In this document: positions 1-64,000 of the stretch, in pieces
How the letters are laid out: the number at the start of each line of letters is the position of its first letter
How positions within the stretch are numbered: position 1 is the first letter of the stretch
Source: Candidatus Omnitrophota bacterium
GTDB lineage: Bacteria; Omnitrophota; Gorgyraeia; Zapsychrales; JAHFFX01
Assembly: GCA_023247705.1 (NCBI GenBank)
Contig: JAHFFY010000004.1
Location: 2,561-66,560, forward strand
DNA length: 64,000 nucleotides
Direction: 5' to 3'
Notes under the pieces: generated by a model
Databases searched by the model: none
What the model was told of the DNA's origin: nothing
Seen by the model: the letters and a program-made list of their open reading frames with translations, nothing else
Position numbers and translations under genes: made by a program

Positions 1-53
1 GGTTCGGTCAATGGGCGGAAAAAGAGAAAGAACAATTCGGCTTACAGGACATT

Positions 54-3000
54 TTGCAAGGGATCACACGATTGGTGGTCACGCCCCAAGAAAGGAAGGT
101 CCTCGAGAAAGAGACCGGAGAGTTGCTCGGGGGCGATTTCGCCCTGGCCAGAAAGAATAAAGCGGTCGTCAAGTTAAGCAAAGTGGTCGGGTTGTCGGTC
201 TCGGTGGGTGTCGGTGGCGTTTGGTTATATCTGGCGAATGAGCGATCTCATTTAGCGCAACAGATCCCTTCCTCTGTGCAAAAGCCGATCACCTCATCCG
301 AAACTCCGCAGGAGAATTCCGCTCCACAAACCGAAGCGGCAAAAGAGACCGCTCTAGAAGAAAGTCAAAAATTAACCGGGTTGATGTCTTTGGTGGAAGG
401 ATCGAAGGTCAGCGATGAAGTCAATCGCGCAAATAAAGAGAGAGCGATTCAGAATGTCCAAGCGGAGATTGAGCGTTTGAAGAAATCGGCTCAAGAGGTC
501 GAACAAAAGACCACAACCGTCACCGCCGATGTCCAGCAGTCCCGTCAGCGAATAGAATCTGATTTTAATTCCAAAATAGAAGAATTAAGAGATTTAGCGG
601 GAAAACACGAGGGAGTAAGCCCGCATCATGTCGTCCCAACCGAGGAGAAATGGTATAAATTGAAGGCAACCAAAGAGGTGAAACTGGCATCTCAAGAGAA
701 GAAAGGTCAGGATGAATCAAAAGTGGAATTGAAAGGCGATGGCGGTCTGCGTACGGTTCCGACTGGTCATGGAGGCAGCGATTATTCCGGCCTCGGCACG
801 GAATGGGAGGCGAATTTTGAGAGTGCCTCGCCATTTTTGTCTTTAGGGAGTTTTACCCAGGTGAATTATACCAATGGGTATCTTGTCCCGCGTAAAAGCC
901 AACCGCAGGTGTGGTCCTTAAAGAAACAGGAAGTGACGCGGGAATGGGTAATCCAATCCTCCAAAGGAAAAAGCCAGCTGCAGCTCGCGGTCCCGCCGGG
1001 TTATGTGATTGTCGGTCTTGAAACCAAAGAGCTGGTGGAAGGAACCATTTATTATGACCCGGTCCATCAAACCTGGCATCTGGCCTCGGAACAAAATTCC
1101 AAACAAGTCAAGGTTTACGTCCGTAAAGCTAAACCGAGAGAATTGCCGGTCTATAAACAATCCCTTCTTTTAGTAAATGATCAAGGGCAGGCTTTAAGTG
1201 CGGCAGCGATTCAGACCGCTTTTCAAAAGGATTTCCCGAAGGAGATGCTGGACCTTTTCGATTTGGCCAAAAGTTTATCGCTGGAAGAGAAGCTGGAATT
1301 GCGTCGGATGCTTCTCGATCTCAAAATTTTTTATTATACCACCAATCCCTATTTGACCGATGTTACGAAGGGGATGACCCTGGTGCAAGAGATGTTTTTT
1401 ACCCTGGCGCATCAATGCAATGGTTTTGCTTCCTTTAACAGCATTCTCTCGTTTGCTTTGGGTATTCTCGAGAAAGAGTATGCCATGGATGGGTACTGGG
1501 ATACAAACGGGAGCAGATTTGTGACCAGAGGAAATGGACATAATTGGAACATGTCTCAGGGCAACGTATTGAATCAGCCGCAGATCGGCGAATCGTCTCC
1601 TTTTTATCAAAAGGTCGGCGTCACGGAGGCGGAATGGACCAGGGAAATAACCGAGGTGATTCTCCCCCGGGCCCAAAGACTGCGCGCACTTCTTCCCAAG
1701 ATGCTTGAGATGATCACATTGAGACGCGAGCAGAAAAAGATTGAAACGGCGATCCAGGCCGAAGAGGAAAAACTAAAAAAGGTGAGCGAAGAAAAGCCGG
1801 CCAGACAAGACGGTGAAATCAGCCCGTACTATAAAGACAATCAAGAGTACTATTTTAAGTTAGTCGCCGGTTATCAGGAAAAAATAACCCAGCTTAAGAG
1901 GGATACCTTAACCAAGGAGACGATGGCAACGTTGATTGATTGGGGCTCTGAATTCAGCCGGTCATTGGTGCGGGGAGCGGTGGCGCCCCAGGGCAAGGGA
2001 GGCAAAGGGGTAGAGACACTTCTTCCTTCTGGACAATTAAAAAATATCTTGAAAGGTCAGCCCAAGGATCAGTCGAAGTCCGGCGCTTTGTTTGTTTTTT
2101 ACAATCCCTATGAACTCATGGCCGCGACGGATTATGCCCTCGAGATGCTTTCGGAATTGAATAATAAATTGTGGCGATTTCCTGCCCCAGACTATCCCAT
2201 GATGGAGCGGATCGCGCAAGTTAAAAAAGACATCTTCACGGCGGTGAAGGCGTTTGCCCGTCAGAATAATTGGGAATTGTATGAGCCCTTGGTCATGGAT
2301 CCGATCCGCTTACAGGATGGGACGCTCACGGATTTGGCGGATGGTGGAAATGCCGCCACCCCAAGCTATCTCATTGACCGGCTCAATAAAGATGACAATA
2401 TAACGGATGGAAATGATCTGATGACTTTTGATCTTCGGGACACGTTGGTGGATTTTCAAAAGGATTTGTTTTTATTTAAGTACGAACAAGACGAACAGTA
2501 TAGCGGAGGCGTAAGAACCCGCGCAGCGGAAACGGGATATCATTTAAAGGGAAAAAGATCCGGCCAGTATAAAGACCGACGGATTCCGGCCTTAAATTTG
2601 TCGCTGTATAATTATCCGTTTCCGAATGAAGAATGGCTGGCGGTTGGAACTGATCCGAATGGTAAAACGTTTTTTTTGGGGCCGGTCGCTGAGCGGGAAC
2701 GGCTGAACGATTTGCCGACCGAGGTCCGCAAGGATTTATTTCTTTTACCTAAAAATATTTTTGTGCTCAATGGAGAATTATTGGTCTGGTACAGGGATTC
2801 TCAGGGGCAGTATCGTCTCGGGGGAAGTTATTCCGAACATCATCACTTAGCCGACCGCATTTTTTTTACGACCACCACCCTGAGACAGTTACCCAATGGA
2901 ACGGTCATGTTTTTTGGTTATGAAAATTCCCGCTGGAAGTTGTTTATTTTGGATAAAACTGCGGTCGAAGAAGTTGATTTGGATTCTGTGACGCAGGAAA

Positions 3001-6000
3001 GAGTCGCTAGTGTGCAGGAGTTTGCTGTTTATTCCGATGGGCGCTGGGCCACGGTGCTGACGTATCAATCGGGATTACAAGGATATTTTGGGACAAAAGT
3101 TAAGCAGGCCGGGCTTTTTGATCCGGCCGAACGTTATAAGATCGCACGTATTCCAGTTGAGACCCCACAGAAAGGAATCATCGCTGCAGTGGAAGACCAA
3201 GGTGGATCATACTATATCGAATTTGACAGCGATGTTATTGAGCAAATTTCCGAGATTAAAAACGATCAACATCTTTTGGGGGCAGAGAATCCCATCTTTT
3301 TCCCTAACGGAAGTCCGGCTTTTTTAATCCAGCGGCGCGATAGAAAGTGGGTATGGGTGAGTGATCGGGCCGGTGCATCAACGGTCTTAATGCGATATCC
3401 CCTGAACAGAGTATTGGGAACCGCCTCTGGGGCTTCCTTGGAAATTTCAAATCAGCATAAGACCAAAGACGGTCGCTGGGTTGCTGAGGTGGCTTTATCT
3501 AAACAACCTGGCGTGAGGGATCTAGATATTCCTATCCCGGGTGTAAGGGGAAGCTTCGTGATTTTACCTAACGGCGAATGGTTTATGCGTATGCCTTTTA
3601 AAAAGGTCGAGACGGCGATTCAAATGGGCCCTGCCGGTTCATCGACAACGACCGTTGAGAAGAATTATGTCCGGCTTTGGGGGTCATGGTATGAGAGTCA
3701 ACGATCTCACATTCTGGCCACAGACGAGATTTTTACGAACGTTTTTGATCCCATTTTCGCGGTTGGTCCCGATGGAAAGGCGGATGCGTCCCGTTACCTG
3801 TTACTCTATTCCAACGATGAGAACGGTGTGATTTGGAAGGTCAAAGGCCCGCTGGCGCCTTATGTGGGATTATCTGAACAGGAGAGTTATCAACTTGATG
3901 CAATACCTATTCAGGAGACAGCGGATGGACAGATTGTTTTAAATTTGGTTAAAATGGCTCCAGATGGAAATATATTATATAATTTTTCTCCTGTCGTGAA
4001 TCTTTTTCCCCGGAGCCATCATTTTCTGAATCGGGTTATCGCTTTATATAATATTCCGGTTTCAGCCGTTGATGCCAATGAACACATCCCAGAGGAACGG
4101 ATCGATCTGCGCTGGGAACATTTTTCCCGGCTGGTCCCGGCGATCGATGCGACATTGAATTCCCCTAACACCCTGGGGGCGGGAAATTACACGGAAACGT
4201 GGAGTTATCTGGGCGACCTTTTGATGGATATGGAAAACGATCCCAACGGGCGGTATTTTGATCCACAACGCGTCGCGGAAATCCTTCGTTCCTATAAAAA
4301 GATTGTGGCCCAGCTGCTGTTTCATTATTCGGATTCTTCAGCTCAAGACATCGTCAGCTTTAATGAGTTGAAGAGATATACCGATGTCTTGATTGATCAC
4401 GGACTGCATGAGGTGGTCGTTGAGATCTTGGAAGAACTCTACAAAATTCTTTTGAACAAAGAGGCAGAAAAGCCCGCGTCGATGACTTCGGCCAAAGACA
4501 TTGTTTCCCTCCTGACGCCGCAGCAATGGCGGAATGGTATTGAGGCCTATGAAAAATTTCTTCAGGAACAGTTCAAATTAGATAGACGGACCAAAAGCAT
4601 CTATCTGCATAAATATCATTTTGAACCCAGCGATCACCACCGGGTGGATGAATTAAATGCCTTTGCCTCGATTTTCCTGGATGATGCAGCAGTGAACAAA
4701 TTGAGCGGTTATGGGCAGAGGATTGATTCTCTGACGCAGTGGATTCAGGATCTCAATATTCCTTTCCAATATTCTTCGGTCAAGGCCGCCCCGGGATTGA
4801 AAGATATTTTTATCCTTTTACATCAAGGTTTAAAAGGGGATCGACGGAATTTTGATGTGGAGTTCACCCAAGAAACACGATCGAGCCTTTTGTATAAAAT
4901 GGTCAAACTCATCCGCGGCAATACCGATCGACTGAAAGTCAATCTTGCCCATCCGTTGGCGAGTACCGAAGAATATCTCCAGGAACGCCGGGACTGGGAT
5001 TGGGTCAATCAACGCATGACCCGGATGTTGGGGGATGATTTCAACGGCCCTCACAATATCGGGGATGTGGTCACGACATTGATTGAAGAAGCGCATCACG
5101 ATGCTGCGACGTTGTTTGTCTTGGCGGCTTTTTTAACTTTTGTCTCAAGTTTTTTTTCTGATTTCCTGCGCAGAAGAAATATCACCCTGAGCCAAAACCC
5201 CAAGAAAGTGGTGGAACAATTTATCGCAGAAAATCCCTGGCTGGAAGGCTGGGGCGAAGTCGAGGGGATCAAGGATTTTCTTTTAGAGATCTTGAAGTCG
5301 GGAAAACTGATGACCCCCGAACAAGAAGAAAGATTACGCTCGATCCGCCAGCAGACTTCTTCGAATGAAGATCGCATGATCATCGACGCGATTCTGGCAT
5401 TGCCATTTGAATATCCCGCGAAGTCCTCGATGAGTTTGACCGCGATGGGGTTGATTGTCGATCATCTCAATGGGGATACCACTATTGAGCCGTATCGAGA
5501 CCGTAAAAAAATGACCCAGGCCATTTTGGATTTGGTTGAAAATATTAAGGCCGGAAAAATTCCCATCAAAGATTTTTATCCCGAACTGCGCAAGATCATT
5601 TCCCGGTTTAGCCGTGAAGAGACATCTCTCCAGGAAGATCTGACCCCGGTCGCCTTTCAGGATTTGCAGTCCGGATTACAAAATAAAAAGAAAGACGCGC
5701 GTAAGGTCATGACCGACGGCAAAGAAATCATTTCATCCGAGTATGACGGCTATGTCTCAAAACAGACCGGAGCGGGAGTGGAATTTGCTGGGGTCAGGGA
5801 ATACCGGGCCGGAGACGATTGGCGGCGGATTACTTTCGCCAGCTTGGCCTCCATGGATGGCCCTCTCCAGGTGAAGGAATCCCAAAAGGAGACGAAAGTC
5901 TCGGCAGGGATCCTTCTCGATCTGCGCGCGCTCAATAACGCTGACAACCTGGAGCAGTGGACCGAGCAGCTAGCCAACTCGTTGAAAGTTTTATATAAAA

Positions 6001-6818
6001 AATTCAGGGATGGGCTTTCCAGCGGCGGTGATTTTCAACTGAAAGGGTTGATTGTGATTCTGCCGGATGGAAATTTAAAAGAAATAAAAATCGACCGGAC
6101 GTTTCAATATCTTGAACTGGCCAATGGGATTTTTAAGATTGTCGAAAATAATTTTCCGGTGGCGTTTCAGATGTTTCGGATGCAGATGAAGGCTAAGCAG
6201 CCGGAGTTTTATACTGCGGCGGAAAAAAAGCGCTACGCCCAGAGGACCAAAGGCCTTTGGAAAGGGGAATTGAGCCAGCAAAAATTGGGACAGATGCAAC
6301 AGCGCCTTAAGGCTGATAATATTTATTTTGTTGGGGTCGATGAATCCGAACATCAATCGTTGGTTCAAAGTTTTCCGCGGTCGCGTAGTTTTTATTGGAA
6401 AGGCCAGCGGGCATATTCGATTTTGCCCAAAGACCAGGACAAAACGTTGGAGGTGTTGGAATTGGAGCCCGGGGAGAGCGTGACGGCTGCGGCGGACCGG
6501 GCGCTGTTGAAACAATCTGACATCGAACATCCTGAATCTTCAGGGCAAGACCAGATTGCTGATAAAGCCTTGTTGACTGCTGTTAAACCGCCCCCCGGTG
6601 GTATCGATCTTAACCCGGACAACCTGGATCTGCAGACGCAAGGGGAAGGAATGAATTTGAACTTTCCTTTGGATCCCAAAAACCTCGAAGGGGTCCAGAT
6701 CAACGGTCTTACGCCGGTTATTTTAGAGATCACGCCCGTTTCCAACCTGCCTTTTCTTTTAGGGTTGGGTCTCTTGAAGACTGAGCAATTGAGTCTAACT
6801 TCAGAACGTCATAACTAA
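54..6818 (+). CDS. Giant protein of unknown function, at least 2254 aa, membrane-anchored. The reading frame is open to the 5' edge of the window, so the true start may lie upstream.
   Basis: Uninterrupted 6.7-kb ORF; the first start codon in frame is TTG at 54 and there is no in-frame stop upstream within the window. Hydrophobic segment VVGLSVSVGVGGVWLYLA near residue 45. E/K/Q-rich coiled-coil stretch around residues 90-200. Second hydrophobic segment ATLFVLAAFLTFVSSFF at nt 5104-5160. C-terminal region GAGVEFAGVREYRAGDDWRRI (nt 5766-5830) resembles the DUF58 signature. C-x-x-F-A-S motif AHQCNGFASF at nt 1407-1436. GC content matches the surrounding genes. Confidence 0.75.
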   Translation: MQGITRLVVTPQERKVLEKETGELLGGDFALARKNKAVVKLSKVVGLSVSVGVGGVWLYLANERSHLAQQIPSSVQKPITSSETPQENSAPQTEAAKETALEESQKLTGLMSLVEGSKVSDEVNRANKERAIQNVQAEIERLKKSAQEVEQKTTTVTADVQQSRQRIESDFNSKIEELRDLAGKHEGVSPHHVVPTEEKWYKLKATKEVKLASQEKKGQDESKVELKGDGGLRTVPTGHGGSDYSGLGTEWEANFESASPFLSLGSFTQVNYTNGYLVPRKSQPQVWSLKKQEVTREWVIQSSKGKSQLQLAVPPGYVIVGLETKELVEGTIYYDPVHQTWHLASEQNSKQVKVYVRKAKPRELPVYKQSLLLVNDQGQALSAAAIQTAFQKDFPKEMLDLFDLAKSLSLEEKLELRRMLLDLKIFYYTTNPYLTDVTKGMTLVQEMFFTLAHQCNGFASFNSILSFALGILEKEYAMDGYWDTNGSRFVTRGNGHNWNMSQGNVLNQPQIGESSPFYQKVGVTEAEWTREITEVILPRAQRLRALLPKMLEMITLRREQKKIETAIQAEEEKLKKVSEEKPARQDGEISPYYKDNQEYYFKLVAGYQEKITQLKRDTLTKETMATLIDWGSEFSRSLVRGAVAPQGKGGKGVETLLPSGQLKNILKGQPKDQSKSGALFVFYNPYELMAATDYALEMLSELNNKLWRFPAPDYPMMERIAQVKKDIFTAVKAFARQNNWELYEPLVMDPIRLQDGTLTDLADGGNAATPSYLIDRLNKDDNITDGNDLMTFDLRDTLVDFQKDLFLFKYEQDEQYSGGVRTRAAETGYHLKGKRSGQYKDRRIPALNLSLYNYPFPNEEWLAVGTDPNGKTFFLGPVAERERLNDLPTEVRKDLFLLPKNIFVLNGELLVWYRDSQGQYRLGGSYSEHHHLADRIFFTTTTLRQLPNGTVMFFGYENSRWKLFILDKTAVEEVDLDSVTQERVASVQEFAVYSDGRWATVLTYQSGLQGYFGTKVKQAGLFDPAERYKIARIPVETPQKGIIAAVEDQGGSYYIEFDSDVIEQISEIKNDQHLLGAENPIFFPNGSPAFLIQRRDRKWVWVSDRAGASTVLMRYPLNRVLGTASGASLEISNQHKTKDGRWVAEVALSKQPGVRDLDIPIPGVRGSFVILPNGEWFMRMPFKKVETAIQMGPAGSSTTTVEKNYVRLWGSWYESQRSHILATDEIFTNVFDPIFAVGPDGKADASRYLLLYSNDENGVIWKVKGPLAPYVGLSEQESYQLDAIPIQETADGQIVLNLVKMAPDGNILYNFSPVVNLFPRSHHFLNRVIALYNIPVSAVDANEHIPEERIDLRWEHFSRLVPAIDATLNSPNTLGAGNYTETWSYLGDLLMDMENDPNGRYFDPQRVAEILRSYKKIVAQLLFHYSDSSAQDIVSFNELKRYTDVLIDHGLHEVVVEILEELYKILLNKEAEKPASMTSAKDIVSLLTPQQWRNGIEAYEKFLQEQFKLDRRTKSIYLHKYHFEPSDHHRVDELNAFASIFLDDAAVNKLSGYGQRIDSLTQWIQDLNIPFQYSSVKAAPGLKDIFILLHQGLKGDRRNFDVEFTQETRSSLLYKMVKLIRGNTDRLKVNLAHPLASTEEYLQERRDWDWVNQRMTRMLGDDFNGPHNIGDVVTTLIEEAHHDAATLFVLAAFLTFVSSFFSDFLRRRNITLSQNPKKVVEQFIAENPWLEGWGEVEGIKDFLLEILKSGKLMTPEQEERLRSIRQQTSSNEDRMIIDAILALPFEYPAKSSMSLTAMGLIVDHLNGDTTIEPYRDRKKMTQAILDLVENIKAGKIPIKDFYPELRKIISRFSREETSLQEDLTPVAFQDLQSGLQNKKKDARKVMTDGKEIISSEYDGYVSKQTGAGVEFAGVREYRAGDDWRRITFASLASMDGPLQVKESQKETKVSAGILLDLRALNNADNLEQWTEQLANSLKVLYKKFRDGLSSGGDFQLKGLIVILPDGNLKEIKIDRTFQYLELANGIFKIVENNFPVAFQMFRMQMKAKQPEFYTAAEKKRYAQRTKGLWKGELSQQKLGQMQQRLKADNIYFVGVDESEHQSLVQSFPRSRSFYWKGQRAYSILPKDQDKTLEVLELEPGESVTAAADRALLKQSDIEHPESSGQDQIADKALLTAVKPPPGGIDLNPDNLDLQTQGEGMNLNFPLDPKNLEGVQINGLTPVILEITPVSNLPFLLGLGLLKTEQLSLTSERHN

Positions 6819-6851
6819 AAATTTTTCTTACTTTGTGAAGCCAAAATATTC

Positions 6852-6880
6852 TTGCTCATGTTATAGAATGCATATATAAT
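6852..6880 (+). promoter_or_regulatory. Putative sigma70-type promoter for the ATPase gene: TTGCTC, 17-nt spacer, TATAAT.
   Basis: TTGCTC at 6852-6857 and TATAAT at 6875-6880 with a 17-nt spacer, about 38 nt upstream of the ATG at 6918. An AGAGGTG ribosome-binding site precedes the start. Confidence 0.4.
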
Positions 6881-6917
6881 AACGCTCTCATTACTCCGGA
6901 AAAAATAGAGGTGTATC

Positions 6918-8096
6918 ATGAGCAAAGAATATTCTCCCTTTACGCCAGGGGTGCCTGTTCCCATAGATTTTTTTGTTGGAAGGAATCAAGAGTTAACAAC
7001 ACTGGTTGATAAAGCAAAAGCATCTTCGTCGGGTAAATTACAGTTGGCTTTTGTTTATGGCGAACGAGGCATTGGAAAAAGTTCTTTATGTCGTATGACA
7101 CGTGTTATTGCGGAAAGTCAAGCGGATATCTTGGGGGTACATGTTTTTCTGGGAGGGGTCGTATCTCTCCCAGAAATGGCGAGACGGATTTTTGAAAAAT
7201 TTCTTAATGAAAGTATTAATAGACCATGGTATGAACAGATTAGATCGTTTTTAGGAAAACATGTCAGGGAAGTGGGGTTATTTGGAGTTAATATTGAATT
7301 CGATGCTGACAAAAAGGAACTGAATCAGTTGGTTAATGGTTTCTCAACAGCGTTGAGGACGTTAGTTCAGCAACTAAAGGATAAAAAAGGGCTATTGATT
7401 ATTCTCGATGATTCAAATGGGCTGGCTAATTTGAAAGATTTTGCGAATTGGCTTAAAAGTCTGATTGATGAGATTTCGACATCCGATCAGCCGCTCCCTT
7501 TGTTCCTGGTCTTAGCTGGATTACCAGAAAGAAGATTGCAGCTTTTTCAATCTCAACCTTCTCTGATGAGGGTGTTTGATCCAATTGAGATTAAAAAATT
7601 ATCAGAAGAAGAGACAAAAAATTTCTACAGGCAATCATTTTCTAAGGTAGGAATCAGCATTAAAGAAGAGGAATTAGCGACCCTATGGCAATACTCAGGA
7701 GGCTATCCAGTTTTAGCCCATGAGATTGGAGACGCTGTTTTTAAGATAGACATGGATAATAATATTGATAAAGATGATGCTGTTAGAGGTATTGTTAAGG
7801 CGGCTCATGTTATTGGACAGAAGTATATAGAACCTCAAGTGTATGACGCGATCAGAAGTCAGAAATACCATTCCATTTTAAGAAAATTGGCGAGAGATCC
7901 TTTTGAAAGTCAATTTCGAAAAAAAGAAATAGCCAAAGATCTTAATGAAAGCGAAAAAAAAGTTTTTGATAATTTTCTTCAACGTATGAAGAAATTAGGG
8001 ATCTTAAAAGAAGATAAGGAAGCAGGATCAGGAGCTTATCAATTTACAAGCGATTTGCATTATTTGTTTATTTGGCTTCAAGCTCAGGGGAATTGA
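6918..8096 (+). CDS. AAA+ / STAND-type NTPase (Arch_ATPase / AAA_16-like) with a C-terminal winged-helix-like region.
   Basis: Walker A YGERGIGKSS. Walker B hhhhDD as LLIILDD. GGYP motif typical of the Arch_ATPase family. Roughly 36-38% GC, clearly lower than its neighbours. Confidence 0.7.
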   Translation: MSKEYSPFTPGVPVPIDFFVGRNQELTTLVDKAKASSSGKLQLAFVYGERGIGKSSLCRMTRVIAESQADILGVHVFLGGVVSLPEMARRIFEKFLNESINRPWYEQIRSFLGKHVREVGLFGVNIEFDADKKELNQLVNGFSTALRTLVQQLKDKKGLLIILDDSNGLANLKDFANWLKSLIDEISTSDQPLPLFLVLAGLPERRLQLFQSQPSLMRVFDPIEIKKLSEEETKNFYRQSFSKVGISIKEEELATLWQYSGGYPVLAHEIGDAVFKIDMDNNIDKDDAVRGIVKAAHVIGQKYIEPQVYDAIRSQKYHSILRKLARDPFESQFRKKEIAKDLNESEKKVFDNFLQRMKKLGILKEDKEAGSGAYQFTSDLHYLFIWLQAQGN

Positions 8097-8118
8097 GCTT
8101 TGTGAAGAGGAGGAATAT

Positions 8119-8439
<321 letters not shown>

Positions 8440-8459
8440 TTTTTTATTCCTTTTCCGGT

Positions 8460-8969
8460 ATGAAAAAGAAAATTTTGATGATCATCGCCAGTCAGAAATT
8501 CAGGGACGAAGAATATCTGGTTCCCAAATCTTTTTTTGAAAAAAAAGGTTTTAAGGTCATTACGGCGAGTTCTTCTTTAAGCTCTTCCACGGGAATGCTC
8601 GGGGCAACAGCCCAAGCGGACATCCTGATTAAAAAAGTGAAAGCCGAAGATTACGATGCGGTTGTATTTGTCGGAGGATCTGGGGCGCAGGAGTATTGGT
8701 CGGATCCTTTAGCGCATGAGATTGCAAAAAAAGCGAATCAATCCGCCCAGGTGCTGGCCGCGATTTGTATTGCCCCGGTCACGTTAGCCAACGCGGGATT
8801 ATTACAGGGAAAAAAAGCGACCGTCTGGTCTTCTGAAATCAAGCAGCTTCAGGATCAAGGCGCTCAATTAAGTCAGGCCGCGGTCGTCCGCGATGGAAAA
8901 ATCATCACGGCCAACGGCCCGCAGGCGGCTTTGGATTTTGCTGAAACGATTATGGAGGCGATTGTCTGA
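8460..8969 (+). CDS. DJ-1/PfpI family protein (class I glutamine amidotransferase-like).
   Basis: About 169 aa; AAICIAP nucleophile-elbow cysteine motif; the FVGGSGA region. Confidence 0.75.
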   Translation: MKKKILMIIASQKFRDEEYLVPKSFFEKKGFKVITASSSLSSSTGMLGATAQADILIKKVKAEDYDAVVFVGGSGAQEYWSDPLAHEIAKKANQSAQVLAAICIAPVTLANAGLLQGKKATVWSSEIKQLQDQGAQLSQAAVVRDGKIITANGPQAALDFAETIMEAIV

Positions 8970-9319
8970 TGTTGATCCATTTTTGTAAATCCAAGATTGC
9001 CCATGGACGGGTGACGGAGGCTCAGTTGTATTATGAGGGGAGCATCACAATCGATGAGCGTATTCTGAAGTCGGCCGAGATCATTCCCGGAGAAAAGGTC
9101 GAGGTCTTGAACGTTAACACCGGGTCCCGTATTGAAACGTATGTGATCGCCGGGAAAGCGGGTTCGGGGCAAATTTGCCTCAATGGCCCGGCGGCGCGCT
9201 CAGGCTGTGTGGGCGATCAATTGATCATCCTCTGTTACGCCCTGATTGATCCTTCCGAAGCCAAGAAAGTGAAAACCAAAGTGATTTATCTTGATGATCA
9301 TAACAAAATTAAAAATTAG
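8969..9319 (+). CDS. panD: Aspartate 1-decarboxylase.
   Basis: KSKIAHGRVTEAQLYYEGSITID, including the Gly-Ser self-processing site. Length 116 aa. One-nucleotide TGATG overlap with the upstream gene. Confidence 0.9.
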   Translation: MLIHFCKSKIAHGRVTEAQLYYEGSITIDERILKSAEIIPGEKVEVLNVNTGSRIETYVIAGKAGSGQICLNGPAARSGCVGDQLIILCYALIDPSEAKKVKTKVIYLDDHNKIKN

Positions 9320-9869
9320 ATTGTACGGAGATCCGGTGCTCCGCCAGAAATCTTTACCAGTCAAAACCGTAGGTCCCGCCGAACGCATGTTGATTCCTTC
9401 GATGATTGAGACCATGTATCAGCATAAAGGCATCGGCTTGGCCGCGCCGCAGATCGGGATCAGCGAACAAATCCTGGTCGCGGATATCGGGGAGGGTCCC
9501 GTTGTTTTGATTAACCCTCAGATCATCAAGAAAAGCGGTTCCGACAAGATGGAAGAAGGGTGCTTAAGCATCCCCGGCATTGTCGTCAAGATCACTCGTC
9601 CTAATAAAATCGTCGTGCGATACATCAATGAGTATAACGAACCCGTTCAAAGGGAATTCGGCGAACTTTTTGCCCGCGTCATCCAGCACGAGATGGACCA
9701 TCTCAAAGGCAAACTCATCATCGATTACGCTTCTTTGTCGCAACAGATCAAAATTAAAAAACATCTCAAGGCGATTGAAGAAGGCCGCCTGCAGGATCTG
9801 CCTCAAACGGCCCCGATTCGCTCGAGAATCAAGGAAGAGCTGAATAAAGAAAAGGGAGTTTCTGCATGA
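9291..9869 (+). CDS. def: Peptide deformylase.
   Basis: Motifs GIGLAAPQIG, EGCLSIPG and QHEMDHL. Confidence 0.9.
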   Translation: MMIITKLKIRLYGDPVLRQKSLPVKTVGPAERMLIPSMIETMYQHKGIGLAAPQIGISEQILVADIGEGPVVLINPQIIKKSGSDKMEEGCLSIPGIVVKITRPNKIVVRYINEYNEPVQREFGELFARVIQHEMDHLKGKLIIDYASLSQQIKIKKHLKAIEEGRLQDLPQTAPIRSRIKEELNKEKGVSA

Positions 9870-10780
9870 CGCACACGACACTCGATCCGACTCCATCCGG
9901 GTCGTTGCGTTTACCTTCGTGGTTCAGACAGCCGATTCCCGACATGGAAAAGATATCCGCGATGAAGGATTCGTTCCGGTCAAAGGGGTTGCATACCGTT
10001 TGTGAAAGTTCTCATTGCCCGAACATGGGGCAATGTTGGGGGCGCGGTGTCGCGACGTTCATGATTTTGGGCGATGTGTGTACGCGGGCTTGTCGTTTTT
10101 GCGCGATTGCCGCCGGAAATCCGCTCAAAGTCGATCTGGATGAGCCCGAACATCTCGCCCAAACGATTCAGCGGATGAAATTAAGATATGTTGTGATCAC
10201 CTCCGTCGCGCGGGACGATCTCGGGGATGAAGGCGCCGGACATTTTGCCAAAACTATTATCGCGGTCAGGAAAGAAAACCCGGCGATCAAGATCGAAGTG
10301 CTGATCCCGGATTTTTCTGCCGAAGAAGGCCGTTTAAAAAAGGTCACGGATGTCGCCCCCGAGGTGATGAGTCACAACATTGAGACGGTGCGAAGGCTTT
10401 CCGATCAAGTCCGTCCGCAGGCCGAATATGAACGTTCTCTGTTGGTTTTAAAAACTATTAAACGGTTGAACCCGTCGATTTTTGTCAAATCCAGTTTTAT
10501 GGTTGGCTTGGGAGAATCCCGTGAAGAAATTTTATCCACGATGACGGATTTGCTGGAGGCTGGCTGTCAGATTTTAACGATCGGGCAATATTTGGCGCCG
10601 AGCCAAATGAAGCGGCATCTGAAAGTGGAACGGTTTGTTTCACCGGAAGAATTTGAAAATTATCGTCAATTAGGAAGGAAGATGGGATTTCGGCATGTGA
10701 TGAGCGGGCCGCTGGTGCGCAGTTCTTACATCGCGGAAGAAGGGTATCAAGAGTGTGTGAAGGATTTGGTATCAACTTAA
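9866..10780 (+). CDS. lipA: Lipoyl synthase.
   Basis: CESSHCPNMGQCW auxiliary cluster motif and CTRACRFCA radical-SAM motif. ATGA overlap with def. Confidence 0.9.
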   Translation: MTHTTLDPTPSGSLRLPSWFRQPIPDMEKISAMKDSFRSKGLHTVCESSHCPNMGQCWGRGVATFMILGDVCTRACRFCAIAAGNPLKVDLDEPEHLAQTIQRMKLRYVVITSVARDDLGDEGAGHFAKTIIAVRKENPAIKIEVLIPDFSAEEGRLKKVTDVAPEVMSHNIETVRRLSDQVRPQAEYERSLLVLKTIKRLNPSIFVKSSFMVGLGESREEILSTMTDLLEAGCQILTIGQYLAPSQMKRHLKVERFVSPEEFENYRQLGRKMGFRHVMSGPLVRSSYIAEEGYQECVKDLVST

Positions 10781-10813
10781 ACCTTAATTAGAAGTTCGCC
10801 AGTTGCCAGTTAA

Positions 10814-10897
10814 CGAGTTTTACGAGTTGGTTTTCCCTGTTGCTCAACTTGAGAACAGTCCCAAATAACTCGTAGAACTTGCCAACTCGAAAACTCG
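10814..10897. repeat. Long imperfect inverted repeat in the lipA to flippase-like gene intergenic region.
   Basis: CGAGTTTTACGAGTTGG at 10814-10830 pairs with CCAACTCGAAAACTCG at 10882-10897, a 16/17 match. Nested shorter complementary segments are also present. Confidence 0.5.
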
Positions 10898-10912
10898 CTA
10901 GCTATTTAAATT

Positions 10913-11899
10913 ATGAAAATAAATGACCGTTTAAAAGAAATTTTATCCCTTGCGCTACGTTTTGGTTTAAGCGGGCTTCTGTTGGCGTATCTCTTCAGCA
11001 AAATTGATACTCACTCCATGATGGCGACGTTGAAGACGGCTGATTTTAAGTACATCTATCTTGCCGCCGGGATGTTTCTGCTGATTCATGTGGTTCTGTT
11101 GCTGCGATGGCTTTTATTTATCCGGGCGCTGTCTTTGGAAATTCCGGTCAAAACGCTGGTCGAGTATTTTTTTATCGGTTTGTTTTTTAATCTTTTTCTG
11201 CCGAGCTCAACCGGAGGAGATTTGGTTAAAGTTTTGGGACTTTGCCGATACACGGACCAAAAAGCGAAAGTGGTCGCCTCGGTTGTTTTGGACCGGGTGT
11301 GCGGATTTGTCGCGATTGTTATCGTTGCCTTTTGTTCCTATGGATTCGGTTATGGTTTATTGCATGATCATACGATCTTGATCGGAATTTTCGTCCTGGC
11401 CTTGATGTGTGTGATTTTATTGACGATTTTTTTTAATGAAAAATTTTTTTCGTTTGGATCACATTTGTTTGCGCGGTTTCCGAAAATCAAAGACAGCTTG
11501 ATGAGCCTGCATTATAATATCTCTTTGGTCAAAGGGCGTATTCCGTTTGTCTTTCTGGCGTTTTTATTGTCCTGTCTTTCGCAGTCTTTGCTGATCATTG
11601 ATTTCTTTTTTGTCAGCATGGCGTTGCACCAGAGCATTTCGTTGATTTATTTTTTCATCTTTGTCCCGATCATCTGCGTTGTTTCTTCGTTGCCTTCCAT
11701 CGGGGGGTTGGGTGTCAGAGACGCGGGAGCTGCCCATTTGTTTGCTAAAATCGGTGTGGCCGAAGGGGTCTCGGTCAGTTTGACACTGGTCAATTTTATT
11801 TTTATGGTTATCATCGGCCTTATCGGCGGAATTGTTTATGTCGCTCACTTATCTCCTCGACGGGTACAACATCATCAAGCTTGTTCCACTTCTGGCTGA
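10913..11899 (+). CDS. Flippase-like integral membrane protein (UPF0104 / LPG-synthase transmembrane-domain family).
   Basis: Multi-pass membrane protein. The N-terminus LKEILSLALRFGLSGLLLAYLFSKID is typical of the flippase-like domain. Confidence 0.6.
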   Translation: MKINDRLKEILSLALRFGLSGLLLAYLFSKIDTHSMMATLKTADFKYIYLAAGMFLLIHVVLLLRWLLFIRALSLEIPVKTLVEYFFIGLFFNLFLPSSTGGDLVKVLGLCRYTDQKAKVVASVVLDRVCGFVAIVIVAFCSYGFGYGLLHDHTILIGIFVLALMCVILLTIFFNEKFFSFGSHLFARFPKIKDSLMSLHYNISLVKGRIPFVFLAFLLSCLSQSLLIIDFFFVSMALHQSISLIYFFIFVPIICVVSSLPSIGGLGVRDAGAAHLFAKIGVAEGVSVSLTLVNFIFMVIIGLIGGIVYVAHLSPRRVQHHQACSTSG

Positions 11900-12356
11900 G
11901 AAGCCGTGGGACGAATCTAGGGCGTTTTTTATCCGCTGGATAGAGGCCGCTTTGCCGCAAGGGAGCCGGAACAATCAGGTGATTGTGGTCTTTGACGGTC
12001 AGCCGGGGAGCTGGGGGGATTGTTCGACATCGGTTGTCCAAGTTGTGTTTTCACTGGATGAAAGCGCCGATGATCGGATCAAAGCAATGGTCAACCGCTC
12101 GAAGTCGAAAAAAACGATCGTGGTCGTGACCAATGATCGTGATATTATTTATGCGGTCCGTGCCGCCGGGGCCTCCAGCATGAGCGTGGAAGATTTCATG
12201 CGCAAAGGCCGACAACACCCCTTGGGCGCAAAAACGTTGCCTAAAAAAATGGCGCAGCAGAAACAGGATCAATCAAAGTACATCTCAAAATCATTGGAAT
12301 TTAAAATCACCTCAGAGTTCGAACGCATTTGGTTAAAATCCAAGGACTCGAAGTAA
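11832..12356 (+). CDS. NYN-domain protein (YacP/Rae1-like predicted RNase).
   Basis: YLLDGYNII N-terminal motif and VVTNDRDI motif. The start may instead be the ATG at 11838. Confidence 0.6.
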   Translation: MFMSLTYLLDGYNIIKLVPLLAEKPWDESRAFFIRWIEAALPQGSRNNQVIVVFDGQPGSWGDCSTSVVQVVFSLDESADDRIKAMVNRSKSKKTIVVVTNDRDIIYAVRAAGASSMSVEDFMRKGRQHPLGAKTLPKKMAQQKQDQSKYISKSLEFKITSEFERIWLKSKDSK

Positions 12357-12371
12357 ACAGGAAATCTTTTT

Positions 12372-13154
12372 ATGATGAATATTCTCCGCTCAATCGGTCG
12401 TTACGTGATCGGAATTTTTTTGGGGTTGGGAAATGCCATTTTTTTTCTCCTGGAAATTTTAGGAAATATTGTTAAGGGGAAAATCCGTGTGCAGGAGGTT
12501 TTAAAACAGATTTTTGAGCAAGGAGTTCAATCTCTGGTCATCGTGGCACTGACTTCCTTTGCATCGGGAGCGGTGTTGGCGATGCAGGGTCATGTGATGC
12601 TGGAACGGTTCGGCGCCAAAGAATACGTCGCGCATCTGGTGGCGCTTTCATTAGTGCGTGAGTTGTCGCCGGTTTTCACTTCTTTTATTTTTTCCGGCAA
12701 GGCGGGGGCCAAGATTGCGGCGGAATTAGGCTCGATGAGCGTCAATAATCAAATCGTTGCGACACGCACGCTGGGGGTCGACCCGGTGGAGTTTCTGGTT
12801 GTGCCGCGTTTCGTCGCTTGTTTTCTGGTCCTGCCGCTTTTGGTCGTATTTTCGGAACTGCTGGGGATCATGGGAGGATATTGCGTGAGTGTCTTCGAGG
12901 CCGGCATCCCGGGATCGTTTTATGTGACACAGACGTTACGCGTCATTAATTATGTGGATTTTTTCAGCGGTTTGATCAAGACGTTTTTTTTCGCGTTTTT
13001 AATCGGCTGGATTTGCTGTTATCAGGGGTTCTTCACCCAGGGCGGATCGTTGGGGGTTGGAAAATACACGACCAAAGCCGTCGCGTATTCTTATATTTTT
13101 GTAGTTTTATCGAATGTTTTTTTAACCAAGGTCATCCTGGCCTTGTGGCAATAA
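12372..13154 (+). CDS. mlaE: ABC transporter permease MlaE.
   Basis: About 260 aa multi-pass permease with MlaE/Ttg2B-like sequence (GVQSLVIVALTSFASGAVLAMQG). Confidence 0.85.
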   Translation: MMNILRSIGRYVIGIFLGLGNAIFFLLEILGNIVKGKIRVQEVLKQIFEQGVQSLVIVALTSFASGAVLAMQGHVMLERFGAKEYVAHLVALSLVRELSPVFTSFIFSGKAGAKIAAELGSMSVNNQIVATRTLGVDPVEFLVVPRFVACFLVLPLLVVFSELLGIMGGYCVSVFEAGIPGSFYVTQTLRVINYVDFFSGLIKTFFFAFLIGWICCYQGFFTQGGSLGVGKYTTKAVAYSYIFVVLSNVFLTKVILALWQ

Positions 13155-13219
13155 ACAGGCGGGGTTGATCGGATAAAATTGTTTAAAATAGTTAGATAAA
13201 TTTTTGAGGAGGAAATCCC

Positions 13220-13564
13220 ATGAACATTTTTTACAAAAAATTTATGACCATCGTGATCGGGTGCAGTTTTTCTCTTTTGACAGGTTGCGTAAGCCATACT
13301 TCCAATGGCGGACAACTGACCATGTATCGCACGCCCAGCATGGAAGCGGCTTGGATCCGCAACGGAGATCCGATCCTGTTTGATGGAACACTATGGTACC
13401 CCACGGACAATGTCGAAAATATCCAGGATGCGGAAGTTTATCTCATGGGCGAGTATCAGGAGGTTCAATTTTTTATTGAAAAAACAGATGTTAAACCTTA
13501 TGATCGGTTATACACCAAGTTTGGAGAGAATCAATTCCGGTCTTTTGCGCATCGAGAGGAATAA
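13220..13564 (+). CDS. Lipoprotein of unknown function embedded in the mla operon.
   Basis: Signal peptide with lipobox LLTGC; 114 aa; no recognisable domain. Confidence 0.55.
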   Translation: MNIFYKKFMTIVIGCSFSLLTGCVSHTSNGGQLTMYRTPSMEAAWIRNGDPILFDGTLWYPTDNVENIQDAEVYLMGEYQEVQFFIEKTDVKPYDRLYTKFGENQFRSFAHREE

Positions 13565-14280
13565 TGATAGAGATTATTCATCTTTTTAAAAAACTTGAAG
13601 ACCAGATGGTGCTTACTGACGTTAATCTGAAAATCGCCCTAGGAGAGATTTTGGTCGTTCTCGGAGGAAGCGGGGCCGGAAAAAGCGTTCTACTGCAGCA
13701 TCTGATCGGTTTAATGAAGCCCGATCGAGGTTCCATCATGATTGATTCCAAAGATATCACCCGTCTTAAGGAGCGGGAACTTTTGCAGATGAGAAAAAAC
13801 ATCGGCTTTCTCTTTCAGGAAGGCGCTTTATATGACTTCATGAATGTCTTCGAGAACATTGCTTTTCCTCTGCAGGAACATACAACCATGAATGAATCGG
13901 GGATCAGAGCTAAAGTCAAAGAAGCCTTGAAAATTGTCGGGCTGGAAGGGGCCGATGAGAAATTTCCCTCTGAACTCAGCGGCGGGATGAAAAAAAGAGC
14001 GGCTCTGGCCCGGGCCATTATTCTGGATTCGAAAATTCTTTTCTGCGACGAACCGACTTCCGGGTTAGACCCGATTTTAAGCAAGGATATCACCGACCTG
14101 ATTCAGAATATATCAAGACAGTTAAAGTGCACGACCATCATTACCTCGCATGATATGAAAAATGCGTTAAGGATTGCTGATCGCGTGGCGATCGTTTTTA
14201 AGGGGGCGATCCTGGCAACGGGAACACAAAAAGATATCCTCTCATCTCAAAATGCTTACGTCCGGGAGTTTTTGAATTAG
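13564..14280 (+). CDS. mlaF: ABC transporter ATP-binding protein MlaF.
   Basis: Walker A GGSGAGKS, ABC signature LSGGMKKR and Walker B ILFCDEP. Confidence 0.85.
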   Translation: MIEIIHLFKKLEDQMVLTDVNLKIALGEILVVLGGSGAGKSVLLQHLIGLMKPDRGSIMIDSKDITRLKERELLQMRKNIGFLFQEGALYDFMNVFENIAFPLQEHTTMNESGIRAKVKEALKIVGLEGADEKFPSELSGGMKKRAALARAIILDSKILFCDEPTSGLDPILSKDITDLIQNISRQLKCTTIITSHDMKNALRIADRVAIVFKGAILATGTQKDILSSQNAYVREFLN

Positions 14281-14446
14281 CGTGAATTGATTGAATTTTT
14301 TTGGGTCAATGAAGAAATGGAGACATTTTACGCTTTAACTTTGAAAAGAAACATGATATATTCTGCTTCGCCAAAGCGATCGGAATTTTCAGTATTGCTC
14401 CGAAGCAATAGCGGTGCGCAACCAAGCGGTAGGCGAGAGAGGTTTT

Positions 14447-15040
14447 ATGGATAAAAAAGATTTCTACAAGAAACTATCAGCGGGAATATTTTTTTTCCTT
14501 TTTATTATGTTGACGGTGATGATGATCTTGGTGATCGGGATTGAGAAGGGATTCACCCAGCCCAAATTTTATGTTGCGGTTCTTTTTAATCGCGTGGATG
14601 GTCTGGCGATCGGCGCGCCGATCCGGTTTTCCGGGGTCAGCGTGGGCACGGTGGGCAAGATCGATTTCCTGGAGGAAAAGATCAATGGCCGTGGCGTCAA
14701 AGTGACATTAAATATTTTCAAGCGTTATAAGAAACAGCTGGAAAAGAGTACGCGCATTTCGATAAGAACTGAGGGGCTGTTAGGTGGGAAGCTGGTGGAT
14801 ATTTCCAGCAGCGAAGTGGGACCTTATGTGGATTTGGACTGGCCGATCATCGGAGAGGATCCGATCGATGTGCAGGATCTGGTCGTTGTGTTTAAAGAGG
14901 CTGCAAATAGTTTTACCCAAACAACGAAGACCATGGATTCGATCAACCGGGAAGTCCGCACGATTTCCGAATCGTCTCAGCGTTTGATTAAACGGGTGGA
15001 ACAAAAATTAATTGAAGGAAACCTATTTAAAGTTTTCTAA
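14447..15040 (+). CDS. mlaD: MCE-domain substrate-binding protein MlaD.
   Basis: N-terminal transmembrane helix followed by an MCE domain (FNRVDGLAIGAPIRFSGVSVGTVGKIDF). The ATG at 14447 has a GAGAGAGG ribosome-binding site; the ORF track starts at a GTG at 14414. Confidence 0.8.
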   Translation: MDKKDFYKKLSAGIFFFLFIMLTVMMILVIGIEKGFTQPKFYVAVLFNRVDGLAIGAPIRFSGVSVGTVGKIDFLEEKINGRGVKVTLNIFKRYKKQLEKSTRISIRTEGLLGGKLVDISSSEVGPYVDLDWPIIGEDPIDVQDLVVVFKEAANSFTQTTKTMDSINREVRTISESSQRLIKRVEQKLIEGNLFKVF

Positions 15041-15043
15041 GCC

Positions 15044-15415
15044 ATGTTTATATTAGGAAATTTTTTGATCGCATTATCTAATGTGATCAGTCTTATTTTA
15101 AATCTCTTATTCTGGATGATTTTCATCAGGGCCTTATTAAGTTGGGTGAATCCTGATCCGTATAATCCGATTGTTCATTTTTTATACCGGACCACCGAAC
15201 CGTTATTGGAGCCGATCCGCAGACATTTACCGGTGATGGGACTTGATTTTTCTCCGATGATTGTTATATTAGTGATTGTCTTTTTACAATCCTTTTTAGT
15301 GGTTAGCTTGAGAGACAAGGGGATGCGGTTAAGGTATTCTTCCTCTGTTGAATCCATGCCGATGTTCGACCGCCGGAGTTCCGACGGTTCAGATACGTTG
15401 TTTTACCGGAGATAA
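15044..15415 (+). CDS. yggT: YggT family membrane protein.
   Basis: IRALLSWVNPDPYNPIVHFLYRTTEPLLEPIRRHLP is typical of YggT/Ycf19. Confidence 0.8.
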   Translation: MFILGNFLIALSNVISLILNLLFWMIFIRALLSWVNPDPYNPIVHFLYRTTEPLLEPIRRHLPVMGLDFSPMIVILVIVFLQSFLVVSLRDKGMRLRYSSSVESMPMFDRRSSDGSDTLFYRR

Positions 15416-15444
15416 TTTTTATTTTTTAAGAAGGAGATTTTGCA

Positions 15445-15738
15445 ATGTTGGATAAAATGAAACAGCTCATGGAAATGAAAAAACAAGCTGACCAGCTCAA
15501 ACGGCAATTGGATGCCGAGAGCGTAGAAGTCAATGAAACCCGCGGGATCAAGATTGTCATTAACGGATCACAATATTTTCAATCGGTCGAAATCGATCCG
15601 ACGTTATTGCAGCCTGAGAACAAAGCGCGATTCGAAAGCGATTTATTGCGCAGTTTAAACACGTCGATTAAGAAATCTCAAAATATTGCCGCGCAAAAAA
15701 TGAAATCGATGGTGGGTTTGAATATTCCGGGACTATAA
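15445..15738 (+). CDS. ybaB: Nucleoid-associated protein YbaB/EbfC.
   Basis: 97 aa; MKQLMEMKKQADQLKRQL followed by a GIKIVINGSQ core. Confidence 0.85.
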   Translation: MLDKMKQLMEMKKQADQLKRQLDAESVEVNETRGIKIVINGSQYFQSVEIDPTLLQPENKARFESDLLRSLNTSIKKSQNIAAQKMKSMVGLNIPGL

Positions 15739-15794
15739 GTGATCGGGTTTGCGGGTTAGCGCGTTGCGGGTTCTTAATCCGTCAACCCGATCAC
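15739..15794 (+). terminator. Hairpin immediately after the ybaB stop codon (11-bp stem). It may be a terminator or a regulatory structure.
   Basis: GTGATCGGGTT at 15739-15749 pairs with AACCCGATCAC at 15784-15794. The loop contains the direct repeat TTGCGGGTT twice. Confidence 0.35.
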
Positions 15795-15842
15795 CAGATC
15801 TATTTAATGAACGTATAACCTGCAAAATGAGGAGGTCTTCAA

Positions 15843-16076
15843 ATGCCTTATGATAAGTCTTTAGATGTCGAATCTTTCAAAGAAGTCAAAGAATTTAATG
15901 AGTCCAGGATCACGGTCGGGGTTTTTTCTTATAACGGCGGCGAGAAAAAACTGCAAATCTCCCGTGAAAATAAAGATCAGAACGAAGAATGGCGATTCGC
16001 GAAATTAGGACGGATGAATAAAGCAGAGGTCAAAGAGGTCGTTCCCGCGATCATGCGTGCGGTCGATAAGATGTAA
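15843..16076 (+). CDS. Small protein, possibly a PC4-like ssDNA-binding transcriptional coactivator homolog.
   Basis: 77 aa; KLQISRENKDQNEEWRFAKLGRMNKAE resembles the bacterial PC4/YdbC-like fold. GAGGAGG ribosome-binding site. Confidence 0.45.
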   Translation: MPYDKSLDVESFKEVKEFNESRITVGVFSYNGGEKKLQISRENKDQNEEWRFAKLGRMNKAEVKEVVPAIMRAVDKM

Positions 16077-16151
16077 GCAGTAGGCTCGGGTTGATTTTTC
16101 AAGATTAATTGTTTATTGGAGAAATATTTTTTAGATGATTAGGAGAGAAGT

Positions 16152-16628
16152 ATGGTAGAGGTTTATTTAACCAGGGCCGGTTTTGAAAAACTCAGAGATG
16201 AATTGGAGAAGCTGAAAACCGTTGAGCGCAGAAAGATCGCCAAGGCCATCGGCGAAGCCCGTTTGCTAGGTGATATCTCGGAAAACGCAGAGTACGACGC
16301 GGCCAAAGACGCCCAAGCGCATTGCGAGGCGCGCATTGCTGAATTAGAAGCAAAGTTGGCGCAGGTCCGTATTATTGAAAACGAAAATATCCCAGCGGAT
16401 AAAGTTTATATCGGCGCGATTGTTAGTTTGCTCGATATGGAAACCGACGAAGAGATCAAATATATGCTGGTCTCTCCGGAGGAATCGAATTATGAGGAGA
16501 ATAAAATTTCGATTTCTTCTCCGATCGGGAAAGGGTTATTGGGGCATAAAGCCGGAGAAACCATTGATATTAATGTTCCGGCCGGCATTCTAAAATATAA
16601 AATTCAGAAAGTCGAACGACCGAAATAA
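16152..16628 (+). CDS. greA: Transcription elongation factor GreA.
   Basis: LTRAGFEKLRDELEKL followed by ISENAEYDAAKDAQA; 158 aa. Confidence 0.9.
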   Translation: MVEVYLTRAGFEKLRDELEKLKTVERRKIAKAIGEARLLGDISENAEYDAAKDAQAHCEARIAELEAKLAQVRIIENENIPADKVYIGAIVSLLDMETDEEIKYMLVSPEESNYEENKISISSPIGKGLLGHKAGETIDINVPAGILKYKIQKVERPK

Positions 16629-16664
16629 ATTTATTTTAGTTGAGAGGACGAAAAATTCATGGAC

Positions 16665-16703
16665 GGGCGCCTCTCTGTCACCCAAGGCGAAGGAGAGGCG
16701 CCC
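16665..16703. terminator. Bidirectional hairpin terminator between the convergent greA and minus-strand GT-C genes.
   Basis: GGGCGCCTCTC at 16665-16675 pairs with GAGAGGCGCCC at 16693-16703, an 11-bp GC-rich stem. Confidence 0.5.
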
Positions 16704-16712
16704 ATCGTCATT

Positions 16713-18080
16713 TCACTCCCGCCTTCCCGGCCAACGATCCAACAATCCAATCGTATCAAATATCCAAAACACAAAACTTGGTATAACCGCAAATAGAATC
16801 CGGCTCAACGAAACCTTCAGCCACCAGGTGATCTCAAAATACGTGTTGATATAGTAATAGAATCCAACGATGAGAAGATAAAGCCCTAAGCAAATGGGAA
16901 CGATCCGGATCGATTTGTGAAAACAGCGGTTCATGCTTAACAGCATGCCGATGGCGAGCGTAATCCATAATCCGTTCCATTTCGTGCTTTTCAACTCGAC
17001 CAGGAAAAAGGCAAGGATCATTTGCAACCGCGCGGGATTCGATGGTTTTTGTGAAGAAACCAGACCGTTAATAAATGTTTGATTCGCCGGGGCGAAGTAG
17101 AGTTGAAATAAAAAAACGGGAAGAAGCCCGACCCCTAAGCCCGCCAGTAAAAAACCGATCAATGATTGTTTGTTGATTGATTGACCTTTGTTCCAGAGAA
17201 AAAATAAACTTGAAAAAACAATCAGGCCCACAGCGATCAACCCTTCGGGTTTGGTAAAACCCAAAAATCCCAGCGAAATGCCTGCTACCGCCGCAAATTG
17301 TTTTGAATCATCCCGGATCGCCATCACCAGGCACGCTAAAGCGCACAAAAGATAAAACGCCAGAACGATATCGCAATATTGACTGCTGGCGAGTTTGGTA
17401 AAGTACGGCAGGGTGAACAATAATAAAACAGCTGCGGTGGATAAGAGGACCGAGACAGATCTGCGCAAGACTGAGAATAAAAATCCTCCGGTGAGGAACG
17501 TAAATAAGAGTGAGTTCCATAGCGGAACAATCGGAGTCGGGTTTTTATATCCGATCCATCCCCAGACGTTCATCAACGGTAATAAAAGCGGATAATGCGG
17601 ACTCGACCGCCATAAAACTGGATCAAACATGGCGCGCCACTGGGTTTTTCCTAAAAAAAGAAATCTCGCCTTTAAATTCCAAACCGACCACGCGTCCCAT
17701 CCGCCCATCGGATAAAAGAACGCTTGATAAATGGTCGGGATCAAGGCGAATCCAATCATCAGAAGGGCCAGGTTGTTTTGAGGCGATTCGATCATCCCCT
17801 TCCGGGAGACTTCGGGCGAATTTTTTTTATTCATCGAGTTTCGAATCAAGATGAGACATATCAGAAGAACGAGATGCGCGAGATTGATCGCTGGTTTGCT
17901 GAGCTCGTTGAACACAGCGAAACAATAAAACAGCAGGTGACTGCTGATGCCGATCCCTAAACCCAAACCGAGAAACAAATGAACATAAAAATCAGGTCGT
18001 TTGTTTCGTGGGAACAAAACATCGATGATGAGGAATCCGATCGTCCAGGATATAAAAATTGGAAATAAATAAAGTATCAA
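16713..18080 (-). CDS. Multi-pass membrane protein, likely a GT-C fold glycosyltransferase (ArnT/PMT-like).
   Basis: 455 aa with at least 10 hydrophobic helices. TTG start. It lies beside a GT2 gene. Confidence 0.5.
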   Translation of the reverse strand: MILYLFPIFISWTIGFLIIDVLFPRNKRPDFYVHLFLGLGLGIGISSHLLFYCFAVFNELSKPAINLAHLVLLICLILIRNSMNKKNSPEVSRKGMIESPQNNLALLMIGFALIPTIYQAFFYPMGGWDAWSVWNLKARFLFLGKTQWRAMFDPVLWRSSPHYPLLLPLMNVWGWIGYKNPTPIVPLWNSLLFTFLTGGFLFSVLRRSVSVLLSTAAVLLLFTLPYFTKLASSQYCDIVLAFYLLCALACLVMAIRDDSKQFAAVAGISLGFLGFTKPEGLIAVGLIVFSSLFFLWNKGQSINKQSLIGFLLAGLGVGLLPVFLFQLYFAPANQTFINGLVSSQKPSNPARLQMILAFFLVELKSTKWNGLWITLAIGMLLSMNRCFHKSIRIVPICLGLYLLIVGFYYYINTYFEITWWLKVSLSRILFAVIPSFVFWIFDTIGLLDRWPGRRE

Positions 18081-18097
18081 TAGACTTTTCTTTTGTC

Positions 18098-18577
18098 TTA
18101 AGGTTTGGTTCTTCTGGCCAAAATAATGCCAAAATTATTTCTTTTTAACGGAATGGCTTGGATCTCCCGGATTTTTTTCCAGGCCGTCTCTGCGTTGGAA
18201 CAATCGAACAGAATCAGATCATGGTCCAAGTTATTCCAATCTAAAATCGTCGGTGCTAAGATATATTGCGCTTGGGCAAACTGGGCGGCATGCTGTTCGT
18301 CATCCAGATCTTTGTCCGTGTAGTAGCCAATCGATGGAATATCTTTAAAGATACTTTCTAAACCGGAAAATTTATAACCCGGGAAAAAGAACGGGATTTG
18401 TTTTCTTTTTTGCTGAGTCTGCCGGATATCCTGAACGGATTTGATCGTGTTGATTAAAATGATGACAACCGCGATGAAAAGAAAAGCGTTACTGCGTAAT
18501 CGTGCGAGGTCCAGGTGCGATTGTCGTGGGACATCATTGGTTTTTTTCTTCCGCTTATGATGTGAGGGCGTGGTCAT
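18098..18577 (-). CDS. Membrane-anchored hypothetical protein.
   Basis: 159 aa; basic N-terminus followed by one transmembrane helix; forms an operon with the GT-C-like gene. Confidence 0.45.
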   Translation of the reverse strand: MTTPSHHKRKKKTNDVPRQSHLDLARLRSNAFLFIAVVIILINTIKSVQDIRQTQQKRKQIPFFFPGYKFSGLESIFKDIPSIGYYTDKDLDDEQHAAQFAQAQYILAPTILDWNNLDHDLILFDCSNAETAWKKIREIQAIPLKRNNFGIILARRTKP

Positions 18578-18786
18578 GGTCTCTTGAACAGCCTTGTCAA
18601 GGTACGATCATGGTTATTTTGAAGGACAATTCAGGATTTTGCCTGCTGGAAATTTATTCTACTATAACTCCTCACCAGATCAATGGAAAATACCTAAAAT
18701 AAAATCTTTCCCAATAATATTTTGTCGGTATAATAAACAAAGTCATTTGGTCTTTTGGATGTTTTGACTACCACAAGGAGGCTTGC

Positions 18787-19821
18787 GTGATTCATGTTGG
18801 CGTGATTGGTTGCGGGCATTGGGGCCCGAACCATATCAGAATATTTTCTCATTCTCCCAATTCTCAGGTTTTAATGTGCGCGGATTTGAATCAAGAGCGC
18901 TTAAAATCCATCAAAACGCTGTTTCCCCATATTCAGACCACGACCGATTATAAAGAGATCCTGAAAAATCCCCAGATCATGGCGGTGTGCATCTCTTCTC
19001 CGACGAATACGCACTTTGCTTTGACCCAAGAGGCCCTGGAACATGATAAACATGTCTTGTGCGAAAAGCCGCTGGCGTTAACGTCTCAGGAATGCCAGAA
19101 ACTGAAAGATCTGGCGATGCAGAAGAAAAAGATATTGATGGTGGGGCATGTGTTCGTGTTTAATCTGGGGATCGTTAAATTAAAGGAATATATTCAGTCC
19201 GGCGAGTTAGGCCGGATCTATTATGCCCATAGCGAGCGTACAAACCTGGGCCCTTTTCGTTATGATGTCAACGCGCTATGGGATTTGGCCCCGCATGACA
19301 TCTCGATTTTTAACTATCTTTTTGACCACTGTCCCCAATCGGTTTCCGCGCGAGGTCAGAAGTGTTTAGGCACATCCCAGGAGGATCTGGCCTTTTCCAC
19401 CTTGGAATATCCCAATGATATCTTGGTCAACGTGCATGTCAGCTGGCTGGATCCCAAGAAAGTCCGGCAGATCACGATTGTGGGAGATAAAAAGATGGTG
19501 ATCTGGGATGATTTGGATAATATCGGCCCCATCAAACTTTATGACAAACACGTCGAGAAGACAGCTGTGTTTTATGAAACCTACGGAGAATTTCAGCTGC
19601 TTTCTAAAGAAGGGAGCATCACCATTCCCAATGTCGGTTTTAATGAACCGTTAAAGATTCAGGATCAATATTTTTTGAATTGTATCGTAACCAATAAAGA
19701 ATCGGATTTGGCCGATGCGCAAAAAGGTTTGGAAGTGGTTAAGACATTGTGCGCCATCCAGGAATCCATTAACAAACGCGGGGTTCCAATCGCTATTGAA
19801 AATCCGGTTTTGGTAAGATAA
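18787..19821 (+). CDS. Gfo/Idh/MocA family NAD-dependent sugar oxidoreductase.
   Basis: GVIGCGHWGPNH Rossmann motif and EKPLALT motif. GTG start with an AAGGAGG ribosome-binding site. Confidence 0.8.
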   Translation: MIHVGVIGCGHWGPNHIRIFSHSPNSQVLMCADLNQERLKSIKTLFPHIQTTTDYKEILKNPQIMAVCISSPTNTHFALTQEALEHDKHVLCEKPLALTSQECQKLKDLAMQKKKILMVGHVFVFNLGIVKLKEYIQSGELGRIYYAHSERTNLGPFRYDVNALWDLAPHDISIFNYLFDHCPQSVSARGQKCLGTSQEDLAFSTLEYPNDILVNVHVSWLDPKKVRQITIVGDKKMVIWDDLDNIGPIKLYDKHVEKTAVFYETYGEFQLLSKEGSITIPNVGFNEPLKIQDQYFLNCIVTNKESDLADAQKGLEVVKTLCAIQESINKRGVPIAIENPVLVR

Positions 19822-19902
19822 GAAGATCATACGGATAGTTTGCGAGTTCCAGGTTGTATAAATTCGTAAAACCCGCAAGCTCGACAACTCGAAAATTAAA
19901 CA

Positions 19903-20463
19903 ATGAAATACTCCCGTCATAAAACCGCTCTCATCGAAAAGACCGCCCGTATTGGCGAAGGGACTAGAGTCTGGGCCTTTACGAATATCCAGCGAGGCGT
20001 TGTGATCGGCAAGAATTGTAATCTCTGCGACGGATGTTTTATTGAGACCGGTGCGATTGTTGGAAACCATGTGACGATCAAGAATGGAATTTCTGTCTTT
20101 AACGGGATCATCCTGGAGGACGATGTCTTTTGTGGAGCGAATTGCGCGTTCATCAACGACCGTCATCCCCGAAGCCACCGGAAGCACTCCTGGATTTTAG
20201 AAAGGACGGTGGTCAAAAAGGGGGCGACGATCGGCAGCAACGCGACGATCATGTGCGGGATTACGATCGGTGAGTACGCCGTCGTCGGGGCCGGGAGTGT
20301 CGTTACTAAGGATGTCTTTCCCTATACGATTGTGGTCGGTAATCCGGCCAGAATGAAAGGATATGCCTGTCAATGCGGGCTGACTCTCAAGCGTAATCTG
20401 GTATGTTCCTGCGGTCTGAAGTATAAAAAGAAATCTTCTCAGGGAATATTGGCCCATGCCTAG
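19903..20463 (+). CDS. Hexapeptide-repeat (left-handed beta-helix) acetyltransferase.
   Basis: Repeated [LIV]G-x4 hexapeptides (IGEGTRVWAFTNIQRGVVIGKNCNL). Confidence 0.75.
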   Translation: MKYSRHKTALIEKTARIGEGTRVWAFTNIQRGVVIGKNCNLCDGCFIETGAIVGNHVTIKNGISVFNGIILEDDVFCGANCAFINDRHPRSHRKHSWILERTVVKKGATIGSNATIMCGITIGEYAVVGAGSVVTKDVFPYTIVVGNPARMKGYACQCGLTLKRNLVCSCGLKYKKKSSQGILAHA

Positions 20464-21187
20464 GATTTTGGTCAGTCCCATTGCATTTAATGAAAATGTC
20501 AAATTAAGAAATGTGATTGAACGTTTTTTGAAAAGCGGTGTGTATTCCAAAGTCGATTATCTTGTTCTAGATGACGGATCAACGGACGGCACGAGAGAAA
20601 TGATCGCAAGTTATAAAGACCGCGGTGTTCAAACCTTGAAGCATCCCCAACGCAGGGGTGTCGGTGCGGCGATCCGGACCGTCATTGATTACGCGCGGGA
20701 AAAACACTATGATATCCTGGTGATCATGGCCGGGAATGATAAAGACAATCCCGAAGAAATTCCCCGGTTGCTGGATCCGATCACGCAACTGGGATTCGAT
20801 TTGGTCCAGGGCTCGCGGTATCTGGGTGGAGGAGGGATCGGCGGAGACATGCCGTTTTACCGCAAAATCGCGACCCGTCTTCACCCCTGGCTTTTGTCAT
20901 TGATCGCCGGACAACAAATGACGGACAGCACCAATGGTTTCCGCGCTTTTAAACTTTCTCTGTTTGACGATCAACGGATCAATATTCATCAGGAATGGCT
21001 CAACGCGTACGAATTGGAACCGTATTTACTTTTTAAAAGCATTTTATTAAAGTATAAGGTCTGCGAAGCCCCGGTCACCAAGATCTATCCGTCGAAGAAA
21101 TTAGGTTACACGAAGATGAAACCCTTGATTGGCTGGTGGAGTATTCTGCGCCCGTTGGTTTATTTAGGGTTGGGTATTCGCAAATAG
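20456..21187 (+). CDS. Family 2 glycosyltransferase (polyprenyl-phosphate sugar synthase-like, DPM1/ArnC type).
   Basis: DDGSTDGT motif and the DxD region. Confidence 0.75.
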   Translation: MPRILVSPIAFNENVKLRNVIERFLKSGVYSKVDYLVLDDGSTDGTREMIASYKDRGVQTLKHPQRRGVGAAIRTVIDYAREKHYDILVIMAGNDKDNPEEIPRLLDPITQLGFDLVQGSRYLGGGGIGGDMPFYRKIATRLHPWLLSLIAGQQMTDSTNGFRAFKLSLFDDQRINIHQEWLNAYELEPYLLFKSILLKYKVCEAPVTKIYPSKKLGYTKMKPLIGWWSILRPLVYLGLGIRK

Positions 21188-21247
21188 TTTTTTTCCAGAT
21201 TTAAACCTCGTCAGTTGTTTTGACGTTAATCAGAAGGGACAGGAACT

Positions 21248-21502
21248 ATGAAAAAGATTGAACTGTTGTTTGCCGTAGCCTTGCTGGGCGGTTGCGCTTA
21301 TAACGCCGATAATCTTTCCGATATGATGCGCGATCCGCATTATACCCATTATCAGGAAGCCTCTGATGAACTCGAGCATGAATTCCTGAATAAAAAAATT
21401 TCTTATGCCGATTACCAGATGAGAAAACAAGAGTTAGACAATACTTATGAAAAAGAAGTCAAAATCCGCGAAGAGAAAATGCATGAAGAAAAGGCCCCAT
21501 GA
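21248..21502 (+). CDS. Small lipoprotein.
   Basis: Signal peptide with lipobox LLGGC; 84 aa. Confidence 0.5.
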   Translation: MKKIELLFAVALLGGCAYNADNLSDMMRDPHYTHYQEASDELEHEFLNKKISYADYQMRKQELDNTYEKEVKIREEKMHEEKAP

Positions 21503-22272
21503 AACTTTTCGGCAAGAATCCCGCTCTAGAGCGGTTAAAATCGAACCCTCAAACAATACGCAAGATATTTATCCAGGAACAGCATCCCGATGCAAGTTAT
21601 ATCCGTCAGAAAGCCAAGAAATGGAACATCCCGGTTTTTTCCATTCCTAAAAATAAGATTTTGAAATTGGCCCCGCATCAGAATACTCAGGGGATTTTGG
21701 TCGAGGTGGAAGATTTTGCCTACACGCTTTATGATGAATTAATCGAAGAGGCGAAGAAAAAAAAGCGGACCTTGATTTTTCTGGACGGACTCAATGATCC
21801 GCAGAATTTGGGCGGGATTATCCGGAGTTTGGGATGCTTGGGAAGTTTCGCGGTTGTTTTGCCGGTCCACGGTTCCGTCGAAATCACTGAAGCGGTTTTA
21901 CGCGTTGCCTCCGGCGGAGATAATTATGTCCAGGTGGCCAAGGTGCAGAACCTGGTTCAAGCCCTCGGCGTTGCGAAAAAAGAAGGGTTCTGGATCGCGG
22001 GAACAGTCGTACAGGGCGGAAAAGATTTATTCGACATCGAGCTGCCTTTTCCCTTGGCCTTGGTGATCGGTTCTGAGCAAAAAGGGATTCGGGACGTTAT
22101 TAAAAAACAGCTGGATTTAGAATTGACGATTCCCATGGGGCCGGAGCGGATGTCGCTCAATGTGGCTCATGCGACGACGATTTTAGCCTATGAAGTCACC
22201 AAACAAAAAAATAAAAACCACAATAAAAGAATCTCCCAAAATCCAGCGGCGCAATCCATATCCGGCGATTAA
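21499..22272 (+). CDS. rlmB: 23S rRNA (guanosine-2'-O)-methyltransferase RlmB (SpoU/TrmH family).
   Basis: LDGLNDPQNLGGIIRS, LVIGSEQKGI and NVAHATTILAYE motifs. Confidence 0.8.
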   Translation: MKLFGKNPALERLKSNPQTIRKIFIQEQHPDASYIRQKAKKWNIPVFSIPKNKILKLAPHQNTQGILVEVEDFAYTLYDELIEEAKKKKRTLIFLDGLNDPQNLGGIIRSLGCLGSFAVVLPVHGSVEITEAVLRVASGGDNYVQVAKVQNLVQALGVAKKEGFWIAGTVVQGGKDLFDIELPFPLALVIGSEQKGIRDVIKKQLDLELTIPMGPERMSLNVAHATTILAYEVTKQKNKNHNKRISQNPAAQSISGD

Positions 22273-22825
22273 TTTTTTTGCGGAGGCCGGCCTTCTTAAA
22301 AAAGTGAAGCGCAGTGGCTGGTGGGTCACTGGGATTTCCAACCCGGAGAGTGTCGCCGAGCATTGTTTCCGCTGTGCGGTGATCGGATATTATATCGCCC
22401 ATCTGGAACAAGCCGATCCTTATAAAGTTTTGGTTATGACCCTTTTTAACGACATCCATGAATCGCGGATTAACGATTTGCACAAAATGGGCCATTATTA
22501 TATCGATTTCAAAGACGCGGAAAAGAAAGTCTTTAAGGACCAGCTTGAATTTTTGGATCAGCGGATCAAGCGGGAGTTGAATTTGCTGCGGGGCGATTAT
22601 GATCAACAAAAGAGCAAGGAAGCGATCGTCGCGCGCGATGCGGATATTTTAGAATGCCTTTTGCAGGCAAAGGAATATTTTGATCAGGGTTATCTGGTCA
22701 CGAAAAAGTTTTTCAACCGCGCGCCGTCTTATCTGAAAACAAAAACCGCGCAAACGATGTGGCGTCAAATGAAGTCCTGGGATAGCAGCAGTTGGTGGGA
22801 ACATGTGGTCAATTTTCAGAGATGA
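22190..22825 (+). CDS. HD-domain phosphohydrolase (YfbR-like 5'-deoxynucleotidase family).
   Basis: SVAEHCFRCAV motif with an H...HD pattern, plus HDIHESRINDL. The true start may lie downstream of the rlmB stop. Confidence 0.65.
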   Translation: MKSPNKKIKTTIKESPKIQRRNPYPAINFFAEAGLLKKVKRSGWWVTGISNPESVAEHCFRCAVIGYYIAHLEQADPYKVLVMTLFNDIHESRINDLHKMGHYYIDFKDAEKKVFKDQLEFLDQRIKRELNLLRGDYDQQKSKEAIVARDADILECLLQAKEYFDQGYLVTKKFFNRAPSYLKTKTAQTMWRQMKSWDSSSWWEHVVNFQR

Positions 22826-23598
22826 AACGAAATTTTTCAAGAATTTTTTTCTTTGGAGTGTTTATCTTCACAGTTATTTTGACAAACGGATGCGCCACGA
22901 CCTATAATGCTGCCACTGGCCGGCGGGAAATCATCATCATCCCGACCAACGAAGAAGTCACGATGGGGGAAGACATCCATCGGAAGCTATTGACCGAGTT
23001 TCATCTTTCTCAAGATAAGAATAAAGTCGGACGGCTCAAGCGGATCGGCGCTAGAGTTTCCCAGGTTTCAGACCGGCAGGATTTTGAATATCATTTCTTT
23101 CTGGTTGAGAAAGACGAACTGAATGCTTTTACCGTGCCGGGCGGAAATATTTATATGTTCACGGGGCTGTTCGATAAACTTAAAACAGACGATGAGATCG
23201 CTGGGGTCCTGGCGCACGAGGTCGGCCATTGCGCCGCCCGGCATACCATCAAAAAATTTCAGGCCGCGGTGAGTTACAGTCTAATTGGAAGTATCATTCT
23301 TAATACGCTTCAGATGGAAGAACAACTCCAGCGTATCGCGACCTTAAGCACGGATGTTCTGATGAACCTGGTTTTTTCTGCTTATGGCCGCCGGGATGAA
23401 TTCGAGGCTGACCGATTAGGCATAAAATATCTTGATTTAGCCGGCTATAACGTCAACGGGATGTTGGAGGTTCTGGACGTCCTGAAACAAGAATCAAAAG
23501 GCCCACGAATGCCGTTGATTTTACAGACGCATCCTTACGTTGAAGACCGCATTGAGGCGGTCAAGAAAGAGATCGAACGTCTTCGATCGGGCGGATAG
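22822..23598 (+). CDS. M48 family zinc metalloprotease lipoprotein.
   Basis: HEVGHCAARH HExxH motif; lipobox LTNGC; ATGA overlap with the upstream gene. Confidence 0.8.
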   Translation: MKRNFSRIFFFGVFIFTVILTNGCATTYNAATGRREIIIIPTNEEVTMGEDIHRKLLTEFHLSQDKNKVGRLKRIGARVSQVSDRQDFEYHFFLVEKDELNAFTVPGGNIYMFTGLFDKLKTDDEIAGVLAHEVGHCAARHTIKKFQAAVSYSLIGSIILNTLQMEEQLQRIATLSTDVLMNLVFSAYGRRDEFEADRLGIKYLDLAGYNVNGMLEVLDVLKQESKGPRMPLILQTHPYVEDRIEAVKKEIERLRSGG

Positions 23599-23625
23599 GA
23601 AAATCAATAATGGGAGAGGCTGTTT

Positions 23626-23916
23626 ATGGAACGGATCGGTATTGCAGCGAGTAAAATAGCGAAAGGAAATTTTTATCTTTATAATTTTTTTGTTGTTTTA
23701 ATTTCATTCTTGTTTTCGATTTTTATTTTTTTGGTCGGTGGCTCAGCTGTATTGATCGCATTGATTTTGCTCGGTTATTTTTTTAAAGGATCCATGTCTG
23801 CAAATTTCGAAAAAGAGTGGATTTCTGTTATGCTTATATGTATGATAGCACTTGCCATTAGCGTAGGATTGTTCTGTTTGGTGGCCATCGCCCGTAATAT
23901 AAAGTTTAATAAATAG
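23626..23916 (+). CDS. Small membrane protein, two transmembrane helices.
   Basis: 96 aa; AT-rich. Confidence 0.4.
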   Translation: MERIGIAASKIAKGNFYLYNFFVVLISFLFSIFIFLVGGSAVLIALILLGYFFKGSMSANFEKEWISVMLICMIALAISVGLFCLVAIARNIKFNK

Positions 23917-23973
23917 TCGAGTGGTCCGATCGGAGGGGTCGTGACCAGACAAGAATTAAACTAGAGCTCAAAT

Positions 23974-26292
23974 ATGATCAATAATGATTTGAAGTTTAAA
24001 GAATTAATTGATAATTTGAAAATTGGTGTGTTTAGATGTTCCGCTGACAGTGATGTCAAATTTTTGTTTGTCAATTTTACTTTTACCGAGATGTTCGGAT
24101 ATTCCCCGGCGGCCATCCTCCGAATTCCCGTTTCTAATTTTTTTGAAGACCAGCGAAAATTTCAATCTTTGATCAAACAGACCCGATTGCAGGGATTTGT
24201 TAAAGACGAAGAAATCCGGTTAAAAGGGAAAGACAAAAAACCTTTTTGGTGTTCGGTGTCCTGTGTTGCCGTCAAAGAAAAAAAAGGAATTGTCCGGTAC
24301 TTTGATGTCATGGTGGAGGATATTTCGACCAAGAAACGCGTTGAAAAAGAATTAATCGAATCCAAAGAACTTTTCCGGGTCGTTTTCGATAACTCCGCCG
24401 CAGCGATCACGGTCACGGATAAAGATGAACGCATTATCGCCTGGAACCCATTTGCGGAAAAGATGCTTGAAATGAATCAGGAAGATCTATTCAATAAACC
24501 GGTCAAAGAACTTTATCCTCCCCAAGAATGGCGTCGCCTGAGGTCGTTTCGCGTTCGTCGTAAAGGGATGCTGTCCGATATTGAAACGCAAATTTATAAA
24601 AAAGACAGGCGTTTGTTGGACGTCCATATGTCTCTTTCAGTCGTCAAGGATCAGGAAGGAAAAATCACCGGGGCGATCGGGATCATGCGGGACATCACCA
24701 CCCAAAAGATCGCTGAACGCAAGATCAAAGAGTCGGAAAATAAAATCCGGATTATTTTGGATAATTCCGCTGCAGCGATTACCTTGACCGATGAAAACGA
24801 GCGCATCGTCTCCTGGAACAGTTATACCGAGCATTTGTTAGGTTTTAAGCGGAAAGATCTTTATATGAAGCCGGTGAACACATTATATCCCGATGAGGAA
24901 TGGGCCAAGATCCGCGCCGAAAATATCCGAAAAACGGGTTCTAAGCATCATCTGGAAACAAAGATAATTCATAAAACCGGACGGATCATTGATATCGATC
25001 TTTCCATCAATGTCTTGAAAGATTCTAACGATCGCATTGTCGGTTCAGTCGGGATCATGCAGGATATTACCGAACAAAAGAAAGTCCAGCAGATGTTGCT
25101 GCAGGCGAAGTTAGCCGCGGAAGAAGCCAATAGCGCCAAGAGTTTATTTCTCGCGAATATGTCGCATGAGGTTCGAACGCCGATGAGTACGATTTTGGGG
25201 ATGATTGATTTAACGTTGGATACCCGGTTGGATGACGAACAAAAGGATAATCTCAAGGTCGCGAAAGATGCCGCCGATAATCTCTTGGGTCTGCTGAATG
25301 ATATCCTGGATCTTTCCCGGGTCGAAGCCGGTAAGATTAATCTGGAATCGATTGAACTCAATTTATCGAACGTGGTCAAAAGCGTTTGTAAGGGGTTGTC
25401 GGTCTTGGCGCGCAATAAAGATCTGGATCTTTTATGGAATGTTGATGCGAATGTCCCTGAACTTTTGGAAGGGGATCCGGTCAGATTACGCCAGGTCTTA
25501 GTCAACCTGATCAATAACGCGATCAAATTTACGCATAAAGGCAAGATTGAAGTGACCGTTAAACCTTCTTCGATTGCTGAACACGATTGTCAGTTGCTCT
25601 TTGCCGTCACTGATTCCGGGATCGGGATCCCGAAAAATAAACAGGACGTTATTTTTGAGGTGTTTACTCAAGCGGACGATTCAACGACCAGACGATACGG
25701 CGGAACGGGGTTGGGCTTGGCGATTTCCAAGAGATTGGTTGAGATGATGGGCGGGAGAATTTGGGTCGAAAGCGAAGAGTGTAAGGGAAGCACGTTTTAT
25801 TTTACGGCGAACTTCAAATACAAGAAAAAGCCCGCTGTTGTTCTGGATATCCCGGCCGATGAAGAAGCCCGCGATGAGAAAGGCAGTCCTCAAAAAGATT
25901 TACGGAGCCTGAGGATTTTATTGGCTGAAGATAATTTAGTGAACCAGAAGATCACTGTCAAGATGTTGGAAAAACAAGGGTGGACCGTCATGACCGCGAT
26001 GAATGGCCAGGAGGTTTTGGATTTCCTGAGCAAAGAATCTTTTGATGTGGTTCTGATGGACGCCCATATGCCGGTGTTGGACGGACTGGAAACGACGCGT
26101 TTGATCAGAGAAGATGAAAGAAAAACTGGAAAACACACCCCGATTGTGGCTTTAACCGCGCGGGCGATGGAAGAAGATCGACAAAGATGCATTGCCTCCG
26201 GTATGGATGGATATGTTTCCAAACCGATCGACCGCTTAAAACTTTATGAGGCCATCAAAAATTTGTTTAACAAAGGAAAATCCAATGAATGA
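23974..26292 (+). CDS. Hybrid sensor histidine kinase with three PAS domains, HisKA, HATPase and a C-terminal receiver domain.
   Basis: H-box MSHEVRTPM; G-box [10 protein letters not shown]; receiver [12 protein letters not shown]...[12 protein letters not shown]. Confidence 0.85.
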
Positions 26293-26626
26293 AGAAGCGA
26301 TTGACTTAAAAGATGTTTTAGAGAGAGTCCAGGATGATCGAGATTTGTTGATGGAATTATTACAGATCTATACGGAAGATTTCGTTGAGAAAAAGAAACT
26401 TCTAGACGAGGCGGTTACAAAAAGTGATTATGACCAGATCAAAAATTTTTCCCACGCCCTGAAAGGCGCTTCGGGAAATATCTCGGCAAAAAAATTGCAT
26501 ACCTCATTTTTGACTTTAGAGCAGATGGCTAAAAATAAAGATTTGTCTCAATCCCCAAAGCTCTTGTCCGAAATCAATCAGCAATTTAGCGAGTTGAAGG
26601 ATTATATCGTCAAATTAAAGAAATAA
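26285..26626 (+). CDS. Hpt phosphotransfer protein.
   Basis: [14 protein letters not shown] HxxKG motif; ATGAATGA overlap with the kinase stop. Confidence 0.7.
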
Positions 26627-26670
26627 ACTTTGCTTTTGGTCAAAGTTTACTAACGTTAGACCCGATATGT

Positions 26671-26698
26671 GAAGACGCCTTTTTAAAGGGCGTCTTTC
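26671..26698 (+). terminator. Putative intrinsic terminator after the Hpt gene.
   Basis: GAAGACGCCTTTTTAAAGGGCGTCTTTC stem-loop followed by thymines. Confidence 0.35.
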
Positions 26699-26712
26699 GT
26701 GTCTATGGATGG

Positions 26713-27735
26713 ATGATGATGAAAAAAATCGTAATGGTTGTCTCAATCTTCTTTATATTCATTGGATTATGTTTTTATATTGTTTTCTATTCAACCTTTT
26801 TTCCAGGGATTTGTTTGTCCCAATGGTTGCAAAGAAAATATCCGGAGATACACCTGGAAAGTTTTCAGTATAAGAAGCGCTCGTTTGAATTTTTAAATCA
26901 AATCGAGTTTTCCGACGTTCATGTCGTTTTGAAGAAAGATAATTTACATTTTAAAATTGATTTTGCCGGTTTGAAATTGATTGGCCATAAAAGTTTTTGG
27001 CATCCGGAGAATATTTTTGATCTCTCCGTCTTGGAATTGGATATCAAAAGTTCTGTGTTTGAGATGACCCGCGGCCGTCTCAAATTGAAATTTGCTTTAT
27101 CAAAAAATCATAGCATGAATTTGCAAGGCGATTTGAACGTGGGGAACGGATCGTTAGGCCCCTATGCGCTTGAGGACATATCCGCGGGGATCAGCGGGGA
27201 TGAAAGACATCTCCGGCTGGATCAATTTGCGGCCGTCTGCTTTAAAGGAAAATTAGCAGGAGACATTTTGTTGCGACTTTCTTCTGTGGTATCATATGAA
27301 TTGAAATTAACCTTCTCTGAGATGAGAACCGAAGACTTGCGCTCTTTAAATGATCAAATTTTTTCGCAGCTGAATGGAAATCTCAACGGGACTATCCAAA
27401 TTGAAGGGACCGACGATCAAATCGAGACGCTGGTATCTGATCTTAATGTCCAGCAAGGCGGCAAGATCCGGTCATCTTTGTTCGGCTTGCTGGTCGATTA
27501 TCTGCCGGAAGGTTCACAAAAGGCAGTATTATCCGATTTGATCCAATCGGATCAGAACGTTTTGGTGAAGAAAGCTGTATTGCAGATTAAAAATCTCGGG
27601 GTAAAGAAATTCCCGACCCGCATGATCTTGGAAAGTGATAAAGTGAATTTAGACCTCAGTCTGGACATCAATCTGGATGCGCCGATCAATCAATGGATTC
27701 AAAAGATGAATGAACTGAAAAAGGAGAATTTATGA
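26713..27735 (+). CDS. N-terminally anchored hypothetical protein, possibly a short YdbH/AsmA-like protein.
   Basis: 340 aa with an N-terminal transmembrane helix. Its position upstream of YnbE-like and YdbL-like genes mirrors the E. coli ydbH-ynbE-ydbL arrangement. Confidence 0.5.
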   Translation: MMMKKIVMVVSIFFIFIGLCFYIVFYSTFFPGICLSQWLQRKYPEIHLESFQYKKRSFEFLNQIEFSDVHVVLKKDNLHFKIDFAGLKLIGHKSFWHPENIFDLSVLELDIKSSVFEMTRGRLKLKFALSKNHSMNLQGDLNVGNGSLGPYALEDISAGISGDERHLRLDQFAAVCFKGKLAGDILLRLSSVVSYELKLTFSEMRTEDLRSLNDQIFSQLNGNLNGTIQIEGTDDQIETLVSDLNVQQGGKIRSSLFGLLVDYLPEGSQKAVLSDLIQSDQNVLVKKAVLQIKNLGVKKFPTRMILESDKVNLDLSLDINLDAPINQWIQKMNELKKENL

Positions 27736-28094
27736 GAATAATTTGTTCTCGACAAGAGATTTTGATTGCTCAGGTTTTATTGACCTTTTCTTCATTAAAG
27801 GCATTGAGGAAGTCAATATTAGGTTTTTTTTCTAGAGTAGAAAAGGTTTTCATATTGGTTACCTCTACGTTTTTATATTGGAAAAGACCAATAGGAATAA
27901 CGGCGTGTTTCGTTTTTATTGTGTCAGGTTGCACCGTGAAGGCTGTTGGCGATCCGAACCGGCCCATCACCATCAATGCGCACATCACACTCGATATTAA
28001 AGGCTTAAAAGATTCAGCGTCCAATATTGAAGATTTTGTCAGCGGGGAAAAATCCAAAGAAGATCTTCAGAAATCAGGAGGGTCCAAACCATGA
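27732..28094 (+). CDS. YnbE-family lipoprotein.
   Basis: IVSGCTVKAVGDPNRPITINAHITLDIKGL matches the YnbE core (lipobox followed by PITIN). The true start is probably internal, a TTG near 27855. Confidence 0.6.
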   Translation: MRIICSRQEILIAQVLLTFSSLKALRKSILGFFSRVEKVFILVTSTFLYWKRPIGITACFVFIVSGCTVKAVGDPNRPITINAHITLDIKGLKDSASNIEDFVSGEKSKEDLQKSGGSKP

Positions 28095-28504
28095 GAAGGA
28101 TATTTCAAGGGATTTGCTTATTATTTTTAACGGTCATGCCGATGGGCAACTTTAATCTTTTTGCCGATGGGAAATATGATATCAAGGAAATGACGCCGGC
28201 GGTCAAAACGGCCCTGGAAAACCGACGCGACCGATTTGACGACTTGAAGGCGTTCAAGGTTCAAGGCATCATCGGAGAGAATAATCGCGGGTATGTGGAA
28301 GCGTTAACCAGTGACAGCGCGGCCCAGCGGTTAGTTGACGCCGAAAACAAAGACCGCAAGGTGATTTATCAGACCATTGAAGAACAGAATAATCTTTCCG
28401 GCGCTTTAGAAACGATTGAAAAGGTTTTTGCCCAGGTTCAGCGCGAAAAGTCTAATCCAGGCGATAAGATCCAAACCGAAGACGGTCAATGGGTGACAAA
28501 ATAA
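28091..28504 (+). CDS. YdbL-like DUF1318 periplasmic protein.
   Basis: Signal peptide; GIIGENNRGYVEAL and RKVIYQTIEEQNNLS are typical of DUF1318. Confidence 0.6.
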   Translation: MRRIFQGICLLFLTVMPMGNFNLFADGKYDIKEMTPAVKTALENRRDRFDDLKAFKVQGIIGENNRGYVEALTSDSAAQRLVDAENKDRKVIYQTIEEQNNLSGALETIEKVFAQVQREKSNPGDKIQTEDGQWVTK

Positions 28505-28557
28505 CGCCGGACATCAAGATTCTAACCCGGAAAAAATATTTAACGAGTTGATGCGAT

Positions 28558-30387
28558 TTGGATAATATTTCCTCAGTCGACAAAAATGTAAAGCGATTCG
28601 ACTTTCTCTGGCAGCTGAAAATTTTGTTGATGCTTTTTCTTTTGGGAGCCATGGCCTACGCCAACGCTGTTTCCCATCCTTTTGTCCACGACGATGTTGT
28701 TTTTATCCAGAATAATCCGCAGATTGCCAAGTGGGACCACCTGGAACGGATTTTTCTTCATCCGGCCTTCCCTAATAAAGACATTCCGGTTAATCCGTAT
28801 TACCGCCCTTTCCTTGAGCTGATTTATCGGTTCGAATACGCGTTCTTTGCCTTTGATCCGCAGGGCTATCATCTGATCAATATCTTCATGCATATCATGA
28901 ATAGTCTTTTGGTTTATGTCTTGATGAATTTTTTATGGCGGCAAGTTGGCTTGGCGGTGGCGGTTGCTCTGATCTTTCTTCTTCATCCCATCCAGACCGA
29001 AGCGGTGGCTTGTGTCGCCGGTATTTCTAATCTCGTTTTTTCTTTTTTTCTCCTGACGGGCTTGATTTATTATGCGGTCTCAAGGCAGGCAGAAAAGAAA
29101 TTTGATCAGATCGTCTTGTATGGTTTTTCAGTGATCTGTTTTGTCGTCGCTTTATTGGCCAAAGAGCAGGCGGTGATCTTCTTGGGACTGATTGTTTTGT
29201 GTGAATTTTGTTTTCCTCCCTCTGATCAGAAGAAAAATTGCCGGCGGTTGAGAATTTCGGGTTTTTTTATTGTTTTACTGATGTATCTCTTGTGGCGAGC
29301 CATTGTGATGGGTCAGGCCACCACTGAAATGTTTACGCATAAAGACGAATTGATGTTGAGGGTTCTCCATATCCCGAGCGTTTTGCTGATGGAACTGAGT
29401 CTGTTGTTTTTTCCTCAGCATCTTCATTATTATCGTTCTTTTGATATCCTGCAGCCTTTTGTTTTGCCGCTGATTGTCTTTTTTCTGATCGGGGGAGGGA
29501 TTTATTTTTTATTGAAAGCGATCCCAAAGCCTCAGCAAAAGATGAGCGTTTTTGCTTTAGCCTGGTTTCTGATCGCCCTTGCGCCGACGCTGAATATCCT
29601 GCCGTTGATTAACGAATATTCGCTGATTTTAACCGCTGAACATTTTTTGTATCTACCGGTCATTGGGTGGGGGTTATTTGTTGTGACGGCCTGGAACCAT
29701 TTCGGAGGTATTTTCTTTCAAAAAAGAAAAGAGCAGATTGATGTTTTGATGATTGCAGGGATGTGTGTCCTATTTCTTGCGATGACAATCCAGCAAAACA
29801 CTTATTGGCGGGGCGAGATTCCGCTGTTTGAACGGATGGTGGCCTTTGAAAAGAATTTTGGCCGGGGGCATATCCTCCTGGCGAAAGCGTATTATTTCGA
29901 TCATCAGTTCGACCGCGCGATCAAGGAATACAAGACGGCGGAAACGATCATGAATATTTATTTTGACAAGACGAAAAATTCCGAAGCGGGCCGGGTTTAT
30001 GCCGGGTTTATAAAGGGGATCCATTTTGATCTGGCCCATTGTTATGAATCCAAAGGACAATTGCCCGACGCCGTCGCGGAATATGAACAAGCCCTGGAAC
30101 TTGATCCGCGGGATCCGGTCTTGCAGAATAATTTAGGCGCGGACTATCTTCAGTTGAACAATTTTGATCAGGCGATGATCCATTTTGTACAGGCCGTTCA
30201 ACTGAATGCGGTGGATCTGATGGCCAAAAATAATTTGGGGATCTGTTATATCCAAAAAGGGCAGTTCGCAAAGGCTAAGGAATTATTTGAAGAGATTTTA
30301 AAACAGGACGGCAATTTCGGGCCGGCCAGGCAAAATCTCGAAAAATTAAATTTGCAGTTTAACCAGAAATCTGCAATAGTTGAGTAA
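28558..30387 (+). CDS. Membrane protein with an N-terminal GT-C/PMT-like multi-pass domain and C-terminal TPR repeats.
   Basis: About 10 transmembrane helices followed by TPR-like repeats (AHCYESKGQLPDAVAEYEQALELDP and others). Confidence 0.6.
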   Translation: MDNISSVDKNVKRFDFLWQLKILLMLFLLGAMAYANAVSHPFVHDDVVFIQNNPQIAKWDHLERIFLHPAFPNKDIPVNPYYRPFLELIYRFEYAFFAFDPQGYHLINIFMHIMNSLLVYVLMNFLWRQVGLAVAVALIFLLHPIQTEAVACVAGISNLVFSFFLLTGLIYYAVSRQAEKKFDQIVLYGFSVICFVVALLAKEQAVIFLGLIVLCEFCFPPSDQKKNCRRLRISGFFIVLLMYLLWRAIVMGQATTEMFTHKDELMLRVLHIPSVLLMELSLLFFPQHLHYYRSFDILQPFVLPLIVFFLIGGGIYFLLKAIPKPQQKMSVFALAWFLIALAPTLNILPLINEYSLILTAEHFLYLPVIGWGLFVVTAWNHFGGIFFQKRKEQIDVLMIAGMCVLFLAMTIQQNTYWRGEIPLFERMVAFEKNFGRGHILLAKAYYFDHQFDRAIKEYKTAETIMNIYFDKTKNSEAGRVYAGFIKGIHFDLAHCYESKGQLPDAVAEYEQALELDPRDPVLQNNLGADYLQLNNFDQAMIHFVQAVQLNAVDLMAKNNLGICYIQKGQFAKAKELFEEILKQDGNFGPARQNLEKLNLQFNQKSAIVE

Positions 30388-30464
30388 AAAAATACGCCCA
30401 ACGGATGAGATCAAGCCTGCGGGCAGATGTGATCTCAAATTCGAAATAAAATTTAAGGAGTTTT

Positions 30465-31151
30465 ATGTCCCCGTTAACGATCGTAGGCATCATTGTCATT
30501 ATTGTCGTGCTCATCTTGATGATGGTTTTCTTTTTATTCCCGACCGACCCGAGACTGAAAAAGAAAAAACGGCAGCCTCCGGAACCAACCGAGAAGGAAA
30601 AAGAATTGGAGGGCAAGGTCGGACGTCTGGAAAAACACATCGAAACCCTTAAGCACGAAATTACGGAATTCCAAAACCGGGAGAAAGCCCAAGAGCGGGA
30701 AATTGCGGCTGAGAAAGAAAACGTCCAGAAATTCCAGGAAAAACTCGTTCAGGAGAAAAGCTGGCGTGAAAAAGAGCAAGTGGATATGGATAAACGCAAT
30801 AAAGAATCGCAACAGTTCAAACAAGACCGATTGAAATTTGAACAGACCATCGAAGAAGAGCATACGATCCGTTTGAGGATAGAAAATGAATTAAGAGAGC
30901 TCAAGCGGGAATTCGAAATTGTGAACACGGAGCGAAAATCTCTGGCCACGAAAATTATGGCCTTTGAAACAACCCTGGAACAATCTCAAAAAGAATTGAC
31001 GGAATATAAACGGGAAAACGCCAAGCTGAAAGAAAAAAATGAAGCCGTCGCCTGGATCGCGAAACCCGAATATGACAAATTAGAAGCGCTGGTGAAAGAG
31101 AAGGACAAAGAGATCGAGCGTCTCAAACGGGAGCAGCCTAAAACGGAATGA
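30465..31151 (+). CDS. Membrane-anchored coiled-coil protein.
   Basis: N-terminal transmembrane helix followed by about 190 aa of E/K-rich heptad-like sequence; AAGGAG ribosome-binding site. Confidence 0.5.
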   Translation: MSPLTIVGIIVIIVVLILMMVFFLFPTDPRLKKKKRQPPEPTEKEKELEGKVGRLEKHIETLKHEITEFQNREKAQEREIAAEKENVQKFQEKLVQEKSWREKEQVDMDKRNKESQQFKQDRLKFEQTIEEEHTIRLRIENELRELKREFEIVNTERKSLATKIMAFETTLEQSQKELTEYKRENAKLKEKNEAVAWIAKPEYDKLEALVKEKDKEIERLKREQPKTE

Positions 31152-31257
31152 AAAAATGTTTTTCTGACGTGCTCGGGAAGGCAGGAGATTTTTAGAGACT
31201 TGTTGGTTAGAGACCTCGCATGTATAATGACATCCTAAATTTATTCCAAAGGAGGCA

Positions 31258-31773
31258 GTGATGTTATCAAAAAAAATTGAAACAGCATTAAACGATCAGA
31301 TTGCCAAAGAAGCTTACGCGTCCAACTATTACTTGGCGATGGCATCATGGTGTGAAAAAAGCGGGCTAAGAGGGACGGCTTCTTTTATGTATGAACAATC
31401 AGAAGAAGAACTGGAACACATGATGAAATTGTTGCGCTATGTGAATTCTACCGGCGGACATGGTTTGGTTGCAGAAATTCCGCAACCACCCAACACCTTT
31501 AAATCCATCTCGCACGTGATCGAACTCGCGCTGGAGCATGAACTCGCGGTCACGAAATCGATCAACAAGTTGGTCGAATTATGTTTTAACGAAAAAGATT
31601 ATTCTTCTTTCAACTTTTTGCAATGGTATGTCACCGAGCAGCATGAAGAAGAGCATCTTTTCAATTCCATCCTTGATCTGATCAAAATCACCGGGACAGA
31701 CGGACGGGGCGTTTATTTTATCGATAACGAAATCGGCAAATTCCGGGAAAAGGAAGGCGCAGAAAAAAGCTGA
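31258..31773 (+). CDS. Ferritin (non-heme).
   Basis: Ferritin di-iron motifs EAYASNYYLAMASWC and EEELEHMMKLL; AAAGGAGG ribosome-binding site. Confidence 0.8.
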   Translation: MMLSKKIETALNDQIAKEAYASNYYLAMASWCEKSGLRGTASFMYEQSEEELEHMMKLLRYVNSTGGHGLVAEIPQPPNTFKSISHVIELALEHELAVTKSINKLVELCFNEKDYSSFNFLQWYVTEQHEEEHLFNSILDLIKITGTDGRGVYFIDNEIGKFREKEGAEKS

Positions 31774-32312
31774 TGAATTTGATCATTGATCCTAATCCCA
31801 AGGACGACCAATATTCCCTCAACGGCGCGCTGGCGCAATATCTCGCCGGCTGTCTAGGCGGGCCGACCAAAGTCATCCGGATTTACGAAGGAGAACAGAG
31901 GTATTTTTATTATGAATATAATCAGGAATGGATTGATCTGATTCTTGAATCCAAACGATTGATCTTTCCCGTTCCCATGTGGAATTTTTCGATCCCAGCG
32001 GCGCTCAAGGATTTTCTGGATAAAACGACCCAGCGCGGCAAACTCTGGGATTTTGATGAAAGCAGGAATTACAAGGGGTTGTTAACGGATAAATCCGCTT
32101 TTATCATTATGACCAGCGGAGATAATCATGCCGATGATTCTGGTCAGGATTTCGTGGTCCCCTATCTGAAGACGATCTTATCTTTTTATGGTGTTCCCGA
32201 TATCCGATACTTTCGTCTCGGAGGTGTAAAAAATAAGAATTTGATCGCGGATAAAAAATTTATGACCGAAAGCTGCGAACAGATGCTGACAGCCTTCAAT
32301 ATCCGGCCGTGA
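31773..32312 (+). CDS. Flavodoxin-fold NAD(P)H-dependent oxidoreductase (AzoR-like).
   Basis: FPVPMWNFSIPAALKDFLD motif; about 179 aa. Confidence 0.6.
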   Translation: MNLIIDPNPKDDQYSLNGALAQYLAGCLGGPTKVIRIYEGEQRYFYYEYNQEWIDLILESKRLIFPVPMWNFSIPAALKDFLDKTTQRGKLWDFDESRNYKGLLTDKSAFIIMTSGDNHADDSGQDFVVPYLKTILSFYGVPDIRYFRLGGVKNKNLIADKKFMTESCEQMLTAFNIRP

Positions 32313-32376
32313 AAGAATAGAGTGCCGGGTGTATTCCTATTTACTTCAAGAGAAAATATCCCCAATTTAATTTCAT

Positions 32377-33564
32377 ATGTTTTATCCCTTTTCCCATCGG
32401 ACCAATTGGCCGCTTCAACCTAATCAGCTCATCGCAGCGTTAGAATCGTTTCGGGAAAAAGGTGTCGATGTTATTGATTTAACCGAGTCCAATCCAACGC
32501 GCTGTCAGTTCCTTTATCCGGACGGCCCAATTTTATCTTCTCTTTTGGATTCGCGTAATATTGTGTACGATCCTCTGGCCCAAGGATCTTGGGACGCACG
32601 GAAGGCTGTTTGTGAATATTATCAAGCGCGAGGGACCATTGTTGAACCGCAGCGAATCATCCTGACCTGTTCGACGAGCGAAGCGTATTCTTTTCTGTTC
32701 CGTCTTTTGGTTAACCCCGGGGAACACATTGCCGTTGGACAGCCTAGTTATCCGTTATTTCAGTATTTGATTGAGTTGAATGATGCCATAGTGGATTATT
32801 ATTCCATCGTTTATAAAAAAAAACGCTGGACCATTGATTTAGATTCGCTGGAACAGATCGTTCATGCCAACACCCGGGCGATCATCCTGGTCAATCCGAA
32901 CAATCCCACGGGATCATTTTTGACTGTTCAAGAATTAGCAAAGCTGAATGATCTTTGTCAAAAATATAAGATCGCTTTGATCAGCGACGAAGTGTTTGCG
33001 GATTATGCGTTTGGTCCGAGAGCGGATCGCGTCAACAGTTTGATCAATAATCAAGGCCCGTTGTCTTTTTCGCTCGGGGGAATTTCAAAAGCGCTCGGGC
33101 TTCCGCAGATGAAACTCTCCTGGATTGTCCTGAATGGTGAGCAAGATGTCATGAAGGAGGCATTAAAACGTTTGGAAATCATCGCCGATACCTATCTGTC
33201 CGTGAATACCCCTTCTCAAAACGCCCTGAAAGACTGGCTGTCATTGGCCCCGCATATTCAGAACATGATCCGGGAACGGGTGATGACGAATTGGAATGTT
33301 TTAAAACAGTCCGTTGCTGCGTTCGGTTTATGCGAAATTTTTGACTGTGAGGGCGGGTGGTATGCAATTTTGAAACTGCCGTCTGCTCATAACGAAGAGG
33401 AATGGGTGATGAACTTGCTGGCCAAAGATCATGTTCTTGTCTATCCGGGATATTTTTTTGATTTCAAAGAAGAGCCCTATATTGTTTTAAGTCTTTTGCC
33501 GGAGACCAAGCGATTTCAAAACGGATTGACAAAGATTTTTAAGAGGATCAAAGCCAATTCATAA
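32377..33564 (+). CDS. PLP-dependent aminotransferase, class I/II.
   Basis: SFSLGGISKALGLPQMKLSW Schiff-base lysine region; 395 aa. Confidence 0.7.
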   Translation: MFYPFSHRTNWPLQPNQLIAALESFREKGVDVIDLTESNPTRCQFLYPDGPILSSLLDSRNIVYDPLAQGSWDARKAVCEYYQARGTIVEPQRIILTCSTSEAYSFLFRLLVNPGEHIAVGQPSYPLFQYLIELNDAIVDYYSIVYKKKRWTIDLDSLEQIVHANTRAIILVNPNNPTGSFLTVQELAKLNDLCQKYKIALISDEVFADYAFGPRADRVNSLINNQGPLSFSLGGISKALGLPQMKLSWIVLNGEQDVMKEALKRLEIIADTYLSVNTPSQNALKDWLSLAPHIQNMIRERVMTNWNVLKQSVAAFGLCEIFDCEGGWYAILKLPSAHNEEEWVMNLLAKDHVLVYPGYFFDFKEEPYIVLSLLPETKRFQNGLTKIFKRIKANS

Positions 33565-33598
33565 ATTTTAATATTTTCGTGGAAAGGGGTATCGTCAA

Positions 33599-34120
33599 TT
33601 GAAACAGAGGCGCGACAGATGTATTTTAATGTTTGTTGATAACATCTATGAAGAGATGGAACTTTGGTATCCGAAATACCGTCTCATGGAGGCGGGTTTT
33701 CAAGTGGTGGTCGCTGGTTGCGAAGCGGGAAAAGTTTATCTTGGAAAACATGGCTATCCGTGTCGTGCTGATGCCGATTTTTTCGGTATAAAGGCGCAGG
33801 AGTTCGACGGCCTGGTTATTCCCGGAGGGTTTGCGCCGGATCAATTGAGAAGAAATTCGCGTGTCCTTGAACTCACACGGCAGATCCATCAAGCGAAGAA
33901 ATTGGTGGCGCATATCTGTCATGCCGGATGGATTCCTATTTCGGCGGGAATTATGAAAGGGTTTACCTGCACATCCACCCCCGGGATTAAAGATGATTTG
34001 ATTAACGCGGGCGCGGTGTGGAAGGATGAGCCTGTTGTGATCGACCGTCACATGGTATCAAGCCGCCGCCCGGATGATTTGCCGCAATTTTGTCAGGGGA
34101 TTTTGAAAGTTTTGGGATAA
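33599..34120 (+). CDS. DJ-1/PfpI family protein.
   Basis: AHICHAGWI nucleophile cysteine and VIPGGFAPD motif. TTG start in the ORF track; an alternative ATG lies at 33629. Confidence 0.7.
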   Translation: MKQRRDRCILMFVDNIYEEMELWYPKYRLMEAGFQVVVAGCEAGKVYLGKHGYPCRADADFFGIKAQEFDGLVIPGGFAPDQLRRNSRVLELTRQIHQAKKLVAHICHAGWIPISAGIMKGFTCTSTPGIKDDLINAGAVWKDEPVVIDRHMVSSRRPDDLPQFCQGILKVLG

Positions 34121-34166
34121 TACGAACTTATTTTTTATTGCGAAAGTTAAGCTGTGGTTCTTGTGT

Positions 34167-34193
34167 TTAGCATTCTCCGGTTGAGAGTGCTAA
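34167..34193 (+). promoter_or_regulatory. CIRCE operator (HrcA binding site), copy 1.
   Basis: TTAGCATTC-N9-GAGTGCTAA against the consensus TTAGCACTC-N9-GAGTGCTAA. Confidence 0.8.
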
Positions 34194-34214
34194 GTTTTAG
34201 AAAATTTTAAATAT

Positions 34215-34241
34215 TGACAAAAAAAAACTTTTTAGTATAAT
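34215..34241 (+). promoter_or_regulatory. Putative sigma70 promoter of the hrcA operon.
   Basis: TTGACA at 34215-34220 and TATAAT at 34236-34241, placed between the two CIRCE copies. The spacer is about 15 nt. Confidence 0.45.
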
Positions 34242-34252
34242 TTTTTATCAAA

Positions 34253-34279
34253 TTAGCATTCAGTCAGTATGAGTGCTAA
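34253..34279 (+). promoter_or_regulatory. CIRCE operator, copy 2.
   Basis: TTAGCATTC-AGTCAGTAT-GAGTGCTAA, lying downstream of the -10 element. Confidence 0.8.
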
Positions 34280-34333
34280 TTTGTTAGAAGTGTTTGGAAG
34301 ATAAACAAATAAACCCTTCGTCAAGGAAAAGAT

Positions 34334-35068
34334 ATGACACGTAAACCTGATTATCGAGAAAGAAGAGATACGGTTTTAGGGATCGTGGTGGATCAGTATA
34401 TCCGCACGATCACACCGATCAGTTCAGGATTTATCGCCCAAGAGTATCGCTTGGATCTTAGTCCCGCGACCATTCGGAATATCATGGCTGAATTGGAAGA
34501 ACAGGGCTATTTGACTCATCCGCATACCTCCGCGGGACGTGTCCCGACACCCCAGGGTTACCGTTACTATGTAGATCATCTGATGCATGAAATTCAATTA
34601 TTAGAGGAAGAGAAAGAACGTATCAAATCCGAGTATTACGAAAATGTTATGGAGCTGGAAGATCTCCTTTCTAAAACCTCAGAGGTTATTTCTGATCTGA
34701 CGCACTATACCACTATTATTTCAATTGATGGTTTTCCTCATAAAATATTTTGCCGAGGGACAAGCTTCGTGGTGGAACATCCCGAATTTCAGGACCTCGC
34801 GAAAATAAAGAATGTCTTGCAGGCCTTGGAGCAAAAAGAGAAAATTTTAGAAGTGATTAATCGGGATCTTCAAAAGAAAATCGAAATTTACATCGGACAT
34901 GAGACCGCGTGCTCTCCTATCGTCGGTTGTTCGTTGGCCGTTGCCAAGTATCAAAAAGAAAATGGGCCCAGCGGCCGTCTAGCTGTCTTAGGTCCGACCC
35001 GGATGGATTATGAAAAAGTTGTTTCAACGTTGGATTATATCTCTGAGTTGATGAATGAATTATTGTAA
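34334..35068 (+). CDS. hrcA: Heat-inducible transcription repressor HrcA (short form).
   Basis: ATIRNIMAELEEQGYLTHPHTSAGRVPTPQGYRYYVD; located upstream of grpE-dnaK-dnaJ. Confidence 0.85.
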   Translation: MTRKPDYRERRDTVLGIVVDQYIRTITPISSGFIAQEYRLDLSPATIRNIMAELEEQGYLTHPHTSAGRVPTPQGYRYYVDHLMHEIQLLEEEKERIKSEYYENVMELEDLLSKTSEVISDLTHYTTIISIDGFPHKIFCRGTSFVVEHPEFQDLAKIKNVLQALEQKEKILEVINRDLQKKIEIYIGHETACSPIVGCSLAVAKYQKENGPSGRLAVLGPTRMDYEKVVSTLDYISELMNELL

Positions 35069-35130
35069 GTGATTTCGTTTTGAAGAAATTATTATGCTGA
35101 GATGTTTAGTACAAGAACCAGGGGAAGTCG

Positions 35131-35778
35131 ATGAATCCTCAAGAGAAAAAAGAAAAACCGCATGACCATTTCAATGCCGAGGGGCCCGATCATGCGCCTG
35201 AAGAAGGTTTGACGGTGGAAGATAAGAAACATCACTCTGGAGAGGAAGAAAAGCATCCCGACAAGAAAAACCATCAAAATCATCCGAAGGACAAAATGAT
35301 TCAGGTCAAAGAGTCCGAGCATCTTAAGCTGATCGAAGAGGTCGCTGCCTATAAAGATAAATATATGCGGATTTTCGCGGAATTCGATAATGCCCGCAAG
35401 CGCATGGATCGGGAAAAAATGGAATTTGTCAAATACGCCAACGAGGAATTGATCAGTGAATTCTTAGGGATTCTCGATGATTTGGAACGGTCGGTCGTGG
35501 CCGCGAAGGCCAATCATCAGGATTATTCGGCTTTTTTGAAAGGGATTGAGTTGGTGATGGCGCATGTCTATGAGTTGCTTAAGAAACATCAGGTCAAACC
35601 GATTGAGGCCACCGGAAAACTGTTTGATCCCCATTGTCACGAAGCTTTGATGCAGGAAGCCACCGACGAAAAACCGGAAGGAACTGTTTTGGAAGAATTT
35701 CAAAAGGGATATATGTTAGGCGACCGGGTGGTGCGCACCACGAAAGTCAAAGTGGCCAAGCCCAAGACAGAAGGTTGA
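35131..35778 (+). CDS. grpE: Nucleotide exchange factor GrpE with a His-rich N-terminal extension.
   Basis: FDNARKRMDREK motif and C-terminal GrpE fold sequence. The N-terminal roughly 65 aa are rich in H, E and K. Confidence 0.85.
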   Translation: MNPQEKKEKPHDHFNAEGPDHAPEEGLTVEDKKHHSGEEEKHPDKKNHQNHPKDKMIQVKESEHLKLIEEVAAYKDKYMRIFAEFDNARKRMDREKMEFVKYANEELISEFLGILDDLERSVVAAKANHQDYSAFLKGIELVMAHVYELLKKHQVKPIEATGKLFDPHCHEALMQEATDEKPEGTVLEEFQKGYMLGDRVVRTTKVKVAKPKTEG

Positions 35779-35862
35779 TTTTTTACCAGGATTTTTGAGG
35801 AGTATTCATTACGCAAAAATAATAAAAGTTAATATAAAGATAGTGGTGAGGAGGGTAATGAT

Positions 35863-37785
35863 ATGGCAAAAGTTATTGGAATTGATTTAGGGACGTCAAA
35901 CTCCGCCGCGGCGGTGATGGAAGGGGGTCGTCCGACGATTATCCCATCCGCGGAAGGGGCCGGGGTCGCTTCAGGAAAAGCGTTCCCGTCCTTCGTCGCA
36001 TTTACAAAAGACGGACAACGTCTCGTGGGTGAACCCGCACGCCGACAAGCGGCCATTAATTCGGAAGGAACGATCTACGCCGCGAAACGCAAAATGGGAA
36101 CCGACCATAAGTTCAAGGTTTTTGGAAAAGAATACACACCGCAGCAAGTCGGGGCGTTTATCCTGCAAAAAATCAAAGCGGACGCCGAAAAATATCTCGG
36201 CGATAAAGTCGAAGAAGTGGTGATCACAGTCCCCGCTTATTTTAATGATAACCAGCGTCAGGCGACCAAAGATGCCGGAGAAATCGCCGGTCTTAAAGTT
36301 CTGCGCATCATCAACGAACCGACGGCAGCCTGCCTCGCGTATGGTTTGGACAAGGCCGGCAAAGAGCAGAAGATCATGGTCTTCGATCTCGGCGGCGGTA
36401 CACTCGATGTCACAATCCTCGAGATGGGATGGGACGACGCGCACAAGGCGGCGACCTTTGAGGTTTTGTCGACGAGCGGTGATACTCAACTGGGCGGAAC
36501 CGATATGGACAATAATCTCATTGATCATATTATCAATGAATTCAAGAAAGATTCCGGGATTGATTTAAAGAACGACAAGATGGCTTTTCAACGTTTGAGA
36601 GAAGCTGCGGAGAAAGCCAAAGTCGAATTGTCCAGTACGGTTTCAACCGATATCAATCTTCCTTTTATTACCGCTGATGCCAACGGTCCGAAACATTTGA
36701 CGTTGACCATTGATCGCGCAAAGTTGGAAGATCTGGTTGCCCCGATTGTTGCGCGTTGTCGCGGACCGGTGGCCCAGGCCGTTAAAGATGCTTCGACCAA
36801 ATTAGGTGAAAATATTAAGGTCGATAAAGTCATTCTCGTTGGCGGTCCGACCCGGATGCCGATTATCCAGAAATTTGTTGAAGACGAATTAGGACAAAAG
36901 ATCGAGCGTGGAATCGACCCGATGGAATGCGTTGCTTTAGGCGCTGCGGTTCAGGCGTCGATTATCAAGGGAGAGGCAAAAGAGGTTCTGTTGCTCGATG
37001 TGACTCCACTTTCTTTAGGGATTGAAGTTCTCGGTGGTGTTTTCAATAAGCTCATTGAAAGAAACACAACGATCCCGACCAAAAAAAGCCAAATCTATTC
37101 TACCGCCGAAGACAATCAGCCCGCGGTCACGATCCGTGTTCTGCAGGGCGAGCGGCAGATGGCCAACGACAATACCGAATTGGGACGGTTTGATTTGCAG
37201 GGCATTCCGCCAGCCCCGCGCGGTGTTCCGCAAATCGAAGTAACGTTTGACATCGATGCCGACGGGATCGTTCATGTCTCTGCCAAGGATAAAGGGACCG
37301 GTAAAGAACAGTCGATCAAGATCACGGCCCCGAAGAAATTGTCGGATGAAGAGATTCAAAAGATGGTCAAGGAAGCCGAAAAGTTTGCCGAGGAAGATAA
37401 GAGGAAGAAAGAAGAAGTGGAACTGCTCAACCAGGCCAACAGCTTGGTTTACTCCACGGAGAAATCTCTCAAAGAATACGGGGATAAAGTCTCTGCAAGC
37501 GAAAAAAGCAATATTGAAAAAGAATTAACCGCGCTGAAAGAGGCCATCAAATCCAAAGATACCAACAAAATGAAACAGGGAATGGAGTCGCTGCAGACCG
37601 CTACGCATAAATTGGCGGAAGCGGTTTACAAATCCGCTGCCGCTCAGCAATCCCATGGCGCCGGAAAGGCCGCGGGTTCCGAAGGCCAGCCGTCCTCCCA
37701 GGAAGATTCACCCCGTCAAGAACAGCCGGGGGCGGGCGGGAAAGACGATATCATCGATGCGGATTTTAAGGCGAAGAATGAGTAA
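35863..37785 (+). CDS. dnaK: Molecular chaperone DnaK (Hsp70).
   Basis: [18 protein letters not shown] and the [10 protein letters not shown]-terminal lid. Confidence 0.95.
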
Positions 37786-37800
37786 AGGAATGGTGCTTCG

Positions 37801-37995
37801 ATGTCTAAGTGGGAGAAATTAGTTATTTTTTGTCTTGTGGTCGGAATAGGATGTCATGTTCTTCTTTCTAATGAGAAATCTTTCTATAAAGAACAAGATA
37901 ATCATATAGAACAAAATCCGATAACTTATTTTCAACCGATAGAATTTTTTTCAGCAGGGACGTCTGGTCCAGGAGTGATCAGGTTTAAAACATGA
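37801..37995 (+). CDS. Small hypothetical membrane peptide between dnaK and dnaJ.
   Basis: 64 aa with a hydrophobic N-terminus; ATGA overlap with dnaJ. Possibly spurious. Confidence 0.25.
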   Translation: MSKWEKLVIFCLVVGIGCHVLLSNEKSFYKEQDNHIEQNPITYFQPIEFFSAGTSGPGVIRFKT

Positions 37996-39137
37996 AAAAA
38001 GATTATTACGAAATCCTGGGTCTTTCCAAGACCGCCACCTTACAGGATATTAAGAAAGCCTATCGGTCGTTAGCGCTGTCGCATCATCCTGACCGGGTGC
38101 CGGAAGACAAAAAAAAAGAGGCGGAAGAGAAATTTAAAGAGATCTCGGAGGCCTACGGTGTTTTGTCCGACCCACAAAAACGGTCGATGTATGACCAGTA
38201 CGGTCACGCGGGGATTGATCAGAGATATTCTACGGAAGATATCTTCAAAGGCGCTGACTTCAGCAGTGTCTTTGAAGGCGCCGGGTTAGGTGATATTTTT
38301 GGAAAAATTTTCGGTGATGCCGGATTTGATGTTTTTGGCGAAACCAGCGGGTCCAGATCTAAACGCGCACGCCGCGGCCGGGATATTCAATATGAAGTGG
38401 AGTTGTCTCTGGAAGACGCTTTTATGGGTATAAAAAAATCGATCAAGGTTCCGCGTAACGAATATTGTTCCAATTGCGAAGGCAGCGGGGCCAGCCCGGG
38501 CAGCAAACCAAAAATTTGTCCGACCTGTAAAGGACAAGGACAAGTGGTCATGGCGAGCGGATTTTTTAGAATGGCCCAAACCTGTTCGGCCTGCGGGGGC
38601 GAGGGAAAGATCATCACGGAATTTTGCCCGCAGTGTCATGGCAAGGGTATGGTCCGGGTGACGCGCAATATCGAGGTTAATTTTCCACCGGGAATCGATA
38701 ATGATTCCCAACTTAGAGTCCGGGGAGAAGGAGAGGTCGGAAGTACGAGCCGGGGAGATCTCTATATCTTTGTGCGGGTCCAGCCACATGACATCTTTCA
38801 GCGCAGCGGCAATGACCTGCAGATGCAGTTGAACATTAATTTTGTCAAGGCGGCGTTAGGCGCTGAGGTCAATGTTCCAACCCTCAATGGCGTTGTCTCT
38901 ATGAAAATTCCGGCCGGAACCCAAAGCGGTAAAATTTTCCGTCTTAGGAATAAAGGCATGCCGGATTTGCACGGAGGTTCTCCGGGAGATCAATATGTAC
39001 GGGTGATGATCCAGGTTCCCACGCGGATTTCACCGGAGCAGAAGAAATTATTGGAAGAGTTCGCGCGAATCAGTGGAGAGAAAGTTGAAGAACCCTCGGA
39101 TTCCTTTGGAGACAAGATTAAGAAAGTATTTAAATAA
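37992..39137 (+). CDS. dnaJ: Molecular chaperone DnaJ.
   Basis: J-domain HPD motif, a G/F-rich region and four CxxCxGxG zinc-finger repeats. Confidence 0.95.
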   Translation: MKKDYYEILGLSKTATLQDIKKAYRSLALSHHPDRVPEDKKKEAEEKFKEISEAYGVLSDPQKRSMYDQYGHAGIDQRYSTEDIFKGADFSSVFEGAGLGDIFGKIFGDAGFDVFGETSGSRSKRARRGRDIQYEVELSLEDAFMGIKKSIKVPRNEYCSNCEGSGASPGSKPKICPTCKGQGQVVMASGFFRMAQTCSACGGEGKIITEFCPQCHGKGMVRVTRNIEVNFPPGIDNDSQLRVRGEGEVGSTSRGDLYIFVRVQPHDIFQRSGNDLQMQLNINFVKAALGAEVNVPTLNGVVSMKIPAGTQSGKIFRLRNKGMPDLHGGSPGDQYVRVMIQVPTRISPEQKKLLEEFARISGEKVEEPSDSFGDKIKKVFK

Positions 39138-39196
39138 CTATAAGTTGCCAGGTTATTGATACAGAATAAATTTGTTTTTTAGTAAAGGAGACTATT

Positions 39197-39478
39197 ATGC
39201 CAACCTATCAATATGAATGCTCCCATTGTCATCATCAGTTCGAAATCCTGCAATCGATGAACGAAAACCGTTTAAAGAAATGCCCAGAATGCGGGAAGAT
39301 TACTTTGCAGAGGTTAATCGGTACCGGAAGCGGGATCATTTTCAAAGGAAGCGGGTTTTACGAAACCGATTATAAGCAAAAAGGGTCAGATAAAGCGGCT
39401 TCGAAAGAGCTCGGACCTAAAAAAAGCCCCAGCCCGGGTGGTCATGGGTGTTCGCCCAATTGCGGGTGTACGGCTTAG
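39197..39478 (+). CDS. FmdB-family zinc-ribbon regulatory protein.
   Basis: YQYECSHCHHQFE...CPECG motif. Confidence 0.75.
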   Translation: MPTYQYECSHCHHQFEILQSMNENRLKKCPECGKITLQRLIGTGSGIIFKGSGFYETDYKQKGSDKAASKELGPKKSPSPGGHGCSPNCGCTA

Positions 39479-39487
39479 TTGCAAAAC

Positions 39488-39868
39488 ATGAAAATATTGA
39501 AATTTTGGTATCCAGTTCTAGCGTATTCTGGTATTATTTTTTGTGTTTCGAATATCCCCAATTTAAGCGCTCCGATCAATCATAATTCGCTGGATAAGAT
39601 CGCGCATTTGGTGGAATACTCGATGTTGGGCCTTTTCTGTACAAGAGCTTTATTGAATACGACAACTTTGCCCAATAAAGCCGTAGTCTGGATAGTGATT
39701 TCCCTTTGTTTTTTCTATGGAATTAGTGATGAATATCACCAATCATTCGTGGTTGGTCGTGTAGCTGAATGGGGCGATGTTGTAGCGGACACCATTGGCG
39801 GTTCTATAGGAGTGTTGATTTATCCTTTTCTTCGCAGACGATGTTTAACCTACTTTAGAAAAAAATAG
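39488..39868 (+). CDS. VanZ-like family membrane protein.
   Basis: ISDEYHQSFVVGR is typical of VanZ. The ORF-track start is a TTG at 39479. Confidence 0.65.
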   Translation: MKILKFWYPVLAYSGIIFCVSNIPNLSAPINHNSLDKIAHLVEYSMLGLFCTRALLNTTTLPNKAVVWIVISLCFFYGISDEYHQSFVVGRVAEWGDVVADTIGGSIGVLIYPFLRRRCLTYFRKK

Positions 39869-39908
39869 AAAGGACCACTCCGTTGGATTGAGGTGGATAA
39901 AGACGAAT

Positions 39909-41177
39909 ATGACCTACATTAAACCATTTAAAGCCCTTTGCTACAACAAAGACAAAATCAATGATTTTTCCAAAGTTGTCTGCCCTCCTTATGACGTGAT
40001 TTCTCCCGAAGACCAAAATTATTATCACAGTTTGCATCCCTACAATTTTATCCATATCGATCTGGCCCAAGATAAAGAAACAGACACGAAAACGGAAAAC
40101 AAATATACCCGGGCCCAAAAAATTTACCAGGAATGGATTCAGAACGGGATTTTGGTCGAAGATGCGAAACCAACCATTTATTACTATAAGCAAGAGTATA
40201 AAATCCGCGGGCAAAAATACAGCCGGATGGGATTCATCGCCTTGATGAAGCTGGAAGAGGACGGTGATTCGAAGATCTTCCCCCATGAAAACACGCATAC
40301 CCAGGCCAAAGACGATCGTTTCCGTTTAACCAGCGCTTTAAAGGCGAATTTGAGTCCGATCTTTGTGTGTTTCTCCGACAAAAACAAGAGAGTCCAGAAA
40401 ATATTCACGCAAAAGATTTCTGTTGAAAAACCAGCGGTGGATATCGTGGATCAGGGCGGGGTCAGGCATGTCATGTGGCGGTTAGACAATCCGGATGATA
40501 TCAAGGATATCCAGGAAACCCTGAAAGACCAGCAGTTGTTTATTGCCGACGGACATCACCGCTTTGAAGTCGCTAAGGAATACCGCAACCAGATGTTGAA
40601 AGATCATGGCAAATCGAACGGCCAGGAAGCGTTTAATTACGTGATGACCTATTTCACCAATATCGACAGTTCTGATCTCATGATTTTTCCTATTCACCGG
40701 ATCATCAAGAAACTGCCTGCCAATATCGATTTCCTTGAGGAGCCGTTTCGCATCGATAAAATAAAAACCAAAGAAGATTTATTGGTCATATTGGCGAAAG
40801 CCGGAAAGAATGAACACGCCTTTGGTCTATATACGAAAGACGGGATCAAATTATTGCGGCTGAAAAACCGACTTCTGATCGATGAGGTGGTCAAGGAAGG
40901 CTCGAAGGACTATCGTCATCTGGACGCGACGATTTTAAAACATTTTGTCTTTGACCGGATCGGAGTGAAATCCGAGGATATTGTCTATTCGAAAGATCTT
41001 CTGGAAGCGACGGCTGCTGTTGATGAAGGCCGGGCAGAAGCCAGTTTTATTTTGAATGCCGTAAAGATCCAGCAATTGAAAGCCATCGCTCTAAACGGCG
41101 AGCGGATGCCCCCTAAAACAACGTACTTTTACCCGAAAGTATTATCTGGGCTCACCATCCATTGGATGGATCATTAA
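39909..41177 (+). CDS. DUF1015 domain protein.
   Basis: N-terminal IKPFKALCYN...VVCPPYDVIS is typical of DUF1015. The ORF-track start is a TTG at 39888. Confidence 0.7.
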   Translation: MTYIKPFKALCYNKDKINDFSKVVCPPYDVISPEDQNYYHSLHPYNFIHIDLAQDKETDTKTENKYTRAQKIYQEWIQNGILVEDAKPTIYYYKQEYKIRGQKYSRMGFIALMKLEEDGDSKIFPHENTHTQAKDDRFRLTSALKANLSPIFVCFSDKNKRVQKIFTQKISVEKPAVDIVDQGGVRHVMWRLDNPDDIKDIQETLKDQQLFIADGHHRFEVAKEYRNQMLKDHGKSNGQEAFNYVMTYFTNIDSSDLMIFPIHRIIKKLPANIDFLEEPFRIDKIKTKEDLLVILAKAGKNEHAFGLYTKDGIKLLRLKNRLLIDEVVKEGSKDYRHLDATILKHFVFDRIGVKSEDIVYSKDLLEATAAVDEGRAEASFILNAVKIQQLKAIALNGERMPPKTTYFYPKVLSGLTIHWMDH

Positions 41178-41196
41178 CGCATACCAAAGATTTCCC

Positions 41197-42045
41197 ATGC
41201 CTCTTTTTGGAAAAAGCAAATATACTTTAGTCAAGGTCAAGAAGAAAGATATTCCGGGCGGATTATGGTTGAAATGTCCGGGTTGCGACGGTCCTGTCTA
41301 TAATAAAACATTAGGCGATAATCTAAACATCTGTCCTAAATGTGGGCATCATTTTACGCTGACTGCTCCGGAAAGGATCGAGCAGATGGTCGATCAAGAC
41401 ACCTTTCAGGAAATGGACGAAGATTTAGCCTCGATCGATCCTTTAGGTTTTCAGGGCCCGAAAACTTATAAAGAAAAATTGGAGAGCGACCAGAAAGCGA
41501 CCGGACTCAAAGAGGCGGTGATTACGGGGACCGGCCAGTTGAACGGGCATAAAATTGTTTTGGCGGTCACGGATTCCAGATTTATTATGGGGTCGATGGG
41601 ATCGGTGGTTGGCGAGAAGATCACCCGGGCGGTTGAGTACGCGACGGAAAATAAACTGCCCGTCATCATTGTGTCCGGTTCCGGTGGGGGAGCCCGAATG
41701 TATGAAGGCGTTTATTCGTTGATGCAGATGGCGAAGACCTGTGCGGCTTTAGCCCGGCATGATGAAGCGGGATTATTGCATATTTCTGTTTTAACCAATC
41801 CAACCATGGCCGGCGTCATGGCCTCGTTCGCGGGGATCGGCGATGTGATTATCGCGGAACCAAAGGCTTTGATCGGATTCACCGGACCGCGCATTATCGA
41901 GCAGACGATCCGGCAAAAACTCCCAGCTGGATTCCAGACATCGGAATTTTTGTTAGCGCATGGTTTAATTGATATGATTGTGCACCGTAAAAGTTTGAAA
42001 GACACGATTGCCAAAATTATCGATTACTCAACTGGAGTTGCATAG
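41197..42045 (+). CDS. accD: Acetyl-CoA carboxylase carboxyltransferase subunit beta.
   Basis: Zinc ribbon CPGCDGPVYNK...CPKCGHHF plus the carboxyltransferase fold sequence. Confidence 0.9.
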   Translation: MPLFGKSKYTLVKVKKKDIPGGLWLKCPGCDGPVYNKTLGDNLNICPKCGHHFTLTAPERIEQMVDQDTFQEMDEDLASIDPLGFQGPKTYKEKLESDQKATGLKEAVITGTGQLNGHKIVLAVTDSRFIMGSMGSVVGEKITRAVEYATENKLPVIIVSGSGGGARMYEGVYSLMQMAKTCAALARHDEAGLLHISVLTNPTMAGVMASFAGIGDVIIAEPKALIGFTGPRIIEQTIRQKLPAGFQTSEFLLAHGLIDMIVHRKSLKDTIAKIIDYSTGVA

Positions 42046-42277
42046 ATTTTCGATTGCATGTTGTGGATGTTTTGAATAGAATAAAATGTAAAATTATGTT
42101 CCTTCGCAAAAGAATAGGAACAGCAGTGTTTGTTTCACAGCAATTATTCTGCTTGGAGAATATTGCTGCTAAGCAACACTGGAAAGTTCTATAGCTTTTT
42201 CGAAACAGAATAATTGGCGATGAATTGAAGTTGATTGGTTTTGCGGTTAATCCAGCAGGACATAAAAAGGACATAGA

Positions 42278-43381
42278 ATGGCACAAGTCAGTCTCAAGGA
42301 TGTCAGCAAGATTCGTGAAGGGGGTGTACGAACGGTCGACCGGATTAATCTGGGGGTAGAGAACAAAGAATTTTTGGTCATGGTCGGCCCCTCGGGCTGC
42401 GGGAAATCAACGACCCTGAAGATGATCGCGGGCCTGGAAACGGTTTCGGAAGGAAAGATCTGGCTGGGGGACCGGATGGTCAACGATGTTCCGGCGAAGG
42501 ACCGTAATATCGCGATGGTCTTTCAAAACTACGCGCTTTATCCCCACATGACGGTCTTTGAAAATATGGCCTTCGGATTGAAATTGCGTCATTATGCCAA
42601 AGACGAAATTATCCGTCGAGTGAATGAAGCGGCGGATATTCTGGGGATCAAACGCTTTTTAGAACGGCGTCCTAAAGATCTCTCGGGCGGGGAACGTCAG
42701 CGTGTGGCTTTAGGCCGGGCGATTGTCCGTAAACCGATGGTTTTTCTTTTTGATGAACCGTTAAGTAACCTTGACGCCAAAATGCGCGACAAGATGCGCC
42801 ATGAGATCCATCTGTTACGTTTAAGATTGCAGACGACATTTATTTATGTGACCCATGATCAGATCGAAGCGATGACCCTGGGCGACCGCATTGCGGTCAT
42901 GAAAGACGGAAGACTGCAGCAATGCGCCGACCCGATTACCATTTATGATAAACCGGCCAACAAATTTGTCGCTAGTTTTATCGGATCGCCGACGATGAAT
43001 TTTATGCGCGGAAGAATCATCAAGAAGGAACGGAAATATTATTTCGATGAAGGACGATTCCAGGTCAAGTTAGTTGATGAAATGTTTAAAAGCATCACGC
43101 CTTACGAAGGCAAAGAGGTGATTTTCGGAATCAGGGCGGAAAATATTTATGACAAATTGTTCGTTTCTCAATCTTCGCCGGAGAACACGATTCAGGCGGT
43201 CTGCGAAGTCGTTGAACCGCTGGGATCAGCCGTTCATCTCTATTTGAATTCTGGAAAACATAAATTTATCGCGCGGGTCGGTGGGCATAATCGACCGGAG
43301 GTTAATCGGGATATGGATATCGTTCTTGATATGAGTAAAGTGCATTTCTTTGATATCGAGAGCGAAAACACAATTATTTAA
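42278..43381 (+). CDS. ABC transporter ATP-binding protein, MalK/UgpC-type, with a C-terminal TOBE-like domain.
   Basis: Walker A GPSGCGKST, signature LSGGERQR and Walker B FLFDEP. No permease gene is adjacent. Confidence 0.85.
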   Translation: MAQVSLKDVSKIREGGVRTVDRINLGVENKEFLVMVGPSGCGKSTTLKMIAGLETVSEGKIWLGDRMVNDVPAKDRNIAMVFQNYALYPHMTVFENMAFGLKLRHYAKDEIIRRVNEAADILGIKRFLERRPKDLSGGERQRVALGRAIVRKPMVFLFDEPLSNLDAKMRDKMRHEIHLLRLRLQTTFIYVTHDQIEAMTLGDRIAVMKDGRLQQCADPITIYDKPANKFVASFIGSPTMNFMRGRIIKKERKYYFDEGRFQVKLVDEMFKSITPYEGKEVIFGIRAENIYDKLFVSQSSPENTIQAVCEVVEPLGSAVHLYLNSGKHKFIARVGGHNRPEVNRDMDIVLDMSKVHFFDIESENTII

Positions 43382-43474
43382 TTTTTCTTAATTTTTTTTA
43401 TTTATCCTATTATTACTTCTATCTTTCACTCTCAGTTCCAATCAATTCCTTTCTTTTTTCTTGCCTTCGTTGTT

Positions 43475-44692
43475 TTGACTGTTTTTATTTCGATCCTGTT
43501 CACCTACACTTATCTGATCAGAAAATATCTGGAATTTAACTTCAAGAAACAAAATTATCTTGAGCGTATATCCGATCTCCAACGCGATATCGCGGATGAG
43601 CTAGCCAGACTCAAACTTCTCAATAAGAAAATATCGCGGTATCTCCAGTTGGAGGGCTTTATTGATGATTTGAAACGATGCGACTCCATTGCGGATATTT
43701 CCAATCTTTTATCACAAAAGGTCGAGCAGATTTTTAAGGATCAAGAAACAAAAACGGCCTTTTATATTTTTCATTCCAAAAGCGGAGAGTTAGGGATATC
43801 GTTTTTGGAAAAGGATCATATGCAGATCAAGGTGAGGTCTAAAAAGGGCGATGCGTTTGATCAATGGATCATTAAAACCATGCAATCTTTGTTTATTGCC
43901 GACACCAAACAGGACGCCCGCTTTATTCAACTTTTTTCGGCCAAGCAAAATTTGTTGACGGGAACAGGAAAAGAAAAATCCGATCATGCTAACGATGACG
44001 GTGAGTATTCCACTGATTCCCTGCGCTCTCTCATTGCCGCTCCTTTGGTCGTGGGAGATCGGGCGATAGGTATTGTCAGGGTGGATGGTCCCCAGACTAA
44101 TCATTTTACTTTTGATGATTTGGAACTTTTATCTAGGTTAGCTGGATTGGGAGCCATGGCCATCGAGAACGCGCAATTATCCGAGCAGACGGAAGAGATG
44201 GCCATCACCGACACCTTGACCGGTCTTTATCTAAGAAAATATCTGATGGACCGTCTGGCGGAAGAAATCAAACTAGCCATCCAGGCAAAAAATGATTTAT
44301 CTTTTCTGATGATCGATTTGGATCATTTCAAAATGTATAACGATCAATTCGGTCATATGGCGGGTGATTTGGTATTAAGGACGGTGGCCATGATTTTGGC
44401 GGATACCTTCAATGATCCAGGAGATTTGGTCTGCCGTTACGGAGGAGAAGAATTTTGCGCCTTCTTTCCGCATTGTTCCAAACAGAAAGCGGTTGAAAAA
44501 GCGCAAATTTTTCGCAAAAGGATCGAAAAACAGACGATTGTTTTGCGTCGGGAAAAAACGCATGTGACCGTTTCCATCGGGGTCGCAACCTTGCCTCAAG
44601 ACGCTTATACCAGCGAGAAATTAATCGATATGGCCGATCAGGCGATGTATCGCGCCAAGAAAGAAGGCAGAAATAGAGTATGTCCCTTTTAA
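43475..44692 (+). CDS. GGDEF diguanylate cyclase with an N-terminal transmembrane helix and a GAF-like domain.
   Basis: GGEEF active site and the RYGGEEF motif; GAF-like segment LIAAPLVVGDRAIGIVRVD. Confidence 0.8.
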   Translation: MTVFISILFTYTYLIRKYLEFNFKKQNYLERISDLQRDIADELARLKLLNKKISRYLQLEGFIDDLKRCDSIADISNLLSQKVEQIFKDQETKTAFYIFHSKSGELGISFLEKDHMQIKVRSKKGDAFDQWIIKTMQSLFIADTKQDARFIQLFSAKQNLLTGTGKEKSDHANDDGEYSTDSLRSLIAAPLVVGDRAIGIVRVDGPQTNHFTFDDLELLSRLAGLGAMAIENAQLSEQTEEMAITDTLTGLYLRKYLMDRLAEEIKLAIQAKNDLSFLMIDLDHFKMYNDQFGHMAGDLVLRTVAMILADTFNDPGDLVCRYGGEEFCAFFPHCSKQKAVEKAQIFRKRIEKQTIVLRREKTHVTVSIGVATLPQDAYTSEKLIDMADQAMYRAKKEGRNRVCPF

Positions 44693-45690
44693 TTGTTGTG
44701 AGCGGCACATTTATTTTTATTTTGTTATTGGGAAAATTTTCCGCATCGGTCAGCCGAAAATTTCATGCTGATTTTTTGAATCTGGAGGCAGAATTTAATG
44801 AATTGTCTTTGAGAAAAAAAGATCTTTTGTCCCAGCGGGATCATCTGGAAAAACAGTTTGAAAGCATCCGTGCGCTTTACGCGATGACGGAAGAATTAAC
44901 GCAGAACATTAACCGGCAGGAAGCGTTCTATATCATGAAATCCAATCTACGCGACAATATGTATCTGGACGATTATCAATGGACGGATGTTTTGGCTCCC
45001 GAAGTCATTCAAGAGGATAAAGAAGAAGAATCTTGTATTATCGAATTAGGCGCCAAGCCGGAGAACAAAGGGTTTCTTGTGTTCCGCAAAATCTCTCCGG
45101 AGGCCCGAAAAAAAATAAAAATTTTGGGGGAACAGCTGGCGTTGGCGATGAAACGCTTTGACCTTTCTGACGAATTGGAAAAGATTTCGATCACGGATAG
45201 TTTGACGGGACTTTATAGCCGACGGTATTTTTCGGAGCGTTTTGAGGAAGAATTAATGCGTGCGAAGTTAAAGAAAATACACCTGTCGTTTGCGATGATC
45301 GATGTGGATCATTTCAAAAAATTCAATGATCAATACGGTCATCTGACCGGAGATGGAGTCTTGAAAGAAATCGGCGCGCTTATCAAAGCCACGATCCGCG
45401 AAATTGATATTGCCGGGCGGTTCGGAGGCGAGGAATTTTGTGTGGTCTTGCCGGATACGGACAGGGTGGGCGCTTTGCTGGCCGCGGAACGTATTCGCTC
45501 GGCGGTTGAGAAAAAAATTATTAAAGCCAAAGATACGATTATCAAGACAACTGTCAGTATTGGCGTGGCGACATTTCCAACCCATGCGACCAAGAGCGAC
45601 GACCTGATGGATAAAGCTGATTGGGCTCTGTATCGGGCGAAAAAAAACGGACGCAACGCTATTTGCGCATTTGGATTATATACCATTTAA
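44680..45690 (+). CDS. GGDEF diguanylate cyclase.
   Basis: RFGGEEF motif; N-terminal transmembrane helix; 13-nt overlap with the upstream GGDEF gene. Confidence 0.8.
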   Translation: MSLLIVVSGTFIFILLLGKFSASVSRKFHADFLNLEAEFNELSLRKKDLLSQRDHLEKQFESIRALYAMTEELTQNINRQEAFYIMKSNLRDNMYLDDYQWTDVLAPEVIQEDKEEESCIIELGAKPENKGFLVFRKISPEARKKIKILGEQLALAMKRFDLSDELEKISITDSLTGLYSRRYFSERFEEELMRAKLKKIHLSFAMIDVDHFKKFNDQYGHLTGDGVLKEIGALIKATIREIDIAGRFGGEEFCVVLPDTDRVGALLAAERIRSAVEKKIIKAKDTIIKTTVSIGVATFPTHATKSDDLMDKADWALYRAKKNGRNAICAFGLYTI

Positions 45691-45913
45691 TTTTGATTCT
45701 AATATTTTTTTATAATAGATCTTCCCTTTAAATACCCATTAGCTTAACTGTCTGAAAACTTTTGCGGAAAGAGGGTTATGGAAGAAAAGAAAAGGTCAAT
45801 AACCTTGAATCCGGTTAAGTTTTCAGGTAAAATGAAACGTTTCTTGAACCAAAACTGTTTCTCCGGACTCAGGTTATGCGTATTTTTATTGAGTTTCTTT
45901 CTATTAAACGAAA

Positions 45914-45960
45914 TTCTAAATCTCTCGCCAGCATCGATGTCGCAAGCGAGAGATTTAGAA
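45914..45960. repeat. Perfect 15-bp inverted repeat (hairpin) in the 384-nt GGDEF-to-ROK intergenic region.
   Basis: TTCTAAATCTCTCGC at 45914-45928 pairs with GCGAGAGATTTAGAA at 45946-45960; 17-nt loop. Confidence 0.6.
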
Positions 45961-46074
45961 TAGGAAAGGAAAAGCTCAATAATATAATGGTCTTCTTCCC
46001 GCGGGGGTTTATAGATCCGGTAAGGATTAAGACTTGAATTTGATGGATGACCAGAACATAAAGGGTTTAAAGAC

Positions 46075-47016
46075 GTGAAAAAAAGATTTGTTGTGGGATT
46101 AGATGTCGGCGGTACAAATATCAAATTCGGTCTCACAGATTCTGCGGGAAAGATCCTCGCGCGTTCCAATCTCACCACGTCCAGTTTTATTGCGGATAAA
46201 ACGGAATTAATCAACGCTTTCGTGGACGGTTGTCTCAATCTGATCCATCAAAATAATCTCAACAAGAAAGATATCTTAGGAATCGGGATCGGTCTGCCTG
46301 GTTTAATCGATGTTCGCAAAGGGCTGGTCAGATTTTTACCCAATATCCCGGGCTGGAAAGATATTCCCCTCAAAAGGATTTTAGAAAAAAAAATTCAAAT
46401 CCCTGTTTTTCTGGATAATGATGTGAACGTTATTACGTTGGGGGAATGGAAATTCGGCGCAGGTGTCGGTTTTAAAAATTTTGTTTGTATGACGCTGGGA
46501 ACCGGTGTCGGCAGCGGCTTGATTTTAAACAATGAACTTTATCGGGGCGAAGGTTTTACGGCCGGAGAATTGGGGCACGTTCCACTCAACGAAAATGGTC
46601 CCAAATGCAAGTGCGGCGGAATAGCTTGCTTGGAACGATATGTCGGCAATAAACCGCTTCAGGAAAAAGCGGCGCGGAAATTCGGGAATAAAAATATTAC
46701 CTTGGAAGAGATGGATCGGCTCGCCAAACAAGGCGATCCTCGCGCGCTTCAATTCTGGAGGGAGACGGCCCAACAGATCGGGCTGGGGCTGGTCAGTGTC
46801 GTGAATTTGTTAAACCCCAAGAGGATTATTATCGGAGGGGGCGTCTCCAAGGCGTATCAGCATCTTTTTAGAGAAATAGAAGATACGATTAGGAAACGGG
46901 CCATATCCGTGCCGGCGGCGATGGTCAAAGTCATCCGGGCCAAACTTGGTGATTCGGCCGGGATTTTGGGCACGTATGTTTTAGTCAATGAATTCATTCA
47001 TGAGCGAGTTCGCTAA
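46075..47016 (+). CDS. ROK family sugar kinase (glucokinase / N-acetylglucosamine kinase-like).
   Basis: LDVGGTNIKFGL motif and CKCGGIACLE zinc motif; GTG start. Confidence 0.85.
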   Translation: MKKRFVVGLDVGGTNIKFGLTDSAGKILARSNLTTSSFIADKTELINAFVDGCLNLIHQNNLNKKDILGIGIGLPGLIDVRKGLVRFLPNIPGWKDIPLKRILEKKIQIPVFLDNDVNVITLGEWKFGAGVGFKNFVCMTLGTGVGSGLILNNELYRGEGFTAGELGHVPLNENGPKCKCGGIACLERYVGNKPLQEKAARKFGNKNITLEEMDRLAKQGDPRALQFWRETAQQIGLGLVSVVNLLNPKRIIIGGGVSKAYQHLFREIEDTIRKRAISVPAAMVKVIRAKLGDSAGILGTYVLVNEFIHERVR

Positions 47017-49156
47017 AAAATATAATTTCATTTTAAATTTATTTGAAAGAGGACAGCCCTTTTGTTACGTAGTGCTCCTCGTGATATTTATTTTGGTCAG
47101 GAGTCTCAATAGTTTTGCTCAGAGCGAAGATGCCGTCGAACTGAACGGTGATCAGATCGAGTTTATGCGGGAAACCAACAAGGTGATCGCCAAGGGCAAT
47201 GTCGTCATCATCAAAGGAAATGTGAAGTTGACCTGCGATAAAGTGGAGTTTGCCAAGGACACCAGCCTGGCCTCGGCCGAAGGACATGTGGTCTTGAGTT
47301 CTCCTCAGGGAACCATTTCTGGAGACAAGATGGTTTACAATTTTGATAAGATGACGGGTGATTTCATGGGGGCCCGGCTCGATTCGGATCCTTATTACGG
47401 CGCGGCCCAGAAAATGAGCAAGCTTGGCGAAAATCATATCCAGATGAGTAATGGATATTTAACCACTTGCGATCACGACAAACCTCATTTCCGATTTCTG
47501 TCCAGCAAACTGGATATTTATCCGGGAGAGAAGGCGGTGGCCAGGAATGTCCGTATGGTCGTCGGCAAGGTTCCGTTGATGTTTATCCCGCGTTTCAGTC
47601 AGGTGATCAATGATAAAAAGCCCAGAGTCATTTACACGCCCGGTTACGACAAGGACTGGGGGGCGTTTCTTTTGCAGAAATGGCGATATTATTTCAACGA
47701 AGATTTCAAAGGGACGATCCATCTCGATTATCGGGAACGGAAGGATTTTGCCTGGGGGATTGATACCGATTACAAACTCCGGAACATGGGTAGCGGTGTG
47801 ATCCGGACGTATTACATGAATGAACGCAACATCACCTCGAAACATTTTTATCAGCCCCGGCCGAGCCCAACGATCGAGAAGGAACGCTTTAAGGCCGAAT
47901 GGCGCCACAAATGGACGATCAACGATAAGACCGAAGCGATTTTGCAGTATTATAAATTGAGCGATCCCGGCATTCTGAAAGATTATTTTGAACGGGAGTA
48001 TGAAAAGGACCAAAATCCTGAAACGTTCTTTTTATTGACCCGTACCTTAACGAATGGAACGTTAAGTTTCCGCACCGACAAACGCGTGAACCGCTTTGTC
48101 TCAACGGTGGAACGCCTGCCGGAGATCCAGTACAATCTCCCGAGTCAGAAAATCGGGCCCACCAATTTTTATCTTAAGAACATCAATACTTTTTCCAACT
48201 TGAGTTTAAAAGCCCCTTCTCCCACGGAAGTCCGTAAAGAAACGATGCGGTTTGACACCGAGGACGAGATTTCGTATCCTTTTAAGGTCGGGTTCGTTGA
48301 GATGCGTCCTTTTGTCGCAGGACGGGAGACCTTTTACAGCAAGACTAAAGATCCGTCCCAGTATAATGTCGTGCGCGGTGTTTTCACGACCGGATCGGAT
48401 TTAAGCACGAAGTTTTATAAGATTTATGATGTGAAAAGAAAAATCATGGGGATCGAGATCAACCGGTTGCGGCACATTATTACTCCGTCGATCGCTTACA
48501 AATATCAAACAAACCCCACCATTTCTTCCGACCAGCTTGATAATTTTGACCGCATCGATACCATTTTACGCGATCACACGGTCGGGTTTTCTTTAGAAAA
48601 CAAATTGCAGACAAAACGGGATGGAAAGAATGTCGATCTTTTGCGCGGGATCTTAAGTTCTGATTTCCGTCTTAAGGAGTATCCGGGGGCCGGCGGGTTC
48701 GATCACGTTAAGACGGATATTGAATTTAAACCTGCGGATTGGTTGATTTTTTATTCCGATACGGATTATGATACGAATCAGGATCATTTGTCCTCGGCCA
48801 ATTTTGATTTGTATCTTAATGAAGGCGATAAATGGTCGTTTGGTTTAGGCAAACGTTATAACGTGGAAGTGGATGACCAGATCACCACTGATTTGAAATA
48901 TCGATTTAACCCGAAATGGGCGTTTCGCTTTTACCAGCGTTTTGATATCGACGGCGGGTTATTGAAGGAACAGGAATACACCTTAACCCGTGATTTGCAT
49001 GAGTGGGAAATGGATATCAACTTCAATCAAACGCGCGGCGAAGGCAGCGAGATATGGCTGGTTTTTAGATTAAAGGCCTTCCCGGATATGACGATTGATA
49101 TGGGATCAAGTTTCAATAAACGCAAAGCAGGTTCACAAAGTTCAGAAGGGAATTAA
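46988..49156 (+). CDS. lptD: LPS-assembly protein LptD (OstA family).
   Basis: Signal peptide; N-terminal OstA-like jellyroll (NGDQIEF...KGNVKLTCDKVEF...GHVVLSSPQG); large beta-rich C-terminal domain. Confidence 0.75.
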   Translation: MNSFMSEFAKKYNFILNLFERGQPFCYVVLLVIFILVRSLNSFAQSEDAVELNGDQIEFMRETNKVIAKGNVVIIKGNVKLTCDKVEFAKDTSLASAEGHVVLSSPQGTISGDKMVYNFDKMTGDFMGARLDSDPYYGAAQKMSKLGENHIQMSNGYLTTCDHDKPHFRFLSSKLDIYPGEKAVARNVRMVVGKVPLMFIPRFSQVINDKKPRVIYTPGYDKDWGAFLLQKWRYYFNEDFKGTIHLDYRERKDFAWGIDTDYKLRNMGSGVIRTYYMNERNITSKHFYQPRPSPTIEKERFKAEWRHKWTINDKTEAILQYYKLSDPGILKDYFEREYEKDQNPETFFLLTRTLTNGTLSFRTDKRVNRFVSTVERLPEIQYNLPSQKIGPTNFYLKNINTFSNLSLKAPSPTEVRKETMRFDTEDEISYPFKVGFVEMRPFVAGRETFYSKTKDPSQYNVVRGVFTTGSDLSTKFYKIYDVKRKIMGIEINRLRHIITPSIAYKYQTNPTISSDQLDNFDRIDTILRDHTVGFSLENKLQTKRDGKNVDLLRGILSSDFRLKEYPGAGGFDHVKTDIEFKPADWLIFYSDTDYDTNQDHLSSANFDLYLNEGDKWSFGLGKRYNVEVDDQITTDLKYRFNPKWAFRFYQRFDIDGGLLKEQEYTLTRDLHEWEMDINFNQTRGEGSEIWLVFRLKAFPDMTIDMGSSFNKRKAGSQSSEGN

Positions 49157-49158
49157 AC

Positions 49159-50481
49159 ATGAACATTTCAATTGTTGGATCAGGATATGTGGGACTGGTG
49201 ACAGGGGTATGTCTGGCTCATATCGGTCATCGGATTATTTGTGTGGATAATGATCCGGAAAAAATTAAAAGATTGAAAAGAGGGGAAATTCCGATTTTTG
49301 AGCCGGAATTGGAAGGGCTGCTCAAACGATATTTTAAACTTAAAAAACTTTCTTTTACGGTCTCGATCAAAGAGGCAACGCAAAAGACGGATGTTATTTT
49401 CATCGCGGTGGGAACTCCGTCCAAGAAAAACGGCGACGCCGATTTAACCTTTGTTGAAAATGTCGCCCGCGAGATCGCCGTGAATATGAATTCTTATAAG
49501 CTGGTCGTGGAAAAATCGACTGTTCCAACGGCGACCGGGATGCGCGTCCAGCGGACGATCGCGCTCAATCTCCCCAAAAAATTCCAATCGAATAAAAAGA
49601 AAACGATCGCGTTCGATGTCGCCTCCAATCCGGAATTCTTAAGAGAAGGGTCTGCGGTCCATGATTTCATGAATCCGGACCGTATCGTCATTGGGGTGGA
49701 ATCAAAGAAAGCGGAAGATTTATTGCGCGAGATTTATAAACCATTGAAAGCGCCGATCGTTGTGACGAACATCAATTCCGCCGAGATGATCAAGCACGCT
49801 TCGAATTCTTTTCTGGCCACGAAGATTTCATTTATCAATGCGATCGCCCAGGTCTGTGACCGGGTCGGGGCGGATGTTCTGAAGGTGGCGGAAGGGATGG
49901 GGTTTGATAAACGGATTGGACGCAATTTCCTCGATGCCGGGATCGGATATGGGGGAAGCTGCTTTCCTAAAGATGTCGATGCTTTTATCTCTTTAAGTGA
50001 ACGCAGCGGATATGATTTTGCCTTGCTTAAGGCCGTGCGGAATATCAATGAACATCAAAAAAGATCATTTGTCAGATTGATCGAAGATAAATTATGGATC
50101 ATCAAGAATAAAACCATTGGAATTCTGGGGGTCGCGTTTAAACCGAATACGGACGATATGCGCAATGCTCCATCGATCGACATCATCCAGCATTTGCAAA
50201 GCGAAGGCGCGACGATCAAGGCCTATGATCCGCAAGCGGTTGAAAAGGCCAAGCCCTGCTTACCGGGGGTACAATTTTGTAAAGATGTTTTTTCGACCGT
50301 TTCCGATTGCGATTGCCTTTTACTTTTAACGCAATGGGATGAATTCAAAAAGGTCGACTTCAAGAAAGTCAAGCAAGTGATGCGCCAAACCATCATTTTT
50401 GACGGCCGCAATTTTTTTGAAAAGGAAAAATTGGAAGCACTGGGTTTTGAATATTTTGGCATCGGCCGAGGGAAGTTATGA
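49159..50481 (+). CDS. ugd: UDP-glucose 6-dehydrogenase.
   Basis: IVGSGYVGLVTG, VGTPS and GGSCFPKD catalytic cysteine motifs. Confidence 0.85.
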   Translation: MNISIVGSGYVGLVTGVCLAHIGHRIICVDNDPEKIKRLKRGEIPIFEPELEGLLKRYFKLKKLSFTVSIKEATQKTDVIFIAVGTPSKKNGDADLTFVENVAREIAVNMNSYKLVVEKSTVPTATGMRVQRTIALNLPKKFQSNKKKTIAFDVASNPEFLREGSAVHDFMNPDRIVIGVESKKAEDLLREIYKPLKAPIVVTNINSAEMIKHASNSFLATKISFINAIAQVCDRVGADVLKVAEGMGFDKRIGRNFLDAGIGYGGSCFPKDVDAFISLSERSGYDFALLKAVRNINEHQKRSFVRLIEDKLWIIKNKTIGILGVAFKPNTDDMRNAPSIDIIQHLQSEGATIKAYDPQAVEKAKPCLPGVQFCKDVFSTVSDCDCLLLLTQWDEFKKVDFKKVKQVMRQTIIFDGRNFFEKEKLEALGFEYFGIGRGKL

Positions 50482-50927
50482 TCGCTGGCGTCAAAGTGAA
50501 AACGTTGAAAATTATCCCAGATGATCGCGGCAAATTAATGGAGATGTTGCGTTGCGATGACGAGATGTTTCAAGAGTTTGGTCAGGTTTATTTTACGACG
50601 GCATTGCCGGGGGTCGTGAAGGCCTGGCATTATCATCAGTTTCAGGCCGATAATTTTGTTTGTGTCGCCGGCCGGATCAAACTTGCACTTTATGATGCGC
50701 GGGAAACCTCAACAACCAAAGGGGAGGCTAATGAGTTTTATTTGAGTTTGAAGGAACCGAAACTCGTGCATATCCCTAAAATGGTTTATCACGGTTTCAA
50801 ATGTGTCGGCAAAGACGAAGCCATGGTGATCAATATCATCACCAAACCTTATAACTATAAAAATCCGGATGAGTTGCGAATCGATGCGGATGATAAAACC
50901 ATCGGGTTTGATTGGAGCAAAGATTAA
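50478..50927 (+). CDS. Cupin-fold NDP-sugar 3,5-epimerase or 3,4-ketoisomerase (RmlC/FdtA-like).
   Basis: 149 aa; VKAWHYHQ His-pair motif in a small cupin. Confidence 0.55.
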   Translation: MIAGVKVKTLKIIPDDRGKLMEMLRCDDEMFQEFGQVYFTTALPGVVKAWHYHQFQADNFVCVAGRIKLALYDARETSTTKGEANEFYLSLKEPKLVHIPKMVYHGFKCVGKDEAMVINIITKPYNYKNPDELRIDADDKTIGFDWSKD

Positions 50928-50930
50928 AAC

Positions 50931-51662
50931 ATGAAAGGCGTTGTGTTAGCGGGTGGATTAGGAAAAAGACTTGAACCTCTGACGAGGGTCACGAATAAAC
51001 ATCTCTTGCCGGTTTATAACCAGCCGATGATTTATTATCCGGTGAAAACTTTGATCTCGGCAGGGATCAGGGAGATCTTAATTGTCACCGGAGGGAATAA
51101 CGCCGGAGATTTTTTGCGATTGCTCGGCAACGGCGAAGATTTCGGGATCAAGGCCATTCAGTATGTTTATCAAAAGGGCGAACGAGGTATTGCCGACGCA
51201 CTGAAACTCGCCGAGAATTTTGTGGGCCGGGAGAAATTTATCGTTATCTTGGGCGATAATGTTTTGGATCAATCGATTAAACCATACGCGGATCAATTCA
51301 ACCGGCAGAACGAGGGGGCGCGCATCTTGATCAAGAAAGTCCCCAATCCGGAGCGATTCGGCGTCGTTCAACTTAAAGACAAAAAGATCATTTCGATCGT
51401 TGAAAAACCCAAACGTCCTTTATCGGATTATATTGTCACCGGCGTCTACATGTATGATCACCAAGTATTTGATTTCATCCGGCAGTTGAAACCATCGGCC
51501 CGGGGCGAGTTTGAGATTACGGATGTCAACAATATGTATCTGGAAAAGCATCAGCTTCATTATAACGTTCTTAAAGGAAGCTGGACAGACTGCGGAATTT
51601 TCGATTCCTTGTATCGGGCCAATGTGATTATGGCTAAACAGCATTTTGGTGAAAATGGTTAA
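50931..51662 (+). CDS. Sugar-1-phosphate nucleotidyltransferase (short RmlA/HddC-like).
   Basis: MKGVVLAGGLGKRLEPLT G-rich loop; 243 aa. Confidence 0.75.
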   Translation: MKGVVLAGGLGKRLEPLTRVTNKHLLPVYNQPMIYYPVKTLISAGIREILIVTGGNNAGDFLRLLGNGEDFGIKAIQYVYQKGERGIADALKLAENFVGREKFIVILGDNVLDQSIKPYADQFNRQNEGARILIKKVPNPERFGVVQLKDKKIISIVEKPKRPLSDYIVTGVYMYDHQVFDFIRQLKPSARGEFEITDVNNMYLEKHQLHYNVLKGSWTDCGIFDSLYRANVIMAKQHFGENG

Positions 51663-51687
51663 ATTTTTTGAACTTAATTAAAAATAA

Positions 51688-52650
51688 TTGAAAATGAAAA
51701 TTTTGATAACGGGCGGCGCGGGGTTTATTGGTTCGAATTTTATACGTTATATCATCAAGAAATATAGAAGTTATCAAATCATTAATCTTGATAAATTGAC
51801 CTATGCCGGGTGCAGAAATAACCTGAAAAAAGTCGCCCGGCATAAAAATTATGAATTTGTAAAAGCGGATATTTGTCATGATGGAGTTGTTGAAAAATTA
51901 ACTGCCCGGTGTGACGCGATCGTTCATTTTGCGGCGGAAACTCATGTGGACCGTTCCATCAAAGACGGTAGCGAGTTTGTCCGCACGAATGTTCTGGGAA
52001 CGCATACCCTTTTGCAGGCGGCGTTGAAAGCACGGGTGAAACGGTTTGTGCATATCAGCACGGACGAGGTTTATGGGAGCCGGATAACAGGGGCTTTTAA
52101 AGAAGACGATCCCCTGAATCCCAGCAGCCCTTATTCGGCGAGTAAAGCAGGTTCTGATCTCTTGGCGCTTTCATTTTTTGTCACGCACCATTTACCGGTG
52201 ATGGTGACACGAAGTTCGAATAATTTCGGTCCTTATCAATATCCTGAAAAAGTGATTCCGCTATTTGTGACAAATTTGATTCAGAACAAGAAGGTGCCGC
52301 TATACGCCAAAGGGGAAAACATCCGCGATTGGATTTTTGTCGAAGATCATTGCCGGGGGATTGATTTGGTTCTCCATAAGGGATCGCCGGGAGAAATTTA
52401 TAATATCGGCGGTGACAATTATTTGACGAACCTGGCTTTAACCCGAACTATTTTAAACAGGATGGGAAAAACCGAGGCCATGATCCAGCGTGTCAAAGAC
52501 CGTCCGGGTCATGACTTTCGTTATGCGATCGATTGCGCGAAGATCAAACGATTGGGGTTTTTGACACAGCAGCCTTTTGAAGAGGCCTTGGCATTGACGA
52601 TTGATTGGTATAAAAAGAATGCAAGTTGGTGGCAAAAGTTGAAGGGATAG
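51688..52650 (+). CDS. NDP-sugar 4,6-dehydratase (RmlB-like SDR).
   Basis: ITGGAGFIGSNF, YSASK catalytic YxxxK and TDEVYG. Confidence 0.8.
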   Translation: MKMKILITGGAGFIGSNFIRYIIKKYRSYQIINLDKLTYAGCRNNLKKVARHKNYEFVKADICHDGVVEKLTARCDAIVHFAAETHVDRSIKDGSEFVRTNVLGTHTLLQAALKARVKRFVHISTDEVYGSRITGAFKEDDPLNPSSPYSASKAGSDLLALSFFVTHHLPVMVTRSSNNFGPYQYPEKVIPLFVTNLIQNKKVPLYAKGENIRDWIFVEDHCRGIDLVLHKGSPGEIYNIGGDNYLTNLALTRTILNRMGKTEAMIQRVKDRPGHDFRYAIDCAKIKRLGFLTQQPFEEALALTIDWYKKNASWWQKLKG

Positions 52651-52681
52651 ATGGGCGTCATAAAAAATAAGCGAGGTTTCC

Positions 52682-53983
52682 ATGTCCAATATCTTGAGAA
52701 ATAAGATTCAGCAAAATAAAGCCAGAATTGCCGTCGTGGGGTTAGGTTATGTCGGATTGCCTCTGGCCTTGAGTTTCGCCAAAAAGGGTTTTCCGGTGAC
52801 CGGGCTGGATAAAGACACGGACCGCGTCAAGAAAGTCAATCGATGCGAAAGCTATATCCTGGATGTCTCAACCGCTGAACTGGCTTCTGCGGTCAGAAAT
52901 AAACGGTTGAGCGCTTCAACGGATTTTACAGCGCTCGGCCATATGGATGTCATCATCATTTGCGTCCCGACGCCATTGAAGCGCAAATACACCCCGGATA
53001 TTTCATATATTCTCAGCGCCGTCAAAACCATCAGGGGCTTTCTTAAGAAAAACACCCTGATCGTTCTGGAAAGCACGACCTATCCCGGTACGACGCGCGA
53101 GTTGATTAAACCGCATCTGGAATCAAGCGGTTTAAAAGCGGGCAAAGATTTTTATCTTTCGTTTTCTCCGGAACGGATCGATCCCGGGAACAAACATTAT
53201 GATGTCACCCGGATCCCGAAGGTCGTGGGAGGATTGACTCAGGTCGATGGGGAACTGACCAAATTGCTTTACGGGAAAGTCATCAAGACGGTTCATATGG
53301 TTTCTTCCGCTGAAGCGGCTGAAATGACCAAACTGCTGGAGAATTCGTTTCGGATCATCAATATCGGATGGATCAACGAAGTGGCGATGATGTGTCATAA
53401 AATGGGTATTAATGTTTGGGAAGTCATTGAAGCGGCCAAGACCAAGCCGTTTGGTTTTATGCCGTTTTATCCCGGTTTGGGTGTCGGCGGTCATTGTATT
53501 CCCGACGATCCGCTTTATTTGTACTGGAAGGCCAAACATCACGGTTTCCATTCGAAATTCATCAAACTCTCCGCTGATATCAACGCCAACATGCCGCAGT
53601 ACGCGGTTGAACGTCTGGCCGAGATTCTTAAAAGAAAAAAGAAGGGACTCACAAAATCAAAAGTTTTGGTGATTGGCGTAACCTATAAAAAAGATGTCAA
53701 GGATCTTCGTAAATCGCCTTCGCTTAAGTTAATCGAACTGCTTCAAAAGGCAAAATGCGCCGTGAGTTATTTCGATCCGATCATTCCTTATCTGAATATT
53801 GAATCGATCCATATGAAATCGATTATATTAAGCAAGGAAAACGTTTCCATGTTTGATTGTGTCATCATTGCCACCGATCATACGCGTGTTGATTATACGT
53901 TGATTTTGAAACATGCGGCATTGATCTTTGATATTCGTGACAAATATAAAAACACATTGAATGAAAAGGTCGTAAGATTGTAG
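52682..53983 (+). CDS. UDP-sugar dehydrogenase (WecC/WbpA-like, UDP-ManNAc or UDP-GlcNAc 6-dehydrogenase family).
   Basis: VVGLGYVGLPLA and GGHCIPDD catalytic cysteine motifs. Confidence 0.8.
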   Translation: MSNILRNKIQQNKARIAVVGLGYVGLPLALSFAKKGFPVTGLDKDTDRVKKVNRCESYILDVSTAELASAVRNKRLSASTDFTALGHMDVIIICVPTPLKRKYTPDISYILSAVKTIRGFLKKNTLIVLESTTYPGTTRELIKPHLESSGLKAGKDFYLSFSPERIDPGNKHYDVTRIPKVVGGLTQVDGELTKLLYGKVIKTVHMVSSAEAAEMTKLLENSFRIINIGWINEVAMMCHKMGINVWEVIEAAKTKPFGFMPFYPGLGVGGHCIPDDPLYLYWKAKHHGFHSKFIKLSADINANMPQYAVERLAEILKRKKKGLTKSKVLVIGVTYKKDVKDLRKSPSLKLIELLQKAKCAVSYFDPIIPYLNIESIHMKSIILSKENVSMFDCVIIATDHTRVDYTLILKHAALIFDIRDKYKNTLNEKVVRL

Positions 53984-54041
53984 CCAATGAACCGAATCGG
54001 CAAATTTAAAAATGTAGACAAAAATTTGGAAAGGAAATGGT

Positions 54042-54989
54042 ATGCCCCAACGTAAGAAAGTCGCGTTAATTACCGGCGGTGCTGGTTTTCTGGGCAGTCA
54101 TCTTTGCGATCAATTGATTGAAAGGGAATTTAAAGTATTGTGTGTTGATAATTTTATTACCGGCAATATAAAAAATGTTAAACATCTTTTAAAATACAAA
54201 AATTTCGAATTGATCAAACATGATATCTCAAACGAGATTAAAGTCCCCGGAAGCATTGATTACGTGTTGCATTTTGCTTCTCCCGCTAGTCCCGTCGATT
54301 ATTTGAACTATCCGATCCAAACCTTGAAAGTCGGTTCCCGCGGGACGCATCATTCTTTAGGTCTGGCGAAAATTAAAAAAGCGGTGTTCTTTTTGGCGTC
54401 GACTTCGGAGTGTTACGGCGATCCGCAAGAACATCCGCAGAAAGAAACGTATTGGGGGCATGTCAACCCGATCGGCCCGCGCGGCGTTTACGATGAGGCC
54501 AAACGTTTTGCGGAAGCCATGACCATGGCCTATCATCGGGTTCACAAAATCGATACGAAGATCATTCGGATTTTTAATACCTACGGTCCACGGATGCGCG
54601 TCAAGGACGGCCGGGTCGTTCCGAATTTTATCTATCAGGCGTTGCATCATGAACCGTTGACTGTTTTTGGAGATGGAAAACAAACGCGGTCATTTTGTTT
54701 TTATAGCGATTTGATTGATGGGATTCTTAAATTGCTTTTTTCCGGAATCCACGGCCCGGTCAATGTCGGAAACCCGGGAGAGTTTACCATCCTAGAATTC
54801 GCCCAACTGGTCATCAAACTTTCGGGGACAGAAAGTAAGATTGTCTATAATCCATTGCCTGTCGATGATCCTAAACAACGGCGGCCCGACATCACTTTGG
54901 CCCGGGAAGCATTAAACTGGGAACCCAATGTCAAGTTAGAAGATGGCTTGAAACAAACGATTGCTTGGTTTAAAGAGCATCCTCGCTGA
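54042..54989 (+). CDS. UDP-glucuronate decarboxylase (UDP-xylose synthase-like SDR).
   Basis: [12 protein letters not shown] and YDEAKRFAE YxxxK motifs; high similarity to UXS/ArnA C-terminal-type enzymes. Confidence 0.8.
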
Positions 54990-55011
54990 TTGCCAGAGTT
55001 CTTAATAAAAT

Positions 55012-56844
55012 ATGCCGTCCGTAAAATCAACGTTTATTTTAGGGATTTCCGCTTTTTATCATGACAGCGCCGCTTGCCTTGTCAAAGACGGCGTGATTTT
55101 CGCCGCCGCGCAGGAAGAGCGGTTTACCCGCAAAAAGCACGACGCAAATTTCCCGGTTTATTCCATTCGTTTTTGTTTGAAAGAAGCCGGCATCACCATG
55201 GACGATGTCCGGTATGTCGCTTTTTATGACAAGCCATTCTTAAAATTCGAGAGATTGTTAATGACTTATCTTGCCTATGCCCCGATGGGCATACGATCGT
55301 TTTTGAAGGCCATGCCGATGTGGTTGAAAGACAAAATATTTCTTAAAGATTTGATCGCTAAGGAACTCGATTTTAAAGGAGAGATCCTTTTTACCGAGCA
55401 TCATGAATCGCACGCGGCTTCGGCGTTTTATCCGTCGCCTTTTAAGGAGGCCGCGATCCTGACGATGGACGGCGTCGGAGAATGGGCCACGACCAGTATC
55501 GGAATCGGGACAGGAAATCAAATCGAATTATTTGCTGATATCCAGTTTCCCCATTCGCTGGGATTATTGTATTCGGCGTTTACTTATTATGTCGGATTCC
55601 GTGTGAACTCCGGAGAATACAAGTTGATGGGGCTGGCACCGTATGGCACATCGGTTTACGTTGATCTGATCAAGAAAAACCTGGTGGATATCAAGGAAGA
55701 CGGATCATTCAAACTCAATATGAAATATTTCAACTATTGCGCCGGTCTGACCATGACCAACGAATGGTTTCACGATCTTTTCGGAGGCGATCCTAGAAAA
55801 CCGGAGAGTAAAATTACTCAAAAAGATATGGACATCGCACGTTCGATCCAGGATGTGACCGAAGAGATCATGCTCAACATGGCCAAACACGTTTACAAGA
55901 CAACGGGCAAAGAGTATTTATGTCTGGCGGGCGGCGTCGCTTTGAACTGTGTCGGGAACGGAAAAATCCTCGAGCAGACCAAATTTAAGAATATCTGGAT
56001 CCAGCCGGCTGCCGGCGACGCGGGCGGGGCTTTAGGCGCGGCTTTGTTTATTTGGTACCGGTATTTAAATAATCCGAGGAAAGTAGACGGAGTGAACGAT
56101 TTGCAGCGCGGCTCGTTTCTGGGGCCGGCGTATGATGATGAATATATCGAATCTGTTTTAAACGAAAAAGGCGCTGTTTTTGAAAAGCTGGACTCCCAAT
56201 ATCTGTTTGCGCGGATCGCGAAATTAATGATTGATGAGAAAGTCGTTGGACTGGTTCAGGGGCGCATGGAATTTGGTCCGCGTGCCTTGGGCGGGCGCAG
56301 TATCCTCGCAGACGCCCGGTCCGAGAAAATGCAATCGGTCTTAAACTTGAAAATAAAATTCCGGGAATCCTTCCGTCCTTTTGCCCCGAGTGTTCTTGAA
56401 GAGAAGGCCAAAGATTTTTTTGAATTGAAAACAGAAAGCCCGTACATGCTGGTTGTGGCCCAGATGAGAGAAGAAAAAATCAATCCGGCCTCGCGGAATC
56501 ATCCCGCACAGGGCATCGATCAATTGAAGGTGATCCGCTCGGTTGTTCCGGCGATCACGCATGTCGATTATTCGGCGCGGGTCCAGACGGTGGCGAAAGA
56601 CATCAATCCCTATTTTTATGGCGTCATCAAGACCTTTTACGATTTGACCGGATGTCCGGTCATCATAAACACCTCATTTAACATCCGCGGAGAACCGATT
56701 GTCTGCAGCCCGCAGGACGCGTATCGCTGCTTTATGTGCACCGAGATGGATTATCTGGTGATCGAGCATTATCTCTTGAGCAAGGAGAAACAACTGAACA
56801 AACATTTGTACAAAAAAGAAACGATCTCCCAGGAATTGGATTAA
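55012..56844 (+). CDS. Carbamoyltransferase, NodU/CmcH family.
   Basis: LGISAFYHDSAACLV and HHESHAASAF motifs; 610 aa. Confidence 0.85.
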   Translation: MPSVKSTFILGISAFYHDSAACLVKDGVIFAAAQEERFTRKKHDANFPVYSIRFCLKEAGITMDDVRYVAFYDKPFLKFERLLMTYLAYAPMGIRSFLKAMPMWLKDKIFLKDLIAKELDFKGEILFTEHHESHAASAFYPSPFKEAAILTMDGVGEWATTSIGIGTGNQIELFADIQFPHSLGLLYSAFTYYVGFRVNSGEYKLMGLAPYGTSVYVDLIKKNLVDIKEDGSFKLNMKYFNYCAGLTMTNEWFHDLFGGDPRKPESKITQKDMDIARSIQDVTEEIMLNMAKHVYKTTGKEYLCLAGGVALNCVGNGKILEQTKFKNIWIQPAAGDAGGALGAALFIWYRYLNNPRKVDGVNDLQRGSFLGPAYDDEYIESVLNEKGAVFEKLDSQYLFARIAKLMIDEKVVGLVQGRMEFGPRALGGRSILADARSEKMQSVLNLKIKFRESFRPFAPSVLEEKAKDFFELKTESPYMLVVAQMREEKINPASRNHPAQGIDQLKVIRSVVPAITHVDYSARVQTVAKDINPYFYGVIKTFYDLTGCPVIINTSFNIRGEPIVCSPQDAYRCFMCTEMDYLVIEHYLLSKEKQLNKHLYKKETISQELD

Positions 56845-57242
56845 TGGATCAGGAACGAAAAAAACTTTTGGTGTTTGGATACGGGCTGTGCGTGATCTTG
56901 AGCATGATCAGCATCCGTTTAGGATTTAAACACGGTTTTCACCTCTCCAATTTTGTCCTCTTGGGTGTCGCCGGTTGTATTTTATTTTTGACGCTCTTTC
57001 AATTAAAATATCTGGCGGTCATTTATAAACACTGGATGAAGGTCGCGCATGTGATTGGATCAATTGTGACTGCGGTCATTTTGACGTTGACATTTTTTTG
57101 TTTGTTCGGGTCAATTGGCCTGATTTTGCGGCTCTTGAAGAAAGATCTGCTTAATCAAAAAATCGATCCGCAGGCCCAAACGTACTGGCATCTGCGGGAA
57201 ACACGCGTTTTTGACAAGACAAATTATTCCAGACAATTTTAG
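56845..57242 (+). CDS. SxtJ-like small membrane protein (carbamoyltransferase-associated).
   Basis: Three or four transmembrane helices. The ATG lies immediately after the carbamoyltransferase stop, a conserved synteny. Confidence 0.6.
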
Positions 57243-57297
57243 ACTGAGTTTTACTGGTATAACAATCGAGTCGTTTATTGAAGGAGGAGAGAACCCC

Positions 57298-57456
57298 ATG
57301 TCGAAGCTGTCGATCCTGAAAGAGTTTTGGGATTTTCTGAAAGTTAGAAAAAGATTTTGGCTGGCCCCGATTATCATTGTTCTGGTTTTGTTGAGTCTGC
57401 TGATCTTTTTCGCCCAGTCGTCCAGCATCGCTCCGTTTATTTACACGCTGTTTTAG
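57298..57456 (+). CDS. DUF5989 family small membrane protein.
   Basis: KEFWDFLKVRKRFWLAPIIIVLVLL...APFIYTLF matches the DUF5989 consensus. GGAGGAG ribosome-binding site. Confidence 0.75.
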   Translation: MSKLSILKEFWDFLKVRKRFWLAPIIIVLVLLSLLIFFAQSSSIAPFIYTLF

Positions 57457-57586
57457 TCTGAAACGCAAGACGATCATATGCCGTAGAGCGATGTTCAGGA
57501 TTTCACAAGAATCGAGTTGAACTGGGAATTATTATTGATATACTATTAGCCATATTTAGCAAATCTGATTATTAAAAACAATAATT

Positions 57587-58201
57587 ATGATGACGACCAT
57601 CACCAAAGAAGATATCCAGAGGTTCGAAAAAGAGATCGCCGATATTTTTGCCACCGGGGCGATCCGGGCGCCGGTTCATCTGCGTTCCGGCCGGGAAGAC
57701 CAGCTGATCGAGATTTTTAAAGCCATCGGGCCTGACGATTATGTGTTTGGTTATTGGGATTCCCATGAGCTGGCGTTGCTCAAGGGGGTTCCCTATGAGG
57801 TCTTGAAACAGGCGGTTGTCGACGGAAAAAGCATTTCGTTGTGCTTTCCGGAATACAAAGTTCTTTGCTCCGGGATCGCGGGAAGCCTGATGGGCGCGGC
57901 GACGGGTGTCGCGTGGGCGCTCAAGAGACAGAATAAACCCGGCAAGGCGTATCTTTTTTGCGGCGATATGTCCGCAGAGACGGGAAGTTTTCACGAAGCG
58001 GTCAAGTACGCGGTCAATTATGATTTACCGGTTAAATTTGTCGTTTGTGATAACGGGGTCAGTGTCATGACCAATACGCGGGAGGTGTGGGGGTGCAACG
58101 ACCCCTGGTTCAAGAATACCAAATACGCGGATAAAATCATTTATTTCAAATACACGAACGGTTATCCCCATTCCGGATTAGGAAAGTTGATCAAATTCTA
58201 A
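57587..58201 (+). CDS. TPP-dependent enzyme, alpha-like (TPP-binding) subunit of a split E1/transketolase-type enzyme.
   Basis: GDMSAETGSFHEAVKYAVNYDLP (GDG-like TPP motif); 204 aa. Confidence 0.6.
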   Translation: MMTTITKEDIQRFEKEIADIFATGAIRAPVHLRSGREDQLIEIFKAIGPDDYVFGYWDSHELALLKGVPYEVLKQAVVDGKSISLCFPEYKVLCSGIAGSLMGAATGVAWALKRQNKPGKAYLFCGDMSAETGSFHEAVKYAVNYDLPVKFVVCDNGVSVMTNTREVWGCNDPWFKNTKYADKIIYFKYTNGYPHSGLGKLIKF

Positions 58202-58287
58202 TGCCGCGTAACAGTTTTTTTTCAAGAGAAACGCGGCATAGTGTCGCATCCAACTGTTCAACAATTCAGAAAATGCGGTATTAAACT

Positions 58288-58824
58288 ATGAAATACTTCG
58301 ATGAAATCAAAAGAACGATGGAGTGGGTGGCCTCCCAACCCAAAACAATTTTTCTCGGCCAGACGGTCGCCGGTCCCGGGACGTTTATGTTTTCAACTTT
58401 GAAAGATATTCCGCCGGATAAAGCCCTGGAAATGCCGGTCAATGAAAGTTTTCAAATGCAGTTTTCAATCGGGTTGGCCTTGGCGGGTTATCTGCCGATC
58501 TCGGTTTATCCTCGGCAGAATTTTTTGTTGTTGGCGACGGCGGACATGGTCAATATGCTGGACAAGATCCCTGCGATCAGTTCCCATAAACTCGTTCCCA
58601 AAGTGATTGTTCGGGTCGCCAGCGGCCCTGACGCGCCGGTCCATCCCGGGCACCAGCATGTGGGGAATTACGCCGAAGGTTTTCGCAAGATGTTTAGCTG
58701 GATCGAAGTGGTGGAGCTGAATGAACCAGAAGATGTATTCCCGGCGTACAAGAAGGCGGTCGAACGGGAAGACGGAAAATCGACCCTGATGATCGAGCAT
58801 GGGAATTTTTATAATCAAAAATGA
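58288..58824 (+). CDS. TPP-dependent enzyme, beta-like (pyrimidine-binding, transketolase-type) subunit.
   Basis: NESFQMQFSIGLALAGYLP motif; 178 aa. Confidence 0.6.
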   Translation: MKYFDEIKRTMEWVASQPKTIFLGQTVAGPGTFMFSTLKDIPPDKALEMPVNESFQMQFSIGLALAGYLPISVYPRQNFLLLATADMVNMLDKIPAISSHKLVPKVIVRVASGPDAPVHPGHQHVGNYAEGFRKMFSWIEVVELNEPEDVFPAYKKAVEREDGKSTLMIEHGNFYNQK

Positions 58825-59144
58825 TTAGACCCGGAAAAAAGAAATTAACTAAAGAAGATGTCTTAAATATTTTAAAAGAAGAACAGTCATTTCTTAAAAG
58901 ACGCTATGATGTGAAGAAAATAGCCATTTTTGGATCTTTTGCCAAAGGCCGCCCGAAGGCAAAGAGTGATGTCGATATTTTTGTAGAGTTTGGTACCCCT
59001 AAAGCGCGGAATTTCTTTGGATTGATTGATTATCTTGAAAAAAGATTTGGCCGTGAGGTGGATATTTTGACCCCTGGTGCGATGCAGACAATGCGCGTTG
59101 GCCGAATAGCAGAGGATATTAAGAGGACCATGGTGGATGTCTAA
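58821..59144 (+). CDS. mntA: Nucleotidyltransferase antitoxin MntA (type VII TA).
   Basis: GSFAKGRPKAKSDVDIFV (GS-x9-13-DxD motif). Confidence 0.8.
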   Translation: MIRPGKKKLTKEDVLNILKEEQSFLKRRYDVKKIAIFGSFAKGRPKAKSDVDIFVEFGTPKARNFFGLIDYLEKRFGREVDILTPGAMQTMRVGRIAEDIKRTMVDV

Positions 59145-59496
59145 AAGAGATGACATCGACTTGTTGTATGATATTCAAGAGGCCATCAGAACAATCCTTT
59201 CCTACAGTAGCGAGTTTACTTTTAATCAATTTCTGAAAGACCGCCAAACTAAAGACGCAGTGATCCGTAATTTTGAAATTATCGGAGAAGCCTCTAAATC
59301 TGCCTCAGAAAAGTTAAAGACAAGATACAAAGATATTGAATGGAAGGAAATGGCCAGGTTTCGAGATAAATTGCTTCACCATTATTTTGGTATTGATTAC
59401 GCGTTGGTATGGGATGTGATTCGAGATATTTTGCCTTCGATGATCATTCAGATTAATGAGGCTATTCTGAAAGAAAGTAAAGGCGATAGAGCATGA
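59137..59496 (+). CDS. hepT: HepT-like (DUF86) toxin.
   Basis: RDKLLHHY R-x4-H-x-Y motif; 8-nt overlap with mntA. Confidence 0.8.
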   Translation: MSKRDDIDLLYDIQEAIRTILSYSSEFTFNQFLKDRQTKDAVIRNFEIIGEASKSASEKLKTRYKDIEWKEMARFRDKLLHHYFGIDYALVWDVIRDILPSMIIQINEAILKESKGDRA

Positions 59497-59616
59497 GGAT
59501 GGAAAGCTGTCATTATTTATGTGTTGGGGACGATATCGTTTGGGGGAATTAGAAAATCCAGCCGATGTTTTTTCCAAAATTGATACAATGACCCGCAAAG
59601 AAGACGATTCTCAGTA

Positions 59617-60546
59617 ATGGATAGACAGTCTAAAATCTTGATCATCGGTCACAACGATGCAGTCGAAAATTCGCTTCAGCATTATTTTGTATCCAATCAG
59701 TATCTGCAGATTTTTTCTTCCTCGCGCATTGCGCTCGATTTGTTAAATCAAAAAGCGGTGTTTAATTTTTTTGAAAAAACCAAGGTGGACTATGTCTTCC
59801 TGGGGTCGGTCCGTTCCGGGGGGATCGGGGCCAACCAAAAATACGCCGCGGAATTTATTTATGAAAATCTAGAGAGCCAGAACAATGTGATCCAGGCGGC
59901 CTATAAGTCCGGCGTCAAAAAACTCCTTTATTTCACCGGCTCCTGCACATATCCCAAGAAGTGCCGTCAACCGATGAAGGAAGAATATCTTCTGACCGGA
60001 CGTCTTGAGGAAACAAGCGAACCTTACTCCGTTGCGAAAATCGCCGGGACAAAACTTTGCCAAACGTATAATAAACAGTACGGATTCAAGGCGATCGTCG
60101 CCGTGCCGGCAACGATCTACGGCCCCGGGAGCGACATGGATCTGGAAACGGCGCATGTGATGGGTGCTATGCTTACGAAATTTCATAAGGCGGTGGTCAA
60201 AAAGGAAAAAGAAGTGGTCATCTGGGGAACCGGCAAACCTCGCCGGGAGTTTATTTATGTTGATGATTTTGTCGCGGCGTGTTTACATCTGATGGATTCT
60301 TACAATGATGTCATGATGATCAATGTGGGTTGCGGTCAAGATCACTCGATTAAGGCCTTGGCGGAAATGATTAAAACTGTTTCGGGATTTAAAGGGAAGA
60401 TCGTTTTTGACCGCTCGAGACCCGACGGCGCCATGAAGAAACTCATGGATAATAAGCGTATTCTGAAACTCGGCTGGAAACCGAAGATCGGTTTAAAAGA
60501 AGGGATCGCTCGAACGTATCAGTGGATGGTTCGGGCTACGAAATAA
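59617..60546 (+). CDS. NDP-4-keto-6-deoxy-sugar epimerase/reductase (GDP-L-fucose synthase Fcl-like).
   Basis: KILIIGHNDAV and YSVAKIAG YxxxK motifs; 309 aa. Confidence 0.65.
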   Translation: MDRQSKILIIGHNDAVENSLQHYFVSNQYLQIFSSSRIALDLLNQKAVFNFFEKTKVDYVFLGSVRSGGIGANQKYAAEFIYENLESQNNVIQAAYKSGVKKLLYFTGSCTYPKKCRQPMKEEYLLTGRLEETSEPYSVAKIAGTKLCQTYNKQYGFKAIVAVPATIYGPGSDMDLETAHVMGAMLTKFHKAVVKKEKEVVIWGTGKPRREFIYVDDFVAACLHLMDSYNDVMMINVGCGQDHSIKALAEMIKTVSGFKGKIVFDRSRPDGAMKKLMDNKRILKLGWKPKIGLKEGIARTYQWMVRATK

Positions 60547-60559
60547 CACAAAAGGGTTT

Positions 60560-60654
60560 CCAGTGCCCCAGTCTCCAGCGTCCCAGTCCTTGATGGAGTT
60601 TTTTAAAATAAGAGGAAACTCACTCAACCGGGGTACTGGAGACTGGGGCACTGG
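60560..60654. repeat. Perfect 19-bp inverted repeat separated by 57 nt.
   Basis: CCAGTGCCCCAGTCTCCAG at 60560-60578 pairs with CTGGAGACTGGGGCACTGG at 60636-60654. Confidence 0.65.
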
Positions 60655-60696
60655 GGAACCTATTTAGAAAAATAAAAATATACTGGAGTGAAGAAA

Positions 60697-61629
60697 ATGA
60701 ACATACTAGTCACCGGCGGTGCGGGATACATTGGTTCTGTTTTGGTCCCGACTCTGTTAAGAGAAAAGCATAAGGTTACGGTCCTCGATAATTTTATGTA
60801 CAACCAATCGTCGCTTTTGGATTGCTGTTATGATCCTCAACTGACCATTGTCCGCGGAGATACCCGCGACAAAAGCCTTATAACCAAGTTGCTGAAAGAT
60901 GCGGACGCGATTTTTCCATTGGCCTGTTTGACCGGGGCCCCGTTATGCGCGAGAGATCCGGTTGGGGCGGAAACGATTCTTTTGGATGCCATTAAAATGA
61001 TTCTAAAATTGCGCAGCCGTAATCAGGTGATCATTTTTCCAACCACCAACAGCGGATACGGGGTGGGACAAAAGGGAAAATTTTGCACGGAAGAAACCCC
61101 ATTGAAGCCGATTTCTTTGTACGGTCAACTGAAAGTCAGCGCGGAAAATGAGCTGTTGGAGGCCGGCAACGCGATCACGCTGCGTTTGGCCACGGCCTTC
61201 GGGATCAGCCTGCGGATGAGGCTGGATCTTCTGGTCAATGATTTCACGTACCGGGCCGTTTATGACCGTTTTGTCGTCTTATTTGAGGCCAATTTCAAAC
61301 GAAATTACATTCACGTCAGGGATATTTCAAAAGCCTTCATACATTCTTTGAATCATTTTGACAAAATGAAAAACCAACCCTATAATGTGGGCTTGAGCGA
61401 CGCGAATTTGAGCAAATTGGAACTCTGCGAGGAGATCAAAAAGCAAGTTCCGGCATTTTATTTTGTGGAATCGAAGATCGGCGAAGATCCGGACAAAAGA
61501 GATTACATCGTCAGTAACGAAAAGATCGAGAAGACCGGTTTTAAGCCCGATGTCTCCTTGTCCAAAGGGATTGCGGAGCTGGTGAAGGGCTACCAAGTGA
61601 TCAAAAGGAATCAATACGCTAATATTTAA
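60697..61629 (+). CDS. NAD-dependent epimerase/dehydratase (SDR) family protein.
   Basis: VTGGAGYIGS motif. The ORF-track start is a GTG at 60688; the ATG at 60697 is more likely. Confidence 0.7.
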   Translation: MNILVTGGAGYIGSVLVPTLLREKHKVTVLDNFMYNQSSLLDCCYDPQLTIVRGDTRDKSLITKLLKDADAIFPLACLTGAPLCARDPVGAETILLDAIKMILKLRSRNQVIIFPTTNSGYGVGQKGKFCTEETPLKPISLYGQLKVSAENELLEAGNAITLRLATAFGISLRMRLDLLVNDFTYRAVYDRFVVLFEANFKRNYIHVRDISKAFIHSLNHFDKMKNQPYNVGLSDANLSKLELCEEIKKQVPAFYFVESKIGEDPDKRDYIVSNEKIEKTGFKPDVSLSKGIAELVKGYQVIKRNQYANI

Positions 61630-61757
61630 GAGAATATATCTCCTTCCCAAAAAGGATTCAAATATTTCAATAAATAACTCATCCATGGTTCTTGAGCTTT
61701 CCTCAATTAAAGAAAAGATCAATAACCCCAAAACAGGAAATCCATTCTAAAAATCAT

Positions 61758-63272
61758 ATGAAATCATTAGATATTTTATTTATCCATCCCAACGCCGCCC
61801 ATAAGATTTATCAAGAGTTAAGTGAAACCTATTCCGCCATCGAACCGCCGATCTGGGCGGGGATGTTGACGTCGCATTGTTTAAAAAGAGGGTTTGCCGC
61901 GGACATCATCGACTGTGAAGCCCTGCAGCTGGAGGACGCCCAGGCGGTCGAACAAATTTCCAGCCTCAACCCGCGCGTCGCTTGTTTTGTCGTCTATGGT
62001 CAACAGCCCAGCGCGAGTTCGCAGAATATGGAAGGCGCTGTTTCGCTGGCTGAGGGATTGAAGAAGGCACGGCCGGATATCAAAATTCTGTTTGTCGGCG
62101 GGCATATTGCGGCTTTGCCCCGCGAGGTCATGGAACGGCATGCGTTTATCGACATGGTTTGCCAGAACGAAGGGGTTTATACCATTTCCACCTTATTGAA
62201 AACGAACCTCAAAGACCAGCTCGGCGAAGTGAATGGATTGGGATATCGCGACAACGGCCATATCGTATTGAACAAGCCGTCCGCGATCGTTGCGAAGGAA
62301 GATCTCCATCGGGAAATGCCGGGAATTGTCTGGGATAAGCTCCCGATGGGTAAATACCGGACTGCGCTCTGGCACGCCCTGCCCAATAGTTCTCAACGTT
62401 TGCCTTTTGCCGCGCTGTACACCAGCTTGGGCTGTCCGATGAAATGTTCTTTTTGCATGATCAATATCATTAACCGGCAGGAAAACGAATATTCCGACGG
62501 GAGTGCTGTTTTCCGTTATTGGGAACCGGATTTCATAATCCAAGAATTCGACCGTTTGGCCCAAATGGGTATAAAAAATATTAAGATTGCCGACGAGTTA
62601 TTTGTTTTGAACGCCAACCACTTCATGCGGTTGTGTGAACTCATTATTTCGCGAGGGTATAATTTTAATATCTGGTGTTATTCGCGCATCGATACCGTTA
62701 AAGAGAAATTTCTGGAGACTTTAAAGAAGGCGGGCGTTAATTATCTGGCCTTGGGCATCGAGAGCGGAAATACGAATGTCCGTCGGGACGTGACCAAGGG
62801 GAAATTCGAGGACGTTGATATCCGCGGGATCGTCAAAAAGATCCGCGATCACGGCATCAATGTCGCCGCCAATTATATTTTCGGTCTTCCGGAAGACAAT
62901 CATGAAACCATGCAATCGACGTTAGATCTGGCGTTGGAATTGAATACGGAGATGGCGAATTTTTATTCGGCGATGGCATATCCCGGCAGTCCGTTGTACG
63001 GTGTCGCAAAGAAAGAAGGCTGGAAGCTCCCTGATTCGTACGCCGGTTTCTCGCAACATTCTTATTATACGCAGCCATTACCGACAAAATATCTTTCAGC
63101 CCAGCAGGTTTTGACCTTTCGCGACAAGGCCTGGATGACTTATCATACGAACTCCAGATTTTTAGATTTATTAAAAGGAAAATTCGGCCAGGTTGCCGTC
63201 GATGAAACTTTAAAATCAACCAAGATCAAATTGAAACGTAAAATCCTGGAAACGGCAGGTTCAGTCCAATAA
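61758..63272 (+). CDS. Cobalamin-binding radical SAM enzyme (class B radical SAM methyltransferase-like).
   Basis: N-terminal B12-binding domain; CPMKCSFC Cx3Cx2C motif. The ORF-track start is a TTG at 61692; the ATG at 61758 (MKSLDILFIHPN) is likely. Confidence 0.8.
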   Translation: MKSLDILFIHPNAAHKIYQELSETYSAIEPPIWAGMLTSHCLKRGFAADIIDCEALQLEDAQAVEQISSLNPRVACFVVYGQQPSASSQNMEGAVSLAEGLKKARPDIKILFVGGHIAALPREVMERHAFIDMVCQNEGVYTISTLLKTNLKDQLGEVNGLGYRDNGHIVLNKPSAIVAKEDLHREMPGIVWDKLPMGKYRTALWHALPNSSQRLPFAALYTSLGCPMKCSFCMINIINRQENEYSDGSAVFRYWEPDFIIQEFDRLAQMGIKNIKIADELFVLNANHFMRLCELIISRGYNFNIWCYSRIDTVKEKFLETLKKAGVNYLALGIESGNTNVRRDVTKGKFEDVDIRGIVKKIRDHGINVAANYIFGLPEDNHETMQSTLDLALELNTEMANFYSAMAYPGSPLYGVAKKEGWKLPDSYAGFSQHSYYTQPLPTKYLSAQQVLTFRDKAWMTYHTNSRFLDLLKGKFGQVAVDETLKSTKIKLKRKILETAGSVQ

Positions 63273-63273
63273 T

Positions 63274-64000
63274 ATGATCATCAGTCGAACCCCCTTTCGA
63301 GTCTCTTTTTTCGGCGGAGGCACAGATTATCCGCAATGGTTCTGTGACCATAAAGGTGCGGTTCTGGCCACGACGATCGATAAATATTGTTATATCACCT
63401 GCCGTTATCTGCCGCCATTTTTTGATCATAAATCCAGAATCATTTATTCCAAGATGGAGCATGTTCAAAACGTAAATGAGATCGACCATCCCGCAGTCCG
63501 GGAAGTCTTAAAATTTTTGAAGATTTCTGAAGGGATCGAAATTCATCACGATGGAGATTTGCCGGCGAGAACGGGTTTGGGTTCGAGTTCTTCTTTTACG
63601 GTTGGACTGCTTAACGGTCTTTATGCCCTGAAAGGAATCATGCCGACCAAAGAACGGTTGGCGAAAGAAGCAATATATATCGAACAGGAGAAATGCAAAG
63701 AGAATGTCGGCTGCCAGGACCAGACCTTGGCCGCTTTCGGCGGCATCAGTTATATCGAATTCGGCGGGCAGGAGTTGATCCGCGTTCAGAAAGTCACGAT
63801 GCCCGTTGATCGGATCCAGAATTTACGCGCGCATATGATGCTGTATTTCACCGGGTTTTCCCGCATGGCTTCCGAGATCGCCGCCCATCAGATCAGGAAT
63901 ATCCCGAAAAAGAAATCCGAACTGACCACCATGTATAAACTGACCCTCGAGGCGATCAAGATCCTCAACGGAACGAATATACTTAAGTTCGGAAAGCTTT
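63274..64000 (+). CDS. GHMP kinase, HddA-like sugar (heptose) phosphate kinase. Truncated at the 3' edge of the window.
   Basis: MIISRTPFRVSFFGGGTDYP N-terminus; GLGSSSS ATP-binding motif. No stop codon before the window end. Confidence 0.7.
   Translation, partial: MIISRTPFRVSFFGGGTDYPQWFCDHKGAVLATTIDKYCYITCRYLPPFFDHKSRIIYSKMEHVQNVNEIDHPAVREVLKFLKISEGIEIHHDGDLPARTGLGSSSSFTVGLLNGLYALKGIMPTKERLAKEAIYIEQEKCKENVGCQDQTLAAFGGISYIEFGGQELIRVQKVTMPVDRIQNLRAHMMLYFTGFSRMASEIAAHQIRNIPKKKSELTTMYKLTLEAIKILNGTNILKFGKL

Follow-up and report, generated by a model that had tools for sequence, protein, structure and literature searches.

The giant gene at the edge of the window (the whole 64,000-nt stretch of Candidatus Omnitrophota DNA that was analysed) encodes a protein of recognisable identity, since one chain joins a TgpA-type transglutaminase-like (TG) domain and a DUF58 module, which are encoded by neighbouring genes in other bacteria, yet it is a rare, undescribed variant of these known components. 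We lean towards reading the giant as a membrane-spanning counterpart, in one chain, of the TgpA and DUF58 proteins that MoxR-DUF58-transglutaminase operons encode as a pair; it would act on envelope proteins. The first-pass annotation had seen no globally recognisable identity in this frame, a view that the two modules overturn. The public protein (P0001) has 2,950 aa, its window portion is 100% identical, and 679 of its residues are encoded upstream of the window; window residue n is hence full-length residue n+679 (Table 1).

A transglutaminase-like domain and a DUF58 module in one chain

The TgpA-like domain is clearly related in structure to the periplasmic transglutaminase domain of P. 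aeruginosa TgpA, which was the best structural match (PDB 6g4h/6g49) and likewise has a papain/transglutaminase alpha+beta core following a beta-sandwich. In the Pfam sequence search, the giant did not match PF01841 (Transglut_core), and 3 of 14 relatives matched weakly (E 0.003-1, best E 0.0026). Among the relatives covering the respective columns of alignment A1, the predicted nucleophilic Cys is present in 21/21 and the predicted basic His in 18/18, and a column ∼11 residues past the His, placed by alignment and not by geometry, holds D, E or N across the family and Asn in the giant. The Cys is the only one in 2,950 aa, whereas 48 neighbouring ORFs have a Cys content of 1.27% (P ∼2e-15), and the relative P0123, which is 26% identical, likewise retains solely the catalytic Cys.

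As to the DUF58 module, the giant itself reaches 14.7 bits against PF01882 (E 0.018), below the gathering cut-off of 23.4 bits; the same model is matched by seven of eight aligned family members (best E 5.2e-13), has recorded matches in P0123, P0127 and P0129, with a weak one in P0126, and the NCBI name of one relative is 'DUF58 domain-containing protein'. The DUF58 signature EF..R.Y.pGDD.R.IDW is found in the giant as EFAGVREYRAGDDWRRITF, and the Y, D and R of this signature are invariant in alignment A2, with EF..REY.PGDD.R.ID as the conserved motif. Metal binding by the module is doubtful, because D-L-R stands where the vWA DxSxS motif would be.

These assignments redraw the layout proposed at first pass. 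Its N-terminal membrane anchor is a genuine hydrophobic helix (TM1) that, however, lies internally, ∼735 residues into the protein, while its second helix near residue 1690 is real and was placed at window aa 1704-1722 (TM2). An E/K/Q-rich stretch was rightly noted (window aa 101-200, E+K+Q = 33%), as was a distinct region past the second helix, which is of the DUF58 type. In contrast, the ∼1400 aa of beta-rich, motif-free sequence shrank to about one third of that size: besides the TgpA-like domain (window aa 271-566) and the repeats (aa ∼820-1330), the span contains a helical linker between these two and a further helical region behind the repeats. The helical region at full-length aa ∼440-733 is kept across the family, even in members that lack the N-terminal head described below.

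Table 1. Features of the giant gene within the window (nt, counted from its first letter; all on the plus strand)
Feature	Position	Strand	Remarks
C-terminal 2,271 codons and stop of the P0001 gene	3..6818	+	Real start ∼2,037 nt before the window
End of helical region (full aa ∼440-733)	3..164	+	K/R-rich flank at its end
TM1, internal hydrophobic helix (full aa ∼734-757; window aa 55-78)	165..236	+	Hydropathy
E/K/Q-rich segment, probably coiled-coil or linker	300..707	+	Low sequence conservation
TgpA-like domain (full aa 950-1245)	813..1700	+	N-terminal beta-sandwich, then transglutaminase/papain-like core
Only Cys codon (full C1151), predicted catalytic nucleophile	1416..1418	+	Invariant
Invariant His codon (full H1192), predicted catalytic base	1539..1541	+	Alignment A1
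Asn codon (full N1203), putative third triad residue	1572..1574	+	Alignment position only
Linker behind the TG domain, helical or coiled-coil	1701..2462	+	Contains conserved 'NNWELxEP'
Variable beta-rich array of degenerate ∼40-45-aa repeats	2463..3995	+	Repeat HMM; least conserved part of the family
Helical region before TM2	3996..5111	+	Low-level conservation; no known family
TM2 (full aa 2383-2401; window aa 1704-1722)	5112..5168	+	KD 1.97; RRR follows
Juxtamembrane region, TM2 to DUF58 module	5169..5687	+	Conserved; no known family
DUF58-type module (EFAGVREYRAGDDWRRI ... FY..E..RY ... VG)	5688..6440	+	PF01882, motif
C-terminal tail 'GGIDLN ... PVILEITPVSNLPFLLGL'	6576..6815	+	Common to other giants and small head-family proteins

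Membrane topology and comparison with known systems

On the favoured reading, the Cys-His domain would modify envelope or surface proteins by thiol-based acyl transfer (cross-linking, deamidation or cleavage), with the adjacent repeat array as a possible platform for binding substrate or partner. Across the membrane, the vWA-type DUF58 module may couple this activity to a cytoplasmic partner, which by analogy could be a MoxR-type AAA+ ATPase encoded elsewhere. A hydrophobic helix separates the TG domain from the DUF58 module, so that the two are expected on opposite membrane faces, and the DUF58 module is probably cytoplasmic because the TM helix preceding it is positively flanked. The N-flank of TM1 and the C-flank of TM2 are positive in all family members, a charge distribution that would place the enzyme domain in the periplasm, the location reported for that of TgpA. 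This topology is contradicted by that deduced from the signal peptide, since an exported head (Sec signal, 'YA|Q') followed by two TM helices leaves the enzyme domain in the cytoplasm. In some relatives, a moderately hydrophobic segment past TM2 could represent a third crossing.

TgpA is an essential membrane protein with a periplasmic transglutaminase domain that shows activity in vitro, and its gene is co-transcribed with PA2875-PA2874 (PMC3507681). The giant shares with TgpA (PA2873) and other COG1305-type membrane transglutaminase-like proteins the conserved catalytic Cys and His, the flanking membrane helices and, by the charge rule, the periplasmic location reported for TgpA (PMC3507681). 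It differs in that its domain is only 13% identical in sequence, below PF01841 detection, has Asn where TgpA has Asp as the third residue, and forms part of a 2,950-aa chain that also contains a coiled coil, a repeat array and a fused DUF58 module; moreover, hydropathy indicates one TM helix on either side rather than a polytopic N-terminal membrane domain, and no MoxR/DUF58 operon surrounds the gene.

MoxR genes typically precede DUF58 and transglutaminase genes (PMC6803598), and the resulting triad is predicted to form a membrane-proximal protein-processing system (PMC3495828). Both the 'EF..hR.Y.pGDD.R.ID' motif and the downstream blocks of operon-encoded DUF58 proteins (PA2874, bifidobacterial PFNA duf58, the mycobacterial moxR1 neighbour) recur in the giant, yet here DUF58 is fused to the transglutaminase in reversed order (TG, then DUF58), its own PF01882 match is sub-threshold, and MoxR is absent from the vicinity: no MoxR gene adjoins the giant, occurs among the 31 window ORFs scanned, or adjoins the genes of seven relatives. 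Like the MoxR-vWA-TGL (YebA-like) system (Zhang and Aravind 2012; PMC3495828), the giant pairs a membrane-linked TGL domain with a vWA-class DUF58 and is plausibly a membrane-proximal protein-processing machine, except that it holds two of the three components in one chain, with the ATPase unlinked. In that system, the TGL domain has been assigned to a cytoplasmic loop (PMC3495828); given the TM helix between the TGL domain and DUF58 of the giant, both cannot be cytoplasmic here unless a crossing was missed.

With previously described Omnitrophota giants ('Archaeovorins', 'Dockerin-type'; bioRxiv 10.1101/2023.11.21.568195; 10.64898/2026.06.07.730766), the protein shares the phylum, great length, a signal peptide plus TM helices and long stretches without recognisable domains, and enzyme domains like theirs (NUDIX, HAD, HEAT) occur in the related head-family proteins. 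P0001 is, however, at least ten-fold shorter, domain searches of it returned none of their hallmarks (C39/S8 peptidase, dockerin, discoidin, SecA-like), and neither of the two papers mentions transglutaminase or DUF58 (10.1101/2023.11.21.568195; 10.64898/2026.06.07.730766).

Head, tail and alternative roles

Upstream of the window, the true N-terminus consists of a signal-peptide-like segment, which resembles Sec signal peptides and has a conserved 'YA|Q' site, and a conserved ∼340-aa domain without a detectable structural relative (the 'head'). The head yields >1,510 matches, 50-70% identical (lowest E 1e-163), with 53 invariant columns in alignment A3, and the proteins bearing it are strongly Cys-poor (0.15%) and differ in body: NUDIX, HAD, methyltransferase, PGI, HEAT. 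The C-terminal tail, of the pattern GGID[LFMV] ... PVI.NI.P..NLP.LLGL, was found in 16 of the ∼145 proteins retrieved, among them P0122, P0123, P0125, P0132, P0079 and P0020. Head and tail are phylum-specific Omnitrophota modules, which may serve in localisation or assembly. Tentatively, they might constitute an Omnitrophota sorting or display system and, separately, the fusion might be a 'Rosetta stone' for one TgpA-type + DUF58 transmembrane unit. If so, the system would play a part similar to that of PEP-CTERM/exosortase or the T9SS C-terminal domain and would handle >1,500 proteins, cytoplasmic-type enzymes included, with the giant as its largest kind of client; the fusion, for its part, would place the enzyme outside and DUF58 inside, settling the disputed topology and the logic of the widespread MoxR-DUF58-transglutaminase triad.

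Variable bodies behind a common head, present in >1,500 proteins, could also be taken as cargo that head (with its signal peptide) and tail export, making the giant a delivered effector of the polymorphic-toxin kind whose transglutaminase/papain-fold cargo targets proteins in the prey or host of an Omnitrophota cell living as a predator or parasite. Deamidase toxins of the papain/transglutaminase fold are known, and the Sec-signal-like N-terminus and the scarcity of Cys in the head family, which is common for exported proteins, would fit. Besides, Omnitrophota giants with similar cytoplasmic-type enzyme domains have been tied to predation (bioRxiv 10.1101/2023.11.21.568195). Nevertheless, we regard this as rather unlikely: the entire 2,900-aa architecture, beyond the ends, is co-linear between genomes at 26% identity, which is how orthologues behave and not what cassette swapping yields; the core is unchanged in head-less members; the enzyme region is flanked by two conserved TM helices; the best structural match, TgpA, is a housekeeping envelope enzyme and not a toxin; and no small immunity-like gene is conserved downstream.

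It is likewise unlikely that the TgpA-like domain is a peptide-binding pseudo-enzyme and the protein a non-catalytic scaffold organising the envelope or cell surface. Some transglutaminase-like domains are documented to be inactive and to serve for peptide binding only (PMC3495828), and much of the giant consists of coiled coil and helical or beta repeats, the coiled coil, the propeller and the vWA-type module all being candidate interaction modules. Still, Cys and His are invariant over ∼20 highly divergent relatives, and the retention of the catalytic Cys as the sole Cys in two proteins of 26% identity would be difficult to account for if the residue had no chemical role. The Asn in place of Asp at the third triad position, which might speak for a scaffold, can properly serve as the third residue of a papain-type triad.

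Repeat array, gene extent and neighbourhood

The repeat array of about 500 aa (window aa ∼820-1330) is enriched in beta-formers and probably propeller-like. A family-specific repeat HMM (consensus 'DGxW[LV]A...G..x[IF]GP[LV]A') recovered two clear units in the giant, at full-length aa 1552-1582 (E 3e-8) and 1682-1710 (E 6e-4), and two weak ones. Pfam gave no PD40/WD40 match in the giant's array, and PD40 appeared in the arrays of three of five relatives (best E 4.4e-4, 20.6 bits versus a cut-off of 20.9). Large size, a signal-peptide-like N-terminus, beta-rich repeats and few cysteines would also suit an ordinary surface adhesin or repeat protein, the outcome that the first pass had itself named as a refutation; this is very improbable, because no tile matched adhesin, Ig-like, cadherin, RTX or similar families (Pfam, NCBIfam), self-BLAST of the giant revealed no internal repeats, and the protein combines an enzyme-type domain, whose predicted triad is conserved, with two TM helices inside the chain and a DUF58 module.

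Frame 3 of the plus strand is free of stops between nt 3 and the TAA that closes it (6816-6818; 2,271 codons). The ORF originally listed (54..6818, plus strand; 2,254 aa counted from TTG) is present within it, though TTG at 54 was rejected as the start, as P0001 extends 679 residues further upstream. Hence, the uninterrupted frame, the suspicion that the gene outgrows the window and the host-like GC content of the ORF (0.474 versus 0.445 for the remainder; GC3 0.52 versus 0.51-0.57 in other genes) all held. That P0001 comes from a metagenome-assembled genome and was found on one contig could suggest a chimeric contig or fused pseudogene, but such an artefact is hardly credible in view of 2,950 codons without a stop, an even composition along the whole gene and co-linear proteins of equal length in independent genomes. 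P0123 (2,963 aa), found on nine contigs from several samples, aligns end to end (q1-2950 of the giant, 26% identity), so the frame is no chance ORF.

The family is indeed as rare and experimentally uncharacterised as first supposed, with only 24 relatives among 1.84 billion representatives, mostly of 1.5-7.7 kaa and co-linear with the giant; head-less members retain the same core. The downstream ATPase gene (6918-8096) is AAA_16/ATPase_2/STAND-like, not MoxR, and has a foreign GC3 of 0.31. Inspection of the gene neighbourhood, as advised in the first-pass annotation, returned no conserved partner gene, MoxR or other, adjacent to the giant, and uncovered a YacP-Mla-GreA block that one relative's locus has in common with the giant's. 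With this shared block and a GC3 like that of its neighbours, the giant gene is a native chromosomal gene.

TgpA-like and DUF58 parts of the giant

The giant protein (P0001, 2,950 aa) had been described in the first-pass annotation as lacking any recognisable identity. This view was not borne out, as the giant and its family contain a TgpA-like domain, recognised by structure, together with a DUF58 module, and we are highly confident of both assignments. The giant has one cysteine in total, against ~37 expected from the 1.27% Cys of the neighbouring genes (P about 2e-15), and this residue is invariant in the alignment of the transglutaminase-type (TG) domain of 14 relatives (A1), as are a His 41 residues downstream and a few structural residues. 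When all fragments were counted, the Cys was present in 21 of 21 and the His in 18 of 18. A column ~11 residues past the His is occupied by D, E or N in the family (Asn in the giant), and the relative P0123 likewise has a single Cys, in the corresponding position. Three of the 14 A1 members matched Pfam Transglut_core (best E 0.0026), the giant's own sequence did not match this family, and PDB sequence searches with the whole protein or with profiles of the TG domain (A1), the DUF58 module (A2) and the head domain (A3) returned nothing. An AlphaFold2 model computed from A1 was confident (pLDDT 88.3, pTM 0.85), and TgpA (6g49) was the only significant Foldseek match among 350,542 chains (E 5.8e-5, probability 1.00). 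The relationship to TgpA was revealed only through fold comparison; the link of the enzyme domain to known families is weak in sequence and clear in structure.

The region after the second membrane helix (TM2) is well conserved, with 'G.G.EF...REY.PGDD.R.ID...VK' and, further on, 'FY..EN.RY' and 'VG'. The giant itself matched Pfam DUF58 only weakly, at E 0.018 (0.03 in the tile search); however, 7 of 8 aligned homologues matched it, with a best E of 5.2e-13, and the precomputed annotation of three relatives (P0123, P0127, P0129) includes PF01882. Except for this weak DUF58 match, Pfam and NCBIfam searches on six tiles and the N-terminal 723 aa gave noise only. According to PMC6803598, which cites Wong and Houry 2012, a DUF58 gene is classically flanked by the genes for a MoxR AAA+ ATPase and a transglutaminase. 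Zhang and Aravind predicted that this MoxR-vWA-TGL triad processes proteins close to the membrane (PMC3495828). The periplasmic domain of TgpA, an essential protein of the inner membrane, is active as a transglutaminase in vitro, and the tgpA gene is co-transcribed with PA2875 and PA2874 (PMC3507681). With a TgpA-like domain and a DUF58 module in one chain, the giant therefore unites two of the triad's three components.

The most likely explanation, which we favour with moderate confidence, is that the giant would work as a membrane-spanning, single-chain machine with TgpA-like and DUF58 parts, by which envelope proteins would be modified or cleaved. Omnitrophota-specific modules at its N-terminus (head) and C-terminus (tail) would decorate this machine. 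The triad is very widespread among bacteria and archaea and tgpA is essential in Pseudomonas aeruginosa, yet neither what the triad does nor even how it sits in the membrane is settled. A fusion with a membrane helix between the parts represents independent evidence for joint action of TG domain and DUF58 across the membrane, and provides a single polypeptide in which such action can be tested. Two preprints on giant genes of Omnitrophota (bioRxiv 10.1101/2023.11.21.568195; 10.64898/2026.06.07.730766) make no mention of transglutaminase or DUF58. As illustrated here, exhaustive profile searches combined with structure prediction can resolve 'giant ORFs without identity' of candidate phyla.

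Reading frame and relatives

The listed ORF is present, its frame being open from nt 3 over 2,271 codons up to the TAA at 6816-6818. The gene is larger than its part in the window, as had been suspected: the first 679 residues of P0001 are missing from the window (a full-length residue equals window residue n + 679), and the TTG at 54 lies inside the P0001 coding sequence and is not its start. In a word-indexed search of 5.8 billion proteins, the sole match to the whole protein was P0001 itself, 100% identical over the window part. The proposed native origin likewise held, with a GC3 of 0.52 vs 0.51-0.57 in eight other window genes and a uniform composition. The window's DnaK shares 85-86% identity with DnaK from Candidatus Omnitrophota MAGs, so the host is an Omnitrophota bacterium.

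When 1.84 billion representatives were scanned exhaustively with HMMER, window aa 230-1429 retrieved no more than 24 relatives, mostly 1,500-7,700 aa long. P0123 (2,963 aa) could be aligned by BLASTP to residues 1-2950 of the giant at 26% identity, and P0122, P0125 and P0132 were also co-linear. Others, including P0126, P0127, P0129 and P0131, are without the N-terminal head and keep the core order of helical region, TM1, coiled coil, Cys-His domain, beta repeats, helical region, TM2 and DUF58-like module; one head-less member is named 'DUF58 domain-containing protein [Candidatus Omnitrophota bacterium]' at NCBI. These independent co-linear members, together with the NCBI-named one, exclude both a chance ORF and a chimeric assembly. 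A scan of genome contigs with P0001 yielded no relative; the source genome itself is not a species representative.

Topology, repeats and terminal modules

In every member, the N-terminal flank of TM1 and the C-terminal flank of TM2 are positively charged. The positive-inside rule then predicts a periplasmic location for the TG domain and the repeats and a cytoplasmic one for the DUF58 module, in agreement with the published topology of TgpA. Such an arrangement also fits a cytoplasmic ATPase partner. However, the N-terminus resembles a cleavable signal of the Sec type, in which the site 'YA|Q' is conserved and by which the head would be exported; with only two membrane helices, the TG domain would then lie inside the cell, and the two predicted topologies are in conflict. 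Under both of them, head and tail would share one side of the membrane. A conserved segment ~100 aa past TM2, hydrophobic enough in three relatives to be a candidate third helix, bears on this question; its counterpart in the giant is short and polar (table).

Between TG domain and TM2, conservation across the family is lowest and gaps are most frequent. Repeats of ~40-45 aa ('DGxWLAV...G...IGPLA') are obvious here in the relatives; in the giant, an HMM derived from them detected two units clearly and two more weakly, and self-BLAST showed no internal repeats. Pfam hints at PD40/WD40 propeller blades were at threshold level and in relatives only; the array would likely form a propeller. An ordinary large surface protein had been raised as an alternative, and no adhesin-type family was found in any tile.

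The head, within the 679 residues upstream of the window, consists of a signal-peptide-like segment and a ~340-aa domain that matches more than 1,510 proteins at 50-70% identity, the named ones nearly all from Omnitrophota, and is without a match in Pfam, NCBIfam or PDB sequences. The bodies behind it vary (NUDIX, HAD, methyltransferase, PGI, HEAT), and Cys is scarce in the head family as a whole (0.15%). The giant ends in 75 residues ('GGIDLN ... PVILEITPVSNLPFLLGL') that are also C-terminal in other giants and in small head-family proteins; the pattern 'GGID[LFMV] ... PVI.NI.P..NLP.LLGL' occurred in 16 of ~145 fetched proteins, and this tail looks like a sorting or assembly signal. Head and tail define a very large unannotated Omnitrophota family, with cytoplasmic-type enzyme domains behind a signal peptide, which is relevant to the way in which the surface of these ultra-small, possibly predatory bacteria is built or other cells are reached by them.

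Genomic surroundings

Coordinates of features in the giant, its window and the loci of relatives
Feature	Coordinates	Strand	Remark
Giant ORF, as listed	window 54-6818	+	
TM1	full-length aa 734-757		
TG domain	full-length aa 950-1245		TgpA-like
TM2	full-length aa 2383-2401		
Third-helix candidate, P0127	aa ~4329-4347		
Third-helix candidate, P0122	aa ~2746-2764		
Third-helix candidate, P0137	aa ~1819-1837		
Its counterpart in the giant	window aa ~1806-1822		
Tail	window 6576-6815		GGIDLN module
ATPase, AAA_16/ATPase_2/nSTAND1-type	window 6918-8096	+	directly downstream of giant
YacP-MlaE-(small ORF)-ABC-MlaD-...-GreA block	window 11.8-16.6 kb		common to P0125 locus
Shared stretch	window 11832-18577; P0125 locus (L005) 1-5898		with two reverse-strand genes
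159-aa ORF	window 18098-18577	-	
340-aa ORF	window 26713-27735	+	
Two adjacent GGDEF diguanylate-cyclase genes	window 43475-45690		one with GAF
Four NAD-dependent epimerase/dehydratase genes	window 51688-61629		cluster
MamI (magnetosome) family gene	P0127 locus (L009) 34411-34602		~5 kb from P0127
Second very long ORF	P0122 locus (L004) 2-5272		>1,756 aa, ended by contig edge

No conserved partner gene was found at the loci of seven relatives, which hold unrelated housekeeping, toxin-antitoxin or signalling genes, with an adjacent MoxR gene at none. The ATPase next to the giant was rejected as a functional partner owing to its foreign GC3 (0.31 vs 0.51-0.57 in other genes) and the lack of conservation of this neighbour; it is probably a recently inserted, acquired gene. 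An unrelated ATPase (AAA_14 + DUF4143) lies directly upstream of P0123. The block shared with the P0125 locus directly precedes the giant gene there, whereas in the window the two are 5 kb apart, with the giant on the other side of the block. This points to vertical inheritance with local rearrangement.

Long ORFs of the window are almost all on the + strand and GC skew is steadily positive. Across the 64 kb, no Rfam family reached its gathering score, and the 340-aa and 159-aa ORFs had no Pfam match at E <= 1e-5. The epimerase/dehydratase cluster suggests a surface-polysaccharide locus. Among the relatives, the MamI gene near the 7,718-aa P0127 hints that this protein perhaps stems from a magnetotactic lineage. 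Directly upstream of the P0122 giant gene, the second very long ORF overlaps its start by 4 nt, suggesting an operon of two very large genes.

What the first reader, a model, noticed from the sequence alone, without database searches (positions are those of the whole stretch)
1407..1560. Possible transglutaminase-like (papain-fold) catalytic motif inside the giant protein
AHQCNGFASF resembles the Cys motif C-x-x-F-A-S of transglutaminase-like enzymes such as TgpA. A candidate His in GHNWNM lies about 40 residues downstream. In Pseudomonas, TgpA sits in a conserved triad with a MoxR ATPase and a DUF58 protein. If confirmed, this single polypeptide would fuse the TgpA and DUF58 modules of that triad, and the downstream ATPase would replace MoxR. 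This is speculative; no catalytic Asp was located by eye.
Basis: inference. Interest (0 to 1): 0.55.

Follow-up and report, generated by a model that had tools for sequence, protein, structure and literature searches.

The report
TgpA-like transglutaminase domain, giant protein
The motif is real: it is the active site of a highly diverged transglutaminase-like (papain-fold) enzyme domain, closest to Pseudomonas TgpA, inside a 2,950-residue Omnitrophota membrane protein that also carries a DUF58 domain normally encoded by a separate neighbouring gene.

Summary
AHQCNGFASF (Cys472, nt 1416-1418) and GHNWNM (His513, nt 1539-1541) lie in a giant ORF (nt 3-6818, cut at its 5' end; full length 2,950 aa).

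- Cys472 is the only cysteine in the whole protein.
- In 25 homologues (~26% identity) only four columns are invariant, and two of them are this Cys and this His.
- The third triad position is Glu or Asp in 21 of 24 homologues and Asn524 here.
- An AlphaFold model (pLDDT 90) matches only the periplasmic domain of P. aeruginosa TgpA (Foldseek E 1.8e-6, prob 1.0).
- A profile-profile comparison with genuine PF01841 proteins gives 92% probability (E 6.7e-7), aligning Cys to Cys and His to His.
- The C-terminal module is DUF58: 11 of 12 family members hit PF01882.

The TgpA+DUF58 fusion is therefore supported. The idea that the downstream ATPase replaces MoxR is not. That ATPase is AAA_16/ATPase_2-type, and it is absent from all six homologue neighbourhoods examined. 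Canonical MoxR genes exist elsewhere in Omnitrophota.

Membrane topology and the actual chemistry (cross-linking or hydrolysis) remain inferred. This is a new variant of a known kind, of moderate interest.

The parts
3..6818 (+). Giant ORF, cut off by the 5' end of the window. It holds residues 680-2950 of a 2,950-aa protein (P0001, 100% identical over the queried 461 aa).
   Evidence: Window residue n corresponds to P0001 residue n+679.
183..239 (+). Predicted transmembrane helix TM1 (VVGLSVSVGVGGVWLYLAN). Its N-flank is basic (5 K/R in 15 residues).
   Evidence: Kyte-Doolittle scan and flank charges. An equivalent helix lies about 170-200 aa upstream of the module in nearly all family members.
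762..1754 (+). TgpA-like two-domain module (window residues 254-584). It comprises a beta-sandwich (nt 804-1175), a helical linker plus transglutaminase-like core (nt 1200-1616) and a long C-terminal helix (nt 1626-1751).
   Evidence: Alignment A1. AlphaFold2 model: pLDDT 90.2, pTM 0.88. Foldseek vs PDB: 6g49 and 6g4h (TgpA periplasmic domain), E 1.8e-6 and 6.4e-6, prob 1.00, about 300 aligned columns.
1407..1560 (+). The reported span, running from the Cys motif AHQCNGFASF to the His motif GHNWNM.
   Evidence: hhalign of A3 vs PF01841 proteins aligns this stretch to GVCQD.AH...LGIPARYVSGYL...HAW.
1416..1418 (+). Predicted catalytic nucleophile Cys472 (P0001 Cys1151). It is the only Cys in the protein and sits at the N-terminus of a helix.
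   Evidence: Invariant in 25/25 sequences. Single Cys. Model helix 219-232 starts at this residue. Aligned to Pfam PF01841 position 54/55 in four homologues and to the catalytic Cys of PF01841 proteins.
1539..1541 (+). Predicted catalytic His513, on a beta-strand.
   Evidence: Invariant in 25/25 sequences. Model strand 259-265. Aligned to PF01841 position 91 in four homologues and to the HAW His.
1572..1574 (+). Predicted third triad residue Asn524, just after the next beta-strand.
   Evidence: Column composition is E15, D6, N2, P1 (the P is a probable misalignment). The residue follows model strand 268-270. This assignment is inferred: the profile alignments stop before this residue.
5112..5168 (+). 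Predicted transmembrane helix TM2 (LFVLAAFLTFVSSFFSDFL). Its N-flank is acidic and its C-flank is basic (RRRNITLSQNPKK).
   Evidence: The helix is conserved at the start of alignment A4.
5730..6407 (+). DUF58 (vWA-like) module. Its signature GAGVEFAGVREYRAGDDWRRITF lies at nt 5793-5930.
   Evidence: The window protein alone scores only 13.6-13.7 bits against PF01882 (GA 23.4). However, 11 of 12 aligned family members hit PF01882 (best E 2.7e-11). P0012 scores 28.2 bits. PF01882 is precomputed for P0002 and P0009. tblastn of a homologue's module hits annotated DUF58 genes next to MoxR in 104 plasmid records.
6612..6773 (+). C-terminal tail GGIDLNP...GLTPVILEITPVSNLPFLLGLGL, shared with many Omnitrophota proteins that carry the N-terminal 'head' domain.
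6918..8096 (+). Downstream P-loop ATPase (AAA_16/ATPase_2/nSTAND1-like) with a C-terminal winged helix. It is not MoxR and is not a conserved partner.
   Evidence: It is absent from the homologue contexts.

Best explanation
Window nt ~762-1754 encode a highly diverged member of the transglutaminase-like (papain-fold) superfamily. Like the periplasmic domain of P. aeruginosa TgpA, it is built from a beta-sandwich followed by a Cys-His core.

The reported motif is its active site. Cys472 sits at the N-terminus of a helix and would be the nucleophile. His513, on the adjacent strand, would be the general base. Asn524 (Glu or Asp in relatives) would orient the His. By analogy with the superfamily, the Cys would attack a peptide-bound glutamine carboxamide or an (iso)peptide bond to form a thioester. 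That intermediate is then resolved by an amine (cross-linking) or by water (deamidation or proteolysis). Which of these occurs is not known.

The domain lies between two transmembrane helices of a 2,950-aa Omnitrophota protein. Charge bias at both helices places it outside the cytoplasmic membrane, as in TgpA. It places the C-terminal DUF58 (vWA-like) module in the cytoplasm, where DUF58 proteins normally partner MoxR ATPases. The protein thus fuses two of the three parts of the known MoxR-DUF58-transglutaminase gene triad into one membrane-spanning chain. A MoxR partner, if there is one, is encoded elsewhere.

Status of each step:
- Shown: homology, fold, conservation of Cys and His, and the DUF58 fusion.
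- Inferred: catalytic competence, topology, substrate, and any MoxR coupling.
For: - Exhaustive phmmer found 30 relatives, nearly all giant proteins.
- Only Asn448, Cys472, Gly497 and His513 are invariant among 25 aligned members.
- Cys472 is the sole Cys in 2,950 aa. Relatives have 1 Cys in 2,963 aa, 2 in 4,625 and 3 in 6,765.
- PF01841 is the only Pfam family hit by more than one member (6 of 25, best E 0.0031), and always in the same register: Cys at profile position 54/55, His at 91.
- hhalign of the core profile against 43 genuine PF01841 proteins gives probability 92%, E 6.7e-7, with Cys-on-Cys and His-on-His.
- The AlphaFold2 model has pLDDT 90.2. Foldseek vs PDB finds only TgpA 6g49/6g4h significant (E 1.8e-6, prob 1.00, about 300 columns), and the next hit has E 0.18.
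- DUF58 module.
- Topology.
- TgpA's periplasmic domain (aa 180-544) has transglutaminase activity in vitro, and tgpA is co-transcribed with PA2875-PA2874 (PMC3507681).
- MoxR-DUF58-transglutaminase clusters are described in PMC12067865.
Against: - The window protein itself gives no PF01841 hit, and no homologue reaches the gathering score (best 18.5 vs 23 bits).
- Foldseek TM-scores are modest (0.46-0.52, rmsd 8.6 A), and no other transglutaminase structure scored significantly.
- The third residue is Asn here rather than the family-typical acid. Its assignment rests on the family alignment and the model's secondary structure only. I could not measure triad geometry.
- The N-terminal segments of family members look like Sec signal peptides. 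With a single helix before the module, that would put the module in the cytoplasm, contradicting the charge-bias topology.
- No activity data exist.
Confidence: 0.8

Rival explanations
1. The domain has the transglutaminase-like fold but is a non-catalytic scaffold or binding module, like Rad4 or EPB42.
For: - Sequence divergence lies below Pfam thresholds.
- The third triad residue varies (E/D/N).
- The hairpin between His and the third residue is shorter than in PF01841: 11 vs about 16 residues.
Against: - Inactive relatives characteristically lose the Cys and/or His. Here both are invariant in 25/25 sequences at about 26% identity.
- The Cys is the only one kept in several multi-thousand-residue proteins.
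Confidence: 0.1
2. Same enzyme domain, opposite topology. The N-terminal segment is a cleaved signal peptide and the head domain is exported. The TgpA-like module then faces the cytoplasm, and the DUF58 module and tail lie outside.
For: - Sec-signal-like N-termini occur in several members, for example MKVPIIIILVFAFIANGLALPSAGAQE.
- Only one clear hydrophobic helix separates the head from the module in P0001.
- A 2026 preprint reports SP+TM as a common predicted architecture of Omnitrophota giant proteins (10.64898/2026.06.07.730766).
Against: - The N-flank of TM1 is strongly basic (5-7 K/R in 15 residues) in most of 22 members, and the C-flank of TM2 is basic.
- TgpA's domain is periplasmic (PMC3507681).
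- DUF58 proteins accompany the cytoplasmic MoxR ATPases (PMC12067865).
Confidence: 0.3
3. The giant protein and the downstream ATPase (6918-8096) form a reduced MoxR-DUF58-TgpA system, with this ATPase taking MoxR's role.
For: - The ATPase is on the same strand with a 99-nt gap, and no terminator-like site lies between the genes.
- P0002 also has an orphan P-loop ATPase as a neighbour (AAA_14+DUF4143, upstream).
Against: - The ATPase matches AAA_16/ATPase_2/nSTAND1, not AAA_3.
- The two neighbouring ATPases belong to different families and sit on different sides of the giant gene.
- Four other contexts have no adjacent ATPase of this kind. P0009 has only an MgsA/RarA-type AAA two genes downstream.
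- Canonical MoxR exists elsewhere in Omnitrophota.
Confidence: 0.07
4. The Cys...His spacing is a chance resemblance in a non-enzymatic region.
For: No Pfam, NCBIfam or PDB sequence hit for the window protein.
Against: - Shuffle frequency is 0.3%.
- Cys and His are invariant.
- hhalign gives 92% probability.
- Foldseek gives probability 1.0 to TgpA.
Confidence: 0.01

Closest known systems
TgpA (PA2873) of Pseudomonas aeruginosa; PDB 6G49/6G4H
   Same: - It is the only significant structural match, and the match covers both the beta-sandwich and the Cys-His core.
- In both, the domain lies between transmembrane helices.
- TgpA's genetic partners are PA2875 and PA2874 (co-transcription: PMC3507681). 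From my own knowledge, not tested here, these are a MoxR-type ATPase and a DUF58 protein. Here the DUF58 partner is part of the same chain.
   Different: - No DUF3488 multi-helix N-terminal domain and no DUF4129. There is a single helix before the module.
- About 15% sequence identity.
- The hairpin between His and the third residue is shorter, and the third residue is Glu/Asp/Asn rather than Asp.
- The domain is embedded in a 2,950-aa protein with about 1,000 further residues of unknown fold before TM2.
- No adjacent MoxR.
Pfam PF01841 Transglut_core (transglutaminase-like superfamily, papain-like clan)
   Same: The C-x-x-[FW]-A helix start, the L-G-I-P...G-Y segment and the H-x-W strand all align in register.
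   Different: All scores are below the gathering threshold. The window protein is not detected at all by the Pfam model.
MoxR-DUF58-transglutaminase gene triads (for example the bifidobacterial PFNA cluster) and Bat-type MoxR-DUF58-VWA operons
   Same: The same two non-ATPase components (a DUF58 and a transglutaminase-like enzyme) are functionally linked. Canonical MoxR-DUF58-VWA operons are present in Omnitrophota and on plasmids.
   Different: Here the DUF58 and transglutaminase-like parts are fused in one membrane-spanning polypeptide, and no MoxR gene is adjacent.
Omnitrophota giant proteins (bioRxiv 10.1101/2023.11.21.568195 and 10.64898/2026.06.07.730766)
   Same: Same phylum, very long membrane-associated proteins, with a signal-peptide-like N-terminus plus transmembrane helices.
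   Different: The main text of neither preprint mentions transglutaminase, DUF58 or MoxR. This protein (2,950 aa) is smaller than the giants they focus on.

Membership tests
Transglutaminase-like superfamily (PF01841; papain-like fold) | Nucleophilic Cys at the N-terminus of a helix, in a G-x-C-x-x-[FW]-A-like motif | tested here: met
   HQCNGFA. Cys is invariant in 25/25 sequences. The model helix starts at the Cys. It aligns to the GVCQD.AH Cys of PF01841 proteins.
Transglutaminase-like superfamily (PF01841; papain-like fold) | Catalytic His on a beta-strand about 40-45 residues downstream (H-x-W) | tested here: met
   GHNW, 41 residues after the Cys. Invariant. Aligned to HAW. Lies on model strand 259-265.
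Transglutaminase-like superfamily (PF01841; papain-like fold) | Third triad residue (Asp; Asn in papain) on the following strand | tested here: inconclusive
   The column holds E15, D6, N2 and Asn524 in the window protein. The spacing is shorter than in PF01841, the profile alignments end before it, and geometry could not be measured.
Transglutaminase-like superfamily (PF01841; papain-like fold) | Significant match to the family profile | tested here: inconclusive
   Pfam hmmscan: no hit for the window protein, and homologues score 14.6-18.5 bits, below GA 23. Profile-profile (hhalign) against 43 PF01841 proteins: 92% probability, E 6.7e-7.
Transglutaminase-like superfamily (PF01841; papain-like fold) | Fold similarity to a solved member | tested here: met
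   Foldseek: 6g49 at E 1.8e-6, prob 1.00, TM 0.46/0.52.
Transglutaminase-like superfamily (PF01841; papain-like fold) | Thiol-dependent transamidase or hydrolase activity | not testable with these tools
   Needs biochemistry.
TgpA-type proteins (DUF3488 + Transglut_core) | N-terminal DUF3488 multi-pass membrane domain preceding the periplasmic domain | tested here: not met
   No PF11992 hit on P0001. Only one hydrophobic helix lies upstream of the module.
TgpA-type proteins (DUF3488 + Transglut_core) | Beta-sandwich plus transglutaminase core forming one extracytoplasmic unit between membrane helices | tested here: met
   The fold match spans about 300 columns of the 288-residue 6g49 chain. 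TM helices lie on both sides. The extracytoplasmic location is inferred from charge bias only.
DUF58 (PF01882) | Match to the PF01882 profile, including the signature G-x-G-x-E-F-x3-R-x-Y-x-x-G-D-x-x-R-x-I-D-W | tested here: met
   11 of 12 family members hit (best E 2.7e-11), and P0012 scores 28.2 bits, above GA 23.4. The window protein alone is sub-threshold (13.7 bits) and reads GAGVEFAGVREYRAGDDWRRITF. Membership rests on homology of the whole C-terminal region (E 1e-44 to 1e-62).
DUF58 (PF01882) | Genomic association with a MoxR (AAA_3) ATPase | tested here: not met
   No AAA_3 gene lies next to the window gene or next to six homologues.
MoxR AAA+ ATPase (PF07726), for the downstream gene 6918-8096 | AAA_3 and AAA_lid_2 domains | tested here: not met
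   The best hits are AAA_16, ATPase_2 and nSTAND1. Genuine Omnitrophota MoxR proteins score 218 bits on AAA_3.

The most novel reading that the evidence does not exclude
The fusion may act as a 'Rosetta stone' for the long-unexplained MoxR-DUF58-transglutaminase triads. It would imply that DUF58 and TgpA-type enzymes normally work as one trans-membrane unit. In that unit a cytoplasmic vWA-like DUF58 domain, possibly remodelled by a MoxR ATPase encoded elsewhere, controls a Cys-His enzyme acting on envelope proteins or peptidoglycan outside the membrane. In Omnitrophota this unit has been built into a head-and-tail-framed family of very large envelope proteins.
Probability: 0.3. Interest if true: 0.65.

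Novelty: new variant of a known kind. Interest (0 to 1): 0.5.

Why it matters
TgpA is essential in P. aeruginosa, yet its substrate is unknown, as is the reason it travels with DUF58 and MoxR genes. DUF58 itself has no known function. A natural fusion places a TgpA-like domain and a DUF58 domain on opposite sides of one membrane helix. That is independent genetic evidence that the two act together physically, and it gives a single-chain system in which to study the coupling.

The result also assigns a first plausible enzymatic function to a family of Omnitrophota proteins of 1,600 to 7,700 aa that standard annotation leaves blank. Finally, it shows that a divergent branch of the transglutaminase-like superfamily, often with Glu as the third residue, escapes the current Pfam model.

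Tried and rejected
- **Pfam, NCBIfam and PADLOC** on the whole giant protein and on seven pieces: nothing except a sub-threshold DUF58 hit.
- **Word-indexed homologue searches** with the region and with alignment A1: no hits. In the one search that returned hits, every hit was shorter than about 170 aa, so giant proteins are probably missed.
- **Sequence searches against the PDB** with the region, with A1 and with the core profile A3: only noise. The 1,000-aa middle region also gave noise only.
- **Single-sequence AlphaFold2:** unusable, pLDDT 40.
- **Genome-contig scan** with the region: no relatives. A1 was too divergent to derive search patterns.
- **Upstream sequence:** contigs carrying the neighbouring ATPase do not extend upstream of the window, and P0001 has no recorded encoding contig.
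- **Foldseek against viral structures:** nothing significant.
- **Plasmid route to a TgpA-type gene:** I followed DUF58 tblastn hits into plasmids, but the four operons inspected were MoxR-DUF58(-VWA) types without a transglutaminase gene.
- **Regex for canonical transglutaminase motifs** in all fetched loci: none.
- **Cys distribution per topological segment** as a clue to compartment: uninformative, because Cys is depleted everywhere.
Full report
**The observation.** The + strand, frame 3, is one open reading frame from the window's first base to nt 6818. Cys472 is nt 1416-1418 and His513 is nt 1539-1541, 41 residues apart. An exhaustive phmmer search of 1.84 billion representative proteins found a 2,950-aa protein (P0001) that is 100% identical over the queried 461 aa. 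The window therefore holds its residues 680-2950. Cys472 is the only cysteine in those 2,950 residues. A relaxed form of the motif arises in 0.3% of shuffles.

**Homologues and conservation.** Standard libraries see nothing in this protein. Pfam, NCBIfam, PADLOC and PDB sequence searches are empty apart from a sub-threshold DUF58 match. The exhaustive search found 29 further relatives at 24-32% identity. Nearly all are very large proteins of 1,600-7,700 aa, or fragments of such proteins. In a 25-sequence alignment over window residues 254-584 (A1), only four columns are invariant: Asn448, Cys472, Gly497 and His513. Eleven to twelve residues after the His, after a short strand, the column is Glu in 15 sequences, Asp in 6 and Asn in 2, including Asn524 (nt 1572-1574) of the window protein. 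Several relatives keep almost no other cysteine: 1 in 2,963 aa, 2 in 4,625 aa, and 3 in 6,765 aa.

**Is it a transglutaminase-like fold?** Four independent lines agree.
- When each of the 25 members is scanned against Pfam, PF01841 (Transglut_core) is the only family hit by more than one member: 6 of 25, best E 0.0031.
- Four core segments hit it in the same register. The invariant Cys lies at profile position 54/55 and the invariant His at 91 of 108.
- I collected 114 genuine PF01841-annotated proteins, using a consensus-like bait only as a fishing device, and aligned 43 of them (A5). hhalign of the family core (A3) against A5 gives 92% probability, E 6.7e-7. HQ-C-NGFA falls on GV-C-QD.AH, LGIL..EYAMDGYW on LGIPARYVSGYL, and G-H-NW on H-AW.
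- AlphaFold2 with A1 gives a confident model (pLDDT 90.2, pTM 0.88). In it the Cys starts a helix, the His lies on a strand, and Asn524 follows the next strand.

Foldseek against the PDB returns exactly two significant hits, both the periplasmic domain of P. aeruginosa TgpA. They are 6g49 (E 1.8e-6) and 6g4h (E 6.4e-6), each at probability 1.00 and aligned over about 300 columns, so they cover both the N-terminal beta-sandwich and the catalytic core. The next hit has E 0.18.

Caveats:
- TM-scores are modest (0.46-0.52).
- No Pfam score reaches the gathering threshold.
- I could not measure triad geometry.

**The rest of the protein.** Comparison of P0001 with its relatives shows three conserved blocks: residues 1-350, about 420-1314 (containing the TgpA-like module) and about 2130-2950.

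The last block, aligned for 12 members (A4), has the consensus PNG....R.G.G.EF...REY.PGDD.R.IDW.A.AR.GK..VKE.......SILVDMR.
- Eleven of twelve members hit PF01882 (DUF58), best E 2.7e-11.
- P0012 scores 28.2 bits, above the 23.4-bit cut-off.
- PF01882 is precomputed for P0002 and P0009.
- tblastn of one such segment finds annotated DUF58 genes beside MoxR genes in 104 plasmid records.
- The window protein's own DUF58 match is weak (13.7 bits, nt 5793-5930), so its membership rests on homology of the whole region.

The polypeptide does, therefore, fuse a TgpA-like module and a DUF58 module.

**Topology (inferred).**
- A hydrophobic helix lies about 170-200 residues upstream of the TgpA-like module in nearly all members. 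Its N-flank holds 5-7 Lys/Arg in 15 residues, and its C-flank is neutral.
- A second helix directly precedes the DUF58 block. Its N-flank is acidic and its C-flank is basic.
- The positive-inside rule therefore places the TgpA-like module outside the cytoplasmic membrane, as in TgpA (PMC3507681). It places DUF58 in the cytoplasm, where its usual partner MoxR resides.
- Against this, many members start with a Sec-signal-like segment. With only one helix before the module, that would invert the picture.
- I could not resolve this and give the TgpA-like orientation roughly 60-70%.

**The ATPase.**
- The gene at 6918-8096 follows after 99 nt with no terminator-like site between. It matches AAA_16, ATPase_2 and nSTAND1 with a C-terminal winged helix, and does not match AAA_3.
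- Homologous giant genes in six other contexts have different neighbours:
  - P0002: an AAA_14+DUF4143 ATPase upstream.
  - P0003 and P0012: toxin-antitoxin genes downstream.
  - P0006 and P0009: housekeeping genes.
  - P0008: only short, unannotated flanking ORFs.
  - None has this ATPase or a MoxR beside it.
- Genuine MoxR(AAA_3)-DUF58-VWA operons do occur in Omnitrophota, including the MAG that encodes P0003.
- The 'ATPase replaces MoxR' idea is therefore not supported. A MoxR supplied in trans remains possible.

**Organism and wider family.** The window is ordinary bacterial chromosome, with genes for DnaK/DnaJ, LptD, LipA, PanD, Def and sugar-nucleotide enzymes. The N-terminal ~350-aa 'head' of P0001 has more than 580 matches in GTDB species representatives. 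Nearly all of the 80 listed are MAGs labelled Omnitrophota or 'uncultured Planctomycetales'; a few carry other labels. None of the 80 fetched loci carries the TgpA-like module. The TgpA-like/DUF58 proteins are thus a small branch of a large Omnitrophota paralogue family. The main text of neither of the two preprints on Omnitrophota giant proteins mentions transglutaminase, DUF58 or MoxR.

**Mechanism and verdict.** The most likely reading (about 0.8) is a catalytically competent Cys-His-(Asn/Glu/Asp) enzyme of the transglutaminase-like superfamily. It would form a thioester with a glutamine side chain or an (iso)peptide bond of an envelope substrate. It is tethered to the membrane and covalently linked to a cytoplasmic DUF58 domain. 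Whether it cross-links, deamidates or cleaves is unknown. TgpA itself shows transamidase activity in vitro (PMC3507681), while other PF01841 members are peptidases (PMC10318531).

The domain is not a TgpA orthologue: it has no DUF3488, about 15% identity, and a different architecture. It is a new, very divergent variant of a known enzyme kind in a new fusion architecture. Interest is moderate, chiefly because the fusion is genetic evidence that DUF58 and TgpA-type enzymes act as one unit across the membrane.

Noticed in passing
P0001 residues 1-350 (upstream of the window); alignment A2; loci L007-L086: A conserved ~350-aa N-terminal 'head' domain (50-60% identity between paralogues, 94 invariant positions in 7 sequences, no Pfam hit) occurs at more than 580 places in GTDB species genomes. 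Nearly all of the 80 listed are Omnitrophota-type MAGs. The 80 fetched loci hold 107 head-bearing ORFs, often several per genome and in tandem. The bodies that follow differ: GNAT, methyltransferase and PRTase domains in L046, an HATPase-like domain in L069.
   Followed up: partly
window 6612-6773; C-termini of head-bearing ORFs in L007-L086: A ~55-65-aa C-terminal tail, GGIDLNP..L.LQ...G.G...(variable)...GF.PVIINI.P..NLP.LLGL, ends 60 of 77 complete head-bearing ORFs, and also ends the window protein. Head plus tail frame a large Omnitrophota-specific protein superfamily. This could be a sorting or anchoring signal. Neither Pfam nor NCBIfam reported a match covering the tail of the window protein.
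   Followed up: partly
window 1416-1418 (Cys472): The full 2,950-aa protein contains a single cysteine. Relatives are similarly depleted (1 in 2,963 aa, 2 in 4,625, 3 in 6,765), and the depletion is spread over all topological segments.
   Followed up: yes
L046 9935-20190; L069 9794-20626: In two of the 80 Omnitrophota loci, a head-and-tail giant gene is followed directly by a canonical MoxR (AAA_3). In L046 the MoxR is followed in turn by DUF58 and a VWA protein. This may be coincidence or a wider link between this protein superfamily and MoxR systems.
   Followed up: partly
window 6918-8096: An orphan P-loop ATPase (AAA_16/ATPase_2/nSTAND1-like, weak BrxD-like matches) with a C-terminal winged helix. 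It lies 99 nt after the giant gene, and its function is unknown. P0002 instead has an AAA_14+DUF4143 ATPase immediately upstream.
   Followed up: partly
L005 14696-15429; L006 10008-11628: The homologues P0003 and P0012 are each followed by a toxin-antitoxin-like pair: nucleotidyltransferase plus NTase_sub_bind, and an unknown gene plus AbiEii. P0003 is also preceded by another ORF of more than 1,756 aa whose end overlaps its start.
   Followed up: no
window ~2100-5100 (residues ~700-1700 of the window protein): About 1,000 residues lie between the TgpA-like module and TM2. They have beta-rich, repeat-like segments (recurrent 'DG.W', 'PNG..') and no detectable relative in Pfam or PDB sequences. 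A beta-propeller is possible, but this was not modelled.
   Followed up: partly
The search for homologous proteins behaviour: The word-indexed protein search returned none of the giant family members, even when queried with an alignment of them. In the one search that returned hits, every hit was shorter than about 170 aa. Negative results from that tool for very long proteins should not be read as absence.
   Followed up: no

What the first reader, a model, noticed from the sequence alone, without database searches (positions are those of the whole stretch)
5766..6100. DUF58-like signature in the C-terminal region of the giant protein
The segment GAGVEFAGVREYRAGDDWRRITFASLAS...AGILLDLRA closely follows the DUF58 hallmark G-x-G-x-EF...REY-x-GDD-x-RRI-x-W, followed by an hhhhD strand. 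DUF58 proteins (vWA-like) normally occur as stand-alone partners of MoxR-type AAA+ ATPases, as in the Bat/aerotolerance operons. Finding this signature fused to the end of a giant transmembrane protein, with a non-MoxR ATPase encoded next door, would be a new architecture.
Basis: partly seen in the sequence, partly recalled or inferred. Interest (0 to 1): 0.7.

Follow-up and report, generated by a model that had tools for sequence, protein, structure and literature searches.

The report
DUF58-like domain in giant Omnitrophota protein
The motif is real: a very long membrane protein from an uncultured Omnitrophota-type bacterium ends in a diverged copy of the DUF58 domain, and the same protein also carries a transglutaminase-like domain, DUF58's usual gene neighbour. 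The ATPase gene next door is not a conserved partner.

Summary
GAGVEFAGVREYRAGDDWRRI...AGILLDLRA lies at window 5769-5930, inside a giant ORF that the left window edge cuts short (full protein 2950 aa). On its own this protein scores below Pfam's DUF58 cut-off (13-16 bits against 23.4). It does belong to a family of at least 18 clusters, mostly 2000-6800 aa proteins. Eighteen of 19 family members hit DUF58, and all 7 re-scored pass the cut-off. The family profile retrieves only canonical stand-alone DUF58 proteins, and hhalign gives 98.9% probability (E 1e-17).

Verdict: a new variant of a known kind, of moderate interest. The proposed function is inferred, not shown.

The parts
3..6818 (+). 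Giant ORF, cut at its N-terminus by the window edge. The full product is P0001, 2950 aa; window ORF residue n equals P0001 residue n+696.
   Evidence: The frame is open from nt 3. There is a 100% match to the 2950-aa P0001. The same gene appears in independent assemblies L004 and L005.
183..233 (+). Hydrophobic segment TM1 (VVGLSVSVGVGGVWLYL), preceded by a K/R-rich stretch.
   Evidence: Kyte-Doolittle scan. Homologues have an equivalent TM with 3-7 K/R on its N-terminal side.
1086..1865 (+). Transglutaminase-like (papain-fold) region. The invariant Cys is at nt 1416-1418 (HQCNGF) and the invariant His at nt 1539-1541 (GHNWN).
5112..5168 (+). Hydrophobic segment TM2 (LFVLAAFLTFVSSFFSDFL), followed by RRR...KK.
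   Evidence: Kyte-Doolittle score 1.97-2.13. In the homologues where TM2 was detected, K/R counts are 0-2 before and 3-6 after.
5751..5933 (+). DUF58 signature plus the first beta-strand (YVSKQTGAGVEFAGVREYRAGDDWRRITFASLASMDGPLQVKESQKETKVSAGILLDLRAL). This is the only part with demonstrable DUF58 homology.
   Evidence: Pfam PF01882 positions 2-46, 13-16 bits. hhalign of A1 against canonical DUF58: 98.9% probability, E 1.1e-17, 60 columns.
5934..6425 (+). Alpha/beta body of the domain, with family motifs W..L.NSLKV, LIF.hPDG, FYT..EN.RY..R, hF.VG and W. It is possibly vWA-like and has no MIDAS motif.
6591..6776 (+). Lineage-specific C-terminal module (PPGGIDLNP...GLTPVILEITPVSNLPFLLGLGLL).
   Evidence: The module lies at the extreme C-terminus of 136 proteins of 78-4553 aa. 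It has no Pfam match. All 26 genome loci that carry it are Omnitrophota MAGs or MAGs labelled 'uncultured Planctomycetales'.
6918..8096 (+). Neighbouring AAA_16 / ATPase_2 / nSTAND1-type P-loop ATPase with a C-terminal wHTH-like region. It is not a conserved partner.
   Evidence: Pfam. It is absent next to the homologues P0002, P0005, P0006, P0009 and P0017. It has no significant PADLOC match.

Best explanation
The segment is the conserved signature plus first beta-strand of a highly diverged DUF58-family domain, about 220 aa long (window 5751-6425). The domain is embedded near the C-terminus of a 2950-aa envelope protein with two TM segments, from an Omnitrophota-type bacterium.

Domain order of the protein (shown):
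- signal-peptide-like N-terminus
- a conserved Omnitrophota N-terminal domain (outside the window)
- TM1
- a transglutaminase-like Cys-His domain followed by a large beta-rich region
- TM2
- a helical linker
- the DUF58-like MIDAS-less alpha/beta domain
- a roughly 60-aa Omnitrophota C-terminal module

Inferred mechanism. In many bacteria a MoxR-type ATPase, a stand-alone DUF58 protein and a membrane transglutaminase are encoded side by side. Here the DUF58 and transglutaminase components are joined in one polypeptide on opposite sides of TM2. The DUF58-like domain therefore most likely acts as a built-in protein-protein docking or regulatory module for the transglutaminase-like (cross-linking or cysteine-protease) part of the same protein. 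It would not act through MIDAS metal binding, and it has no dedicated adjacent ATPase. The neighbouring AAA_16/ATPase_2 gene is an unrelated accessory gene.
For: DUF58 homology: 18 of 19 family members hit PF01882, and 7 of 7 re-scored pass the gathering score. The family profile retrieves only canonical DUF58 proteins, E 1.5e-9 to 1.8e-5. hhalign gives 98.9% probability and E 1e-17. P0002, the nearest homologue, carries a precomputed PF01882 hit.

Conserved fusion: the C-terminal block (TM2, linker, DUF58-like domain) aligns in P0002, 5, 6, 9, 17, 21, 25, 75, 85 and 124. The transglutaminase-like region co-occurs with it in P0002, 5, 9, 17, 20, 75 and 85.

Known triad: MoxR/MRP genes are often followed by a DUF58 gene and a transglutaminase gene (PMC6803598, citing Wong and Houry 2012; PMC12067865).

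Neighbours vary between loci, and no MoxR-like ORF was found in the window or in 606 kb of loci.

Against: Topology is unresolved. The signal peptide plus two TMs, and the fact that the C-terminal module occurs in proteins whose only hydrophobic segment is an N-terminal signal peptide, put the DUF58-like domain outside the cytoplasm. The positive-inside rule puts it inside.

The MoxR search was a crude motif scan of limited sequence, so a MoxR gene elsewhere in the genome is not excluded. No functional data exist for DUF58 anywhere (PMC12067865).
Confidence: 0.6

Rival explanations
1. The DUF58-like domain works with the adjacent AAA_16/ATPase_2 protein as a substitute for MoxR. This would be a new ATPase plus DUF58 two-gene system.
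For: The ATPase gene starts 100 nt downstream on the same strand, and no terminator-like site was predicted between the two genes. In the P0002 locus another P-loop ATPase (AAA_14/DUF4143) lies directly upstream.
Against: The neighbour differs in every homologous locus examined. They are AAA_14/DUF4143 (a PADLOC candidate defence gene, PDC-S01, E 4e-138), a GFO/IDH/MocA oxidoreductase, a Pol-beta NTase plus NTase_sub_bind pair, and an unknown ORF plus AbiEii. AAA_16/ATPase_2/STAND ATPases are not the AAA+ class that pairs with vWA or DUF58 proteins.
Confidence: 0.05
2. Only the roughly 60-residue DUF58 signature was retained or recruited as a small interaction motif. The alpha/beta body behind it is an unrelated Rossmann-like domain, so the region is not a DUF58/vWA domain in any functional sense.
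For: All Pfam hits stop at profile position 46-65 of 216. hhalign of the body against the canonical DUF58 body gives probability 0.1%. Foldseek finds no significant vWA match. The family has its own conserved motifs (FYT..EN.RY, NSLKV) that are absent from the canonical DUF58 alignment.
Confidence: 0.25
3. The fusion is an artefact. Under this view a stand-alone DUF58-like gene was joined to a giant gene by misassembly or a missed stop or frameshift, or the motif match is chance.
For: Some family hits are short (P0003 397 aa, P0053 407 aa, P0014 501 aa, P0056 524 aa) and contain only the C-terminal region. The window protein alone has only E 0.008-0.057 to DUF58.
Against: The frame is uninterrupted over 6.8 kb. 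The same gene is present in independent ENA and Logan assemblies. P0002 is found on 9 contigs from NCBI, JGI and ENA sources. At least 10 long homologues from different assemblies show the same order of TM2, linker and DUF58-like domain. Family-level statistics rule out chance. The short hits may be gene fragments from short contigs; this was not checked.
Confidence: 0.03

Closest known systems
Canonical stand-alone DUF58 proteins (Pfam PF01882). Examples are the Kibdelosporangium phytohabitans DUF58 protein P0158, the mycobacterial DUF58 gene next to moxR1, and the Bifidobacterium PFNA duf58 gene.
   Same: They share the G-x-G-x-EF...R-x-Y-x-x-GDD-x-R-x-IDW...AR...V(K/R)...E signature running into a hydrophobic strand that ends in Asp (hhalign 98.9%). 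MIDAS-less variants such as LALDLRAAS exist among canonical members too.
   Different: Canonical members are 245-433 aa. The longer ones in alignment A2 have N-terminal TM helices and an extra N-terminal domain, and DUF58 genes typically sit next to a MoxR AAA+ gene (PMC6803598, PMC12067865). Here the domain sits at residues 2596-2820 of a 2950-aa protein, behind a helical linker. Its body is unalignable to DUF58, and no MoxR neighbour is present.
The MoxR (MRP subfamily) - DUF58 - transglutaminase gene triad, and the TgpA-type membrane transglutaminase of Pseudomonas aeruginosa (PDB 6g4h).
   Different: The triad consists of three separate genes. Here two of the components are in one polypeptide, and the ATPase is missing from the neighbourhood. 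Sequence similarity to Transglut_core is weak.
vWA partners of MoxR-class ATPases (BatA/BatB, BB0173, ViaA, NorD).
   Different: Those proteins have a DxSxS MIDAS motif (PMC5700661). This family has D-L-R-A-L or equivalents.
Giant and very long proteins of Omnitrophota (bioRxiv 10.1101/2023.11.21.568195; 10.64898/2026.06.07.730766).
   Same: The lineage is the same (inferred). These are also very long envelope-associated proteins with TM anchors near the C-terminus.
   Different: The text of neither paper mentions DUF58, vWA, transglutaminase or MoxR. At 2950 aa this protein is far below the size of the giants described there.

Membership tests
DUF58 (Pfam PF01882) | N-terminal signature GxGxEF...RxYxxGDDxRxIDW...AR...V(K/R)xxxxE followed by a hydrophobic strand ending in Asp | tested here: met
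   The signature is present at nt 5769-5930 with deviations (ITF for IDW, LAS for AR). hhalign gives 98.9% probability and E 1.1e-17 over 60 columns.
DUF58 (Pfam PF01882) | Score at or above the Pfam gathering threshold (23.4 bits) | tested here: not met
   The window protein scores 13.0-15.9 bits. All 7 re-scored homologues do pass, at 28.6-44.7 bits, so membership holds for the family by transitivity.
DUF58 (Pfam PF01882) | Match across the whole 216-position profile (the body after the first strand) | tested here: not met
   All matches end at profile position 44-65. hhalign of the body against the canonical body gives probability 0.1%.
DUF58 (Pfam PF01882) | Genomic association with a MoxR-type AAA+ ATPase | tested here: not met
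   No MoxR is present beside the gene in 6 loci. No ORF with a DE[IVL]NR motif plus a Walker A motif occurs in the window or in 606 kb of loci; this is a crude scan. The rest of the genome was not available.
DUF58 (Pfam PF01882) | Stand-alone protein of about 250-450 aa | tested here: not met
   The domain is embedded at residues 2596-2820 of a 2950-aa protein. Canonical hits are 245-433 aa.
vWA superfamily | vWA (Rossmann-like beta-alpha-beta) fold | tested here: inconclusive
   [not shown]
vWA superfamily | MIDAS motif DxSxS at the end of the first strand | tested here: not met
   The window has LLDLRAL, and the family consensus is ILxDxRxL. Some canonical DUF58 proteins also lack the motif.
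Transglutaminase-like superfamily (Pfam PF01841; TgpA/LapG type) | Cys-His-Asp catalytic triad in the papain/transglutaminase arrangement, with Cys at a helix N-terminus and His on a strand | tested here: inconclusive
   Cys (P0001 residue 1151) and His (residue 1192) are invariant in 8 of 8 homologues. In the model, Cys starts helix 111-125 and His lies in strand 150-157. The third position is Glu in 6 of 8 and Asn in 2 of 8, including the window copy.
Transglutaminase-like superfamily (Pfam PF01841; TgpA/LapG type) | Significant profile or fold match | tested here: inconclusive
   [not shown]

The most novel reading that the evidence does not exclude
The protein is a natural 'Rosetta-stone' fusion of the DUF58 and membrane-transglutaminase components of the widespread MoxR-DUF58-transglutaminase triad, and it works without a dedicated MoxR. 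If so, DUF58 would contact and control the transglutaminase protein directly across the membrane. That would give the first mechanistic handle on a domain found in thousands of bacterial genomes whose role is unknown. It would also show this module built into the long envelope proteins of Omnitrophota.
Probability: 0.3. Interest if true: 0.65.

Novelty: new variant of a known kind. Interest (0 to 1): 0.45.

Why it matters
DUF58 is a very common bacterial domain of unknown function. It is known mainly from its conserved position between a MoxR ATPase gene and a transglutaminase or vWA membrane-protein gene.

A conserved family in which a DUF58-type domain sits in the same polypeptide as a transglutaminase-like domain, with no adjacent MoxR, is independent genomic evidence that DUF58 and the transglutaminase act on each other directly. 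It also offers a defined construct for testing that idea: TM2, the linker and the domain.

The finding adds an unannotated domain assignment to the long envelope proteins of Omnitrophota, which are otherwise almost free of recognisable domains. The practical value is limited, because the organisms are uncultured and the fold and function assignments are still weak.

Tried and rejected
- A Pfam scan of the full-length ORF found no DUF58 hit; the hit appears only when the C-terminal part is scanned alone.
- NCBIfam gave nothing relevant.
- A word-indexed homologue search with the C-terminal 405 aa returned nothing, not even the protein itself. The exhaustive phmmer search was needed.
- PDB sequence searches with the single protein and with profile A1 gave no hits.
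- An exact look-up of P0001 on contigs found no record.
The single protein found no relative in the genome collection, so the source genome is not among the species representatives. The narrower alignment A4 worked.
- The afdb50 fold library was unavailable, so no comparison with AlphaFold models of canonical DUF58 proteins was possible.
- Cluster look-up gave no names or organisms.
- The idea that the adjacent ATPase is a functional partner was rejected after comparing loci.
- The idea that the C-terminal PGGIDLNP module is part of the DUF58 domain was rejected. It occurs on its own in 136 otherwise unrelated proteins.
- The N-terminal 732 aa and the middle regions have no Pfam domains.
Full report
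**1. What is there**

The window's first gene is a + strand ORF ending at nt 6818. Its frame is open back to nt 3, so the left window edge cuts it. A database search with the 2254-aa window ORF found one 100%-identical protein, P0001, of 2950 aa on an 80.9-kb NCBI contig. Window ORF residue n equals P0001 residue n+696.

The reported string is present as described. GAGVEFAGVREYRAGDDWRRITFASLAS starts at nt 5769, and AGILLDLRA occupies nt 5904-5930.

**2. Is it DUF58?**

For this protein alone the evidence is marginal.
- Pfam PF01882 gives 13.0-15.9 bits (E 0.008-0.057) against a gathering score of 23.4.
- Only profile positions 2-46 of 216 are covered.
- The hit appears only when the C-terminal part is scanned by itself.
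- NCBIfam and PDB sequence searches gave nothing.

An exhaustive phmmer search of 1.84 billion cluster representatives with the last 405 aa gave 1594 hits of two kinds.
- (a) About 18 proteins match query positions 14-275, the DUF58-like region. Most are 2000-6800 aa.
- (b) Well over a hundred proteins of every size match only the last 70 aa or so.

I cut the class (a) regions and aligned them as A1 (19 sequences). The results at family level were as follows.
- Eighteen of 19 members hit DUF58 at E<=0.1, with a best E of 1.2e-11.
- All seven members that I re-scored pass Pfam's threshold at 28.6-44.7 bits. This includes the nearest homologue, P0002, at 44.7 bits. P0002 also carries a precomputed PF01882 annotation.
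- The A1 profile, searched against 5.8 billion proteins, returned ten hits. All are canonical stand-alone PF01882 proteins of 245-433 aa, with E from 1.5e-9 to 1.8e-5.
- Profile-profile comparison with those proteins (alignment A2) gave 98.9% probability and E 1.1e-17 over 60 columns.

Homology of the signature to DUF58 is therefore established.

**3. How far does the homology reach?**

It reaches only through the signature and the first beta-strand. Every Pfam match stops at profile position 44-65. When both alignments are cut after that strand, hhalign finds nothing (probability 0.1%).

The body has its own family motifs: W..L.NSLKV, LIF.hPDG, FYT..EN.RY..R and hF.VG.

An AlphaFold2 model built on A1 has pLDDT 73.4 and pTM 0.65, and shows an alternating beta/alpha domain. 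The two fold searches disagree.
- Foldseek against the PDB gives no hit at E<=0.001, and TM-scores are 0.3 or less. vWA domains, including the NorQD complex, are merely frequent among the weak hits.

The vWA fold is therefore suggested but not shown. The AlphaFold DB library, which would hold canonical DUF58 models, was not available.

The MIDAS DxSxS motif is replaced by D-L-R-A-L. Some canonical DUF58 proteins also lack MIDAS, for example P0151 with LALDLRAAS.

**4. The rest of the protein**

Comparison of P0001 with other long hits shows a modular frame.
- **N-terminal domain.** A domain of about 350 aa, outside the window, is shared at E 1e-100 to 1e-170 with many proteins that are otherwise unrelated.
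- **C-terminal module.** The module PGGIDLNP...GLTPVI..ITPVTNLPLLLG is shared with 136 proteins of 78-4553 aa, always within 0-81 residues of the C-terminus with one exception. It matches no Pfam family.
- **Lineage.** A scan of species-representative genomes for this module returned 26 loci. All are from MAGs named Candidatus Omnitrophota/Omnitrophica, Ca. Zapsychrus, one unnamed 'bacterium', or 'uncultured Planctomycetales' in third-party assemblies. The window's organism is thus inferred to belong to Omnitrophota; this was not shown directly.

The DUF58-bearing subfamily additionally shares two blocks.
- **Block 2: P0001 residues about 2100-2820.** This block holds TM2, the helical linker and the DUF58-like domain.

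**5. Neighbourhood**

The gene at 6918-8096 encodes an AAA_16/ATPase_2/nSTAND1-type P-loop protein. It has no significant PADLOC match. It lies 100 nt downstream with no predicted terminator between the genes.

The homologous giants have different neighbours.
- P0002: an AAA_14/DUF4143 gene upstream (PADLOC PDC-S01, E 4e-138) and lptF/lptG downstream.
- P0005: two unknown ORFs upstream and a GFO/IDH/MocA oxidoreductase downstream.
- P0017: another long ORF upstream and a Pol-beta NTase / NTase_sub_bind pair downstream.
- P0009: an unknown ORF plus AbiEii.
- The P0006 and P0085 contigs are too short to tell.

No ORF combining the MoxR-type DE[IVL]NR box with a Walker A motif occurs in the window or in the 606 kb of loci held. 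The adjacent ATPase is therefore not a conserved partner, and there is no local MoxR.

**6. Topology**

Homologues have a signal-peptide-like N-terminus and two conserved hydrophobic segments. Two lines of reasoning give opposite answers.
- A cleaved signal peptide plus two TMs would put the N-terminal domain and the C-terminal part (the DUF58-like domain and the module) outside, and the middle inside. This agrees with the C-terminal module also occurring in proteins whose only hydrophobic segment is an N-terminal signal peptide.
- The positive-inside rule says the opposite. K/R counts are 3-7 before TM1, and 3-6 after TM2 against 0-2 before it, in the homologues where these segments were detected. 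That would put the transglutaminase-like middle outside, as in TgpA and LapG, and the DUF58-like domain in the cytoplasm.

I could not resolve this.

**7. Interpretation**

The literature held here states that MoxR (MRP-subfamily) genes are often followed by a DUF58 gene and a transglutaminase gene (PMC6803598, citing Wong and Houry 2012). It also states that the role of DUF58 is unknown (PMC12067865).

The giant protein combines a DUF58-type domain and a transglutaminase-like domain in one chain, separated by TM2. The most economical reading is a single-polypeptide fusion of two members of that triad. Under this reading the DUF58-like domain is a MIDAS-less docking or regulatory module for the protein's own transglutaminase-like part. 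This is inference; nothing here tests function.

**8. Novelty**

The two Omnitrophota long-protein papers do not mention DUF58, vWA, transglutaminase or MoxR. No paper in the library pairs DUF58 with Omnitrophota.

The domain family is known. Its placement in a roughly 3000-aa protein together with a transglutaminase-like domain and without MoxR is, as far as these searches show, undescribed. I rate it a new variant of a known kind, with interest about 0.45.

Noticed in passing
[not shown]
   Followed up: yes
window 6591-6776; loci L008-L033: A roughly 60-aa module (PGGIDLNP..GLTPVI..ITPVTNLPLLLG) sits at the extreme C-terminus of 136 proteins of 78-4553 aa. It was found only in Omnitrophota-type MAGs and has no Pfam family. 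It looks like a lineage-specific sorting or anchoring signal.
   Followed up: partly
P0001 residues 1-350 (upstream of the window): A signal-peptide-led N-terminal domain (LPxPG...LKGIxVHPxNPFxFDFIxDKG...) is shared at E 1e-100 to 1e-170 by more than 20 otherwise different long proteins. It has no Pfam match. Together with the C-terminal module it frames a large family of modular Omnitrophota proteins.
   Followed up: partly
window 183-233 and 5112-5168: The topology predictions conflict. A signal peptide plus two TMs puts the C-terminal part outside the cell membrane. The K/R distribution around both TMs, consistent across homologues, puts it inside.
   Followed up: partly
window 6918-8096; L001 8529-9854; L034 14964-15697; L035 10008-11628: The genes flanking the giant gene differ between loci and are often small accessory or defence-like cassettes. 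They include a STAND-like ATPase, AAA_14/DUF4143 (PADLOC PDC-S01), an NTase/NTase_sub_bind pair, and AbiEii. This suggests the flank is an insertion hotspot.
   Followed up: partly
window 9291-14280 versus L006 1-4800: The block def - lipA-like radical SAM - LPG_synthase_TM - NYN/YacP - mlaE - small ORF - ABC ATPase lies downstream of the giant gene in the window. In the P0005 locus the same block lies upstream of the giant gene, so the synteny is shared but rearranged.
   Followed up: no
window 2500-5000 (P0001 residues about 1500-2350): A large beta-strand-rich region with no Pfam match lies between the transglutaminase-like domain and TM2. It is only patchily conserved among homologues.
   Followed up: no
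window 6075-6530 (-) and 6392-6745 (-): Antisense ORFs of 151 and 117 aa lie wholly inside the giant gene's C-terminal region. They are most likely spurious.
   Followed up: no

Follow-up and report, generated by a model that had tools for sequence, protein, structure and literature searches.

Among described ATPases, the closest counterparts of the gene studied here are the archaeal Arch_ATPase proteins (PF01637) PAB2304 (PDB 2qen) and SSO1545 (PDB 2fna), which yield no mechanism because both are structural-genomics targets of unknown function, and the Orc1/Cdc6 initiators (PDB 1w5s, 2qby and 1fnn). STAND NTPases have a tripartite architecture, in which the NTPase core is joined to an N-terminal effector and/or a C-terminal TPR, WD40 or LRR sensor, and the literature on the nSTAND1 group (described by Kaur et al., 2021; PMC8195603) deals with multidomain proteins. 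Related genes are also carried by temperate phages and archaeal viruses, at sites such as the gpA–gpQ tin/old hotspot of P2-like prophages (defined in PMC9122126), and for the copy in the archaeal virus MSTV1 the authors proposed a regulatory (lysis–lysogeny) rather than a defensive role (PMC11375127).

Within the window (the whole stretch analysed, 64,000 nt of a Candidatus Omnitrophota contig), we find an ATPase of this general kind encoded in a compact AT-rich block (Table 1). By fold it lies nearest to the Arch_ATPase and Orc1/Cdc6 proteins of archaea, and not to NLRs: the preliminary description had called it an archaeal/STAND ATPase, of which the AAA_16/Arch_ATPase P-loop NTPase assignment holds and the NLR-like closeness does not. 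Both profiles that it had proposed to check score above their cut-offs, with AAA_16 (PF13191) at 49.1 bits (cut-off 32.6, E 1.2e-12, residues 19–171) and ATPase_2/Arch_ATPase (PF01637) at 41.9 bits (cut-off 33.2), the latter with near-full-length coverage. nSTAND1 (PF20703) reaches 30.7 bits (cut-off 27.1) over only positions 14–216 of its 379-position profile, and precomputed matches of close homologs to it are flagged “weak.” A sequence search of the PDB gave weak matches only (RuvB, 2fna and Roq1), and a BFVD fold search only generic AAA+ matches.

Table 1. Features of the ATPase locus, in window coordinates.
Feature	Position	Strand	Remarks
Giant ORFan gene, 3' part	3..6818	+	Full protein 2950 aa; context only
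AT-rich compositional island	6750..8150	.	100-nt GC 0.26–0.46 vs. 0.46–0.59 outside
AT-rich leader	6819..6917	+	99 nt, giant-gene stop to ATPase start; in related genomes, a ~105-nt counterpart accompanies the gene
Promoter-like TTGCTC-17-TATAAT	6852..6880	+	TTGCTC 6852–6857, TATAAT 6875–6880
Shine-Dalgarno-like AGAGGTG	6907..6913	+	4 nt 5' of ATG; read from sequence
ATPase ORF	6918..8096	+	392 aa; stand-alone AAA+ NTPase (AAA_16/ATPase_2/marginal nSTAND1) with lid and winged-helix domains
N-terminal linker motif SPFTPGVPVPIDFFVGR	6933..6983	+	Residues 6–22; aligns with RuvB N-linker
Walker A GERGIGKS	7059..7082	+	Residues 48–55; from translation
Walker B LLIILDD	7392..7412	+	Residues 159–165; D164 and D165 invariant
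QPSLMRVF	7554..7577	+	Residues 213–220, just before strand 5; aligns with RuvB box VII PLRSRF
GGYP lid motif	7698..7709	+	Residues 261–264; position of RuvB GTPR (sensor 2) and NB-ARC GLPL
C-terminal winged-helix domain	7833..8045	+	Residues ~306–376; terminal helix then to residue 391
trxA	8119..8439	+	22 nt past ATPase stop; own GAGGAGG; no terminator between; context only
Alternative site	21188..21498	.	L005/L006 homolog between orthologs of window genes 20456–21187 and 21499–22272

All three motifs named in the preliminary description, Walker A, Walker B and GGYP, stand in the translation. The C-terminal winged helix is present too, and so are the elements of classical AAA+ proteins of the clamp-loader/RuvB/initiator group: an N-linker, both Walker motifs and, ahead of strand 5, a box-VII arginine. 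Across 34 homologs, S6, P7, F8, P10, G11, P13, F18, F19, G21 and R22 of the linker are invariant, as is R218 of the QPSLMRVF stretch, a candidate arginine finger. When the family profile is aligned with RuvB, PvpveFFvGR falls opposite PKSLDEFIGQ, and PSLaRvF opposite PLRSRFG. The sensor-2 position lacks an arginine, the lid reading GGYPV with V where RuvB has R.

Identity of the window ATPase to PAB2304 and SSO1545 is 17–18%, and the window family differs from them in being mainly bacterial and horizontally mobile, with its own nearly invariant N-terminus and QPSLxRVF and GGxPVxxHEIGD motifs. Compared with the Orc1/Cdc6 structures, its lid carries GGYP and not the sensor-2 arginine motif, no Orc/Cdc6 family model including Cdc6_C matches it in Pfam or NCBIfam, no repeat-rich, origin-like DNA was seen adjoining the gene, and, unlike the initiator genes, it occurs alone and is patchily distributed in bacteria. 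The NTPase–helical–winged-helix (NOD) core and GxP-type lid of STAND proteins (nSTAND1, Avs/AVAST, NB-ARC, CED-4 and MalT) are present, but this core occupies all 392 aa, leaving no effector or sensor, and the structure is not closer to NB-ARC, NACHT or MalT than to other AAA+ clades. Relative to the transposition target selectors TnsC and MuB, the window ATPase has an extra winged helix, does not match them as a family at the sequence level, and has no transposase or other Tn7/Mu gene nearby.

Compositionally, the ATPase ORF stands out sharply from its surroundings (GC 0.373 vs. 0.473 in the ±5 kb flanks), in agreement with the island of about 36–38% GC against about 48% put forward in the preliminary description. 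Composition is not uniform in a sliding-window scan either, the low-GC stretch extending in 100-nt steps from ~6750 to ~8150. The block 6819–8118 has a GC of 0.368, and across the 64 kb scanned only 0.3% of all 1180-nt windows are this low, with the minimum starting at 6981. The island begins ~70 nt before the end of the giant ORF, takes in the leader and the whole ATPase ORF, and reaches ~30 nt into trxA. GC3 of the ATPase ORF is 0.305, compared with 0.531 ± 0.041 for 46 other genes of the window (z = −5.5). GC1 and GC2, each with z −0.4, are normal, so that the anomaly is synonymous. The homologs, too, exceed the DNA around them in AT content at 79 of 80 loci, with a family-wide GC2 deficit of 6.6 points; some of this family-wide bias comes from the first and second codon positions and therefore reflects amino-acid composition.

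The leader of the gene is promoter-like and travels with it. The TTGCTC-17-TATAAT arrangement noted earlier is present, with a perfect −10 hexamer and a −35 hexamer agreeing with the consensus at 3/6 positions, which is why a consensus scan did not report it. The sequence TGTTATAGAAT (6859–6869) overlaps this stretch, and TATATAATAA, which overlaps TATAAT, is aligned by MAFFT with a conserved TATGTTA(A/G)AAT element of three related loci (L001, L003 and L005). Across the family, 11 of 79 upstream regions contain TGnTAnAAT, where 0.3 would be expected.

To place the gene in its family, we considered 1665 matches from a family search, all about 395–400 aa long, and 346 clusters at 50% identity (E < 1e-30); all full-length members among 120 close matches and 150 cluster representatives span ~395–430 aa, with no fusion among the top 150 and no effector or sensor domain in the window protein or the 150 representatives. 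In a collection of 185,579 species, each with one genome, at least 463 matching stretches were counted, a minimum because only what the search patterns capture is included. Members are 47–72% identical across more than 15 phyla, including archaea, and the family is under purifying selection (dN/dS 0.05–0.07 for other copies, the synonymous sites of the window copy being saturated at pS 0.82–0.86). Defence sensors normally diversify, and such cross-phylum identity, like the near-invariance of the N-terminus, would be unusual among them. Nearest neighbours cross phyla (80% identity between Terriglobia and Binatia) and domains (69% between ANME archaea and a bacterium), at the same time, some clades (Blastocatellia, Vicinamibacterales and Binatia) follow taxonomy and keep synteny, so the gene is also stably inherited.

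Synteny supports the lateral acquisition that the preliminary description had suggested from composition. The gene downstream, trxA, is the first of a conserved trxA–(DJ-1)–panD–def–lipA–LPG synthase–NYN–mlaEFD block, and at least 10 metagenomic relatives, found through lipA-anchored loci, keep the trxA–panD–def–lipA–mla block without the ATPase (2.6–8.8 kb of upstream flank each). In addition, gene order in the window matches that of L005 across 11 kb and that of L003 across 10 kb, with orthologs 47–84% identical, and the ATPase copies of these two sister genomes, 68–70% identical to that of the window, occupy two other sites. L005 and L003 share DNA around the gene only from −104 to +1190, in different chromosomal locations, and at the alternative site (Table 1) nothing but a small lipoprotein-like ORF is present in the window. 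These gene-order comparisons show the ATPase gene to be mobile between sites and support its lateral acquisition. Neither terminal repeats, target-site duplications nor a transposase were found for the cassette, and an Rfam scan of 6000–9000 returned nothing meaningful. We rejected the direct repeat TCCAACCTGCC (6741–6757 and 8170–8186) as an insertion scar, since 11% of real sequence pairs at the same spacing score as high, which is chance level. tRNA-linked integration was rejected as well: the window has no tRNA, and at 60 homolog loci none adjoins the gene, the closest being ~1.5 kb away.

No partner of the ATPase emerged from its neighbourhoods, and the gene stands alone. Of 81 homolog loci, no neighbour cluster is shared by more than 9. 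Outside closely related syntenic genomes, 80 loci revealed neither conserved neighbours nor small ORFs or conserved non-coding ends; a conserved upstream wHTH partner is missing, and no integrase, repressor, replication or phage structural gene was found within ±10 kb in these loci. This bears directly on the giant upstream gene, for which a functional pairing with the ATPase had been proposed. Relatives of the giant gene are absent from all 80 ATPase-homolog loci, where orthologs of the ATPase occur without it, and the giant protein has no homolog beyond itself in 5.8 billion proteins. Its GC3 is host-like (0.52 vs. 0.305 for the ATPase), so the two genes differ in history. The label “DUF58-like” fares no better: no Pfam family was assigned to the whole protein, and against DUF58 (PF01882, cut-off 23.4) its C-terminal 438 aa reach a sub-threshold 13.6 bits (E 0.038) over profile positions 2–46 only. 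As judged from these genomic comparisons, a functional link between the giant gene and the ATPase can be dismissed.

The suggested defence-island or AVAST setting likewise found no backing. Against PADLOC-DB v2.0, no similarity of the window ATPase extends outside the P-loop: the top match, PDC-S27 (E 2e-4), covers 40 residues there, BrxD follows (E 1e-3), and there is no Avs. The neighbours of the ATPase gene are trxA, DJ-1, panD, def, lipA and mla. The 234 homolog neighbours (raw counts) are mostly metabolic or housekeeping genes, with a few methyltransferase or PtuA/AriA-type matches, and in the literature nothing relevant linking AAA_16 (PF13191) to defence or anti-phage activity was found. 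The observation of a foreign ATPase island, which is sound, is thereby separated from the unsound inference of a giant-gene partnership and a defence island.

More distant, full-length homologs (hhalign probability 97–98%, E 1e-11 to 5e-14; BLASTP E 4e-52 for MSTV1) occupy three kinds of temperate-phage accessory site. These are the tin/old hotspot in E. coli P2-like prophages (WP_019842449.1, named “nSTAND1 domain-containing NTPase” by PGAP and weakly matching the PADLOC candidate PDC-S59, E 2e-7), the central variable region of the Cluster N mycobacteriophage Kevin1 (gp30; PMC6544188), and the integrase-proximal region of MSTV1 (ORF7; PMC11375127). Together with Gordonia phage Cashline gp34, these proteins share the same motif set at 403–423 aa, are single accessory genes, and all match phrog_6841. 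They lie in variable or defence regions of phages, whereas the window subfamily is chromosomal and set amid housekeeping genes, and function transfers only weakly from them because identity is 21–28%. A conflict or defence role is nonetheless our best guess, because it is in such hotspots that the distant homologs sit, and we infer that the ATPase may serve in exclusion of, or defence against, phage or mobile DNA. Also in favour of a conflict role, the spot between giant gene and trxA holds a toxin–antitoxin islet of HicAB and MNT/HEPN in one relative (L114).

Taken together, we interpret the block at ~6750–8150 as an acquired single-gene AAA+ cassette in a variable insertion spot, encoding a self-assembling ATPase for which a conflict or defence role is favoured, and would give this reading about an even chance of being right. 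The cassette would consist of a ~100-nt AT-rich leader with a sigma-70-like promoter plus one ORF, inserted between the lineage-specific giant ORFan and the conserved trxA–panD–def–lipA–mla operon. Its product has an Arch_ATPase/Orc1–Cdc6 body plan, resembling a STAND NOD core minus effector and sensor, with a clamp-loader/RuvB-type N-linker, both Walker motifs, a box-VII-like arginine, a GGxP lid and the winged helix. ATP binding may then drive the protein to self-assemble, the invariant R218 reaching a neighbouring subunit in trans. Nucleic acid is the probable platform, engaged by the winged helix and by an 80-residue insertion between strands 2 and 3, and as the protein lacks both an effector domain and a partner gene, its output would be the assembly as such. 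It is tempting to go further and see a one-protein immunity or exclusion module, in which an Orc1/Cdc6-like ATPase is both sensor and effector, e.g., as a ring or filament on invading DNA that blocks replication, and spreads across bacterial and archaeal phyla as promoter plus ORF without a recombinase of its own, a possibility that we raise tentatively and hold to be on the improbable side.

Several other readings draw on parts of the same evidence. The strong purifying selection, the clades congruent with taxonomy and synteny, and the RuvB-like three-domain layout with box VII would all suit a host housekeeping or stress ATPase (e.g., in DNA recombination or repair), mostly vertically inherited with many losses, as would the presence of ruvB next to the gene at four Planctomycetota loci and of recO at four, and AT-richness would then be the amino-acid constraint to which the GC2 deficit points. 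We consider this unlikely, however, as the gene was found in only 463 stretches of the species collection (a minimum count), is missing at the same locus from ten close relatives and sits elsewhere in sister genomes, has 69–80% identical neighbours across phyla and domains, and shows a purely synonymous anomaly in the window, while the ruvB and recO adjacency is limited to one phylum. A further reading is an Orc1/Cdc6-like regulator or replication initiator left by, or borrowed from, an integrated virus or plasmid, an ATP-dependent DNA-binding protein that would control replication or a lysis–lysogeny type of switch and not serve defence, but the lack of phage genes, wHTH partner and small ORFs around homologs, of any Cdc6_C/Orc match and of the sensor-2 arginine motif, together with a dN/dS that argues against decay, makes it quite unlikely. 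A purely selfish single-gene element (addiction or homing-like), whose ATPase would promote its own spread or retention without host benefit, has against it that only one copy was seen per locus, that no nuclease or toxin domain is recognizable, and that terminal repeats, target-site duplications and a transposase were not found, and we regard it as very unlikely. Least credible, and close to untenable, is an NLR-like/AVAST STAND defence NTPase paired with a giant DUF58-like protein inside a defence island: no effector or sensor domain accompanies the NOD-like core, no Avs or other PADLOC system matches, the closest ATPase homologs lie in unrelated contexts, and the downstream genes are housekeeping ones.

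If the family is indeed a defence or exclusion factor, it would represent a minimal NTPase immune protein without an effector domain, bearing on how NOD or ORC-like ATPase cores act without fused effectors and on the ways in which a single gene can pass from genome to genome when no mobility machinery is in view. It spans many uncultured phyla and archaea, and a tractable relative is available in the E. coli P2 prophage hotspot.

The ATPase gene lies in a sharp AT-rich island, as the preliminary description had noted and a sliding-window computation confirmed: GC is 0.373 in the ORF and 0.368 in the block 6819-8118, vs. 0.473 in the 5-kb flanks on each side and 0.448 in the whole window. Only 0.3% of all 1180-nt windows across the 64 kb are as AT-rich, the global minimum at this window size begins at 6981, and at 100-nt resolution the drop extends from near 6750 to near 8150. 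This anomaly is purely synonymous, with a GC3 of 0.305 vs. 0.531 ± 0.041 in the 46 other genes of the window (z = -5.5), and ordinary GC1 and GC2. A second low-GC stretch (~25760-27960, 1180-nt windows <0.40) may be another acquired segment.

Positions of the ATPase gene, its sequence motifs, neighbouring features and a solo prophage homolog
Feature	Position	Strand	Remarks
ATPase ORF	6918-8096	+	392 codons; single ORF, translation
TTGCTC-17-TATAAT	6852-6880		-35 hexamer, 3/6 consensus positions
Giant ORF, 3' part	3-6818	+	runs past left edge; full protein 2950 aa
Gene in second low-GC stretch	26713-27735		GC 0.396, GC3 0.472
ORF in second low-GC stretch	26246-26626
Walker A GERGIGKS	residues 48-55		translation
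Walker B LLIILDD	residues 159-165		translation
GGYP motif	residues 261-264		translation
Solo P2 prophage homolog WP_019842449.1	L103 6267-7490		E. coli TK3888, NZ_AP044770.1

Overall, 1665 relatives of the ATPase were detectable, the best 120 being all about 390-425 aa long and, among these, the closest 67-72% and the remainder 52-57% identical to the window protein; the few named by source came from Omnitrophota, Deltaproteobacteria/Thermodesulfobacteriota, Planctomycetota and Acidobacteriota. Among 1.84 billion cluster representatives, a profile search recovered 346 clusters at E<1e-30, a number that rises to 1108 at E<1e-10; all full-length members in the best 150 are about 395-430 aa, so none carries a fused effector or sensor domain. 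From at least 463 matching stretches in a one-genome-per-species collection we retained 80 loci, all from MAGs, which span more than 15 phyla and include two ANME/Methanosarcinales archaea. Of the 80 copies, 79 have a lower GC than their flanks (mean -6.2 points), partly through codon positions 1 and 2 (GC2 -6.6 points) and partly through position 3 (-8 points), and the GC3 of the gene follows that of the host (r = 0.80). The sole GC-richer copy (L079 10001-11170, 0.493 vs. 0.355 in its flanks) suggests a recent arrival in a low-GC host from a higher-GC donor.

Gene order in other genomes points to mobility as well. Window genes 12372-23598 are collinear with loci L005/L006 (orthologs 59-82% identical) and genes 35863-45690 with L003/L012 (DnaK 84%, AccD 74%, other orthologs 47-76%). 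The ATPase of L005 (70% identical) sits between orthologs of window genes 20456-21187 and 21499-22272, and that of L003 (68%) comes after the ortholog of 44680-45690. DNA homology common to L005 and L003 is limited to -104..+1190 from the ATG, i.e., the shared unit is the leader plus the ORF and ends at the stop codon. A lipA-anchored metagenome scan yielded many relatives with the block trxA-panD-def-lipA-LPGs-NYN-mlaEFD, and the ATPase is absent from all ten of those having 2.6-8.8 kb upstream of trxA. These copies at other sites and blocks without the gene uphold the lateral acquisition first proposed from composition. Because nearest neighbours cross phyla (Terriglobia-Binatia, 80% identity; Acidobacteria-Nitrospinota, 72%) and domains (archaea-bacterium, 69%), because synteny differs as described, and because the Blastocatellia, Vicinamibacterales and Binatia clades are taxonomy-congruent and syntenic, the ATPase gene is a mobile accessory cassette that is also capable of stable inheritance. 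No terminal repeats or target duplications were found, and an 11-nt repeat flanking the window copy, considered as an insertion scar, is at chance level. At the site of the L005/L006 copy, window 21188-21498 holds only a small lipoprotein-like ORF (MKKIELLFAVALLGGCAYN...) and is another variable spot. In L005, a long GC-rich imperfect palindrome (9300-9380, CCCCCACACCC...GGGTGTGGGGGG) lies 3' of the ATPase homolog and before a SpoU gene; it is not common to the other copies, and could be a terminator or REP-like element.

The cassette travels with no constant partner. Its three closest homologs occupy three unrelated neighbourhoods, and when all ORFs of the 80 loci (±10 kb) and the window were clustered, the commonest neighbour family occurred in at most nine loci and reflected generic ABC-ATPase paralogy. 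The giant ORF clustered with no other ORF of these loci, and orthologs of the ATPase lack it as a neighbour, so the central functional idea of the preliminary description, a pairing of the two proteins, is wrong. The giant protein is an ORFan (a search of 5.8 billion proteins returned itself alone) with no Pfam, NCBIfam or PADLOC family; its supposed DUF58 likeness came down to one N-terminal motif (GVREYRAGDDWRRI), at 13.6 bits vs. a cut-off of 23.4. On the other side, trxA begins 22 nt 3' of the ATPase stop codon and is followed by DJ-1/PfpI, panD, def, lipA, an LPG-synthase-type membrane protein, an NYN protein and mlaEFD, a housekeeping operon rather than the defence island suggested earlier. 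Across the family, the two nearest genes per side of the homologs (234 proteins once 22 of >800 aa had been set aside) were overwhelmingly metabolic or housekeeping; defence-type models matched only a few, namely two DNA methylases and two or three ATPases resembling PtuA/AriA, and the commonest families included no integrase or transposase. Conservation of flanking DNA and small ORFs is limited to closely related, syntenic genomes, and no tRNA gene lies nearer than about 1.5 kb to the ATPase gene in 60 loci.

The order trxA-panD-def-lipA-LPG synthase-NYN-mlaE-x-mlaF-mlaD (window 8119-15040) is kept in at least 14 metagenomic relatives (L106-L124), in most of which panD directly follows trxA; the window has DJ-1/PfpI (8460-8969) there. 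In one relative, L114 (57-8970), a different giant ORF (at least 2179 aa) lies 5' of the same operon; its resemblance to the window giant protein is confined to the last ~60 aa (31% identity, E 0.056). The interval from this ORF to trxA holds HicB/HicA, a minimal nucleotidyltransferase (MNT) paired with a HEPN-like ORF, and a Phd-like gene, flanked by an 89-nt direct repeat (6420-6508 and 8009-8097, 81% identical) that duplicates the giant gene's 3' end. This islet looks like a site-specific insertion in the place that the ATPase occupies in the window; in this lineage, small cargo of the conflict type thus lands at the same spot.

The cassette may also carry its own promoter. The predicted TTGCTC-17-TATAAT is present, with a -35 so weak (3/6) that a consensus scan omits it, and no terminator-like site separates the ATPase gene from either neighbour. 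The window leader aligns with a conserved TATGTTA(A/G)AAT element of homologous loci L001, L003 and L005, and among 79 family upstream regions (-100 to -11) TGnTAnAAT occurs in 11 (0.3 expected; 9 of the 11 between -47 and -65) and TAnAAT in 22 (2.6 expected), which supports, and does not prove, autonomous transcription.

All three motifs announced for the protein were found in its translation, and Pfam places it above the cut-offs for AAA_16 (PF13191, 49.1 bits), ATPase_2 (PF01637, 41.9) and nSTAND1 (30.7, a marginal and partial match to that definition), with a weak MCM_C winged-helix match; PADLOC matched no family beyond the P-loop. The AlphaFold2 model (pLDDT 85.6, pTM 0.80) has four parts, i.e., an AAA+ core whose strands 2 and 3 are separated by an 80-residue insertion (a β-hairpin with two helices on either side), a helical lid, the expected C-terminal winged helix, and a terminal helix. 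Among the structures compared, the fold is closest to the archaeal Arch_ATPase proteins PAB2304 (2qen; 21.3) and SSO1545 (2fna; 19.4) and to archaeal Orc1/Cdc6 (17-18), and not to ZAR1/CED-4/NRC (13-14) or MalT (13); TnsC/MuB stand at 15-16. In a profile search of PDB sequences, the RuvB N-linker and box-VII PLRSRF aligned with the ATPase N-linker and QPSLxRVF, and the RuvB sensor-2 segment GTPRIA paired with GGYPVLA, which lacks the arginine; the protein thus joins a classical AAA+ box VII to a GxP lid like that of STAND/Arch_ATPase proteins. With just an NTPase, a lid and a winged helix, and no fused effector or sensor domain, it falls outside the NLR-like STAND architecture. Conservation is strong: 79 positions are invariant across 34 aligned sequences, including the N-terminal SPFxPGxP...FFxGR, the P-loop, LDDxNG, GLxERR, QPSLxRxF, GGxPxxxHExGD and several winged-helix residues, and dN/dS is 0.05-0.07 between close homologs.

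Distant full-length homologs with the same motifs are single accessory genes in temperate viruses, and those of MSTV1, E. coli P2-like prophages, Kevin1 and Cashline all match phrog_6841. ORF7 of the archaeal virus MSTV1 (26% identical, E 4e-52) is near an integrase, a HEPN gene and a MazE gene. The 407-aa P2 homolog (hhalign probability 97.4%, E 1e-11; 'nSTAND1 domain-containing NTPase' in PGAP) is encoded between gpA (replication) and gpQ (portal), a position that is the tin/old locus, a demonstrated hotspot of anti-phage systems (PMC9122126). Of 5426 complete E. coli genomes, 4 have this homolog, which shows a weak match to the PADLOC candidate PDC-S59. Mycobacteriophage Kevin1 gp30 (probability 98.2%, E 5e-14), an orpham, sits between lysis cassette and integrase in the central variable region, known in Cluster N for prophage-mediated defence (PMC6544188), and Gordonia phage Cashline gp34 is similarly placed. 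A possible 86-aa ORF, without PGAP annotation, overlaps the start codon of the P2 homolog in L103.

We are highly confident in the joint statement that this is a foreign solo cassette of the stated fold class with no link to the giant gene. Public records already annotate the gene as 'ATP-binding protein' and its domain families are known; the family itself, whose solo genes encode proteins of ~400 aa without an effector, hop between phyla and have relatives in prophage accessory regions of three kinds, is so far uncharacterised. Our best explanation, which together with the mechanism and role given below we hold at about an even chance, is that the cassette is an accessory gene, horizontally mobile and probably transcribed autonomously, for an ATP-dependent switch of Arch_ATPase/Orc1-Cdc6 type. 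ATP binding would drive the protein to oligomerise, probably on nucleic acid and with R218 working in trans; since the ATPase has neither effector nor partner, assembly itself would be the output.

The role we favour for such a switch is to exclude phages or other mobile DNA or to defend against them, and the gene is a reasonable candidate for a minimal defence/exclusion NTPase, with an experimentally tractable relative in E. coli. However, identity to the phage-hotspot homologs is low, neighbourhoods are housekeeping, conservation is unusually strong for an immune sensor and no effector is recognisable, so we hold this favoured role tentatively, at somewhat below even chance. The ATPase may instead be an Orc1/Cdc6-like regulator derived from a mobile element; the MSTV1 authors name ORF7 Orc1/Cdc6 and, from transcriptomes, propose an induction activator (PMC11375127). 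The cassette may also be purely selfish, or the protein may be a host DNA-transaction ATPase, as ruvB and recO adjacency in Planctomycetota would favour. In four planctomycetotal loci (L054, L065, L068, L069) 39-92 bp separate the homolog from ruvB, two orientations being represented, with recO on the other side of the homolog in three of them and also in a Nitrospirales locus (L023), an adjacency that may reflect lineage synteny or hint at a DNA-transaction link.
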